In this document: positions 1 to 64,000 of the stretch, one piece after another
Position numbering within the stretch: position 1 is the first letter of the stretch
Layout: every line of letters starts with the position of its first letter
Source: Ascidiella aspersa
Lineage: Eukaryota
Assembly (NCBI GenBank): GCA_963924565.1
Contig: OZ004610.1
Coordinates: 31,062,001-31,126,000 of the forward strand
DNA: 64,000 bases
Reading direction: 5' to 3'
Notes under the pieces: model-generated
What the model was told of the DNA's origin: nothing
The model's database searches: none
What the model saw: the letters and a program-made list of their open reading frames with translations, nothing else
Translations under genes and position numbers: made by a program

Positions 1-27
1 CTACGATTACGGCTTCCGTATCAATAG

Positions 28-140
28 TACACCGAAAAGCCATCGCAGACTCGCCGAATCTGTCGATCTATGATGCAAGCAGAGCAAGCCAGAAAAACAA
101 CTGGCCTGCAGTGAGGTTCGAACTCACGACCGCCGGTCAA
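28..140 (-). mobile_element. tRNA-derived SINE fragment
   Basis: Minus strand gaccggcggtcgtgagttcgaacctcactgcaggcca (B-box/T-arm); second copy at about 21508-21625. Confidence 0.65.
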
Positions 141-813
141 GCTACAAAAATGTTATCGGTACTCGCAAAGCGAAAAAAACGCTATTTTATTGTTTAATTT
201 CTAAAACTTTACTTTTCGATGGTGTGAAAAGACTGAGGACAGGGCCAATTCAAATTTATCAATATCGGATAAGGCATACCGGAAACGCAATTGAGATTAG
301 CATTTCCGTAGTTTAAATACGCAAAAAATACATTTATTTGTGGGGGCATAGCCACGTGCTACCCCAGAATCCGCCCATGTCGACCAGCCTTTTCGAGTTA
401 AGTGGCTTCTTAAAACAAAGAGGACAATCAGGTGGCACAAAATAAAGACAAATTGTATTGAATTATGAACAAGCTTTCCATTTTTTCCTTTTCATTTGTG
501 GAAAGCTTGTCGAGAATACAATACAATTTGTCTTTATATAGTTCCACCTGATTACCATATTTAGAATCCGACAAACACGTCGGTAAGAAGAAGAATTCTG
601 GCTTAAAGCCATACAATATCGATCTGTACAGTGTTCTTAAGTTTACGTTTTATGAGGTCACGTTCAGGCGTAACTTTGTGCGCTCATGCCCCTTTAAACA
701 TGATTATTTTCCAGTAGATAAGCAGCTTCCTACTGATCAGCTTGAAGGCCGAAGAAGAAGAGTTTAAACCTTGCTCAAAGCCATAAAAAGTCGAACTGAA
801 AAAAGTCACTTAC

Positions 814-989
814 GAGTAACAACGTAGACCACGGTTGCGGGAAGAGTTGAGGCGACGTAGTCGAAAGTCTGCACGCTGATCGAGTAGTTGGTTCCCGGCT
901 GGAGTCCGGACACTGAGTGGTTGACGTCCCTTGTGGTGGTGGGGAATCCCGAAACCCCAGCGTTGGGTACCAAGTCAGTGGAGTAAAGC
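814..989 (-). CDS. B exon: FN3 C-half (last exon in window)
   Basis: [17 protein letters not shown]; gtaagt donor, so the gene continues. Confidence 0.9.
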
Positions 990-3900
990 CTAAATAAAAC
1001 GTGTGCTTTGTTCAATTATATTTTGTCGTACAGCAATGCCTTAATATGCATCATTATTTTGAGAGAATTTGTACAGTGAGATGCGAACTGAGGGATAACA
1101 TATAGGTTTGGCGTTGTCTGTTAAGCTTTGGTATGTTTGAGAAGAACCTTCATATTTACTGAATTTAAGGGGTGGCTAACTTTCTTCGATTGGAAGTGTG
1201 GCAAATTATGTCCTTTTTGCCCGGTGTGAATCGCAAAATAAAATTTTTCTAAATATAGTAGGCGTAATAAAATATTGATAACTAGCATTTGTACAGTGAG
1301 GTGCGGCCTGGGTGATAAGCTAAGCCCTTCCGTTGTCTCTTAAGCTTGCGTGTCTGTGTTTGAGAAGAACCTTCATATTTGTTGAATTTAAGGGTGGCGA
1401 AGTTACTTTCACTTGGAAGTGTGGTCAGTTATATATTTTTCCCCGGTTTAAATCGTAAGATCAAGCCAAGCGGTCTAATTTCCTTCTTTAAATAGTAGGG
1501 GTAAAAAAAATAATTAATTATAAAAGTTTTAAAAACGGTACACCGTGTCAATTTAAAAAAAATCTTTAAAAAAAATATAGGTACTGTGTAGAGCGCACGA
1601 CTATAATTACCGACTAAGAGCTTTTGGTGTTTACGGTGCAATTTACGCTGTATCGGCTTATGCCCCAGATTTATTGTCTACTCGCACTGAAGTGTAAAGT
1701 GCTTACTTGCTTGCATTTTCTTATGCGGTCAACAAAGGGTTTTGTGTATTTAAGCCAGCTTTCCGCTTGTAAACTAACTTCTTCTTTGTTAACAACTTGC
1801 CGTTCGCAACTTTGATATTTGCAAGTAGCATCTCCTATATGCTTACTTGTCCGCCTATACTATAGTTTCAACTGGGTGTTCGCTTATCAGCTAATACAAT
1901 TATTAAGTCACTAGAAGCATTGTGGTTGGCTGACGAGTTATACGCACGCAACCTTCAAGTGAACTTAAAATTGAGACAGGTGTTCAACTATTGAACTCGT
2001 GCCCCACAACTGTAAGCTAATCAGGTTGCACTGCATAAAGACTAATTGTATTAATTTTCGACGAGCTTTCGCACAACAGTGCTTCATCACGATTTTCTAC
2101 TTAGATCTGATAAAGTACGATTGTGCGAAGGCTTGTCTGGAATCAGGACAAGTTGTCTTATGTCTTATATAGTCACCTGATATTTAGCATTGGGCAAATA
2201 CGGCCATTAAAAAAAATAGATAATATAAAATCACTATATATATATATATATATAAATATATATATATATAAAAAAATTAAATATCTTCAGTTTTCGTTGC
2301 TGCAGAGACAAACCGTTAACAAACAACATATATGGATAAACTTACACGCTGGTCGGTTGCTGTGCGTCCCATGATACGGTGAATGTGGTTTCAGTGATGG
2401 CCGTCACCCTGATCACAGGCGGTGACACAGAACCTGCAAAATCGTATAATGCTTGTTTATTCGCACGACACCAAAGTAGACTAGAACTTTATGATATTCA
2501 GCATATCATACATCAGACCAACCGCCTGTTAGTAGTGTTTTACTGAAGGCAATAACCGCACCTGAGTCCCGTTTTTAAATAACGCGGAATATGTTTGGTA
2601 AAATTGGCTTTTCTGTTTCATATTTTTACACGTAAATCAATTGCGTGGGTATATGTTTTGTTGTTGTATGGCCAAAACTTGTTTGGAATTGGTGAGTAAA
2701 TAAATTCTATTATTAACAATTTTCCCATTTGACTCTATAGTATTCGACCTGTTATGAGAATGATTTTGACTGGGCTTAACAACTGATGTCTTAAGCTCGA
2801 TTTTTCTTGTTATTTACAAAACAGGACATAAAACTTGGATTCCAGCCAGCCAACTTTAGCTGGGTTATCGATAATTATTAATATCAGTGAACAACTTACG
2901 TGTGACAACGTCAGACAAGGTGGTGATGCCACTGGAACCGAACGAATTTCCGGCAGAGATCGAAATGGAGTAGGTTGTTCCGTCCGTTAAACCAGTCACT
3001 GTCACAGGTAAGCTCGTGAAGTTTGAGTTGAACACATCGGCGGTGCCGTTTGACGCCTTGACCGTGTAGAAGGTAGCGCCAATGACTTGCGGCAGCGTTA
3101 CAACGATGCTGCTGCTGTTAATGGTCGCAGTATCGGCTACAAGGCCTGTCGGTTCGGCTGGCACTGTTTTTTAAATTAAACGAGGAATGTTAAATTGCTG
3201 AAAGGTAGATGCATTATTGATGTACTGGTTAGAAGTTTTTGTATACTGATTAGAAGGCCCATCAAGCTGTATAATTCGGCCCGCGGCTCATTTTCAATAA
3301 AACATTTTTTGGCAAAAATAAGCCTTAACATTTTTTTAGTGATTTTAGAATATTTTATTGAATACATTACATTCTCACCTATCAGACCCTCAAAAAAACT
3401 TCAAATATAAAAAAAAATTAAAAAAGTGACAGCCAAAAAAAAATAAAAAAACAAAGCAAAAAAATCAAAAAAAAAATTGACAGCACTCCCTAAAAAAATA
3501 ATAATTGGCAGCTTACCAGTGGTGAAGTTGAGGGCGAGGCTGAGGCTGCTGTTTTTCGAGCCGCCGATCGTCCCAGAAGCAGTGACAGCAAGCACTCGAG
3601 CGCTGAAGTCTGTGCCCTTGGCGAGAGAAGTGACTTGGATGGAGTTTGTGGCGCTTTCGAGCTCACGGTTGTCGATAAACACGATGTACTTGCTGGCGCC
3701 AGTGCTCGCATCGAACGTCAGGTTGACCGTGGTCTGGGTGACTTCGGTGTAGCGAAGGTTGACAGGTGCCAGTGGCGCTGGGAAAGGAAAACCAAAATGC
3801 TTTTACCATGAATAAGCAGGGGCTTTTAACTCGAATATATTGCGGCTCTTATGTCCAGGTTACTTGGTTGTTTTAGGATGTACATTGTACGTACAGTGTC

Positions 3901-6900
3901 TATTTCGTTTGCTTAAATTATCGATTTTTGTTGGTTCCAACTTTACGTAAACGTTTGAATTAAGTGACTATTTCCCAAATGTGACGCCATGTCTGCAGCG
4001 TCGTGTCATAGATTAGATTAAACGTTGCAAGAAAATGACACGTGTGTTGACAAGCGATACACGAACTTTTAAGTAAAATTACGTGGAACACTTCAGGGTT
4101 TAGCGTGCACAATAAGGTTTTCTGTCAAGAGCTCATTGATAGTCGGGGCAGCATTTAATGTAGAAAGCTAACTGATATCGTTGATTGGAGTGATAAATTG
4201 GATTTAAAAAATTAAAAATAACCTTCGTTAATAATATGATCAAAACAGCTCCTCTGGTAATTTTAGCTGTTAACAAACGTTTCGGCAACCTACTCAAATT
4301 GCCTTCTTCAGGGTGAATGACACCAAATGCTTGTAGTAGAATATATGGAAAATACAAAAGAAAAAAGAAAAGAAAAAACGCGACAACAAAACGATAAAAA
4401 AAGCTTTGTTAATATCAAAGTTAACATCTGGTAATTTTCTATCTTTACAGCTACACAATCTTACATAAAGCTGTCAAAAAATAGCACTGGTCTATACATT
4501 CCCAAGATTGTAAGATTACAAATTCACACCGTTCTTAGAAAGTGTTAACAGAAAGCTCAATACAGATGCCCTACACGGAAAGCTTTATTTCGGTTTTCTA
4601 AGTAGCTATATTTGAAGGAATGTAAAACGCGAGCAAAAACCCGATAAGAAAACCTTCGTTAAGAATAAAAAATTACCCAGGTCTACACTCTCAAGATCGT
4701 ATGATTACAAATTCACACCGTTTTAAGAAAGTGTAAACAGAAAGCCCAATCACTCTAAAAGATATATTTCGCTTTCAAGTAGCTACGACGTCGCAACTTA
4801 CCAGTGTAGACGGTCGCGTTAACCGCGTTGCTGAGTCCGGCCGAGTTGTTGGCCTGTAAGCTGAAGGTGTACAAGGTTCCAGGCTGAAGAGAGCTGGCGG
4901 AAAAGTTGGCCAACTGTGTGCTGTTGTTGTTTCGCAGCATTCCGCCGGCATATATCTTCAGCACAGTGTTTTCAGTCTGGCTTCCAACCAACCATGATAG
5001 TGCGATTTGACCGGTGGTGGCGCTGATCAAAGTAATGGCGCTCACGTCGGCTGGCACTGTAACGCATCACAATTGTTTAAACTTTTGTATAAGCAGTGTT
5101 TAGCACGCGCGCAGCACCACCAGAGAAATTGTGCTGTAAAAGTTGCTTCATTAAAGTTTCCAGTTCCTCGTTTTCAAATTTTAAATTTTTGTAACCTTGA
5201 ACCACAAGTGGTTATGCAATGAGACTGGCCTGTAATTATAATAGTAAAGATTTATTCAACATACCAGGAAGAAGTGAATAATGTTGGAAAAGCAAAAAGA
5301 TAAGATGTGGAATTATATGTGGAAGTGGTTCGTATTTTGGTAAAAAAATATACTAATTCAATTATTTCACAAGTCTGTTAGTTTCAGGACTCTAATCTAG
5401 TATATAATATTCCTGCTGAATGCAACAAGCGTTCTCAAAGGGGCGTAGGGTATAAAACGGGCCTGATAAATAATCTTGAGTCGCATCAATAATTCTTTTT
5501 CATTAAGCATTTAGCTCAAACAAGTAAAAGAGTTTCAAATCGATTTTTTTTTTGTACATTAACGTTGAATCAACGGAGATTTATCACAACCGTAAGGTAA
5601 TTACAAATTTATTCGTTTCTGTCGAAAAAAGAAAAGTTGTCCAAGTTACCTGTGACTTGCGACAGTGCGGCGCTGTCATTGCTGTTCCCAGCTGGGTAGA
5701 CCACCACGACGGTGAGGTTGTATATTGTTCCAGCAGTTAAACCATCAACAGTTACAGCGGCGTTGCCGGTTCCGGTTTGATTGACAGTCTTTGACATAAG
5801 TTAAAAAGCGTTTAGCATAATTAAAGTTTACACGAGCCGGTGATATTACGCCTATTGTATTTAAGCATAACATTAATTGGTTAGCCTCTTTATATTTCGG
5901 CTAGGTCATATTAAATACTCCTATATTTTGGCATCAATTTAGTTTGATAAACAGCCATGATGTTACTTTTATTAACAAAAGAGTAAGTTTTATAAACGTT
6001 AGGCTGTATTGTGCCAATCAGGTCAAGACGCAAAACAGGGACAATATGGGGTTTTAAAGCAGGCCTGTGGAGTCGGAGTCGTACTCGTTATGGAGTCAGT
6101 ATATTTCGCTCGAGCCGGACTCGGGACTCGAGTAAGACTGCGTATGACTACGTGCGCATGCGCAGCACCATATTCGAAACTGACAATTGTAAATTGTAAA
6201 GGTGGAATAAAAACTAGGAAAATATTTGACTATGTTTTGTGGGTGGATAAGTTCTTTGACTCATAAAAAAAAAATACCTATTTTGGCTAAATGGTTGTAA
6301 TTATGGGCTGTAGAGTCGGAATAAGCTAACTGGTCGGGTTCGGACTCGAGTTAATTTTTTCGGCCAGGGCCGTACTCTGGTTGTTTATAACCGATACCGG
6401 TGCAGGCGCTAGTTTGAAGTAGCCATATTAACTCTGGCAAAAAGCATGGATAATCTTACCAATCATATATTATAATAGGATAGACATAACAGAGTTACGC
6501 TTATACCTTTGTAATTATCGTGCTGGAACCGACCGTAGCTCGTACGACATAGGAAGTGGCGCCGTCCAGTTCTGCGAAGGACACCAACATGCTGGTTTGT
6601 GTAATCGCACTGGCACTCGGCTGCGCTGCCGGTTGGAGATCTGAAACAGTTCGAAACTATCGGTCAGCCAATCGTATGTCTCAATTGACAAATCCGGATG
6701 CGATTTCAGTATAAGCGAGTGGTTCTTAAACTGCATACTTCAATATAACGGTACAGTGTTGTAATGACTTAAGCCATGACTTAATTTGACTTAATTCGTT
6801 TGGGCAAAATGACTTGATTTAAGGCTTTTTGGGGCATTTTTTTGTTAAAATTGAGTTACTTAACTTGTTATTTTTTCTAAAGACTTGACTATGGCTTTAG

Positions 6901-9900
6901 TTTATGTTCAAGTCAAGTCATTTTGAATATATGACAAGTCAAGTCCCAGTCAAGTCATAACTAGAGCAAGTCAATTTCAAGTCAAGTACTCGTCGTAAAA
7001 ATAAAACAGCAACTATTAATATTGCAAAATTAGTCCGATTAAGAGCAAGGCCCCCTACTAAAAACGAGGAAAAAGCTTTCAACAACTTTTGCTTTACAAA
7101 CGTTTTTGGGTTTGCCAGTGAACTAGCATCGTAGAACTGCAATTCGAAAACCAAAGAAAAGTTTTTGACAAACGAGGAAAAAAAATTCCAACCTACCAGT
7201 GTTCTAGACAATCCTTTTGAATGCTTAAGTCCAAGTCAAGTCAATTTGAATAAATGACAAGTCAAGTCCCAGTCAAGTCACAATTAAAGCAATTTAATTT
7301 CAAGTCACGTTCTTGTCACAAAAATTAAACGGTAACTATTAAAATTGGTAAAATAGTCCGATGAGCAATGCTTTCAATTCGAAAATCAAAGAAAATTGCC
7401 CACAAAGAAAAAGGGAATGAAAAGAAAAACAAGGAAAAAGCTTTCAACAACTTTTACTTTACAAACACTTTTTTAGGGATTAAACTAGCATCGTAGAATT
7501 AGAAATCAAAAACCAAAGAAAGTGGTCTGACAAAGAACACAAAGGAAAAAAAAGACAAAAAGCCAAAAAAAAAGAAAAAAGGGGAAATGAAGAATTAAAA
7601 GGAAAAAAAAGGTTCCAATGCCCACTTACATCCGGTCACATTGGCAGAAGCGCACGTTCCGGTTCCGGCCGCGTTGACTGGACAAACTGTGAAGGTGTAC
7701 TGGGCACCGTTGGTCACGTTGGTCAGTGTAACGGTGGGCAGGGCCACACTTCCGAGTCCCACGACCCCGACTGCACTCGACCCGGTGGCAAGGTAGATCA
7801 AGGTCGTAGTGTACGAGACGGCCCCGGTGGACGCGGTCCAGGCGATGGTCAGGTTGCCCTGGGTAGCCGTGGCCGCAGGAGTTCCGGGTATAGGTGGTCC
7901 TAAAAATAAATAAAAATGCTGTTTTTGCGCCGAGATGGAATTATTTCGATTATATGTTTCATACGACAACGGACATTGTTTTAGAGAAATACGTTAATTT
8001 GTAAGTCGGTAAATCGTACAAAAGTGATATCTATACTTCTGTAGGGACTTTGATATTCCTACTACTGTTTCACAAAGCACATTTCGGCTAAAATTGCCTT
8101 TGAACGTTCCAAGTTCATCTATATATTTTATTATGTAGTCCCAATCTGGTCATTTGGTTTGGATCGGATCGCGGTAATTTTATTTACAATATCCGGTATC
8201 GGTATAAAATGTCAACGAGGATTGTTTGGAAGAAATAGGTATATTTTTTTAATTGGTAAACCGTACAAAAATGTGACTTATACTTTTGGATGGGCTTTGA
8301 TATTCCTATTATCGTCTAACTAAAACCTCCAGCCAATATGCTCCAATGTAAACCTTATAATGGCTGATTTATAGTGTTTGTGATGAATTTCAAATTTAGT
8401 TTTTCATACAAAATTTAGCTAACCCTTTTTTGAAACTCAAAAATTATTTTCAGATGACAACACAACGCACCTTCGTATTTATACACTTATGATGGCATGA
8501 GGTTTTGCCTAAACGTTTATAAACAACAAAATGACAAATTTATCGAATATAATGGCGATGGTATTTTATTAAAACAACACGACACAACTTTACGTGTACT
8601 TACGTGTTAACTTTACGTGTACTTACGTGTTATTTGGAGGATTTCCAGGAATGTTTCGGTCTTCAACCTAGTATCCGGACATCCAGCCGTTCCTATGGCG
8701 CAGGTTATCTCGGCTGCGATTGTGATTTTGTGCAGGGTTCCCCCAGACAAGCCAGTGAAATTAAATGTTCTCACGGTTGAGGCCTGTTAGAAAACATTAA
8801 ATTTGAACACGTCCCCATTAACTTTTTCGAAGAATATATGCTAAAAAAACTCTGCTGGTTTGTAGGACATGGCTGTTGCTGTAATACTTGAATGAAAGTA
8901 GACATTTTTATGACTGACACGATTAAAATAATTCCTAATGAATATTTAGGGATCACGTCACAATTACGTCATAAAGGGACCTAGGCATGCAATTTTCAAT
9001 AACGATTCAATGTCGTGCACAAATATGCAACTATGACACAAACATAGTTTTGGGATATGGCATCGCAAACCGCCAATAATTATTTAATAAATTTTAGTTT
9101 AGAAGAATTCGTGTGATTCTCTCCAGAAGGTAATTAAAGCTTACCGTGTTATCCGAGAATGGCGTGGTGCTGTTTAGCGATACAGTGTAAAAGGTTGGTG
9201 TACCAACGAACGGTTCCCACGTCAAAGCAAGTGATGTTTCCAGCGTTTGAGTGAAGGTCCACAGCACTGGAAATTGTAAACACGGTATAGTTGCAGTTTA
9301 TTCTACTAATTGCGCTTCACCTAATTTACAATATGCTAAACTACATTTACATTTTGACAGTTCATCGCAAATTAATCAAATTTCATAGTTTGAGAGAAAT
9401 CAAAAGTCCCACAAGAATTAAAATCATGTAAAACGGATAAAACATAAAATAATTTCTTAAAATTTTACAGAAATATATATTTCGCCTAAACGAGGACAAT
9501 TGCTTTTCGCTCAACAATATAAAAACCTAAAGTTGGCTGGTCAAAGCTAGAGGGTCAGAAGCCGGTATCAATAAATCTTAGCGGTTTAAGTCAAAAACAA
9601 AGTCCTTACTTGAGGTGACGTTGTTTGAGAAGGCACTGGTGCTTCCGGCCCCGGTGTGGTAGGCCACGCTGACTAGGTACTGGTTGTCAGACGGCGCCAG
9701 ACCAGTGAATTGGTACGAGGTGTTGGTTGTGCTTAACTCACTGACCAAGGCCCCTGTGCTCAGCGAGACGCGAATAGTGTAGTTGATAGCGGCTGGTATC
9801 GCGTCGTATTGCACGGTGAGGCTGGACAGCAGCACCTGGATGATCTTCACGTTTTCAACGGTCAGGGCTCCTGCAAATATAAGTTTATTCGTTGGGCGGT

Positions 9901-12900
9901 TTCGACAAAAAAATAGAGTTATACAACGAGCTTTATACGTTCCAACCAAAACCACAAAGGTTGTAAAAAAATCCAAAACAACCTTGTTCAACAAGAGAAG
10001 AATTGAATAAAGCTGTTTTGGATCTTTTTTAAAACCTTTGTGATTTTGCTTGGATCTTACGATATAAATGTCAGAGCAGGCTTAGATTCCGATACTAACA
10101 AAAAAATAATAATAATATTAATTATTATTTCATCAACTGCGATGTACGTTGTGTTGGTATGTGTATTTATAACATAAACATAGCGATGAACTATACAAAT
10201 GCGTACTTGTTTACTGTTAAAATTGGGTTCATTTAAAGGCATAATAGGTGTATACGCCTTCACAAATAGCATACTAACAATAGCTTTTATGTAGTGCAAG
10301 TATGGGTTTAGGTCTGTGTCAGTTCTTTATAATTGAACTAACAAAAGCTTACTAATGTTAACACTTGCAAAACAAATGTTTTAGCTGCGATATTTCAGTT
10401 TTTCTGTTACGACTGAGTTGCTTGTAGCCGTCTCGCGTATTTATTAAGCTTATCATACTGAATAGACGCCAATTATAACCTAAAAGTCGGCATGGCTCAC
10501 CAGTGGTCACAGTAAAGGCTTGTGGCGTGTTTCTGTTAACGGCGCCATTCGCGTCCGAAGCGTACACCACAAGACTGAAGTTGTAGGTGGTTTGGTTGTT
10601 AAGATTGGTGATCTGGTAGGTGACTAATCCGCCCGATTCGTTGGTGCTGTTCAGCACGAAGGGGCCAACTGTAGCGCCTGCATCACTGATGGTGTAATTG
10701 AGCACCCTTGGCACGGCGGCAAAGCGGATGGTCACACTGCTGCCGGTCGCTGGGTCTTGGCTGAAGTTGACCACGTTCGCGACTGTCACACAAAAGGAAA
10801 AGTAGCGTAAATTTTATGAACATGTGATTTATACCAAAGGCTAGGGGGCAAAAAAAATTCTGGCAGATAATTTCGACGCGAAGATAAACAAATTTACGTA
10901 TATTCAAAAAAAAGTTTACCACCGTTATAACACTGGTCTATATTTCGTAAATACAAAAATAAAATTTATCGTCCAAATTTAAGTATCTTGATTGTGCTGG
11001 ATTTGTGAAAATGCTCGTCATACATTCATACATTTTATCGTGTCAACTTAAGTGTCTTGATTGAGTTAAATTTGTGAACATGAACATGTTAGTTATTTAT
11101 ATTCATAAACTTTGCCGTCCAAATTTACCATATATTGGCCATCAAATTAACAGTTTATTCGTTTTGAGTAAACAATGTATGCGTTGATACCACAAAATTT
11201 AGTGTTTCCTAGAAAATTACAAATACCACGCCAATGGTTGCTGCGAAATAAGACCTCATTTTTACTGTACTTTATCATAAATTGGTTATCAAAACATGAA
11301 TTTAACTGATGTTAGGTGAAGCACAGGACTGGCCCACAACTAGTATGTCGTACAACATAATTGTTTGTTTATTTTATAAAAAAAGCGCACCTTTGATGAA
11401 GCTAATTTACTGTTTTGAATAGTTGTGTAATTCACTTTTGTTGTTTTTTGGGGTACATAATAATCCAAGGTTTTCTTGCTTAGTGAATTGCTGCCGTTAC
11501 TTTAGGGATAGCAAGTTGACTCTTACATGTAGTGAACTGTGTAGAGCTGCTGTAATCAGTGTAAGCAGAGCTCGTGGCAGTTACATCCACTAGGGCGCGA
11601 ACTCTTGCTGAGCAAATGTTGTTGGTGAGATCGCCATAAACGTAGGTGAACGATGTAATGGTGCTCTCGAAAGTTCCGGTTTGGATGACACCCTCACAGG
11701 TTACTGTAAAAACACATATTACTTAACGATCTGCATGACGCAATAATTATAAACAATACCCAGCAGAAGAAATGCATTTCAAATTAATTCCCATGATTTA
11801 AAATAAGAAATAGTTATAGGGTAACCTTTTTCACATCAGAATTCGGCTTTTTAAAAACCGCAAAAACTACTTAACTACTTGAGTTAACAAAAACAACACA
11901 AATATGTTTTTTTAAACTATGTATTTTGCATTACGTAGGCTAATTTTCGGAATTTTAGCAAAATGAAACATTTATCAGATATTAGGTTTGGTCAAATCTC
12001 AAGCCTTGTCATCAAAATCGGCCAATCGAACAGCATAAATATCACACTGAACATAAGCGAGAGGCCAACTAATTAGACGTGATACACAGCGACCTACTTT
12101 CAAATTCATATTTGGTGGTGTTGCCGACTGCAGAATAGGAGAATGATGCCGATGTACTTGTGACCGCACCCAACGTCAGCGTTGCAGGCGCAGCAGGTGG
12201 TGTCACTGAAATAAAACATAAGAGTAATACAGTTTGCAACAGTTGGCGAGACCAGGGATGGGCAGTTATGTTTGACAGCGAGCCGAATTAGAAACAGAAT
12301 ATGTCTTGGCGTGCCGTGTCAAAAAAGGGGATCTCAAAAACACATAATACAACCTGTGATTCCTTTTAAAATAACCTTTAAATATGGCCTTTTTTGACAA
12401 GCTGGTAAGAGTAGGAATAGGTAAGGATGCCTTATAACAGTAATGTATCCAATAAAAATTTCTAAAATAAAGGAAAAGGGCTTATTTGTGCCTAAAAGTT
12501 TTATTGAAAATGAGCCGGATTATATTGCCTGGCGGGCCGTATAGTTTGCCCAGGTCCAGAGTTAAATCAACTGTTATTTGTAATTGTAATTGAAATGTAA
12601 TTGAGGCATTTTTATTCTGTATATTTATAATTGTAATTGTAATTTGCTAAAATTTTGACTCAATACATTGATATTGAGACATTTGAAGTTTCAATGCCGA
12701 AAATTATAATGTGATTAATTACAGTTTTTAATGTAATTCTAATTCTAATGTAATTGAAACATCTAATGGAGTAATTGTAATTGAAAAAAATGAACTGAAT
12801 TTATGCAATTGATTCTGCTTTCCACTGTTATACGCACCAGTGGTAACGTTTAGGTTGGTGTCGTTGCTTGTCAGTGTGGCGTTCGAATCGGCCGTGTTGG

Positions 12901-15900
12901 TGCTGTTCGTTGTGGCATCTCCGCTCGCTACCACGCTTCCACTCCTGCGCATATGTGAGAGAGTGTTTACAATCAACCAGTGTTGTAAACAAGTCGTTTT
13001 GAATGACTTAGTCCAAGTCAAGTCATTTGTCAAATAACTTTATTCCAAGTCAAGTATTTTCGAATAAACAACAAGTCAACTTCCAGTCCAGGTCAAGTCA
13101 TAATTAGAACGAGTCAACTTCAAGCCAGGTCCTTGTCATACAAGTAAAATTTAAACTATTAAAACAGGTAAACCCGTCCTATTAAGTACAATGCCATACA
13201 TTGGTTCAAAAAAATTGTATATCTAGTTTTTTAGCGGAAAAGTCAGGTCCCTACCAAGATTTTGAGATTTAGTTCGAATAGATTAACATTTTTATGATAA
13301 AGGTTTCGCCGAATTCAAACAAAAAACGATTAAATAATGTAAACCATATAGGTACAAGTTGCTCACGCACGCATTGCAATATTATTTATCATTGTGCAAT
13401 AACGTTTTATCACCTTCCTGTGAAGTAAAAGGTTAAAATCACATTAAGTCAAAGTTAAATATACTGTTGCTATGGGGCATAGTACACTAGGAAAAGGCCA
13501 AAAGGGCTTTACTAATTGATTTGATTTAGACTTACCTGAAAGAGTTGATGGTCACATTTGTAACGCTAAAGGTGGTGCCAGAAAGACTGTTGGTAAGCTG
13601 CGTTTGGTAAGTGTTCACCAACTGCTTGAAGTAAGTGCTGTTCGGGTCACGAAGACTTGCGTTGAACACGCCGTCCACTATTACCACCGAGATGGGAATT
13701 ACGACTTTCCCTGCGCGAGAAGATGAAGGCTAGTAAATTGCTGTACACCAGGGTTTGATCGATTGCATTTAATACCTGATCCTAATGATACAATTGTTTG
13801 TGAGTTGCCCTTACTTGTGCGGGACAGGTTTTAAAACTAAAAATAGTAAAGTTTTCAAAAGTAAAAACGACGGTTTTTTGTTTAAGGTGTGAATTTTTTC
13901 ACCTTCGTTTTCTTTTTCGAATTGTCTTATTTTTTTGTAGACATACTCACGAACATTACACACTTAAGGGTTAAGGCTTAGTTGCACACGCGCAAAACAC
14001 TCACATTAAAAACTACAGAATGTACAAACACCATCTAAACACACACAAACAAACAAAAACACACACAATAAAAGTGAATGGAGCTTCTGTAGTATTTGTA
14101 CTTGTAAAGGTTATTAGGTTCCTAGAATGTTTTGTTTTTACTTTAGATCGATGCTGTTTTTTATAATTTTTTTATAAAAGAAGCGCCCTTAGTTTGTCTC
14201 TGCTTAATCTTATCACAGCTATACAGTTTTGAAATAATATTAATTGAATGTTTGTGTTGTTGTTTAACAATTTTACAACGGGAGATTTTGTGCAGATAAT
14301 TGCCAGAAAAGGTTAGTCTGTAGCGATGATGCTTGTATGAAGCGCTGGCAAACAGTGTGTATAACATGTAACGAGTAACAACGATGGAAACGTACGCAAG
14401 AAAAAGGCAATTGTACGCTTCGTCATCATTTCGAGGTGTAATTTTAGTTTGTATTGGTAATAGCTTTTCTCCGGGACTGAGCAATTAAAAATGTAAATGA
14501 ATCAGAGATTTAGAAAAAGTAATTACAACAGTAATTTTCCTGATGGATTAATCAGATGACACTTATATATAGCTATTTGCAAATAGACAAATACGTCCAT
14601 TTAAAAAGATCTGATATTGTAATTTTCCTGTATCCCGAGGAAAAGTAATTACACCCAGCCATAGCCTTAATTTCAAACTTACTCGTGCTGGCGGTTATAT
14701 TACTGGAGTAGATGGTTCCAGAAATGACCAGGCTCGACCCTTTTTGTGTAAGCACCTTGGTTGACAACAGGTAAGCGGTGTTAGGGCTAAGGCCACAAAC
14801 ACGGACAAGCTGATTGGACGAATTGGCCGTGACAACTGCACCAGATGGGGATACCGCTTGAACCTGGGAAGAACAGTTTGCGTTACGTGGCTGATTTGGC
14901 AGAAACATTATCCGGATAGAAGTTCATTTTGCCAAAAGCAAGCGCGCGCTGCATTCACTTCGTTTATTGTTATAGAGCAGGGGTGGGCAATTATTTTGCT
15001 ATTATATTTAGACAGCGGGACGCATAAGAAAAAGAAAATATCTTGCCGGGCCGTTTCAAAAGGAGGGTTCTCGAAATACATATAATACAACTTGAGATTC
15101 CTTTTTTAATTATTTTTAAATACCCTTGTTTGGACAATCTGATAAGAGCAGGAATAGGTGAGGATGTCGTACAAGAGTAATGTATTAAATAACATATTAT
15201 TTAATCATGAAAAAAAGAGTAAAGGCTTAATTTTGCCAAAAAATATGTTTTGAAAATGAGAGCGGGCCGGATTGTATTGCTTGGCGGGCCATATAGTTTG
15301 CCAAGGTATGTTACAGATGCTTGTGTTTAGCATTTAAACAAAAGATGGTTAAACGTAGCAATTTTTTTCTCCTGTCTCGATGTTTTTCAGATTATACCAA
15401 TAATTAACCTGCAACAAAAAGTACGACAACGTTGTTGTGCAAAAGTGGCCCATTAAACACTCTCTGATATACAACTGAAACAAAAGGCCGTTGTATGCTT
15501 TCGGTATTACATTTATTTGCTAAGCTCGTTTAGGAGAACATTGTATAAAAAAATTACCTCGTAGGAGCCGTATGCGAATGTGGCATCGGCAAGTACGGAA
15601 ATACACTCTTTGGTTCGCAATATCACGCTGGGTGCTGCTGACAGGAATGGAATAGCTGGAAAAATAAATTTTATTTTAACTAAAATCTTACGGCAGCAGC
15701 ACGAATGTACGCACATTGGAGAGTGATAGTATGTGCATTCCATCCACCGTTGTGGGCATGCAATCAACAAAACAGGCGACTGTGGCTACTGTATCGGTTT
15801 AATGACTTGGGAAACGCAATTTTACATTTGTTACTTAAATGGTCGGTTTGTGTTAAACTGTTAATTGCGCTTTACAATGGGCATTTAGTTAAAGGGGTGA

Positions 15901-18900
15901 CCGAGAGAGCATCATCACATCTGTGTATGTGACCGGAAAGTTTGACACACAGAAAGCTTCAAATGCATTTCATTGTAGTAGCAAACTGAATGTGTAAGAT
16001 ATGCACATATCTTCTCGCTCTTACACGTGAATGATGACAATGACTTCAAATGGGAGCAAATATACTTTGCAGTCTCAGTCAAGTCAGTCATTAATAGGGT
16101 TTAGTCGTTTAAAAGACAAATTTATTTCACCACAAAATAAGGCATCATCAGTTTCTTAATTCGAATTATTGGTTTATCTGTGGCGAAATATATTTTCTTT
16201 TAAATGAACAGAACATATAAATGACTGACTTTTCCAAAGACACGAAAGTCTAAAAAACATTTGCATTTAAAAAATACTCCCATATTTTTCCGTGTATCAG
16301 GCGTTTAACACAGTGATGCAACTCAAGCAAAACGACAAACAACCCACCTAAGCACAAGTTGCCGTCAGCGTAGAATCCCGTGTTACAAGTGCAGGTGTAG
16401 CTGCCCTGAGTGTTGCTGCAGTTGGCGTTGGCCTGGCAAGGATTACTGTCGCACTCATTGACGTCTGTGCAATTCGTCCCATCTCCAGTGTAGCCGGTCA
16501 CACAAGCGCAAGTGAAGCTGCCTGAAGTGTCAGTGCAGATCGAAATGTTGCCACCAGCGCAGTTGTTTAACGTCGAGTTGGCACATTCGTCTGGAATAGT
16601 AATGGAGCTTGGTTCGTAAATATTTAGTGGCGATTGATTAGTTTTTTGACTTCGGTTCGTGATTTTACAAAGATTCTTGCTTTCGTATTAGATGATGTTA
16701 AACTCTTTACAAAAACAGATATAAAACACCAAATCATTTCTTAAATTTTTACCACAATATATATTTTGCCTTAGGAATATCATCAGTTTATCTACAATAA
16801 GCAAACATGTATAAAATGCCAATAGTTAAACCATTTTAATTTTTGCATTTTAATTACTATTATTCGCATTTTATACATGTTTAATTTCTGTCCAGAAACT
16901 GATGATGCCTATTCATAAGGCAAAATATATATTTCTATGACATTTTAAGAAATGATTTTATGTTTTATACCTGTTTTTTTTAAGTCTTAAAATCATCAGT
17001 TTTTACAAAGCATGTGTCATACCTATGTTATCGCAGGCAGTGCCATTCTTCTGATAACCGCTCTTGCAAGTGCAGGTGAAGCTGCCCTGAGTGTTGCTGC
17101 AGTTGGCGTTGGCCTGGCATGGATTACTGTCGCACTCATTGACGTCTGTGCAAGTCGTCCCATTTCCAGTGTAGCCGGTCACACAAGCACAAGAGAAGCT
17201 GCCTGAAGTGTCTGTGCAGTTCGAAGTGTTGCCACCAGCGCAGTTGTTTAACGTCGAGTTGGCGCATTCGTCTGCAAACAGAACCAGTGTTATGATGGTG
17301 TTCAATGGATATAGCTTAATTAGAAATAAAATAAGTTGTAAGATGTAGAAATAGAAGCCATTTCATTTTAATTTTATTGTTACTTTACTATGTATTTAAC
17401 TTTACTTATAGCAACTGACGATGCCAGTACAGGCGAAGTATATATTTCTTTAAATAATGTCTGATCCTGTTTTTACTCGGATTTTAATTATTAGAAAATG
17501 AATTATTTCGTCGAGTCAATTTCTTTAAAAACAAAACGGACTGGTTTACTTAATAAAAAAAAAAAAAAAAGCAAAAAAAACGAAACACTATCCCATCATG
17601 TATTTTTAACACCTGCATTAACCGGTGTGCTCCATAATGTTTAATTTCGTGTTGAGTTAGACCGGGAAAATTAATGAGCATTTTGACACAGGTTGAATAA
17701 AAACTAGTAACGAAAATATTTTTTCCCGGCTTCAAAAAACACAAAAATTCGTCGAACCATATCGAAATTTGCAAGTATCGCTGATAAACACTGCCAATTA
17801 AAACACCTGTAACACAGCTTCACTGATTTTGGACGGTATTTTCTAATTTTTTATTTTGGTCAGACACTCTGCATCTTAGTTTTTGCCATTCACGACGTCT
17901 TACTTATGTTTTCGCATAACGAATTGTTCTTCTGGAATCCGGTGTTACAAGTGCAGTTGAAACCGCCGACGATATTTAGGCAGGTTGAGTTGGCTGTACA
18001 AGCTGACGAGTTGCTGCATTCGTTTATGTCCGTGCAGTTCTATGACGATTAGATAAGTTTAGCAATGGAACACCAATCAGGGTTGGATACGTTTACCAAA
18101 GGGTTGTACATGAATATATATAGCAATTATATAGTTCAAAGTAATTCTACCAATTCTTCCACAAATATATACTTAACATTAACATTAAATAATAACAAAA
18201 AAAATAAATTGAGCCTAATATAGTGAAAAATTTTTGGTAATGTTTTACGGAATAAGGGAGATAATGGCTTTTTGATTTACACGGTAAATTCTCATATGGT
18301 TAGCTAAAGAGCAGCAAAAGTAAAACTGGTCAGTCAATTAAAAACATACGGTTTACTTCATTCCATTACATACGTATTTTTTGTCAAACCTGTCCGTAAT
18401 GTAAAGTGTATCATAAAAGATCATAAAATACATATAAGCAAACGCCTATGACTAAAACCTAGGCCACAATTCAACAATACAGGAGAAATTTATTTATATT
18501 CTATAGTCACGACTAACTCTTCCGTCGCCTGAGTAACCAGAACTGCATCGGCAAGTAAAGGTTCCAGGTTGATCGAGGCATTCGCTTCCAGGTTGCGTGC
18601 AGTTGTGGAGGGACGAGTTGAGGCATTCGTCTACAAAAATCGCACGGGTTATCTTAAAGGTTGTTATTATGGGTGCCCGATACATATTGTTCCGATACCG
18701 ATACACGATATTTGAATAAAGGATGTCGCGATCTAAATTATGCAAAATGACGTCTAAACAAGTAAAAGGATGGATTTTTTAAGGTTATGCGGTATTTTGT
18801 TAGGTCATAGGTCATTTTTTCATATTTTAAATTTTAAGGTATGTATAACTGTGGATCGGCACCAATGCCACTCGAGTAACGGGCGCGTACCGATACTTCA

Positions 18901-21900
18901 ACTTAGCATCTCCGATCAGGTGATATCGGACATCACTATAGGTCGTAATATTTCGGACGTATCGGTAGAAAATAAGGCGGCGAAAGGGGTACGACGTATT
19001 CGTGAAAATAGTCAAAGGAACCATTCAGCAGTAAGGTTAACGATCCGATTAGACAACTTCTTACTGATATTGGTGCAAGTGCTGTTCAACAGTTCGTAAC
19101 CACTGTTGCAGGAGCAGTTAAAACCGCCGGCAAAGTTGCTACATCTTGCGTTGGCCGAACAAGTGTCCGTAGAAGTGCATTCGTCAATGTCATCGCACGT
19201 CTGTAAATTCAAGGACCAATTGTTGTTTTTTGTCTTTTAAAGATTCGGATTTCTTGAGATACAAATACATCACAAACAACGATTCTGTACCTAATAAATA
19301 TAATACAAATACTTGACAATTAAAGGCTATACTTATAGTGTTGTTGCTCGCGTTTGTTCTTGCATTTTATTTTTAGTGTTTTTCTATATATTGTACTACA
19401 TCGTTCGGTGTAATTCTCCTTGACAAGGCGATTTGAACAGGTTGCCGAAACGTTGGTTAGAATTACAATTACCAGTGGAGCCGTCTTTGATTCTACCACT
19501 ATTTTAGAATCTATTTTAGAATCTTCAAAAGACACTTTAGAAGAATAGTAGCTATACAAACAATGGTTATTATTTGCTACGCGATTTTTCCGACGAAAAA
19601 TCCAACTGCACTGAGTCATTGAGACGTGTGTAATGCAATAGTCCATAGTTTGTCCAAACGTTTAAAAGCAAAGAAATACTATTGGGTACCCTATGTACAG
19701 ATCTGTAATGTAGCTTGCTAGTGAATTGCAAAGCCAAACTGATCGAGTAGATCGATGGTCCACAATTGCGTTCCACCTTACAGTACATAAGTGATGCTTT
19801 GTTTTACCTCTCAGTCACATTAACTTAAGATAAGCTTGCATAGAAACGTCTTAATCAAGAAGATGTCCATTTACTCGACCTTTTTGGCTTTGTGATTCGT
19901 TATTAAGAAACACCCTTTATTCAACAAAACGATAATTGCAATCTCACACGTTTGATCGCTTAAACTTACGTTTCCATCCCCGGTATATCCAGCCTTACAC
20001 TCGCACGTGAAGGAGCCTTGGTTGTCGAAGCACTGACTGCCGGTAGCTGTGCAAGCGCTGCTGTTGGCGCACTCGTCTATGTTCGTGCAAGTCGAGTTGA
20101 CCAGTTGGTAGCCGGTGCTAAAAAAACATATAGTTTGGAAAGCGTTATACCCTGCCAAGACGTTTTCTGATGGACACTTTGAGGACTAGAAGTAGACAAC
20201 TAGATAATTCTAGCTCTCTAATTCAATGAATTAGAGCGAAATGCGACTAATTGTAATTTTAATTTGTAAATAAGTTTTAGTGTCTTAGTCGAAACAAATA
20301 ATTTGTTTAAATACCCTTTGATCGGAACGACGTGTTAGTAGTTTTTCCAGACTTGCTTCTTTAAAATTTGTTTATACTTGAGATTTTTTGGACAATGCAC
20401 CCTTTAACTATTTTGAAGATATCTGATTTTTATAAGTTCTAAGAATAAGGATATTTCTTTTTATTGCTTAACTGGAAAGTAGCAAAAGTAAAAAAATAAA
20501 GTTTTAATAAGATTTTATTGAATAACAGCCTTCAGCACTTCATTACACCTATATAATGCTAAAAAATGTCCCTTTCAATGTGATTGACTAAAGGTCTCTG
20601 TACATCCACTCACCGACACGCGCAGCTAAATGAACCGTTGTTGTTGACGCAAGTTTCTGTGGCATTGATACACCGTTGAACTCCGTCGATACATTCGTTC
20701 ACATCTTGACACGTAAAAAGATCCGATCCGCTGTAAAAGGTAATTTACACTTTTGTGAATCTACTTAAATGGCGAAAGAGTTTTAAGCATTTTACTCCAT
20801 TCGAAATAAATTCAATGTTACAATATGTCGCACCCGTAATTGTTGGATTGACCGTAATGCACAGTACAGTACAGCCTGGGAAAAATACTTTGTCTAAAAT
20901 TAAAAAAAAAACGTTAACAATTATATAGTTTGATCAAGTCCGTTATTTTGCACCGAACGTTATGTTTCAAACAAACAGTTAAGGAAAAAGTTACAATAAA
21001 AAGTAATTTCCTTGTATAAGCAGTATAGTTGTCATCCCATTTCGGGAGACAACAACGCGTAAAAAGCGAGAGGTGTTAAAATTCACCTCGTGTATCCCGG
21101 ACGGCAACTGCACTGGTAAGAACCGTCTGTGTTGGTGCAGTTGGAGTTGGTTGAAGAACAGTTGTGTGCTACAGGTGAGGTTGAACACTCGTTTATGTCC
21201 ACACAAATTGAACCATTCTTCACGTAGCCGGCGTTGCACTCGCAACTGTAGAAAAACCGAACAAGCGATTAAAAACATTTAATAAAAGGATGTATTTTTA
21301 TGGCATTCAAAACAATTGGCAGCAGGTTTTTTAAATTACTGTTCCGCTGACTGGTATATTAACAGTAAAACTCCCGAGTAAAACCGGTTTTTAAAGGAAT
21401 AAACATTTCGCCTATGCTGGCATTTTACCTTACATATACCGGAGTAAAACGGCGGTTGAAAACATTAAACACACAGGTAAACAGAAAATAAATCATTCCT
21501 TGGAAGAGTACACCGAAAGCCATCACAGGCATCAAATCTGTTGATCAATGAAGCAAGCAAGGCAGGTTAGAAAAAGAATCATAGTCCGAAGTGAGGTTCG
21601 AACATACATACGACCTCCGGTCATACTGCTCAGAGGGTGGCGAGCCCAACAACAACCACAGTATCATTGTCTACTGCATACTATTCATTAAATAACAAGA
21701 ACAGACAGCAACGGACTAATATGCAGACGTTCAACAAATAGCTATAGGATGCTAGATATACAGGATAGGTCTAGAACTTCATTTCGTTGTAATAAAATAG
21801 CAGAAAAAATTTTATTTGGTTATTCGGACCAAAACCCACCATTAAACCTTGCCCGACGCTGATCTTAAATACAGTGCACGCATCGCCAAATCGCAAAACG

Positions 21901-24900
21901 TGGCTTTCACGCTACATTAATAAACCTATTTGGAATCGACCAATCGAGACCACCCTTTTCTTTGCGCTTCTCCAACTTTTGAAAGTCGGCAAAATAATCG
22001 GCATCTAACCTGAAGTTGCCAACCGTGTTGTTGCAGAATGAGTTGGCGACAGTTGAGCAGGGAGTACCGGCGGTACACTCGTTGATATCCTCACACGCAG
22101 TGTTGTTACCGCTGACCAGTTGGTAGCCGGCGAAGCAGGAGCAGTTGAAGCTGTTGAAGAGTGGTGTGCAGACCTGGCTGCATGGACTGGTGGTCTCGCA
22201 CAGGTCGATCGTGGTGCAGTTGCGGCCGTCGCCTGAAATGATATTTCGGTTGGTGTTGTGTGTTTTTATTCAATTTATGTTGCACTGAATACGTGGTAAT
22301 GGAAATCACCTTGACCCTTTCAAAATAAATGTCGACCTCAATTTCTGACCAGTAATAGCAGAATACTCAGTAATAGCAGAATTGGTATATTAGCAATGTC
22401 AGCCAATATCATCTGAAACAACAGCAGAATGCTCTAGCAAAGCTAGGAATTCAGGTCAGACACTATTAAAATATATAATTATATTTCAATGAAGGTTGCA
22501 GTCAAATTATATACTGGTGATGCCTGGATTCATTCGAACGATATACTGACTATGCCTTTGCTGGCGAAATATATATACCTTATTAAGATCTTTTAATAGC
22601 GTCTGACCTGAAATGTTAGCTTTGCTAGAGCATTCTGCTGTTGTTTCAGTTGATATTGGCTGACATTGCTAATATACCAAAAGTATATCGAGTCCGTTCT
22701 CCTTTTGCTGTATTTGTTTGTCGTTTTAAATCTGAATTTAAATCTGAATTTTTTTTAATACGGTGACGATTTAAAGGCATTGACGAAAAGCTGTGCGTAA
22801 CCTGTCAATTATTTTCGGTAGTTTCGCTCAAAAATTGGGTTTGGGTGATTGATAAAAAGACAACACATAACGTTTCCATTTTATTCTTTAATTGCTATCA
22901 TGTATTTAGTGCAAACAATTGCAAAGCCAAAAGGTCGAGTGGATGGACATCATCTTGATTAAGACGTTTCAACACCAACTTCTACCATCTGAAGTTAATG
23001 TGGCTGAGAATTAAATCCAAGCAAGTACTACGATCCATATTTTATAAATGATGGTTTGATTTACTTTACAGTCACTGAAGATAATACAAGTGCGAATTGA
23101 AACGTCGTAATGAAGGTAATGTCGATCTACTCGACCTTTTTGGCATTTTGGAAATTCTATATCAAGCTTTTCGGAATTTATTATTATCAAACTCCGTATT
23201 TAGGGTTTAATAAATTGCCAGTCAAAAAATAAAGTTGGTTACCTGTCGTTCCCGCCGGGCAGTCGCTGCAGTTTTGTCCCACGTTGGGCGCGATCGCATC
23301 AGTACAATTGACGCCGGTGTAGCAAGCAGAAAGGGCACAACCGTCTCTGTCGTTTGAACAGTCCACTCCATCGTAAGCCTCGGTACAGTTACAACCGACG
23401 ATCTGAAAAACGGAAACTGAGTTGTCAAGCGGTTCGCCGCCAAAAATACCTTAAAAGTATAATGAAACCCTATTTAAATTTTAATTAGCGTAAATCGCAA
23501 ATCAATTGTTTTTCAAAGAAACAAGATTGGCATAAAATTTTAAACAACATGAATTTTGGGACATCCTATTCCATGTATCTTTTTATAGGTAAAGAGGTAA
23601 ACTATGGATCGGCTGAAGTTGATCATTTTTACCTTTTTGGTTATGGTGTTAGTGTAAATGCAATACAAATATAAGGGAAATTTTAGTATTTACCACCCCC
23701 TCCCCCTATAAAAAAACTAGAAAAACAGTTTTTCCTTGAAGGGAAAATGACAAGATACGACCCGCATTGATCAGTGAATACCCCGTCAGTTCACGTATAT
23801 TTTTATAGGTAAAGAGGTAAACTGTGAATCGTCTGAAGTTGAACATTTTTACCTTTTTGGTTATGGTGTTAGTGTAAGTATAAGGGAAAATTATTATTTA
23901 ATACCCTCCCCCCCCCCCCCAAAAAAAAAAACGACTAAAAAAGAACAAAACACACTGTTTTGTTTCCTGAAGGGGAAAATGGCAGGATACGACCCGCATT
24001 GATCAGTAAAGACCCCGTCATTTGACGTACCTGGTATGTATCGGTTCCCGACACTAGGTCGCTGTAGAGGCAAACCCCGGAATTGTTGCACACGCAAAGC
24101 TTGATATTGATCGTCAACGAGGACTCGCCGTTCGCAGAGTCGGTAGCCTGAATCAGCAGTGACGTCATGTTGTCGAACATCCTGTTGTTGGCGTTGGGCG
24201 TCCAGCTAACGACCCCGGTGTCTGTAAAGTAAGATGTTTTGGGTGCTTGAGAGATGCTAAGTTATATTATGTTGATCTTATTATAACGATACTATTCCAA
24301 AGTTGTTAATGAGATCTAGGGCATTTTTAAAAGCGACTTTGTTTTCATGCCACGGACGTTTCTTATATTAACATGCTCATCATGAGAAAACATACGATGA
24401 AAACATAAGACGTGGAATATTTTAAGTTTAATTCTAGGAAAAACCGTCAATTTACATAGAATGGAAGACGAATATGGCCCGATTAAATGCCGTAAAAACT
24501 AATTTTTAAAACAGTATTAAAATTTTGTTACTAAACGGACTGAAAATATTGAAAGTTGCACGAAATCATAGTTTTTGCCAAGGTTTCAACTCTTGAAGTA
24601 TAGCAAAAGATAAATAGGTACAGTTAAAATATAAAACCGGGCGATGTTTACGGAGGACCGAATAGGTTGGAAATTGCGCGAAAACATAGTTCAAAAAAGC
24701 GAAAGTAAGCTAACCGTTTAGGTAGAAAAACGTAAATATGTATAGCTAAAATATAAAACCGGGCGGTGTTTACATGACGGCAATTCAATCGGACCAAGCC
24801 ACTTACTCGCATCGATGGCGATCCCAGGTACTGTGTTGGTGGTGCCAATCGAGAAGGTGATGGTTTGATTCTCGGCATCGGTAGCTGTCACGTTGAAGGT

Positions 24901-27900
24901 GGCTGCCACGTCTAGCTTAACCTGGAAGAAGCCGTCTGAGAAATCCCCGTTGTTGGAGACTGTGATGTTGGGAGGGGTGTTGGCTATAAGTGAAGGGTAC
25001 GCTTGTTAGATTTGTAATTCAACGCTATAGTGTGTTAAGAAAAGTAATAATATAGGTTACCCTATGTTGTGCCCCCAAGTGTAAGTTACCCTTTCTTACT
25101 TCATTAAGCATCCAAACAATATTGCCATCTCGTATTTCAATTTTTAAAACTTAAATAAGTATTAATAAACTTGTATTCGCAAGTACTTTATGACCTGTTT
25201 TAAAAAGGTTTGCAACCAATCTGTTTAGACATTAGGTTTCGTAAGATTTATAAAATATATTGTACCATTGTTTTTCACCGAAAATTCAATGTACAACAAT
25301 CTCTAATTGACTATACATTAACGATGGTTAAATAGTCATTTTGTGTTAGTAAAATATCACAAAAACGGTAATCTTAAGGGTATAGCGAAACCCTTCGATA
25401 AATTGCTTTCGAACGTCATCATCTATGAATCAAAATCGTATCTGCTTTACCAAGGTTTGCAGAAAAATGATATTAAACGCTTACAGTTGGTCTCCAATAT
25501 AGTCTCGGAGCTCGTGGATCCGACCAAAGTGTTGGCGCCGATGTCTGACCGGTTGGTTGTGAGGATGTCGTACAAGCAAGTGGTGGAAAGCTTGCCGTCG
25601 GATGTGCAGTTGGTCTGGATCTCAGCGAAGAGGGTTGTGTTCCTCCTGGATGCAACCAGGTCCTCCAGGAAGGGGGGTTCGGAAGCATTGGCCGGATTGT
25701 GTCCGTCGAATGTGTCGCTGCCGGCCCCAGTGTAGTTGAATATGCTCTCATTCACAGATCTAAGTTTCCCTGTTTGATGGAAGCGTTAAAGGGGATAGAT
25801 GCTATTACTTGAGCGGTAATGTAAGGAAGAAGTTTGGGTCTTACACTTCTTTCAGAAAATTATCTTAATTTAGGTAGCAGATGTCAAGCGCGGGTATAGG
25901 ATTTTCGTTTGGGAAGGTTTTTTTAAGAGATGACGTAATAAATTACGTCATTACGTGACGATACAAAGTTGCATCTAACGTGAAGTCATAAAAATTACGT
26001 TAAGATTGTGGCGTTGGTAATTTTTATACAAAATCTACATTATAAGTTGGTATAGCTTCGCGCACAGCGAAAAAGACATTATATCGTTTAGGTTACGAAA
26101 GTTTTAGTTTCGATTACGCGATAAGACGCATGACACCTTTTGGCTGAAAAACAATTGTAAAATGGGGTGAGACATACTGAAAACGTAAACCAGATTTGCG
26201 CGGATTGAAAAAAAGTTTGCCACATACGCCCTGAATTAACTACTGGCAAATGTACGTTTTTCTGCAAATATATTTTTGTAGACTTATTTTTAGACTTACA
26301 TGACTGTCCGAACGGGTAAAGCAGCTTTTCCGACAACGTTCCGTTGAGGATGTCGATGTTTGTAGTTGGTACGAGGCTGTCGTAGTCCACGGTGCTGCCG
26401 TTTCGATACTGGAAGTCGTCAGTTTTGTTGCCGTTCCAAAAGCCTGAAAATCAAAGTTCACACAGAGCTAAAACACTTTCTTGACACGACACATTCGTGG
26501 ACAACTTTGTGCATATTATATGCGCAATGTGACTTTCTGTACTAGCGCATAGTGCTGCAGCGGCAGAGTAGGCTATATTTTTCATTTTGCTGCAGGTTAA
26601 AACGGTAAAAGTCAATACATGTGAAAAAACAAATGATTATATTAAACAAAGCAAAAAGTGAAGGACTGAAAACAACCAACCCAGAATTAACGTAACAATA
26701 TGTTGTTTTATATAAGCTTTCAAACCATTTTTCGACCACTTTATTTTAATATTTCGGCCATTTTATTTATTTTTTTTATCATGTTTGCGCTGAGAAGATT
26801 GGACAAATACCGAGCAGTCCTTTGGAGTAGTTTTCCAAGTTTGAGGTTCCGGTGAAAGTCATTGATAGAAGGGCGTTGCTTGCTGTCACTTCGACCACAG
26901 AACCGCCGGGGAAGTTGGCTGTGTAGGTTCCGTTGTCATTCACGCTGATCTCCACGTTGCCCACCAGTCTCTCAACTTCAAACAACGAAAATTTGTTTTT
27001 GAAAGAAAAAAACGTAGTAAGAATATAAAATTTGCCGGAAGGAACAAATTTATAATGAAAACAATGCCTGACAGCAATAGCATATTCATTGAAAAACGTA
27101 ACGTTGAAAATTGACATATACCGATAAAGTTTTGTACGTGATTTTAAAAGTGGCCCAAATAATGTACTAATATTTGTGCTGTCCAATAATGGGCAAACAA
27201 AACGTTAATCTAATCGTTTTCTTCATGTCAAACGTGTTCGTAACTTTACAAAAAATGTAATGACGCGTTGGTACAGTTGCATTATCTACATGATTGAAGC
27301 GTAAAATATTGTCAAAATATCGAGGAAAATAGGTTTATGGTTGCCATCAACCGCCTTGAAGATTTCTTGCTTTTTGCCTTAAATTAGCCCCATAGACGGC
27401 TGTAGGTAACAACTGAACAACGCTTAAATATTGTGCCGGCAATCGCAGCACATACAGTTCAAACAGTGATTTAAAATTTAAAATAGGCAATAGGCATACA
27501 TGTATACGAAAAACCACGATCGCATTACGCGTATCACCGGCATTGATCGGTGGTTTAATTAATTTTTATGGTTACGCATATTTTTTGGTTGCGCAATTTG
27601 ATTTATATGTGAAATCTCACTTTATCATAGATTGGTCGGAAGTTTTCGTGTTATATAAGATAATATCACATCGGAGACGTCACCCGATACAAAGTGGTAG
27701 TATCGGTATAGATATACACTTACAGGATGAAAATCCGGTCTCAACTACTCCGTCCACCTTCACGATCACACTGGTGCCGTTGACTGGCTCCACCTCGAAC
27801 TGAATGGTCGATGATTGGTTGAGCACATCTCGGATGGCGAAAGCTGTGAACACTGTAGCGTCGCTTTCGCTTCCATCGGCCTTGACGGCTTTCTGGGTTC

Positions 27901-30900
27901 GCGCCTGCATTGTGAAGATGTTAGGAGCGTAGACGACGAAGTACTCGCCGAGTCCGTTGAACGTGTAGAAGGCGCCGTCGATCGTGGTGACGTGAGGGTC
28001 GCCCCAGAACATGACTGCGAGCAGAAGATGGCAGGTGTTTAATGGCGGTTTCGAGTCGATTATCACCTGAATTTACCCTTGCTTAAACGACCTTGTTATC
28101 CCTTTTATTTGGCTAAATTTACTGAAAATCGGCAGAAAAACAAAAAGACTTGAATGCGAACAGAAGGTGCTGGGTCTCTAGTGGCGCTTTTGAGCCGCTT
28201 TTCACTGGAATTTTCGCTTATCCAAACTACAATTTTAACCCCATTTATTTGGGCAAATTTACTGAAAAACGGCAGGAAATCAAAAACACTTGATTGAGAG
28301 CAGAAAACGGCTGGTGTTTAATGGCGGTGTTGGGGCGATTTTTACTTGGATTTTACTTGCCCAAACGGCTGTTGTAACCGCTTTTGAGTATATACTATAT
28401 GTCGTAATGCTATATTCCATAGGAATAGTCATAACCATTTTCTCCACACGATCAAACAAAATTGAGGTTTAAATAGCACAAAATTGACAACTGACTGCTT
28501 TTGATGTGGCCGGATAAACAGGCGCTGTTAAAATTTCAGCGGATGCTTTTGAACCTTTGTCAATATCTGGATCCGGATTCGTGCGTTTTATAGTCATATT
28601 TACGCAATTTGTGTTGACAACAGTCATCCACGTTTGCTGTAGCAAACGTAATGACGATGGCAAATGTTTTTTAGGCGATGTAACTGGCAGTTAAATGTTT
28701 TTCCCCTATACCTATGACATAAAAAAAATATTTTATTGTATACATTTTTTTAGTTTAACTGTATTGAGCAAATGGGCAGGCCATAGATATCTAATCGACG
28801 GGAAAGTTTCATAATCGCCACAATCAGGACAAAAATTCTTAACAATAATAAAATTAAAATTAAAAAAAAAAATTATATCTATGTAGCAAACAAGCAAAAT
28901 TACTTGGCCGGCGGAATCGGTATCCAAAGCAGCTGGCATCAGGTCTTCGTCTCCTGAACATCAAACAGTAGCCGGGCGAGCCGCTATCGACGCAACACTG
29001 TCGCCGTGGAACAAGGTCTCCGGCTGAAAAGAAAAACAATCTACGTTTTTGGAGCATAATGATTGGAGGTTGTAGTAAGACGTAATAAGAATATCAAAGC
29101 CCATAAGAAAGAGGCAGCATTTTGTGAACGTTTCGAATACATCTTAAGATAATGGTTGAAGGTTGCAGTAAGACGTAGTGAGAATATTTAAGCCCATATA
29201 GAAGTAGGTTGCATTTTGTCCTACTCGAATAACTCATTTTTCATTTTCACCTACGTTTAATTGCCATCGTCACAATTAACGATGTTGCAAGTCTACTTGT
29301 TTTAAGATCTGGTGAAAACAACCCGGGCAAGACACTATACACAGTATACTATACAGTATACCCCCCTATTTAGCGTTGCATCAAAACAGGACGTTACTCT
29401 TATTTCGTCGAAGCCAGGAAACGACCACAGCGGTGCGTTTTCCGGTTCTGAGCGCCATTAAGTTGTGGCTGCGCAAATCTTTATCAGCACAACATTCGAA
29501 AAAATGGACCTGTTTTAATTTCCCGTCATTCGCCAAAGCTACAAAGTACTTCTATAGTCTTGAATCACACATTTTTAAAAAGTGGTTTAATTTAAAAAAA
29601 TAATCGCATGTTGATTTCAAATGATTTCAAATTTTCCGACCATTCGCCAAAGCTCCAAAGTGCTCTAATTTCAATAAAAATATTAGAGCCATGATATTCG
29701 ATAAAATCGAAATTTTGCAGTTTACAGACGTTTCAGCAATACCTCATGTCATCATCAGTGAAAAGATACATGGCCTGAGGTTTGCTGAAACGTCTGTAAA
29801 CTGCGAAATGTCGATTTTAGTGAATATCCTGGCTCTAATATTTTGATTAAAATTACTAAAAAAACGTGTATTGTGTTCCAATGCTCTAATTTCGTAGCAC
29901 ACTTTAACAAAAAAGGCTTTTGAATAACAATGAAAAAAGTAAATATAATAAAAATTGGTATCGAGCTTACACGGCGTTGTTTTTAGGGCCGAAAATGTAC
30001 GCGCCTAGCTTTTTTGAATTATGATTTTTTTCCAATATAAAAAAAAATAACACAAACCCAGTGAATCTTGGTACTGAGTTTGCACGGTGTCGTTGTTCCG
30101 GGTGAAAATGTACACATCTTACTTTTTAAATTATAAAAAAATTTGAACATAAAAATCATTTTAACACACACCCAGTGAGGCTTGGTATTGAGATTGCACT
30201 GTTGCGTTGTTTCGGCGGAAAATGGACACTCTATTCTCGATGAAGGGAATCTGGTATCTCTCCTGGTGACTGGCGAAGGGTCCGCGAACCAAAGAGCCAA
30301 AGAAAACAGGCCAGAAAATTGAAGATCTGGACTGGAACCGGTTGTAGCAGCACCTCGGGCCTTGGCCATTTCGCCGCTGGTAGCACTGTCCCACCACGCT
30401 AGGGCCTGTAAAACGCCGTAATGCTCACTTTGGTGAAATATGCACAAAGAGAAAGGTCTCCTGCCGTGTTGTAATAATGAGGAATGTTGCAATGTATTGT
30501 GAAAGGCATGGGTTTGCAATGTTTATAAGCTTGATAGTTAATTAAAAAACTCACTAAAATCTTTAGTTAAGTCAGCCTTGTAAGCACTCGGGCCTGTAAC
30601 ACGACTTAATGCTCACGTTGGTAAACTGTGCAGAAATAGAGAGAGATCTCTCCGTAATGTAATTATGAGGAATGTTGCAATGTATTGGTGAAAGTCATGG
30701 TTTGCGATGTTTATAAGCTTACAAGTAACCCACAAAAAGCACACTAAAATATTCAATTAAGGCGGTGTGAATCAACGTGATAATCGTTTTTCACATTCAT
30801 GCTTCGCCTTGTTATTTGATGAATTCTATAGAGAACACAAATGGAGAGATCTCGCCGTGAAGTAATTATGAGGAATGTTGCAATGTAGGCTACTCTAAAA

Positions 30901-33900
30901 GTCATTGGTTAGCGATGTTTACAAGTTTCTTAATAAAGAAGCACACTAAAATCTTTAGTTACGTCAGCCTTGTGAATCATCGTTAGAAGTCAATGTGAAT
31001 TTTTGACTTGACATTCCTGCTTAGCCTCAATGTGATTTGATAAATTCTACCTAGGATAACAAAGACCACATACATCCTCAGAAATCCCCGATCTTAAAAT
31101 GGGAGAAAAAAACATTTACGACTGTCTAACAGCCTTGTTTAATAGCGCCAATGGGGAAATCGTGAATAAGCGCACACGTCAAGTCTAGAGATTGAGTCAC
31201 CCAATACCCCTATAATACTCGTAAATAATGACGCATGCTTGCCACACGTTTGATGAAATAAATTTACAGACAATCAGAGACTATACATAAAATTTACATT
31301 TGTGTTTGTTTAAAGGTTAAAGTGTTTTGCATATAATTCGAACAGTACAAATGACATGATCATCAAAACACTAAATATGGCTATTTTTGTCCTAATTTCT
31401 AAACAAATAACACATAAAAAACTTCAAAGACTATTGAAGAAAGTCGGGTTTTTCAAGTGCAAGTGCAAATTAATCAAAAGGCAATTTAATACGGTTTAAA
31501 AAATCAAACAACTTTGTGTCAACCCTGCGAATTAACGACACTAGTAAGTAGAACGGTTTTGTTTGGAAATTATGACATGAAGAAAAGATCAACAACTAGA
31601 AATGTCGGAACAGGCTTAGATCCCGATATTAACAAAAAAATAATAATATTATTTATCAACTAAAACGAGACTCACTGTCGCTCTGCCATTCGCTCGTATC
31701 GGCTGACGGGTATCTATTTTGCAGATTGTAGCGGTTGATCAGGTCAAACCAGCGGTCAACCGATCGAGTGAAACGGAAGTCAATCAGGGCCTGGATCTCC
31801 AAGCAGGGGCAGGCTGTGTTCGGTGGGGTCCAAGAGGTAGCCACGTCCTGTACATACCAGTTGGTGCAGCTGCAGCGCGATTGCTGTTGAGGGGTCTTGG
31901 TGCCGGCTGTCAGGTGGTAGAAGTACTGGCCGTTCTTGGCTCCTGCTGCGGCTATCGACAAAAGGAACATAGTTACAGAGCTGCTGGTCAACTGTGATAA
32001 AATCCTTGTAAGATTTATACTAGTACACCGGAATCTGACAAGGGTCAAAGACTTAGTCGTCTATTTGCGTATACTATACACGTATCTTACAAAATAAGTT
32101 AGCGACCGTATGCTTTATATAGTACAGTGTATATTATTTCGGCTACTGGATGAACCACACAACATACACATCGCAAATTATGTTGAATGAAACCCAATTA
32201 AAAGTTGATTTTGTGCACTTTTAAACACACGTAAATGGAATAGTTTTATAAAACAAATTATAACATATATTTATCAAATACCCCTCGGCCTATCAAAGTC
32301 GTTCAGTTATTGAAAAAAGAAACAAGCAACCCGGACCTAAATCGTCCATATAAATGTGCTGATGTGAACAGCTAATAGTGCTAAATAACTACATTCCTTT
32401 ACATAGCAAACGTCTCACAAATATAGATATGTTGCTTAACAAGGATATTATATATTTTCGTTAACAACATAGGGCATAAAGATTAAACTAAGTACATAAC
32501 TTAGTAAAACGAAAAGTTAGTTTTAATGTTATATGAAAAATATATTTCGCTACTTAAAGCATCACCAGTGTTTAAAACAAAATGATTTTCGGTTTATTGA
32601 GTTCTGTACTTAGTTTAATCTTTACCATTGATATGCAACCAGAATCGTTTGTTTTTACCATTCAGATTCAGGCAGATTCTGTTATTCGAAAGAAATTCTA
32701 ATTAAATTCGAGTACGTTCGAAAAATATTTCATTTTTAAACTAAGGCGTAGGGCAACGAAAAGCCAAGAGCGCGTTCTCAGTTCGCAATGCTGGCTGAAC
32801 TTTGAGTTAAGCGGGCGAGCCGCGGCCAGAGGTGCAGATTAATGAAAGGCGCGCGCAGAAAATCCATTAAAAAATGCGCGGCTGACGTGCGCTGTGGCTG
32901 GGATGGAAAGAAAAGCGTTCGGAAAGTTTGTTTTTCATCTTTTGAAGTCCGGCAGATTCTGTTATTCGAAAGAAAAATTCTAACCACACAGGACATTTGA
33001 TAAAAGTAAGCAATGTTAACACTATCAGCTAGTTAGTGAAAACTTGCAAAACATACTTGTGTTTTGGGGTCTTTGGTCGGGCAGGTAATTTCCTTGGACC
33101 TCGGTGAATTTAAGTTCGGCTCCATTGGTGTAACCAATCAATCCGTTGTCGACGCTACGAAGTCCGGTCTTCCACAACATGGCGTCCTCTTTGTAGAGGT
33201 ACATCAGGTAGGTCTCGCAACCGTCGGTGGCCAGCACAGCTTGGAAGGTGCTAGGCTGTAAAACAGAGAGAGTAAGGTTAATAGCAGTGCTTCCCAACAA
33301 GTGTGTAGCGAAGCTATTTCTAAATGTTAAAGTTTTCTATTAGAACGGGAAATTATTTCATTATTATTACCTAACATTTATGCAACATACGTAACAATTA
33401 TATGTCTTGTGTCGTCGCATTAACTATTTCAATACGTATGCCAGTTGTAAAGATGCAGGTTTTATGTAACTGTTAATTTTATTTTCAATTGATTGCATTT
33501 TAAATTATTGATAAACAATTTGGTCGCATCTCATTGTTAGGCGCAAAATAAAACTTGCATTTAAAGTGGGCCGCGAACTGAAAAATGTTGGGTAGCACTG
33601 GTTTGCACTAAACAGTCAATTACTGAAATCCGAAATGTAAAATTGTCTAGCACAGTGGTGGTTCTAACTTTCTATGGCATGCGCCTTTATCCCATTGGCT
33701 TATTTTGATTTTTGAGGCTTTGTAAAAATAGGTGGAAGAGCGGTTAAGAAATACTGGTTTATCTTACAAAACTTTAAAGATTGTATATTGAGTCAATCAA
33801 TACAATAAAGTTCCAAGCACTGTAATTTGTAAACTACTTCAAATGGTGATGGTTGGCTACACTGGAGCAGTTTGTTGTTTCAGAAAATTACATTTCCAGT

Positions 33901-36900
33901 GTTACGTTTTCGGAGAATTAAATTGCAACTCTAAATGGAATTAATGAATAACATAAAAAAAAACATCCTTTTTTCCTAATTTTAGGATGCGTTTTGTTGG
34001 GTTGTTTGCATTAATCCTAATAGGGCGTGTTACTATATTTATCCTCGATCAAGTTCATGGCGGCATAGTGGTTTGGAAACACCCTTTCGTTCGACATCGC
34101 TGCAAAACATCACTGGTTACGCTTGTGTGACACTGAACAGATAGAGCTGCTAAACTCGATAAAAGAAAATGTATTACAGAACGCAGTCTGGAAATTTAGG
34201 TGATTCACGCTCATACTTGGACTACAACAAAAACGAAAATAAGCTTTGTTATCATACTGGGGCATTCCAAGTTTCTATCGTATTCACTTGACTTGACTAC
34301 GTGACGGAATTGTCGAAATGCCTTTGTGACGCCACAGAAAGAAACGGAAAACTGAGCACTTACGTAGTCGCGGTGTCCGGCTCGGTATTCGGGGTACATG
34401 ACCACCTCGCTCCAAGTTGCTTTGTACACGAAGATTGGATCGAAACTGGTCACGCTGAACTTGGTCTGGATTCGCTGTTTCACGTCCGCAACGACCGCCT
34501 GTCCCTTGGCGTCGAGTGTGTTTGCGATCGTGTCGTACACCTGTACAGAAATTCCCGTTAGAATGCTATTGTAGTCTATTTAAAACATATTCTAAAATTT
34601 CGGCATTTTCGTATTTTTGAACATGTTGCAAAGTTTTGGGAAGAAGTAACAGCCTGGATTTTATCCAAACTTTTTATATCCCTACAAGCCATTTTCTGTT
34701 TGGTGGTGTAAATGAGAATGATTCGCTAAACTTTTTACTGATTTGCGCTTGCTTTGTGATTTGTAAATACGCCAAAACTTTGCCTTCCTTAAATGATGTT
34801 CAAGAACATGGTTAAAACAGTGAAAAAATCAGAATTGCGCTAGGAAATATGGTATTTTCGATCGTGACGTACACCTGCCAAGAAATCCCCATTAGAACGC
34901 TATTGTATTCTAAGTGAATACAGATTCTAAAATTTCAGTCTTTACACCAGTTGGTCGGTTCATTTGCTACTTAAAGGACTTGAGGGCCGTTTCAACGCCG
35001 CTTTCGATGTGTCGGGAAAACCCCGCCCTTCGGTTTCTTAACTAAAAGCGATATCGTATCGAAGATAATTTTATCCGGTTTCGGTTTCCAATTGTTATGC
35101 ATTGGTTATATGCTTCGCAAACTTTCGGTCTCTAAGAAACATTTTTCACAGAGTGAAACCACAGACATCCACCCACCTACAGATTGAGACGAGAGGAAAA
35201 CATTTTAACATTAGGCTTTTATTGAAAATTGAGTACGTGTTTTCGAATGTCCTAAGGAATTTCTTTACGTGACTGAACAGTTGTGCAAAAAGAGAGAAAT
35301 CCCCAGAAAAACAGTTTGGCAAAGCGGTGAAGAATGTAGACCTCATGCAGAAACGGGGCTATTTTTAGAAAACCATAATAAGGGTCTAGACTCTAGAGTG
35401 AAGAATTTTAAACCGACGCAAACCAACGCCTAAATATAAATATTAATCATGTTGAACCTACGTTAAGAGACATAATGCCGTTGTCACCACATTTTTTAAG
35501 TGAAACGATAGGTTTTTATAAATAATCAGCACTTTGCCATCCTCATTTGAAAGCGCAAATGGTTTAAACATCCACAGCGGTAAAACTTGCACTTTGAGTG
35601 TATACACCCCATTTCACATTTTTCTACATAAAAAGTGAAGTTCCGTGGCTCTGTCAAGATATTAAATCTCCAATAGCGAATGCGTCCCTCGAGCACACCT
35701 CAAAAATTAAGCTTTACGGATTAAAAACGGCGCGGGACTTGAGGGCTTTTTACGGATTAAAAACGGCGAAAGGACTTGAGGGCCGTTTTAACGCCGCTTT
35801 CGATGTGTCGGGAAAACCCCGCCCTTCGGTTTCTTTAACTAAAAGCGATATCGTATCGAAAATAATTTTATCCGGTTTCGGTTTCCAATTGTTATGCATT
35901 GGTTATATGCTTCGCAAACTTTCGGTCTCTAAGAAACATTTTTCACAGAGTGAAACCACAGACATCCACCCCCCTACAGATTGAGACGAGAGGAAAACAT
36001 TTTAACATTAGGCTTTTATTGAAAATTGAGTACGTGTTTTCGAATGTCCTAAGGAATTTCTTTACGTGACTGAACAGTAGTGCAAAAAGAGAGAAATCCC
36101 CAGAAAAACAGTTTGGCAAAGCGGTGAAGAATGCAGGCCTCATGCAGAAATGGGGTTATTTTTAGAAAACTAAAATAAAAATAAAATTGAGTACGTGTTT
36201 TCGAATGTCCTAAGGAATTTCTTTACGTAACTGAACAGTTGTGCAAAAAGAGAGAAATCCCCAGAAAAACAGTTTGGCAAAGCGGTGAAGAATGCAGGCC
36301 TCATGCAGAAACGGGGTTATTTTTAGAAAACTAAAATAAAACTAAAATTGAGTACGTGTTTTCGAATGTCCTAAGGAATTTCTTTACGTTACTGAACAGT
36401 AGTGCAAAAAGAGAGAAATCCCCAGAAAAACAGTTTGGCAAAGCGGTGAAGAATGCAGGCCTCATGCAGAAACGGGGTTATTTTTAGAAAACTAAAATAA
36501 AACTAAAATTGAGTACGTGTTTTCGAATGTCCTAAGGAATTTCTTTACGTGACTGAACAGTTGTGCAAAAAGAGAGAAATCCCCAGAAAAACAGTTTGGC
36601 AAAGCGGTGAAGAATGTAGGCCTCATGCAGAAATGGGGCTATTTTTAGAAAACTATAATAAGGGTCTAGACTCTATAGAGTAAAGAATTTTAAACTGACG
36701 CAAACCAACGCCTAAATATAAATATTGATCATGTTGAACCTACGTTAAGACACATAATGTCGCTTTCAACACATTTTTTAAGTGAAACGATAGGTTTTTA
36801 TAAATAATCAGCACTTTGCCATCCTCATTTGAAAGCGCAAATGGTTTAAACATCCACAGCGGTAAAACTTGCACTTTGAGTGTATACACCCCATTTCACA

Positions 36901-39900
36901 TTTTTCTACATAAAATAGTGAAGTTCCGTGGCTCTGTCGAGATATTAAATCTCCAATATCGAACGCGCCCTCGAGCACACCTCAAAAATTAAGCTTTACG
37001 GATTAAAAAAGGCGCCAAACTGGATTAAAACAAACCACGGGGGGCTCAAATGATACCTGGTAGTAGACTCGTCCATTGTTGTTCGAGTTAGGATGGAAAT
37101 CGTCCCAAAACGGAGCCAGCAATGCGAGGTTTCGGTCGGAGAATCCATCGCTGAATGGCCGGTACAAGTATTGCACGTAGTAAAACGAGCTACCCAAGTA
37201 GATAAGGCCGTTTGAGATGACGCGAATGTAAAAGAATGACTCCTGGCCGAAGTTGATTCCATATTCGAGCCTGGGAAATCGAAAACAGTCGTATAGCTAC
37301 GCAATTCAGCTAGGAAATTGTAAAATTTCTGCCAGCAACGCTGTTATGTTTACTGCCTTCCTTATTGGTAACATTAAAAATCGGAGTCATCGTATCTAGG
37401 TTTTTTTAAATTTTTCTGTAATATATCAGTTTCGTGATTTACGACGAAAAATGAGTTTAGCTGGGAAAAAATATTTTAGTAACACTTGTTGGCAAACTTG
37501 CCGTGATCAAATTTCAATTTGAACACACATGTTGTGTAATATTCTACTGAAAAAAGACCACCAAATACCTAAAATTGATTTAAAACATATCTTGGTGGCG
37601 AACCGGTTTGAAACACTATACACTTCGATAAGAGAAAAAAAATTGTGTATAAAGCGGCAGAGCAAAATTTATTGCAGAATCACGGTGCTTTAACTAACAC
37701 TCTAATTACAAGCAGAATTCGCCTACCATCTCATCCAAAAAGCTTTGATAAAAATATATACATAGAAAAAAAAAATAGAAAACTTACGCGTAAGGTTCTG
37801 ATGCTACGTCATCGCCAATTGGCAGCAAGGTGTCGCCCTCGGACACTCCGTAAGGCAGGAGAACAATCTCATAGCATTTCAGGCCGTTACCCCTTAATAT
37901 TAACAACAGTGCATTATAATTTGTGTAAACAGTCTGTTTCCTCATGTTTTTGTCCCATGACCTAAGGTTTATAATCGTATGACTCGGCCTTTAATCAAAA
38001 TAGCAGTTTAGATTACGTAACATGTGATATACACGGTGTGCTGTAAATGTCGTGAACTGTAAAATTCGGCGAAAAAAAGTGCAGTCATGAAAGCTCTACG
38101 TAAATCTCTAATTACTATAAGTGTTAAGTGGAGGTCAGTTGTAAGTATATCTGCAAATAGCAGAACTATTTTAGCATGTAACACGAATAAGACCAAAATG
38201 AATCACGCAACACGGATTTTTACCTAAACCGTTGCACATAAATTCAAGGTAGATATCACTTGTTTCTCTTTGGTCATGGTGATTGACCACAAATGCGATC
38301 GTGTCGTCCGGCCATCAAATTAAAAAATGATCAACTAGCGTTACAATAACACCTTTTGTAATGTCACTGACATTCCAAAAATATCTCCAAATAAAACAAA
38401 GTTTTAGTTAACTTTGGCGATGTCGCGCTCGTCTTTAAACCACATAAAGAACTACTTGATTACAATTTACTATTGTCGTACAGATTCGTAAAACATAGTG
38501 TTTTATAAGGGTTAAACTATTTCTTTAGATATTGTTGTATGTTAAAACATGAGTTTTTTTTAACGAAAACTCATTAAACTTTTAAACTGGCGAAACAAGT
38601 TGTTTTTAAATGACCTAAAGCTGTTGCATGAAATTTTCTGTTTACCGCGCTTATTTCAGGCGCAAATGCCACTTTCAAATCATGATATAAAACAACATAT
38701 TATTACACTGTTCAAAACACATATACCAAATGTATATGATTGTGTTATTACTTTGGGCCGTAAAATAATTAGCAACCCTGCAATAACATATAATATAAAC
38801 AATAATATATTAACAAAGGCTACTAATTCGTCAAGGCAGCAGAATCGAGCAATTATAGCCGTAAAAATGCAGATTGGCAATTCACGGAAATGTTACGCCA
38901 AGTAAAACGTTTTATAAGTATTCTAGAGGGCACCTGTATCCGGAGTTGCAGGCGCAAGTAAATGATCCGACTGTGTTGGTGCAGTTAGCATTGGTATCGC
39001 AAGGACTGCTTGTGCACTCATTGGTGTCAGTACTACAATCATTGCCTGAAAATAAACGCTTGCACGTTTTAGGTTAACGTAAACACCTTGAAGCTAAATG
39101 TAAGAAACACATTTCGGTGAACAAGATGGTTACCAGAGCGGTGTTTACGTGGTGTGCCACTTAGACAAAGTTTTTTAGTTAAGCCGCCCCAAACCTTACT
39201 TCACAGTCCATTAAACACCGTCAGCCCCCTAAAATATGTCACCGCAAACCCAAGTAAGCCTATACAGGGGCATTACAAGAAACGACGTTTGGTAGAGGAC
39301 TCCTAACAGCAAATATTAAGGTCGCTACACTCTTATATTCCAAGGCGATTCGTCATATAGGTTTTTCTGATGACACAAAAGTAATTATTTGTCAAAAAAT
39401 GCATAAAAGTGTACTTCTCAAACTGTTATCATGTTTAGTTAATGACTGAAAAAGACGATGTCGATCTACTCGACCTTTTTGGCTTTACAATTCATTATCA
39501 AGCTACATTACAGATTGGTGCATAGTGTACCAATTTATATTACGAACTTACATTTTTTCCAGAATACGTATCAAAACGTCTTAATCAAGACGATGTCGAT
39601 CTACTCGACCTTTTCGGTTTTACACTTCATTATTCAGCTACATTACAAATCTGACTATAGTGTACCCAAGTGTACTTTTCATTTCATAGCTCGAAAGCGA
39701 TGGCGAAACTAAAAATCTAACCCTAAGAGAAACGACAACTTACCTTCCCATCCGGCTGGACAGGTGCAACGGAAGCTGGGAAGATTGCCGGAGCACTGTC
39801 CCTGGTTCTGGCACGGATCGGGCGAGCAGGGACTAAAAACTTCGCAATTTGTGCCGTAGAAGTACTGGTTGCACGTGCAGCTGAAGCCCTGGAACTGTGG

Positions 39901-42900
39901 CGTGCAAGTTCCGTTCTGGCACGTGTTCGAGGTGCACAGGTTGATGACTGGGAACGAGAAGAGATCAAGGTTAATTTTGGGTAGTTGTGCGGTTACCTGT
40001 TATATTATGTGGTATTTGGAAGGCTAGGTATAGCTATACATTAATTGGTGTGTAGCTGGTATAGGTTTGTCATTAAACCAAGTTATTTTCGTCTTTTCTT
40101 ATTTTTTCCTTAATCAAATTGCAAAACAGGTATTTTTGTTTATGTTGGTACTTTATAACAAACTTAAGAAAATTATACGCTCTTGTATTGGTATTCCAAG
40201 TTGGACTACGGCGTTTAATGCATATATTTCTAAAACAGTTCTGCTCGTGTAATTTAGGTCATTTTAACACCTTAGAACATGAATCTAACCTTCGTTTATT
40301 TATTAACCTGATAGTCAAAATATAACATTATTTTTATTATAGGCATGGCGCCGCGATGCTAGAGGTTTCTGTCAACACTAACGACTAATTTTGTGTGCCT
40401 TGTTTCACATTGTAGAACATTGTGTGGATTGTGGCTAGCCAAGTTTACGCAACGTACGTTTGTAACCACGCGCTAAAACACACAAACCATGTGTGCAAAA
40501 CTGGAAATGATGATATCGAATTACTCTAAGTTTTGGCAACTTAATAAATATGCTGTTGCTACCAGGCATAGTATAATAAAAATAAGTTCTTCTGGTATAT
40601 ATTTGTTAAACAAACGTTTCGGCTAAATTTTCGGAAGGCCTTCATCATGTGTGTCATTCCCTAATAAAGGCTTTCCGAATAGTAATCCGAAACATTGGTT
40701 TAACATATTATTTCAGCAACTTACTTGAGCATTTGCCGGCGACCAGCTCATACCCTCCTTTGCACAGACACTCGTACAGTCCGTCGTTCGTGTTGGAGCA
40801 CGTGGACACGGCAAGGTCACACAAGGTCGCGGCCGTGGTGTCGCAAGGTCGGTCGGCGAGGCAAACGTTTGAGTCCTGCGTGGACAGCTGGAAGTTGTTC
40901 TTGCAGCCGCAGAACTCCTGCTGGCTGTTCGAGATCAGACAGTTGCCGTTGGTGCACTGACGGGTACAGATTCCGACTGCAACCGAGAGTATATTAGTGG
41001 GTGGTTTCCGGGCAAGTATGCCGACCTTCGTTTGTATCTGTAGCTCTCAATTATTTTTTAATCAAGCTGAATAGTGATGGTTGGCTACCCTGTAGATTCG
41101 TATAATAATTTGCAGTGTTATGTTTATGGGAAATTAAATTGCCAGTGTAAGTGGAATTATAAGGAAAAAAATAAATTAAAAGCATCCCCATAATGAATCA
41201 AGACTTTAAACCGCTCTGCCGTTTGGCAGGCATGCTAAAGAGGTGAAAACCATTAAAAAAATTGTTTACTCTTGCGTGAATTGTTTCGCCATGTATAAAT
41301 AAAACACTGGACCTTACAAAAAAGCCATTTGTTTTGAGTAATCGTAAAATGAAAACTTCATCAGGAACACTTAGGATTTATCCATCTTTGCACAAATCCA
41401 GGCGCCAGGGAGAAAAATAGTGGCCGAAACTAATTACTTAGATTTATCGATTGAGCATTTGTATCTATTTTTAGGGCTAAAATTGATTTTAGGCATCAGC
41501 ATTACAAAGCAACTTGAAAGTTTTACACGCCTAAATCAATATATGCTAGTTTTGTATGACCAACCTTACCAGAGTTGTGTCGTTACCTGTGGTGGTTTGA
41601 ATGGTGGTCGACTTTTTGCACTGGTCTGTAGTTCGCACCGTTACGACGTAGGAGGTCTCCGCCGACAGGCCTGTGATCATGAAGCGCGAAGCACCTACAG
41701 AAGTGTTGCGCCCGAAGGTCGCCATTCCCCCTGTAACCTCGATACTGTATGCCACTTGGCCGCCTTGGACTGGCGTGTAGATGATCTGGCCAAGGTACAA
41801 GGCAGTGGTTCCCACGTTGAACGACACCTTCACTTCTTCGCAGGCTGCGTTCAAATTTATCGATTGCGGTTCTTTCGAACTTAAACGCACAAAAATTGAT
41901 GCGAAACATAAAACGTCGGACGTTACTGAATTTGAAGCGTAATGCTTGGAGGTTTAAGTAAGAATATCAAAGCCCAAACAGAAGTTGGAAGCATTTTGAA
42001 CGTTTCGAATAACTCTTTATTCATTTTAAATAAATGAGTTATCCGAGACGTTCAGATGATACCCACTTCTGTGTGGGCTTTTTGGCTTTGATATTCTTAC
42101 TCGGTCCTAAATGTGATAAATAGCATTTATCAAAAAGTGGGGCATCTCTATTGCACTTTACATGCACAGTAAGAATATAATTTTTTCGACAATCTTGTAC
42201 AAAAACTGCACAAATTATACCCGAATTACGGCATGGCTTTTGAAAACTTTTTTTTCTGTTACACTATTTAAGTTTCCAAACAAAACTGATGTACATACTA
42301 AAGCCGGCATTTTAAAACATATAAATCTGTATGATAGTTATATTACAAAATCGTAGAGAAAGTTTACCAACACTTTACGTTGAAAAAAAAACAAATACTA
42401 ATTTATAAGCTAAAGAATCCACATGGTTATATCCTGTAAACTATAGACCTGCTATAGAAGTACCAACCAACGATTACGGCATACTTAAAATAATATGCCG
42501 TGTGCTTTCGGAAAGACTATTGCCGAAATCTATTGGCGTAATCAGGATCACATTGTAACTCTTTGTATTGCGACAAACTTCGTTGGGATTTTTTTCCTAA
42601 CCAACTCCAGTGTTACCTGTGCAAGTTGCTCCATCCCCTGCAAAGCCAGTCTGACATGTGCAGGTAAAAGAACCAGCAGAGTTGCTGCAGGCCGCGTTGC
42701 TATTACACGGGAAGGGCGTACCATTGCATTCGTCGTTATCTAGAAGTTAGCAATGAAAAGCATTATAGTTTTGGAGCATAATTATTGGAGATTGTAGTAA
42801 GACGTAATAAGAATATCAAAGCTCATACATATGTAGGTATCATTTTGAACGTTTCGAATAACTCTTTATTCATTTTCAACATTCGTTTAGACTGGGCACA

Positions 42901-45900
42901 CCGTCAGTTATGACGAAGGCAATCAAACGTAAGTTGATGTTGCAAAAACAAATAGTTATTCGAGTACAACAAAATGATAGCTACATCTGTATTATAAATG
43001 CGCTAAACACCTCGTGCCCGCAAGCTTATTTTACCTACCACTTAAACGGCAATATAAAAAGCACGAGCGGCTAATGATGGTAACGCGACAATTCAATTCC
43101 ACGGATAAACACTCGTCACCAACTACAGATAGGCTAGTTACTTGCAAAACAAGGTGGAACTTTACGGAACACCAAAAGTTGCGATGGCCTTCTTACGCTT
43201 TGCGAGTCTTTTTGTTAAATGGTCGCATGTTTTTGGAACATTTTGAAGCATAACGGTGGGAGGTTGTAGTAGGACGTAGTAAGAATATCAAAGCCCATAC
43301 AAAAGTAGGTATCATTTCGAACGTTTCGAAAAACTATTTATTCATTTAAAGAGTATAAAGAGGTATTCGAAACGTTCAAAATATCGAATATTTGTCCCAA
43401 ACTTGGCGGTTTATATTTCCAAAACCATAAGTTCACCTAAGTAACATTTTTGTGTAGAAAGCAAAACATTAATTGAGAAAATCGAACACTTTATTGAACA
43501 TAGTTTTTTTTTATGTTCATCAATTTATATTTATAATATAAAACAATGCTTTATTTACTGCTTTGTATTGTTCAATACAAACCTATAATTGGGTTATTTA
43601 TATTAAAAAAGCGTTTATTTGATAGTGTTATGTCAACCAACAGCAATGCCTTAAATCTAGCTAGCAAATCAAAACCGAACTGGATATAAATTCTATTCAA
43701 ACAAGATTACTGCGTGTTCGATGCAAATTGAATTAAACAAGAAAACAACAAACCGCTTTAAATAACCATATTGCTGTTTATGATTTTTAAAATCTACAGT
43801 ATGGATAAAGCAATAAAATAATAGCAACCAAAGCATTATCAAACACAATCTTCACAACAATAAAAAACGGGGTGTCTATTTTCGGGCAAGATAGCGTGAT
43901 GTATGACGATACAAGAGCTCAGTAAGGGACGATGTCTCGACCTGAACCCTTCCTTCGGTATTTTCGGAAGTCAGGAGCCGGTCATTTGACGTGTTGCGTC
44001 ACGCCGAAGTTCGATGCGCATGGGCTGCATTGCGTGTAGCGTAAAGCGCTGGTCGCATTACAGAAGTCCTTATTCTAAAGTTTAGCGGGCTAGCTATTTA
44101 TTCCCCGCTACGGTGTGGTCACTGACGTCAATTTGAGTGACCTGGCATTTACTAAACGTGCCTCGGCGTCTTACCCAGTGCCGGATTAACAATAAGGCTA
44201 CGAAGGCCTTAGGCCCTGGAAAAATTCAGCCCTCAATTTTTTTGAGGTTACATTTTTGTAGAGCTCATAGGCGTGATATTGATACATGCAGTACCGATAC
44301 ATTTTTTTTTCTAAAACACGAATGACTGAGTCGAGGCAATATGTGCCTTCTGTGGAAGTAAATAAATCGTTTCATTTATGCATCTATGTATTTTTATAGC
44401 TTAGTTTGCCAAAACTAGGCCCTTCTTTAGTAAACAGCCTACAGTTGCCTGAATCCGGCGCTGGTATTACCTGTACATGTGCTGCCGTTGCCAGAATAGC
44501 CTGACTTGCATGTGCACGAGAAAGATCCGGGGTGGTTTGTGCAGTTTGCGTTCGTGTCACAGTTGTCCGAACCGTTCGCGCATTCGTCGACATCTTGGAA
44601 AACACGCCAAAAAGGAAATCAATAAAATCTCGAAATTCGTGAGTTCAAAGCGACGGTCTGTCCGAAGTGGCGCTTTCAGGTGTTTTAAAATTGGACGATT
44701 TCGTTCGAAACACGCGATTATTTGACTGCCGTCGTTTGTAAACCGTCTGTTGTCCAGGAAATGCGGTTCCACATTTTCAAAAGTGGCTTATACAACCGAA
44801 AAGCAAAACGTATCAAATCTAATGCAACACACAGCAACACTACGTGGTGATCTATAAAGGAGATTAATTAAGAATATCAAAGGCAAATAGGTCAAGTGAA
44901 TTGACACCATCTTGATAAAGACGTTTCGATAGGCACTTGCACGATTAACTAATGATCAAGATGATCTCATTTACTTGACCTTTTAAGCTGCACTTATAAT
45001 AACTAATGTAATGCAGTTTTATACACAATAAATATCACGAGCTGATTGCCATTAGTACTTGACCCTTTTTTGCTCTCACAGAGTCGAATGTGTAATCTGT
45101 ATACCCCGAGAAGGTAACACCAACAACTAAGTTGGAGTAGATAGCTGTAAAGAACTTAAACGACTACGTCACACTTTTGTTTTTGTCCCCCGATTAGAGG
45201 CGCCTAAGGGTGCGGAATCCTAAACCTTAAATACGCACCTACATACTACGCGATGTCTGTAAATTACGGCGTCGTATGTGTAATCTGTAAACCCCGAAAA
45301 TGTAACAACAACAACAACAAAGTAAATTACCTGCGCACGATCTCCCGTCACCCGAATAGCCTGTCCTGCATCGGCAAATGAACGAACCAGGGGTGTTTGT
45401 ACAACCAGCGTTGGTGTCGCAGTTGTTGCTACCGTCGGTGCACTCGTCTATGTCTAAAATGATACAATTTTCGATCGGTTAAACAAAATATGAGAGAGAA
45501 GAAGCTTAATTGTTTGGTTAGGGAACCAAATAGGCGAAATTAACGCCCCTAAAAATTAGACCAAAAATATTTATTGCAACAGTACTATACAATTTCGCGT
45601 ACATCACAAAAAACGCCAATCATAGGTTTTTTGGGTGCCACATTTTACTACGGTAACGATTTACAACAGGCCTTACCTGAACAAGTGACCCCACTTCCAG
45701 TGAATCCGGTGTTGCAATTGCACGCATAGCTGGATCCTGTTGTTGTACAAGTGGCGTTGGGGCTACAAGGGTTGGTCGAACACGGATTGACAGCTAAATA
45801 AAAAAAAATAAAAAATATATACTGATGACGTCGATTTAACCACGGATGCAACCCAAAGAATCGCACTTCATTCTAAGTTTTCAACCACCCAAGCTTGGTG

Positions 45901-48859
45901 TGTTACAAAGTGCAACGACATAAAAATAATTTGGACATTCAAATAGCTGACGTTATTTATATAGTTGAACATTCAAATAGTTAAAGTCAAGATAAATAGG
46001 AGAAATCTTTAAAGAAGGTTTAAGTTTTAAAAATGTACGCGAAACTTTTGTGAAACAGTGCTTTTATTTCAATATTGGGGTACAAAAAATAAACACAGTG
46101 CTTAATATCCGGTGTGTCAAGGGTGGACATTGTGAGTAAACGAAAATAAAGGAACTTTCCGACTCAACGAATCCAATCGGAAAAAGCTACAAATGTCACG
46201 AGAACAAAAACACAAAACAAGGCTTTGTACGTCACATTCCTATTTCGATCACTCGCGTGTCGGCCGGGTAAATTACAGCGTCGGCCGTCAGGTGCGTCAG
46301 CGAAAGGGATGGGCGCCCACCTTGATGACTACATGGGGTCAGTTTGGGTCACAACCTTTTCTAGAAGATGTTTCGGGACCGAAAACAAAATTCCGTTTGT
46401 TTTGCGAAAGATCTTTTACGTACTTGCTCTGATTCAAATCATGAATCCCCAGCGCTTCTCGGAAGTTTACGGGAATTTGCAGGCGCGTCAAAGGGTCACG
46501 CATAAACCTATGAGAATTTACGTAAAGGAAATCTGTAATTACCTTGCGCGTGGTGATGATAATTCACTATACCTTTGTTTATAAATGTCGACATTTAACA
46601 GAAACCAACGTCACTCTATGGCAGGGATTCTTAAACTGGGGTCCATGGAGCCCCAAGGGGGAATTAGTTTCAGGGGGTCCATAAGGCCTAATTACAAAAG
46701 TAATTAATTTATCAAAATTAAATAGTATAATTAAAATTAAAACGTTTTTGCACTGAATATTTATAGACTTTTTCACAGTTTTTTGACCGAAATCAGCAAA
46801 TTTATGAAGTCTATTTGTATTGTGACGTAAATTTATGACGTCATTCTTGAAATGTTCTTGCCTACCGAGGCAAAAAAAATTTCGGGGTCCTCGGTAAAAA
46901 AAGTTTAATAACCCCTGCTCTATGGAAATGCTTACTTGACCAGGCAAACAATTTTAAAACGTGAACAACTGTACGCCTTTGCCACTTGTAGCACAACTTC
47001 GCAAAATTCGCAAACACTTATAGCTGGGTCAGATCGGATATAGACCGGAACACACTCTAAAAATAAAGGGACTTTCGATAACCTAATGCAAACTTCGGGT
47101 AATTTAACTTTGGCGACGTCGGTGGGGAAAATGCTTTTAGGTCGCGAACTACTAATCGTGAAAATGGAATAGCCGAAAGGTATAGGCGCATAACAAAAGA
47201 GAGCGGTTTCCTTAACACGCCAGCCATGGGCGGTGAAGCAACGACAGGGGATTCATTGGATTAGGCGGAATCCCGGGTACAAATTGATCGGCGTGATATG
47301 GACATTGACAGATAATTGCCTAGATATACTCGCATGACGATCTGTGTACATAAAACACCAGGATCGCTCGCAGTGAAAAATGCGCTTCCTATTTATGTAT
47401 TTTTGTGGGGTCTATACAATCAAATTTATAGCCACTTAAGAGTAAGATTTAAACAAAAACGCCCGGGAATTTCCTATTGATAACCACCGGCTATATTACA
47501 TCAATAAATAGTTCGTTTTTGTCAATCAAGATGCAACAGTTAATCGCAACCCTAAAACCCTATTTTAAAAGAAAATAAGCACGATTTATATAATTATCAG
47601 TATCCAGAATTGGCATTTTGGCAAATTATATATGTATATGAGTGGTAATACATACGTTACATTTCCATTTGACGAAATATGAACCAAAACAATTCGAGGA
47701 TACGCCATTTCTAGGTTTTTAATTAAACGCCCCATTTTGTTGGCAGCAAAACTATCAACAGGCTTAACCAAATCACTATCGTGTCAACACGACACTAAAT
47801 ACACTTTTAAACTCAAAACTCTATCGTGAATGGCTTTGCAAATGAAACTTGACTGCTTTCGAAATGGTAACCTGTGGTGCTTGGAACTGCTGTTGATTGA
47901 ATTTGGGATGTACTGGTGCTGGCAATTACATCTCTGCTTGTAGTAGAAACCACTCCTTGAGTTGTTTGTGATGTTTCTGGGGTAGCAATAGTGGTCACCA
48001 CGACAGTGGTTCCATCTCCTTGATTGGTGCTGACAAATACATCTCTGCTTGTAGTAGAAACCACTCCTTGAGTTGTTTGTGATGTTTCTGGGGTTGCAAT
48101 AGTGGTGACCTGGGCAGTGGTTCTATCCCCTTGATTGGTGCTACTCGCAGAAGAACCAACTTGGGCTTCACTGGTGCTGGCAATTACATCTCTACTTGTT
48201 GTAGAGACAACTCCATCGGTTGTTTGTGTTGCATCTGGGGTAGTAACAGTTGCCGACGTGAAAGTGTCGTTACTGGCCGTAGAAGTAAAGCTTGAGGTGG
48301 ATTGCAAATTTTGGTTGCCTGGTGTTGTTACTGTATCGATTGTGGTGTCCCCGCTCGATTCCACTATTAAAGCGGACGTTGTTTCAACTGACTGAGAAGT
48401 CGTTAAAATATGGAACTGAGTTGTCTGATCTTGCGGCTCTGCCGTAGTTTTAACAGTAACATTAGCGGCTATCGTGGCAACAACGGCATTCGATTGAGTG
48501 GCGTTGTCGCCGCTTCCAATAAACATAGAAACAGTCGTGCCAACTTCTGTGGGTGTTTCTGTATCGTTGTCACCGCTGCCTGCGAACACTGACTGCACTG
48601 TCGTGACATAGGTCGAGGTAGTGGCATTGTCCGACTGATTGTCGCCGCTAAACACCGTTCCAAAAGTCGTTGATTCTTGGGCACTTGTATTATTTCGCGC
48701 CACCCCGATATGTCCATTTAACAGAACTGAAACGAAAAGGCAACGGTTAACCAACAATGTATTTCGTAAAAAGGACAAAAAGCATTTAAACTTACCGGAG
48801 GCGATTATTGCCAAATGGTAGACAAATGTTGAGCTTCTTTTCCGCTTCCAAAAAGTCAT
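814..48859 (-). CDS. Block B: giant MUC4-like glycoprotein (SP-mucin-EGF4-FN3-EGF5-NIDO-AMOP-VWD-cadherin-like-EGF14-FN3-SEA-FN3x10+), 51 exons, continues beyond left edge
   Basis: 51 GT-AG exons join in consistent phase to 9775 nt of open frame (about 3258 aa). NIDO (LLPYG..GD, LAPFWDD), AMOP (CPC, RCCY, QCC), VWD (FWGDPH), EGF-Ca (DINEC) and SEA (FRSGSVV) motifs are visible. Confidence 0.88.
2236..2270. repeat. (TA)n microsatellite
   Basis: Direct reading. Confidence 0.9.
2346..2433 (-). CDS. B exon: FN3 N-half
   Basis: [21 protein letters not shown]; phase 1-2. Confidence 0.87.
2900..3163 (-). CDS. B exon: FN3
   Basis: [21 protein letters not shown]. Confidence 0.92.
3517..3777 (-). CDS. 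B exon: FN3
   Basis: [22 protein letters not shown]. Confidence 0.92.
4271..4316 (-). ncRNA. Minimal hammerhead motif (family 5)
   Basis: CTGAAGA-A-GGCAAT/ttgagtag/GTTGCC-GAAAC-GTT. Confidence 0.65.
4802..5056 (-). CDS. B exon: FN3
   Basis: [21 protein letters not shown]. Confidence 0.92.
5650..5788 (-). CDS. B exon: FN3 C-half
   Basis: [20 protein letters not shown]. Confidence 0.88.
6060..6410. repeat. GGAGTC-repeat MITE-like element
   Basis: caggcctgtggagtcggagtc...; related reverse copy at about 56280-56470. Confidence 0.5.
6507..6640 (-). CDS. B exon: FN3 N-half
   Basis: [24 protein letters not shown]. Confidence 0.87.
6752..7530. repeat. Dispersed element with CAGTGTTGTAA end and internal (AAGTC)n arrays
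   Basis: Related sequence at about 12978-13190, 59030-59150 and 61890-62330. Confidence 0.6.
7630..7899 (-). CDS. B exon: FN3
   Basis: [14 protein letters not shown]...[14 protein letters not shown]. Confidence 0.92.
8627..8783 (-). CDS. B exon: FN3 C-half
   Basis: [19 protein letters not shown]. Confidence 0.87.
9145..9266 (-). CDS. B exon: FN3 N-half
   Basis: [22 protein letters not shown]. Confidence 0.87.
9610..9870 (-). CDS. B exon: FN3
   Basis: [19 protein letters not shown]. Confidence 0.9.
10501..10782 (-). CDS. B exon: FN3
   Basis: [19 protein letters not shown]. Confidence 0.9.
11527..11703 (-). CDS. B exon: FN3 C-half
   Basis: [14 protein letters not shown]...[12 protein letters not shown]. 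Confidence 0.87.
12098..12205 (-). CDS. B exon: FN3 N-half
   Basis: [24 protein letters not shown]; 108 nt. Confidence 0.86.
12253..12556. mobile_element. hAT-like MITE copy
   Basis: cagggatgggca ... gtttgcccagg; homologous to 14978-15310. Confidence 0.65.
12838..12944 (-). CDS. B exon: SEA C-part
   Basis: R|[12 protein letters not shown]. Confidence 0.86.
13536..13710 (-). CDS. B exon: SEA N-part
   Basis: [17 protein letters not shown]...VTINSFR. Confidence 0.88.
14683..14863 (-). CDS. B exon: FN3-like C-half
   Basis: [17 protein letters not shown]. Confidence 0.87.
14978..15310. mobile_element. hAT-like MITE (second copy at about 12253-12556)
   Basis: caggggtgggcaa ... gtttgccaaggtatg ends; degenerate 8-bp TSD ttatagag/ttacagat; internal similarity to 12253-12556. 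Confidence 0.7.
15558..15655 (-). CDS. B exon: FN3-like N-half
   Basis: [33 protein letters not shown]. Confidence 0.85.
16348..16590 (-). CDS. B exon: 2 EGF-Ca (near-duplicate of previous exon)
   Basis: [19 protein letters not shown]...[10 protein letters not shown]. Confidence 0.92.
16894..16936 (+). ncRNA. Minimal hammerhead motif (family 3)
   Basis: AGAAA-CTGATGA-T-GCCT..AGGC-(G>A)AAA-TATATA-TTTCT; other copies have GAAA. Confidence 0.55.
17023..17271 (-). CDS. B exon: 2 EGF-Ca
   Basis: [18 protein letters not shown]...[10 protein letters not shown]. Confidence 0.92.
17904..18039 (-). CDS. B exon: EGF-Ca
   Basis: [20 protein letters not shown]. Confidence 0.9.
18518..18630 (-). CDS. 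B exon: EGF-Ca
   Basis: [17 protein letters not shown]. Confidence 0.9.
19065..19200 (-). CDS. B exon: EGF-Ca
   Basis: [14 protein letters not shown]. Confidence 0.9.
19970..20117 (-). CDS. B exon: EGF-Ca
   Basis: [22 protein letters not shown]. Confidence 0.9.
20614..20730 (-). CDS. B exon: EGF-Ca
   Basis: [20 protein letters not shown]; phase 2-2. Confidence 0.9.
21087..21245 (-). CDS. B exon: EGF-Ca
   Basis: [20 protein letters not shown]; phase 2-2. Confidence 0.9.
21508..21625 (-). mobile_element. tRNA-derived SINE fragment
   Basis: Homologous to 28-140, including gtgaggttcgaac. Confidence 0.6.
22010..22232 (-). CDS. B exon: EGF
   Basis: [11 protein letters not shown]...[12 protein letters not shown]. 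Confidence 0.9.
23243..23402 (-). CDS. B exon: EGF
   Basis: [22 protein letters not shown]...CPAGTTG. Confidence 0.9.
24031..24221 (-). CDS. B exon: cadherin-like end / EGF start
   Basis: TGVVSWTP...IQATDS...[10 protein letters not shown]. Confidence 0.88.
24807..24983 (-). CDS. B exon: cadherin-like
   Basis: NTPPNI...[16 protein letters not shown]. Confidence 0.88.
25485..25769 (-). CDS. B exon: post-VWD Cys-containing region
   Basis: SIFNY...[10 protein letters not shown], as in MUC4/SUSD2-type proteins. Confidence 0.9.
26300..26443 (-). CDS. B exon: VWD end
   Basis: [16 protein letters not shown]...YPFGQSW. Confidence 0.9.
26811..26975 (-). CDS. B exon: VWD
   Basis: [12 protein letters not shown]...SKGLLG; acceptor inferred from phase. 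Confidence 0.85.
27724..28014 (-). CDS. B exon: VWD start with GDPH
   Basis: [24 protein letters not shown]. Confidence 0.93.
28904..29023 (-). CDS. B exon: AMOP end
   Basis: [33 protein letters not shown]. Confidence 0.9.
29721..29764 (-). ncRNA. Hammerhead motif (family 4) in a fold-back repeat
   Basis: ca-CTGATGA-...-GAAACGTC-tg; stem II is weak. Confidence 0.5.
30172..30405 (-). CDS. B exon: AMOP
   Basis: [16 protein letters not shown]...GSLV; phase 1-1. Confidence 0.87.
31676..31951 (-). CDS. B exon: NIDO end / AMOP
   Basis: CTNWY...[15 protein letters not shown]. Confidence 0.9.
33057..33255 (-). CDS. B exon: NIDO
   Basis: [20 protein letters not shown]...IGYTNG. Confidence 0.92.
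34364..34540 (-). CDS. B exon: NIDO
   Basis: [18 protein letters not shown]; phase 0-0. Confidence 0.92.
34975..37013. repeat. Intronic about 0.8-kb tandem duplication; second copy has 4x about 161-bp internal amplification
   Basis: Near-identical copies start at 34975 and 35771; aaaattgagtacgtg recurs at about 36022, 36184, 36344, 36506. Confidence 0.93.
37057..37270 (-). CDS. B exon: NIDO
   Basis: [21 protein letters not shown]...LAPFWDDF. Confidence 0.92.
37788..37892 (-). CDS. B exon: EGF end / NIDO start
   Basis: [23 protein letters not shown]; phase 2-2. Confidence 0.88.
38934..39045 (-). CDS. B exon: EGF-Ca
   Basis: [16 protein letters not shown]; phase 1-2. Confidence 0.9.
39744..39947 (-). 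CDS. B exon: 2 EGF
   Basis: [14 protein letters not shown]...[12 protein letters not shown]. Confidence 0.9.
40725..40976 (-). CDS. B exon: 2 EGF
   Basis: [12 protein letters not shown]...[16 protein letters not shown]. Confidence 0.88.
41587..41871 (-). CDS. B exon: FN3
   Basis: [18 protein letters not shown]; acceptor inferred from phase. Confidence 0.82.
42617..42739 (-). CDS. B exon: EGF-Ca
   Basis: [18 protein letters not shown]; 123 nt. Confidence 0.9.
44471..44593 (-). CDS. B exon: EGF-Ca
   Basis: [18 protein letters not shown]; 123 nt. Confidence 0.9.
45331..45453 (-). CDS. B exon: EGF-Ca
   Basis: [18 protein letters not shown]; 123 nt. Confidence 0.9.
45677..45793 (-). CDS. B exon: EGF
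   Basis: [15 protein letters not shown]...; phase 1-1. Confidence 0.9.
46622..46917. mobile_element. hAT-type MITE with perfect 8-bp TSD
   Basis: TIRs cagggattcttaaact / agtttaataacccctg; TSD CTCTATGG at 46614-46621 and 46918-46925. Confidence 0.88.
47872..48726 (-). CDS. B exon 2: Ser/Thr-rich mucin domain
   Basis: tttcag acceptor; T/S-rich with 3x VVSTTSRDV; 3' donor (gttacc) is weak and uncertain. Confidence 0.8.
48796..48859 (-). CDS. B exon 1: start of signal peptide
   Basis: aaaATG context, [21 protein letters not shown], gtaagt donor; splices to [10 protein letters not shown]. Confidence 0.75.
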
Positions 48860-49230
48860 TTTTATTATTTTAAATTTTCCTAATTGTTAATGACCTGCAT
48901 TGCCTTCTTGTAAAAACACTAAAATTAACAACTTTCTAAACAACCTGAAATTTTTTTTATCTAAATCTACGCATCACATAGTACTAAAGACGGACTAACT
49001 TCAGCCTCGAAAGAATTTGACAACCTTAAAGATGTTGCGTTTCGCACCAACTGAACATAGTAACAACAAGCTACCTTCCTCGCCAGGCTTTAACTAAAGG
49101 GACCGCAATGGGTTACCACGGTTAAAAAAGGCGACTACGGCTAAAGCGCTGGGGCGTTACGTGAAGACTTCGGGCGCTAACAGCGTCACCCAATCTACCA
49201 CGTCATATTCCCTTTCAGACTGCAAGGTAT

Positions 49231-49274
49231 TTAGCCAACTACTCTGGGCTGCTGAGCACTTGTCGTCCGCTTAC
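49231..49274 (-). CDS. Possible terminal exon of block A (GKRTTSAQQPRVVG*)
   Basis: ttgcag acceptor, in phase 1, stop after 14 codons; no homology support. Confidence 0.3.
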
Positions 49275-50225
49275 CTGCAAATAAGCTAAGCGCATAATAT
49301 GAATTACAAATTACCTTTGAATTGCGGGACTTCTTGTATCGCTCTTTCAGCAAGCAAGCGTTGAAAAACGTAAAAAAACATGTAACAGCGATAATAGCGT
49401 CACGTATGCGTTTAATAGCTTTTTTCCCTTAGCTGCTTAAACATAAATAGCTATACAAACAAGCGAAGCAACGTTGCAGACTCTTCTCAAATTAGTGCGT
49501 GACTGCTACCTCCAAAATTTGATGACTATCAACATTATTTTTTGTAATTCCACAAGCAGAAATTTCAGGCCATTATTGCAGAAATTTTTGTGGATAAATA
49601 TAGATTATAACGCAATTTAGTTCACGATTTTGACGCTCGAAAATCGCGTTGTATCCCTCTAAACCAGTGTTCCCAAGCTTTTTTTATTTCGTGGCCTAAT
49701 TTTTTTTGGTAAAACAGTTTGTTGCCCACCATGTGTCGTAATCTTTTTTGTATACCCTTTAGTCCATCATCCAAATAAGATGTATCAACCGATATATCTT
49801 ACTTGATATACATAAAGCAAAATTGTCTGTCTGCAATTTACGCCTATATTTTCGGACAATTCCTTATTAAAATACATTGATTCTAACGACATCCAAATGA
49901 TGCTGTTTACTTTCAGTTTATTTTTAGATTGGAAATAAATATCTCTATGACAACAAACTGAATTTAAGGTGAACTGCCGTGCTAATTGTGTAGCGAATAA
50001 AAAACACAGGTCGTTATATTTTGCCTTTACGTATATAGTTCTCAACTAGTCAATAATATGGAAATGGCCTCATTCCTATATGGTTTTTGAAATGCTAACA
50101 ATTATTTTAAAAAAAACATATTCAGTTGCAATATTTTTAAATAGCTCCATGCTCCCACGAAAAAATGGCTCCCTTTTGTTGGATTGTCATAGTTTTGATG
50201 TAATTATTTTAATAAAAAAACAAAC

Positions 50226-51737
50226 CTGTTGTTGATGTTGTAAAAGTTCCGGTGGTCGCGGTATTCGCCGTTGTACCGATAGTTATGGTTGTCCCAGTAA
50301 TTGCCGTTGTCGCCGTAATTGCTGTTGTCGCCGTAATAGCTGTTGTAGCGGTATCTGCTGTTGTTGCGGTACCTGCTGTTGTTGCGGTACCTGCTGTTGT
50401 TGCGGTACCTGCTGTTGTTGCGGTACCTGCTGTTGTAGCGGTACCTGCTGTTGTAGCGGTATCTGCTGTTGTAGCGGTAACTGCTGTTGTTGCAGTACTT
50501 GCTGTTGTTACGGTACCTGCTGTTGTTGCGGTACCTGCTGTTGTTGCGGTACCTGCTGTTGTTGCGGTATCTGCTGTTGTTGCGGTACCTGCTGTTGTAG
50601 CCGTAACTGCAGTTGTTGCGGTACTTGCTGTTGTTGCGGTACCTGCTGTTGTTGCGGTACCTGCTGTTGTTGCGGTACCTGCTGTTGTTGCGGTACCTGC
50701 TGTTGTAGCGGTACCTGCTGTTGTAGCGGTACCTGCTGTTGTAGCGGTACCTGCTGTTGTAGCGGTACCTGCTGTTGTAGCGGTACCTGCTGTTGTAGCG
50801 GTATCTGCTGTTGTTGCGATACCTGCTGTTGTTGCGGTAATCGCTGTTGTTGCGGTATCTGATGTTGTTGCGGTACCTGCTGTTGTTGCGGTAACTGCTG
50901 TTGTTGCGGTATCTGCTGTTGTTGCGGTACCTGCTGTTGTAGCCGTAACTGCAGTTGTTGCGGTACTTGCTGTTGTAGCCGTAACTGCAGTTGTTGCGGT
51001 AATTGCTGTTGTTGCGGTATCTGATGTTGTTGCGGTACCTGCTGTTGTTGCGGTAACTGCTGTTGTTGCGGTATCTGCTGTTGTTGCGGTACCTGCTGTT
51101 GTAGCCGTAACTGCAGTTGTTGCGGTACTTGCTGTTGTAGCGGTACCTGCTGTTGTTGCGGTAACTGCTGTTGTTGCGGTATCTGCTGTTGTTGCGGTAC
51201 CTGCTGTTGTAGCCGTAACTGCAGTTGTTGCGGTACTTGCTGTTGTAGCCGTAACTGCAGTTGTTGCGGTAATTGCTGTTGTTGCGGTATCTGATGTTGT
51301 TGCGGTACCTGCTGTTGTTGCGGTAACTGCTGTTGTTGCGGTATCTGCTGTTGTTGCGGTACCTGCTGTTGTAGCCGTAACTGCAGTTGTTGCGGTACTT
51401 GCTGTTGTAGCGGTACCTGCTGTTGTTGCGGTAACTGCTGTTGTTGCGGTATCTGCTGTTGTTGCGGTACTTGCTGTTGTAGCCGTAACTGCTGTTGTTG
51501 CGGTACCAGCCGTTGTTGCGGTATCTGCTGTTGTTGCGGTACTTGCTGTAGTTGCAACCAATGCTGAAGTGGTGAAAAATTTATTGTCCGAGTACGGAGA
51601 ATAACCAAGAGCAGTGGCGGATACTTGAACAAGACTTCTAACGCGGGCAGAACACAGCGTGTTGGATGGAAGACCAGTCGCTGTATAATTGGTGCTTGTT
51701 GTGTTGTAGGTAAACTTCAAGTTGCCACTGCAATACA
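50226..51737 (-). CDS. A exon: FN3 C-half + (TATTAX)n Thr/Ala repeat
   Basis: [14 protein letters not shown] then 18-bp repeats; possible phase-1 donor at 50225, or read-through to TAA at 50209. Confidence 0.88.
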
Positions 51738-54700
51738 CTAAAGAAAACAAATTATATAACTGATGTTGTTTCTCATCGATCAAACTTTTTAACTAATTCA
51801 AACGGAATACGAAAGTCTTACCTATTATTTCAAAAGAAACGATCGTTTGGTTTGTAGCGAAGGAAAACCTTGCAGTGCTTGAAGTTACTTGTTCGGTGGT
51901 CAAGTTTTGGGGGGCGATCAAGATGTTAACTAAGAAAAGAAGGAGTGCATATTAGGGTAAAAAAAAACACCGAACTCTTGGAGTGAAGGCAAGGTAATAG
52001 CGTACTCGTTGTCAAGGAGCCAAACACAGTGGTGTTCAGGAGGTTTCCGTTAAGAGCGGTTGTAGCGTCAACAGGAGTCGTGCTGTTAGTGGTGGCTTGA
52101 ACGCTCATGATCACGCTACCGTTCCTGAAAAACAAGTTTACCACACCATTGGTTTGACAATTTGCCTCTTAGTCGATCGAAAATAAAATTCTCAATTAGT
52201 TTTAGCCTTGTAAATAACAAAAGCGTGAACTAAAGCAAAAAGGAAACAACGTAAATTGTGTGATACTTTCTGGAGCTTTAGGTCAATCTTTACACCAATG
52301 ATAGGTGATCATTTTTGCAAACAATATTTTCTTGAGCTTAAGTTAGATAAACCACAGCGGTTATTAAAAAAAAGAACGCAGCTCTTAAAACCAAACGGGG
52401 GCTAAAACAGGGTGAAAAGGCGTGTATGCGAGCACATACGAAAATGCATGTATTAAAAAATTGGCAAAACTCTTTTATTTTAAATACCTTAGTGACGTTA
52501 GTGTGAATTCTGTCAGTGTTGCTCCACTTGAAGTCTTTAAACCGCTGACCAATAGCGGAATAATCTTGTTGAGCAAACTTATAGAGTCAGCTGAAGTGGG
52601 GTCGTTATAACTAACGCTGAAAGTTTCCTGGAGAAGGTTGACCGAAAACTGCACCACGAGGTTCACTGTAATAAAGGTTATTTGCAAATTGTTAAGGCAA
52701 TCCATATGTTTATAACTGGAACACAATAAATAAGATGCCAATTGGGAACTTTTAAGTTACTAAACACAAACACTTGACATTGTACAAAAGTAAGCAATTC
52801 GTCACTTTGTTTTCTGTACTTCATTTTTTAACACGAGGGTATTTTTGTCATAAAAAGACAGTTAGGTATTTTGGCATAGTTCTAAGGCATCGTCGCAACA
52901 AATTACTAAAATTACCAAAAAATAAGCTAAACATGTTAACTTAAAAATAATGTTCACAACATAATACAGCGACTAAAAAAATTGTATTTCGATTCAGGTT
53001 TATGGGTTAACTATTTTGCTAGCAACAACATCGCCATACACAGTAGGATTAAACGTTGTTGCAAATTACATTTTAAACAGCGTAATATTTTGTTTTATCC
53101 AAGTTTTGGTTTCTACTGAAACAATACCTAACTAGAAACATATTGGCTGCAAGTTAGGCTTTGTCTTACCAGTCTTTACAAGCGTTTTGTCACTGAATAT
53201 TGAGTTGACAGTCGAACCAAGCATCGTAACTAATGGTCGTGAACTAACGTTGTATTCAGTGTTTGGATTAAGATTGCAAATTGCCACAGCACTGCTGGAA
53301 TTGGCTGTGATGGATGTATTTATCGATTCCAACTTGTACTGCAAATTTAAAAGAACTTGTTACTAGCTGATCCCCACAATAAATCATAACACCGTAGTAC
53401 CTGGTAAGTTGCGAAAGTGGCATTGCTGTCCAAAACGACAACAATACATCTCGAGTATGTGGCAAGGATAACTGGGGGATTAAGTTGGACACTTGCTGGA
53501 GTTGAAGTCGTTACAGTTGTTGCTACCGTTGCCAGTGGAGTTGTGGTATTTTCAGCTGCAGTTACGTTTGGGGCAGAAGTGGTGGTATTTAGGACTGTTG
53601 GTGTTGTAACCGTTGCCAATGTAGTTGTGGTATTTTCAGCTGCAGTTACGTTGGGGGCAGAAGTGGTGGTATCTAGGACTGTAGGAGTGGTAACTGTTGC
53701 CAATGTAGTTGTGGTATTTTCAGCTGAAGTTACGTTGGGGGCAGAAGTGGTGGTATCTAGGACTGTTGGAGTGGTAACTGTTGCCAGTGGGGTTGTGGTA
53801 TTTTCAGCTGCAGTTACGTTGGGGGCAGAAGTGGTGGTATCTAGGACTGTTGGAGTGGTAACTGTTGCCAGTGGGGTTGTGGTATTTTCAGCTGCAGTTA
53901 CGTTGGGTGCAGAAGTGGTGGTATTCAGCACTGTTGGTGTTGTAACCGTTGCCAGTGGAGTTGTGGTATTTTCAGCTGCAGTTACGTTGGGTGCAGAAGT
54001 AGTGGTATTCAGCACTGTTGGTGTTGTAACCGTTACCAGTGGAGTTGTGGTATTTTCAGCTGCAGTTACGTTGGGTGCAGAAGTGGTGGTATTCAGCACT
54101 GTTGGTGTTGTAACCGTTGCCAGTGGAGTTGTGGTATTTTCAGCTGCAGTTACGTTGGGTGCAGAAGTGGTGGTATTCAGCACTGTTGGTGTTGTAACCG
54201 TTACCAGTGGAGTTGTGGTATTTTCAGCTGCAGTTACGTTGGGTGCAGAAGTGGTGGTATTCAAAACTGTTGGTGTTGTAACTGTTGCCAGTGGAGTTGT
54301 GGTATTTTCAGCTGCAGTTACGTTGGGTGCAGAAGTGGTGGTATTCAGCACTGTTGGTGTTGTAACTGTTGCCAGTGGAGTTGTGGTATTTTCAGCTGCA
54401 GTTACGTTGGGTGCAGAAGTGGTGGTATTCAGCACTGTTGGTGTTGTAACCGTTGCCAGTGGAGTTGTGGTATTTTCAGCTGCAGTTACGTTGAGTGCAG
54501 AAGTGGTGGTATTCAGCACTGTGGGTGTTGTAACTGTTGCCAGTGGAGTTGTGGTATTTTCAGCTGCAGTTACGTTGGGTGCAGAAGTGGTGGTATTCAG
54601 CACTGTTGGTGTTGTAACTGTTGCCAGTGGAGTTGTGGTATTTTCAGCTGCAGTTACGTTGGGTGCAGAAGTGGTGGTATTCAGCACTGTTGGTGTTGTA

Positions 54701-57700
54701 ACCGTTGCCAGTGGAGTTGTGGTATTTTCAGCTGCAGTTACGTTGGGTGCAGAAGTGGTGGTATTCAGCACTGTTGGAGTGGTAACTGTTGCCAGTGGAG
54801 TTGTGGTATTTTCAGCCGCAGTTGCATTGGATACAAAAGCGGTCGTATTAACCACCGTTGGCGCGCTTGTTGAAGTTACCGCTATTGAAGATGTGGTAGT
54901 GAAAACTTTGTAATCGGAATACGGTGAATATCCTGCAGCAGTCGCAGACACGTTAACGAGTGCTCTCAAGCGAACAGAACAAAGCGTGTTGGAGGGCAGA
55001 GCTGTAGCCGTAGAATTGGTGGTTGAAGCTGTGAAGGTGAATTCTTGACTGTTGTTACAGGACACTGCATAAATTAAGTTTGTGTTAAATTCGATGGATA
55101 CGTGGATTCCTATAAGAGTGGTTCCGGCCTACCTTTGATTTCAAAAGAAATCGCTTCGACGGTTGTAGCATATGTGAACGTTGCACTGCTCGATGCCACT
55201 TGACCGATTGTAATGTTTTGTGGTGCGGTTAAGTTTGCAACTAAGCAACAAAAAAAGTGATTAGATAAATGCGACAAAGCTTATCCATAAATGTAAAATC
55301 ACAGCGCGACAAAGCTTATCCATAACTGTAAAATCACAATGCGACAAAGCTTATCCATAAATGTAAAATCACAGCGCGACAAAGCTTATCCGTAAATGTA
55401 AAATTACAACGTACGTGTCGTAACTGGGCCAAGGGCGGTTGTGTTCAAAGAGGTTGTGTTGAGAGTGGAGGTCGCGTCGGTCGCATCAGTGCTGTTGGTG
55501 GTAGCCTCAGCGCTCATAAATACGCTTCCGTTCCTGCAACGAAAGCCAGAAAACAGGTTTCTAAACTTATATCTACCAATTGCCCGAACAAACTGAAAAT
55601 CAAAGCCCATACAAAAGTAGGTATCTTTTTGAACGTTTCCAAAAACTTTTTATTCATTTTCAGATGTTGAAAATTAATAAAGAGTTATTCGTTATTCGAA
55701 ACGTTCAAAGTGATGATGATACATCCTTCTGTATGGGATTTAACGTTCTTATTACGTCTTACTACAACCTCTAACCATTATGCTTCAAACTGAAAATAAT
55801 TACCTCAGGTAAATGAGCGTAATGCCCTGCAAGTTGGCACCACTTCCTGTTTTCACACCGTTTGTGATTTGGCCGCGGTACTTGTTAAGCAGGGCAATTG
55901 ACTGGTTCGACAAACTGTCGCTGTATTCATTCAAGTACACCTCAAGCTTGAGTTGAGTCGAGAACTGCACCGTGAGTAGGCCTGGAACAAAAGCATCACA
56001 TTTCACAATAATTATAAATGTTTGGGGTTCAGTGTAACTCAATACAAGCATAGATATTTGGGAATCAGTTTAACTTATTACAAGCATAGATGTTTGGGCT
56101 CAGGCTAAACTCATTATAAGCATAGATCTTTGGGACTTAGGATTAAACTTAAAAAGCAAAAGCAACTATGGTGTCGGATATACACGCGATTAGATTGATA
56201 TTCATCGGACGATAAATCAAGAATAATGGATTCAAAACAATGTATCCTGACTATGATCTAGAAGCGTAAGTCGATTTCGAATCCTGATTCCGACTCGGGG
56301 CCATTACGTGGGTGAAAAAGTCAATATTCCAGACTACGCTTTTCTACGATTTAAAGGTAAAACTTTGTCGGTTACGAAATTGTTACTGTGCATGTCGGAC
56401 TTTTAGGCCTCATATTGGACTTCAGTCGAATAAACCGACTCCGTCGAGTCCCGAGTGCTGCTGCGACTTCTCAGCCTTGTTTTAAAGTAGCACAATGCAA
56501 CAGACCTGTCTTTGCTTGCGTCGGAGTGCTGAACGCTGAGTCGACAGCCGACCCATTTAATTCTGTCAATGGACGTGAACTGATGTTGTAGTCCGTGTTG
56601 GGACTAAGGTTGCAAATCGCGACAGACGCAGTTGCTGTGTTCGACAAGTTAGCCACAATCGTCGGTCTGTTCTTTGTTTCCACTTTGTACTGAAATAAAG
56701 TGATATAAACGTTTTTAGATTTTTGACTTTTTTCGAGATTTTTTTGACAACCAGTGGTGCAAAATGTACCAAGTTCTTACTCCCCTGCCCATAGCTTTTA
56801 CTAAAGAGTGTAAAAGATAAGTTCGTATCGAAAAAATGTGTTATTTATGTAACTTCTTAGGAGTACTCCTAGTACGCAACTTGACATATCAGCAATTATG
56901 AACTGTTCAAAAAGTGATCCGCATTTCGGAACGGATCGAATGAGGATATAACACACTGAAAAAGTACGCACCTGATAAATCCCGTAGGCTTTGCTCGGAT
57001 CCAAAATAACAACAATGCACTTTGCGTCTGTGGCGAGTATCGAAGGGGCGGATTGCTGTACCGGCGTTGTTATGATAAGTTCTGAAAGCAATAGACAGCG
57101 TTATTTAGCTATCTTTATGTATCTCGGCAAATTGCCGTATTTGTCTAATTCTGAATATAGGGTAATCAAGGGGCACTAAAAAAAAGGTGGAAATTACCTG
57201 ATGCACAGTTGTGCGAAAGATTATCAAGAATCAATACAATTTGTCTTTATATGGTACCACCTGTTTACCCTATTTTTATATATTTTTGTAAGTGGTCGTA
57301 CTTGTCTAGTTCTAAACAGGTTAATCCGGTGACATTGTATAAAAACAAATTGCATTGAATTTCCGACAAGCCTTTGCACAACCGTGCTTCATCAGGTCAA
57401 AGTAGAAAACCTGTTTAATCTGATGAAGCACGGTTGTGCGAAAACTTGTCTATAATCAATACAAAGCAAACAAAAAAGTTTGAAATTTATTTGCAGTGGA
57501 AACTAAAAGTTTTTTCTGTATATGTGGAACTCAAAAAACTTTTTCTAACATTTGAAGATATTTTTTGGGAAGGTGCAGGGGCCACCTGATCGCCCTATCG
57601 TTAAAAAATAGTTCTACTGTAATCGATGACACAAGCAGTCACCTGAACAATTCCCCCCGTTGCAAAGTGGGTTCTTCGCTTTTTAGGTTTAAGTAAACAA

Positions 57701-60700
57701 CTTAAGATCTACAAGTCGAACCTACTTTTACAGGGCGGGAAATCATTCCGCTATCCTTATATAGATATACTGAAACACGAGCAGTTACCTGAACAATTCC
57801 CCCCATTGCCCGTGTACCCAGCGTTGCAAACGCATGAGAAACTGCCTGGTACGTTGGTGCAATTAGCGTTGGCATCGCACGGCGAGTTGTTGCACTCATT
57901 GATGTCAAAGCAGTTGGTGTAAGCATCACCAGTGTAACCAGCAATGCAATCGCAAGAGAAGCTGCCAATTGTATTTGAGCAAGTAGCATTACTGCCACAA
58001 GAGGGACTGGAGCATTCATTGATATCGCCGCATGTAAAGCCATCTCCGGTGTAGCCTTGTGCACAGACGCATGTGTAGCTGCCGATGGTGTCTGTGCAGT
58101 TTGACGTGCCGTTTGGCGAGCAGTTGTTCAGGCTGGAGTTACTGCATTCGTCTAAAAAACACCAATAAACAGAATAAGGTCGAACTCCCAATAAATAAGA
58201 CTGTTAAAAAGGAAGTGGTTTACGGCAATCTGTCTTACGGAGGCAACATATTATTCTTGTTGTTGAGTTGTATGTAATGGACATGGAATATTTAGCACTT
58301 AATTACGAAAAATTATGAATAGGTTGCAAAATTTAATGCTTCACAGTTGTTCTAAATTGTTTAAAGCCGGTCTTTAAAGGTATTTTTGTGTTATTTTAGT
58401 GCGTTTAACTTACCTTCATGTGGCGTCCATAAAACGATTTAAATCTGGCGTCTCAAAATCCCTGTTTTGTCGTTTCAAGCCATTCTTATCGTGTTTTTGT
58501 TCATTAAAATCACAAATCATGGATCTTAACTTACTCCTAACATAATCAGACACAAAATACGTCGTTAACGATACATATTTTTCATCAACTAGCCGACGGT
58601 CCGACTGATTGCATAAAACACATAGGTGTGCGTACTATAGAGACAAAGCAACGTCACTTAAACCAAGCACTCACCGACATTAAGGCATGTGCCGTTCGTC
58701 TCTGCATAGCCCGGGTCGCAATTGCATAAGTAGCCGCCAAACGTGTTGTTGCAGGTGCCGTTGCTTCCACACGGGTCAACTCCGGCCGTGCACTCGTCGA
58801 TATCAGCGCAGACCAGACCGTCGCCCGAAAATCCGGCCAGACACGAGCAGTTGAAGTTGCCAGGGGTGTCGGTGCAGTTCGATGTGCCGTTACCGGCGCA
58901 GTTGTTCAGCGTATTGTTCTTGCACTCGTCTGAATGAATGTGCATGTTAAATCGTGGCCATTTTTGTTACTGTGGCCGCCAAAAAGCGGCAATGACTTTG
59001 GTTTGGGACAGAGATCACCCTGCGTTTGGTCAGCAAATTACTTGATTGGAGTTAAGTCTTTTGGACTAATGAGTTAACTTGATTTAGGTCTTTCGAATAA
59101 ATGACTTGATTTGACTTAAGTCTTTCGAACAAATGACTTAACTTCATTTAAGTTTTTGGACATTTTTAAAAATAAAATTAGGGTATTTATCTTAAATTTT
59201 GCAAATAATACAATATGCGTTCTATATTATGGGATTTGTTATTTTTTAGTTAAGTATTGCTCATAATCGGACTAATGGGCCATTTTGTTAGTGTGGCCGC
59301 CAACAAAGGGTTAATGACTTGAGACAAAGATTATCCCGCGTTTGGTCAGCAATACATTATTAATACACTTTCATTATTTGTATGGGCTATAGGCAACGCC
59401 TTTGTGGCTCAGTGAACGACAGAACCGGTATAGCCGGGTCAGTCTGGCAGTTTTTCTAGTCCGATCAAACTAACTGATTTCGATAACAGCCTTTTCGAAG
59501 GTTAATCTACAGTTTTGGCAATTTGAAAGACAAAACACACATCGTACCAAAACATTGTAAAACTCATTTTTACGTCGAAATTCCCTGGAGACACAGCACC
59601 GTATCATTAAACGAAAGACACACACATATATGTGTTTAATAACAACTGGGTCTAGCCCGTCAGAGCTGCTTTTTGACCTATAAAGAAAGCCTTCGTATAC
59701 GAAAGCCGTAATCGTTGGTCGAAAAGCAGCTTCCGAGGGGCTAGCTAGATCATAGTTGTTACTAAACACATATGTGTGTGTGTGTGTGTTTTATTAAAAA
59801 CCAGGTTGTCGCATAATTGTTTCACCAATATTCATGCAGGTTCCGTTGAGCTGCTCGTAGCCAGCCATGCAGACGCACTTGAAGCCTCCGATCGAATTCT
59901 CGCACATGGCTGCCGCTGCGCACTCAACCGTGGCGTTGCCAGTGGCGTCGCACTCATCTACGTCATTGCAAACCTGCCGCGAGCGAAACACGATAGTTAC
60001 GAAAAGCCGCGCGCGAAAGGTTAAGAATTTCGGACGAATTTAGATTGAGTGCTATGGGCGATTGCAATTGCGAAACACAACACCTGAGAACGTCTGTAGA
60101 AGTTGCACGCGAAAAGGGCACCGTTTTACAGAAATAGATCAAAACCGTACCACTTAGGGTATACTTACTTAGGGTAAACTTAGGGTATATAAAAAAGATC
60201 TAAAATAACTTCAAAAAGTGCACAATACCTTAGTGGAAATAGTATTTGTATACATTCAGGCGATTTGGTCTAAAGTTGTATTAAAAACATACCCCGAGGG
60301 TTTACTAAATTTATTTTTTAGGGGCACTGCTTGTTAAATTAAAAAAACAAGTGGAAAGCTTTAGTTTTATTTAAACCAATTTGTACTATGAAATAGACGT
60401 AATTTAGTTAAATCTTTGAAAACCTTTTAAAAACAGTTTAGCATTAAAACCTCAAAGCGTGGAAATTAATATTTTTTAATCATTTTATGGCAATAAAGTC
60501 ATGTTGCCGTATACTGCCGTCCATTGCCAGTGTAGTCGCAATTACACCCATTTTGAAAAGTAGACTTAATTTACTTAAATTCGGAAAACCTTGTGTTTTT
60601 CTAACAGTTAAGACTTTTAAAGCGTGAAAAAAGTTGTTTTCCCGGTTCGACCATATACTATATTAAGAAGACTAATCTCATCAGAATAAAATCATATTGC

Positions 60701-63700
60701 TTTATACTGACCGGTGTAGCCGCAACTAAACCAATTTGTACGGTTAAACAAGGCGTGATTTACTTAAATCTGAAAGAAAGGCCCTTAAAATACAATTTAG
60801 CATTAAAAAACTGAAAGCGTGAAAAAGTTTTATGAAATATATATATGATTTAATCATATTGCCGTCTACTGACTGTTCCGTCGCCGGTGTAACCGGCCAG
60901 GCAGATGCACGAGAATGATCCCTGTGTGTTAAGGCAGGTGCTACGGTTGGTCGAGCTGTCGCAGTTGTTCAACGTCGAGTTTGCACATTCGTTCACGTCC
61001 ACGCAGTTGCTGCCAGACGTCGTGTACCCCGGCCTGTCAAAATTGCGAGAAATTAGAGTTTTCTTTTTTTTCTTTGGACGACGCATGGAATGATAATAGC
61101 ACTCCTGAAGTCTTTATTTTTCTGGTGTTTAATTTCGTGAAAACTAGCTGTTCGCTAAAAAAAATTACGAATCTCAATTTTCAAATTGCTTTATTGGTAT
61201 TTTTTTAATTGGCCAGAAATATTGCGTCCCTTTGTGTTATCTACATTTAACATTTGTGTGGATTTTTCAGAGATAACCGATTTTTTTTAAAGGGATAAAA
61301 GTACAAGGGTATTTTTCTTTTTTTTATCATTCTAGCCTCGGCGCCATGGAAAATCAAATGAAACGTTAACTAATCAAAGTATTTTTACCAGTACAAAACA
61401 GGTTTTAAAATTCCCTCACAAAACGGATACCTGCAGTTGCAGTTAAACGATCCGATTGTATTGGCGCACACTTGAGTCTGATTGATGCAAGTGTGTGTTC
61501 CGTTCGTACACTCGTCGAAATCGGAGCAGATCAGTTGATTAGAACCTTGCCTGAAGTGAGACACAAATAGTTTGTTGAGTTGCTGCAAATACCATTTAAT
61601 ACGGACATACAGTAATGATTAGTGAACTCTCTTATACCTTTATTTTCTTCCGTCCCATTTCCAAATCTACTAAGTAATGCACAGTTGAATAACAATAATC
61701 ACTTGGTTTCATAGGTAGAACGTTAGTTTAAAATGGTTTACAGCCAAGGAAAATGTTAAACCATTCAATGGTATATTCATTAAACTTTCCTATATCAACC
61801 AAAAGGTCGGTCATTTATAGATTCGGACATTTCGCTACGAAATAAGGCGTCATCACTCATCTGTCTCCCTCCAATGGATGGTTATGTGTACAGTGTTGTA
61901 AACAAGACTTTTTGTGAATTTTTTTGTGAAAACGTTAGTCCAAGTCAAGTCTTTTAAAAAATAGAAAGTCAATTCCCAGTCGAGTCATTAATACAGCGCA
62001 TCGTTTTCGAGTCCAACCAGTAATCTAATAATAAAACGATAAAGGACAAACCATTGAAATTGGAAAACTCGTTAATTGGTAATTAATTCAACTGAAATAT
62101 AATAAAAAAACAGCATGATTATGTAGAAAGCGTTTGACAAATAGCTCAGTTTTATAATAAAATATTAAGTGAAAAGATTTATTTCAACTAAGGTCATTCG
62201 ACTCAACGGCAAGTCATTTGACCCAATGAAGCCCAAGCAAAGTCATTTTGCCCAAACGACTTAAGTTAAGTCAGGGTATTTAAAAACAGTGACTTGAGTG
62301 CACTTTAGATCAAGTCATTGACTTAAGTTATTACGACTCTGATATTGTAGGTGAGTACAGAACACAACCCAACTTACCATTGGTATCCTGAGTTGCACTG
62401 ACACACGAAGGACCCGAGCGTGTTCTCGCAGGTCGAAGTGGCGTTACTGCAGTTGTGGCTTCCCGCCGTACATTCGTCGACGTCTTTGCAGAAGCTGCCG
62501 TTCTTCGCGTATCCGGACACGCAATCGCAACTGTGCGGAACACAAAACGTTTATAAATAGCGCCACGGCGTTGCTCGTTTTTGGAACGCTGGGGCATTGG
62601 TGGCGAAATTTCCAGTCACCTTATTTTACATTGTGATTTTTTCCGCCTTTTACGATTTGGCAAGGATTAGATTTACTTTCTACATATAAGTTACAGCATT
62701 TATATAGGCTATGCAGTATGCACGGATCTGTAGCTTAAAGTATCTTAATAATGAATTGCAAAAAGATCGAGTTGATCGACATTATCTTGGTTAAAACGTT
62801 TCGATACGAACTTGTATCATGTAACTGAAGATGATACAAGCTCGTATCGAAACGTCAAGATGAACTTTTTGGTTTTGTAATTCATTATCAAGCTACATTA
62901 CAAATCCGTGCATAGTACATACAAGTATATGCTAGAATTGTTAAAAATTATTGTCAGCTGCCATTAGTGACGGAAACAGAGACAACCGATTTCGTAAAAA
63001 GCATTGTTGTATTTTTTGTGAAATCAACATTCAATATAACAGCCGTGTGGTAGATTATTTGTTTATTAAAATTACAAACTGGCAATGTTCAACACTCGGA
63101 ACTTAAAGCTTGGTCCAATACCCTGTCCAAACGCAAAAAGAACCAAAATGTAAAACTGGTTTAGTTTTAACTAAAATGTTCCATAATTTGGCTGCAAATT
63201 CCCGTCGTCTATAGTGTTAGTTAATACCGCACGTTTAAAAATCACACAAAGATTAATCTTCACATCAAAACCAAAATTTGGTTAATCAAGAAATAGAAAA
63301 ACCCTAGCATATTTGAAGTTTCGTTTGGCGAAACTATGTTGTGGTGTGAGATCACCAGATATAGTATTTTTAAATGACTAAAATTTATAACTTAGTGTTC
63401 AGTGTTCAATTCGATAATTGTAGTTCACATAAACTTAGCATATCAGCGACCCATGTGGTGACCTGTAGTTGCAGATTTCATTTCAATAAATATTGCTTCG
63501 GTGAAAACAAGGTTGGAGACCACTGGTGTAGTGCAAGTCAATACTGTACACCTATTAATCACACACAAGCCAATCCTTATATTAAAAAAATAAAACGCCG
63601 AGGAACATGGGACATCCGGATATAGTATTTTTATTATAATTTAGTGTTCAGTGTTCATTCTGATAATTGAAGTTTACATAGAACCTAAAATATCTGCGTG

Positions 63701-64000
63701 CCATATGGTTACCTGTAGTTGTTTCCCTTGGTGAAACTGTGTTGTTGTATGAGATCACCAGATATATTATTTTTATTATAATTCAGTGTTCATTCCAATA
63801 ATTCTAGTTTACATAAATTTAAAATATCAGCGACCCATATGGTTACCTGTAGTTGCCAACAGAGTTGACGCAAACAGAGTTGGTGATGTTTGCGCACGGC
63901 GAGGTTTCCACGCACTCGTTGACGTCATCACAGCGTGTGTCGTTGGTGGTGTTGGAGCGGTAGCCGGCATTACAGGTGCAGTTGTAGCCGTTGAAGACCG
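50226..64000 (-). CDS. Block A: 3' part of a paralogous mucin-like glycoprotein (EGF array-[FN3-SEA-FN3-Thr-rich repeat]x2), 18 exons, start beyond right edge
   Basis: Phase-consistent exon chain, largely collinear with block B exons 25-39. The 3' end is ambiguous: stop at 50209, exon 49231-49274, or splicing into block B. Confidence 0.85.
50260..51550. repeat. Coding 18-bp minisatellite (about 70 units)
   Basis: (gcggtacctgctgttgtt) variants in tandem. Confidence 0.95.
51822..51929 (-). CDS. A exon: FN3 N-half
   Basis: [23 protein letters not shown]; 108 nt. Confidence 0.85.
52006..52124 (-). CDS. A exon: SEA domain 2, C-part
   Basis: R|[12 protein letters not shown]; 119 nt like 55415-55533. 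Confidence 0.87.
52488..52665 (-). CDS. A exon: SEA domain 2, N-part
   Basis: [21 protein letters not shown]...LTSLR; same 178-nt length as 55804-55981. Confidence 0.87.
53170..53338 (-). CDS. A exon: FN3-like C-half
   Basis: [16 protein letters not shown]; follows a 62-nt intron. Confidence 0.88.
53401..55064 (-). CDS. A exon: FN3 C-half + 28-aa mucin tandem repeat + FN3-like N-half
   Basis: 1664-nt open exon; ([28 protein letters not shown])n; phase 1-0. Confidence 0.9.
53521..54822. repeat. Coding 84-bp minisatellite (about 15.5 units)
   Basis: gctgcagttacg recurs every 84 bp. Confidence 0.95.
55133..55240 (-). CDS. A exon: FN3 N-half
   Basis: [23 protein letters not shown]; phase 1-1. 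Confidence 0.85.
55415..55533 (-). CDS. A exon: SEA domain 1, C-part
   Basis: R|[12 protein letters not shown]; phase 2-1. Confidence 0.85.
55804..55981 (-). CDS. A exon: SEA domain 1, N-part
   Basis: [21 protein letters not shown]...ITLIYLR; phase 1-2. Confidence 0.85.
56506..56689 (-). CDS. A exon: FN3-like C-half
   Basis: [16 protein letters not shown]; phase 0-1. Confidence 0.88.
56972..57081 (-). CDS. A exon: FN3-like N-half
   Basis: [37 protein letters not shown]; phase 1-0. Confidence 0.85.
57420..57450 (+). ncRNA. Minimal hammerhead motif (family 2), inverted partner at 57362-57400
   Basis: CTGATGA-A-GCAC/ggtt/GTGC-GAAA(A/G)CTT-gtc. Confidence 0.65.
57789..58151 (-). CDS. A exon: 3 EGF-Ca
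   Basis: [11 protein letters not shown]...DINEC...DINEC; phase 1-1. Confidence 0.92.
58675..58929 (-). CDS. A exon: 2 EGF-Ca
   Basis: [11 protein letters not shown]...[12 protein letters not shown]; phase 1-1. Confidence 0.92.
59826..59973 (-). CDS. A exon: EGF-Ca
   Basis: [18 protein letters not shown]...; phase 0-1. Confidence 0.9.
60874..61033 (-). CDS. A exon: EGF-Ca
   Basis: [24 protein letters not shown]...GDGT; phase 2-0. Confidence 0.9.
61431..61550 (-). CDS. A exon: EGF-Ca
   Basis: [21 protein letters not shown]...; phase 2-2. Confidence 0.9.
62378..62530 (-). CDS. A exon: EGF-Ca
   Basis: [27 protein letters not shown]...; phase 2-2. Confidence 0.9.
62825..62856 (+). ncRNA. Minimal type-I hammerhead ribozyme motif (family 1)
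   Basis: CTGAAGA-T-GATAC/aagctc/GTATC-GAAAC-GTC; other family copies show an ATTAA/TTAAT stem I. Confidence 0.7.
63847..64000 (-). CDS. A exon (partial): EGF-Ca
   Basis: [13 protein letters not shown]...[27 protein letters not shown]; donor gtaacc. Confidence 0.9.

Follow-up and report, generated by a model that had tools for sequence, protein, structure and literature searches.

Introduction

Insertions of Penelope-like elements that encode an endonuclease (EN+ PLEs) have been described with inverted, 5'-truncated copies and with tails (PMC8557442; PMC3846280), and how PLEs make their tandem and inverted ends has been called still undefined (PMC8557442). In Adineta Pen2 and Pen2a, the pseudo-LTR contains TATA and Inr motifs, and antisense self-priming has been proposed for these elements (PMC3846280). 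For D. virilis Penelope, a TATA-less internal promoter with a start upstream of an intron has been reported (PMC2377424).

PLEs also carry minimal hammerhead ribozymes, which are described as inactive as monomers (PMC4209133) or without protein (PMC11167929). Dual minimal hammerheads on opposite strands, 100-700 bp apart, are already known, and ribozyme-cleaved circles have been proposed for PLEs (PMC4209133). The non-LTR retrozymes are reported to avoid introns, with their orientation unmentioned in the accessible part of the preprint that describes them (bioRxiv 10.64898/2026.07.22.740005). Working with Poseidon of Anolis (PAc) in vitro, Frangieh et al. found that the PLE protein cuts and extends both target strands, and that reverse transcription starts at two internal sites bounding the tail, on an uncleaved RNA template (PMC11167929). 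Inverted insertions, duplications, 5' ends and caps are not treated in the accessible main text of that paper. In L1 and SVA, an untemplated G marks capped, full-length insertions (PMC4859970).

Here we analyse a fold-back in the genome of Ascidiella aspersa, together with the repeat family (family 1) to which its arms belong. What appears to be new is the statistics of a start-site pattern; the inverted, 5'-truncated PLE layout and the tails were already known. Our literature search, a weak one with subscription papers largely uncovered, found no start-site pile-up, cap G or double-priming model for PLE insertions.

A decayed fold-back in a host intron

The window, by which we mean the whole stretch of 64,000 nucleotides analysed (G000:C4:31062001-31126000), lies within a large minus-strand gene with EGF, VWD and NIDO exons. 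The fold-back is intronic; a calcium-binding EGF exon of this host gene follows about 180 nt downstream. Positions within the repeat are numbered from r0, the C of CUGANGA, and cleavage falls after r31. The features of the locus are as follows.

62380..62530, minus strand: host calcium-binding EGF exon (EGF_CA E 1.3e-12); the acceptor AG ends at 62531
62681..62691, plus strand: candidate left target-site duplication, doubtful; 10/11 identical to 62916-62926 and 17-18 nt off the left arm
62709..62820, minus strand: left arm, a pseudo-LTR end spanning r+6 to roughly r113, in the sense orientation of the host gene
62821..62821, plus strand: junction base, a single G untemplated by the family's upstream sequence
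62822..62916, plus strand: right arm, r-3 to r112 and perhaps as far as about 62929; antisense to the host gene
62825..62856, plus strand: minimal type I hammerhead core, with CUGAAGA, stem II, GAAA, palindromic helix III and GUC
62916..62926, plus strand: candidate right target-site duplication, doubtful; overlaps sequence resembling the element's own continuation

A preliminary description of this locus had presented the two arms as reverse complements meeting at a hammerhead. The inverted repeat is real: positions 62710-62921 align with 67% identity over 232 columns (E 5e-17), and the central arms (62796-62820/62831-62855) are 96% identical across 25 nt. The arms are not exact reverse complements, however, with deletions of 6 nt and 15 nt in the right one. 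The junction (62820/62822) does lie at the hammerhead, the left arm beginning at r+6 and the right arm at r-3/-2. Folding gave z-scores of -12.9 on the minus strand and -11.4 on the plus strand, with none of 200 shuffles equally stable, and a hairpin of -90.8 kcal/mol on the pre-mRNA strand. A contig from DNA run X1, which may be the source sample, crosses the centre of the fold-back (62376-62850) with zero differences, and a contig from DNA run X2 extends into the left arm. No empty site was seen at this locus in run X2. RNA run X3, of which about 6% was read, gave no depth on the host exons, and the base differences seen in it derive from other copies of the family.

We recognised the hammerhead by pattern and pairing; Rfam gave no hammerhead hit within the 64-kb window at E values up to 1. 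CUGANGA, stem II, GAAA and the UH core are all present on the plus strand (62825-62856). In common with the minimal hammerheads of metazoan PLEs, the motif has a type I core, a long stem II, a palindromic helix III and an unpaired base after A9; unlike them, it lacks helix I and faces a coreless arm (PMC4209133). Helix I cannot form, having 0 bp against 5 bp in an intact copy (L059). The ribozyme had been placed on the sense strand of the host gene, and this has to be withdrawn: the host exons are on the minus strand, where the fold-back, left arm included, has no CUGANGA. Judged from its sequence, no ribozyme can form in the host pre-mRNA at this locus, and the element is inert there. The locus is a dead, decayed double PLE end, ordinary mobile DNA of a known kind.

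In several respects, the focal copy is unusual. Both of its arms are tailed, so that the one-tail-only pattern fails here, and it is the sole two-tailed head-to-head pair in L001-L226. The left arm has a variant of the tail with a 7-nt duplication (13 exact genomic matches). The arms are about 10% diverged from the family copies, and they differ from each other at r16, at r85 and in the tail duplication. No clean duplication was found around the unit, the best repeat being 10/11 nt and offset from the left arm. The 17-mer at the junction occurs exactly twice in the genome, here and at L189 (G000:C4:9783823-9783970). L189 shares the junction and the rare tail variant, in unrelated flanks and with its own 12-nt duplication, and is a possible case of re-copying of a finished fold-back.

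Other repeats in the host gene

Four further family-1 loci lie in the window.

19685..19912, both strands: inverted pair; tailed minus arm (r47-117) and plus arm with a mutated core, from r-36 or further upstream to r93
22917..23168, both strands: inverted pair; minus (sense) arm r-28 to 78, core mutated; plus arm about r-45 to 90, core present, helix I 0 bp
39452..39666, plus strand: direct pair, both copies tailed, neither with CUGANGA
44861..45001, both strands: decayed inverted pair, r12-90 on the minus and r35-83 on the plus strand; coreless

These loci had been named as members of the same family, and they are; the pair at 39.5 kb is direct, as claimed. Their junctions, however, are mostly away from the motif. 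At 19.7 kb, r47 is joined with r-36 or further upstream, and at 23 kb r-28 is joined with about r-45; of the three other inverted pairs, only that at 44.9 kb (r12 with r35) joins at the motif. An intact sense motif was found in 0/5 family-1 loci in the host gene.

Non-LTR retrozymes resemble these sequences in being short, PLE-derived and associated with a type I hammerhead. We reject this class for the focal copy, which is head-to-head with no intact motif, where the described ones are head-to-tail with a motif in each unit (10.64898/2026.07.22.740005). We also reject it for the direct pair at 39.5 kb, both copies of which are coreless.

More intronic palindromes were seen at window positions 29666-29855, 57350-57464, 16081-16231, 16691-16997, 22382-22680, 59618-59783, 9941-10054 and 426-553. 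At least four of these contain CUGANGA-type motifs of other families, and fold-backs of several PLE families likely litter the host gene.

The host gene itself (minus strand, 2865-62530, and L062) is mucin-like and of giant size; its exons include FN3-like, EGF, NIDO, VWD and Thr-rich ones, the last at 50209-51792 and 53347-55128. Its VWD module and neighbouring exons are repeated just outside the window, as an internal repeat or a tandem paralog. At 63318-63856, a unit of 135-250 nt occurs as three diverged direct copies, each with a minus-strand splice-donor-like motif; these may be duplicated small exons. There is also a young tandem array at 34973-37015, consisting of 161-nt units and larger duplications that are 95-97% identical.

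Identity of family 1

A 32-letter core pattern of family 1 is matched exactly at 446 places, and a 28-letter tail pattern at 386. On sequence grounds it is the pseudo-LTR of an EN+ PLE; the preliminary description was right about the PLE identity and the inverted, 5'-truncated signature. In one copy (L047), an ORF with RT and GIY-YIG-like motifs is contiguous with the same repeat end. Pfam gave no hit on the broken pieces of L047; in its closest database homolog (P0001, 51% identical), both RVT_1 and GIY-YIG score above the cut-off. Among genomic relatives, L208 has RVT_1, and L209 has RVT_1 and GIY-YIG below the cut-off; intact relatives have frames of 843-880 aa and the same type of end. The 3' part of the repeat is a 26-aa frame with a weak match to the N-terminus of L208 (10/25 identical, pairwise E 0.003). 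The 17 long loci examined include no full-length family-1 element.

At the family level, we find the traits of EN+ PLEs: an RT followed by a C-terminal GIY-YIG in one ORF joined to the repeat, an adjacent inverted, 5'-truncated copy at the 5' end, and a tail of 30-40 bp on one end, the inverted arms mostly ending at r85-95 and the anchors at r117 or later. In described EN+ PLEs, the pseudo-LTR contains the first ORF codons and TATA/Inr-like motifs (PMC8557442; PMC3846280); that of family 1 has a TATA motif upstream of its core and, from the weak match to L208, may contain the first ORF codons.

Families B and C have the same two end classes as family 1. Family B (L207 and L208; G000:C7:11294800-11303500 and C3:20856800-20864500) has intact frames of 848-880 aa; its near-identical copies on several contigs point to likely recent activity. 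Family C (L209, at G000:C4:6268500-6275500, and L257-L326) has an intact 843-aa ORF and a U3-A8 variant hammerhead core, with 2747 exact matches of a 20-mer.

Anatomy of the insertions

We sampled family-1 loci by their tails, which is neutral to the position of the 5' end. The sample comprised 90 of the 386 tail matches (contigs C1 and C2) and all 11 matches to a one-letter variant, or 92 unique loci after removal of 9 duplicates from 101; it comes mostly from contigs C1 and C2 and is biased toward young copies. An adjacent inverted arm was found in 61/92 loci, a count that leaves out one spurious partner call (L172) and rises to 67 with short or long partners added by hand; these six additions enter some of the tests below.

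None of the 61 inverted partner arms is tailed, and 59/61 have their 3' end within r70-101. Duplications of 12-14 nt flank 30/62 units (L172 included), against 1/600 shuffled flank pairs. Within a unit, both arms carry the same variant at most subfamily sites (r16 in 20/20, r74 in 41/43, r-4 in 7/7 and r85 in 25/32) and are 92.7% identical, against 89.0% between units. One tailed and one tail-less arm, a duplication around the whole unit and variants common to both arms together mean a single integration event per fold-back, and this is normally how family-1 fold-backs arose. Of the 61 junctions, 16 have microhomology of 1-3 nt, 7 have longer microhomology, 8 are blunt and 30 contain filler. 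The 5' ends of the arms range from beyond r-1100, running into the RT/EN ORF, to r+90.

This layout, with a head-to-head end, a tail on one arm and a unit-wide duplication, is that of described EN+ PLEs (PMC8557442; PMC3846280). The insertions here differ in being mostly units of 150-300 nt without an ORF, and in having duplications of 12-14 nt, compared with 8-10 nt in those accounts. At L003:1440-1747 (G000:C3:7023357-7023664), a palindrome runs about 50 nt past the element into both flanks, which suggests a DNA-level inverted duplication or a longer variant.

Arm 5' ends, TATA motifs and an extra G

The 5' ends are concentrated just upstream of the hammerhead. In a set of 134 family-1 arms that extend to r60, the interval r-13..-1 holds 37 ends over 766 nt at risk and r-60..-14 holds 13 over 1446 nt; per base, ends are 5.4 times as frequent in the first interval (p 1.6e-8). 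Tailed and inverted arms show an equal rate, and 13/30 unpaired copies end at the same r-13..-1 spot; these 13 have no common upstream exon, leader or other sequence. We picked the windows after inspecting the data, and repeated the test in families B and C. In family C (70 loci, 76 arms), 33/39 arms that extend to r-1 stop in r-6..-1, including 15 at -3 and 6 at -5. In family B, 7/15 end in r-13..-1 (p 0.03; 30 loci from 221 matches). Breakpoints are thus non-random relative to the motif, random ones being what the preliminary description had set against its own claim. A peak of ends at the cleavage site is absent (p 0.15 in family 1 and 0.94 in family C), so the ends miss the place expected from a cleaved or circular template of the kind discussed for PLE hammerheads (PMC4209133).

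The usual spacing between a TATA box and the transcription start is about 30 nt, and in all three families the pile-up lies about 30 nt downstream of a TATA motif. The motif starts at -37/-38 in family 1, -42/-40 in family B and -35/-33 in family C, with modal ends at -7, at -12 and -7, and at -5/-3, respectively.

Many ends also carry an extra, untemplated G. In family C it precedes the end in 17/24 arms (4.6 expected, p 5e-8), counted over 31 arms with a scorable core less 7 ending outside the window; one or two of these Gs could derive from the partner arm. In family 1 the excess is modest, at 14/32 (7.7 expected, p 0.011; 70 arms, of which 36 end in the window, less 4 dropped because the template base is G), and in family B it is not significant (3/7, p 0.23). 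Three units (L263, L302 and L325) have the extra G on both arms. Compared with published EN+ PLEs, then, the insertions here stand out by 5' ends at TATA+30 with an extra G, and the focal copy by its two tails (PMC8557442; PMC3846280).

A second family-1 pile-up, at r-131..-150 in the last ORF codons, takes in 9/15 arms reaching there (L082, L087, L090, L104, L143, L154, L168 and L196). RNA run X3 gave 44 reads on intact family B, with 0 in the ORF, no start pile-up and no splice joint; this result weighs neither way.

A proposed double-priming model and its alternatives

The focal fold-back is, in our reading, a decayed head-to-head pair of pseudo-LTRs, and such pairs probably form by double-primed reverse transcription, with the two cDNAs joined where they stopped. 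The element would nick both target strands with a stagger of 12-14 nt, and both 3' ends of the staggered cut would prime reverse transcription on the element RNA. Priming would occur at two internal sites that bound the tail, within the first ORF codons and near the 5' end of the mRNA. If transcription starts at the top of helix I, many cDNAs would run off the capped 5' end of the RNA, copying the cap as G, before the two are end-joined with trimming, microhomology or filler. We infer the priming sites, start site, cap copying, run-off and end-joining from the anatomy and statistics, which are observed directly. On this model, the ribozyme would lie at the junction because the transcript begins with it, and not because of cutting or masking. 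We lean, if only somewhat, towards reading the thousands of short PLE fold-backs as strong-stop fossils of such double-primed cDNAs that ran off a capped start, with finished units occasionally re-copied.

Two known systems come close to this model. In PAc, as proposed here, the starts of reverse transcription bound the tail within the start of the ORF, both strands are cut and extended, and the RNA used is uncleaved (PMC11167929). L1 twin priming is the other system. There, the pieces brought together by an inversion come from separate, non-overlapping stretches of one RNA; here both arms copy one segment, which gives a palindrome. Our model shares with L1 the two target-primed cDNAs of each insertion. 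It also shares a cap copied as G (PMC4859970).

Several observations sit awkwardly with run-off from a capped start. The beginning of helix I coincides with the proposed start site in all three families, and in family 1 positions -10/-9 may be a 3' splice site, of the sort known at this place in D. virilis (PMC4209133). Run-off leaves the second pile-up at r-131..-150 without explanation, no full-length family-1 element was found, and the extra G is modest in family 1 and not significant in family B. The focal locus is itself atypical, with its two tails, a duplication that is not clean and arms that differ at r16 and r85.

These oddities bear on the alternative that survives best, which concerns the focal hairpin alone: rather than a fresh double-primed insertion, it could consist of two independent insertions, or be related to L189 as a re-copied fold-back or as a source. 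The two tails, the differences between the arms (r16, r85 and the tail duplication) and a junction 17-mer confined to this locus and L189, which has the rare tail variant too but unrelated flanks and its own 12-nt duplication, all speak for it. However, just two copies are involved, hot spots for junctions permit convergence, and with arms about 10% diverged, single differences may be later mutations. We consider this tentative reading unlikely, though less so than those below.

Double priming also has to be weighed against self-priming, in which one molecule snaps back, possibly on an antisense template as for the Adineta PLEs, and yields the inverted arm. Such a model has been published (PMC3846280), and it would account for subfamily variants common to both arms and for the microhomology at 23/61 junctions, some of it within the self-complementary stem II. 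Yet 38/61 junctions are blunt or contain filler, the inverted arm ends at a fixed 3' position of its own, beside the duplication, both types of arm stop at one upstream site at an equal rate, and the extra G on both arms of L263, L302 and L325 fits two run-offs from a capped sense RNA. We therefore think snap-back improbable.

Equally hard to credit is that the pile-up reflects, instead of a capped start, another feature at the top of helix I, either the edge of an RNA structure or a 3' splice site. Helix I does start at the pile-up in each of the three families, a pyrimidine tract and CAG lie at -12..-10 in family 1, and the intron of D. virilis ends at the 5' end of helix I (PMC4209133). The 13 unpaired copies without a common upstream exon argue the other way, as does family C, in which the nearest CAG (-18..-16) is at least 12 bases from the ends at -5/-3 and the ends match two TATA registers plus 30. 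Neither structure nor splicing accounts for the extra G.

The preliminary description had favoured masking: the antisense arm would be retained since it hides a sense ribozyme in the pre-mRNA, making intronic insertion tolerable. On the pre-mRNA strand the focal hairpin is indeed stable, junctions are concentrated at the motif (43/61 pairs have at least one end within r-13..36), and three sense CUGANGA motifs of other families in the host gene (29758, 57395 and 16151) sit inside fold-backs. At the focal locus, however, there is no sense ribozyme to mask, the sense strand being coreless and the only core antisense to the host gene, with 0 bp in helix I. Across the genome, a partner covers core-spanning arms less often than shorter ones, the opposite of what masking predicts. 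For tailed arms, the opposite arm covers the cleavage site in 15/39 of those that extend to r-5, against 37/52 of the shorter ones (OR 0.25, p 0.003; 91/92 loci, L174 dropped, six partners added by hand, introns and strands pooled), and for inverted arms the figures are 14/31 against 26/36 (OR 0.32, p 0.028; introns and strands again pooled). The end spot shared by unpaired copies (13/30) also means that the pile-up needs no partner, and about two thirds of insertions are fold-backs regardless. Masking thus appears very unlikely.

We give next to no credence to a DNA-transposon MITE or an assembly artefact: the palindromes are short and high-copy (2470 first-look candidates), but MITEs have fixed, symmetric termini and centres and no link to an RT ORF, whereas these have variable centres, asymmetric ends with 5' ends from beyond r-1100 to r+90, 12-14 nt duplications and long arms joined to an RT/GIY-YIG ORF, which refutes this reading, and contigs from X1 and X2 cross the centre and enter the left arm, respectively.

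Implications

The start-site model need not be universal among PLEs, D. virilis Penelope being TATA-less. If double priming with run-off from a capped start is correct, genome sequence alone would map PLE start sites to the base, and for these insertions a linear, capped, uncleaved sense template would be favoured over antisense self-priming or ribozyme-made circles. The model also gives an account of abundant, dispersed minimal hammerheads that needs no selection on the ribozyme. As the pattern recurs in independent families, it leads to a single model, one that would be directly testable in the existing in vitro PLE system.
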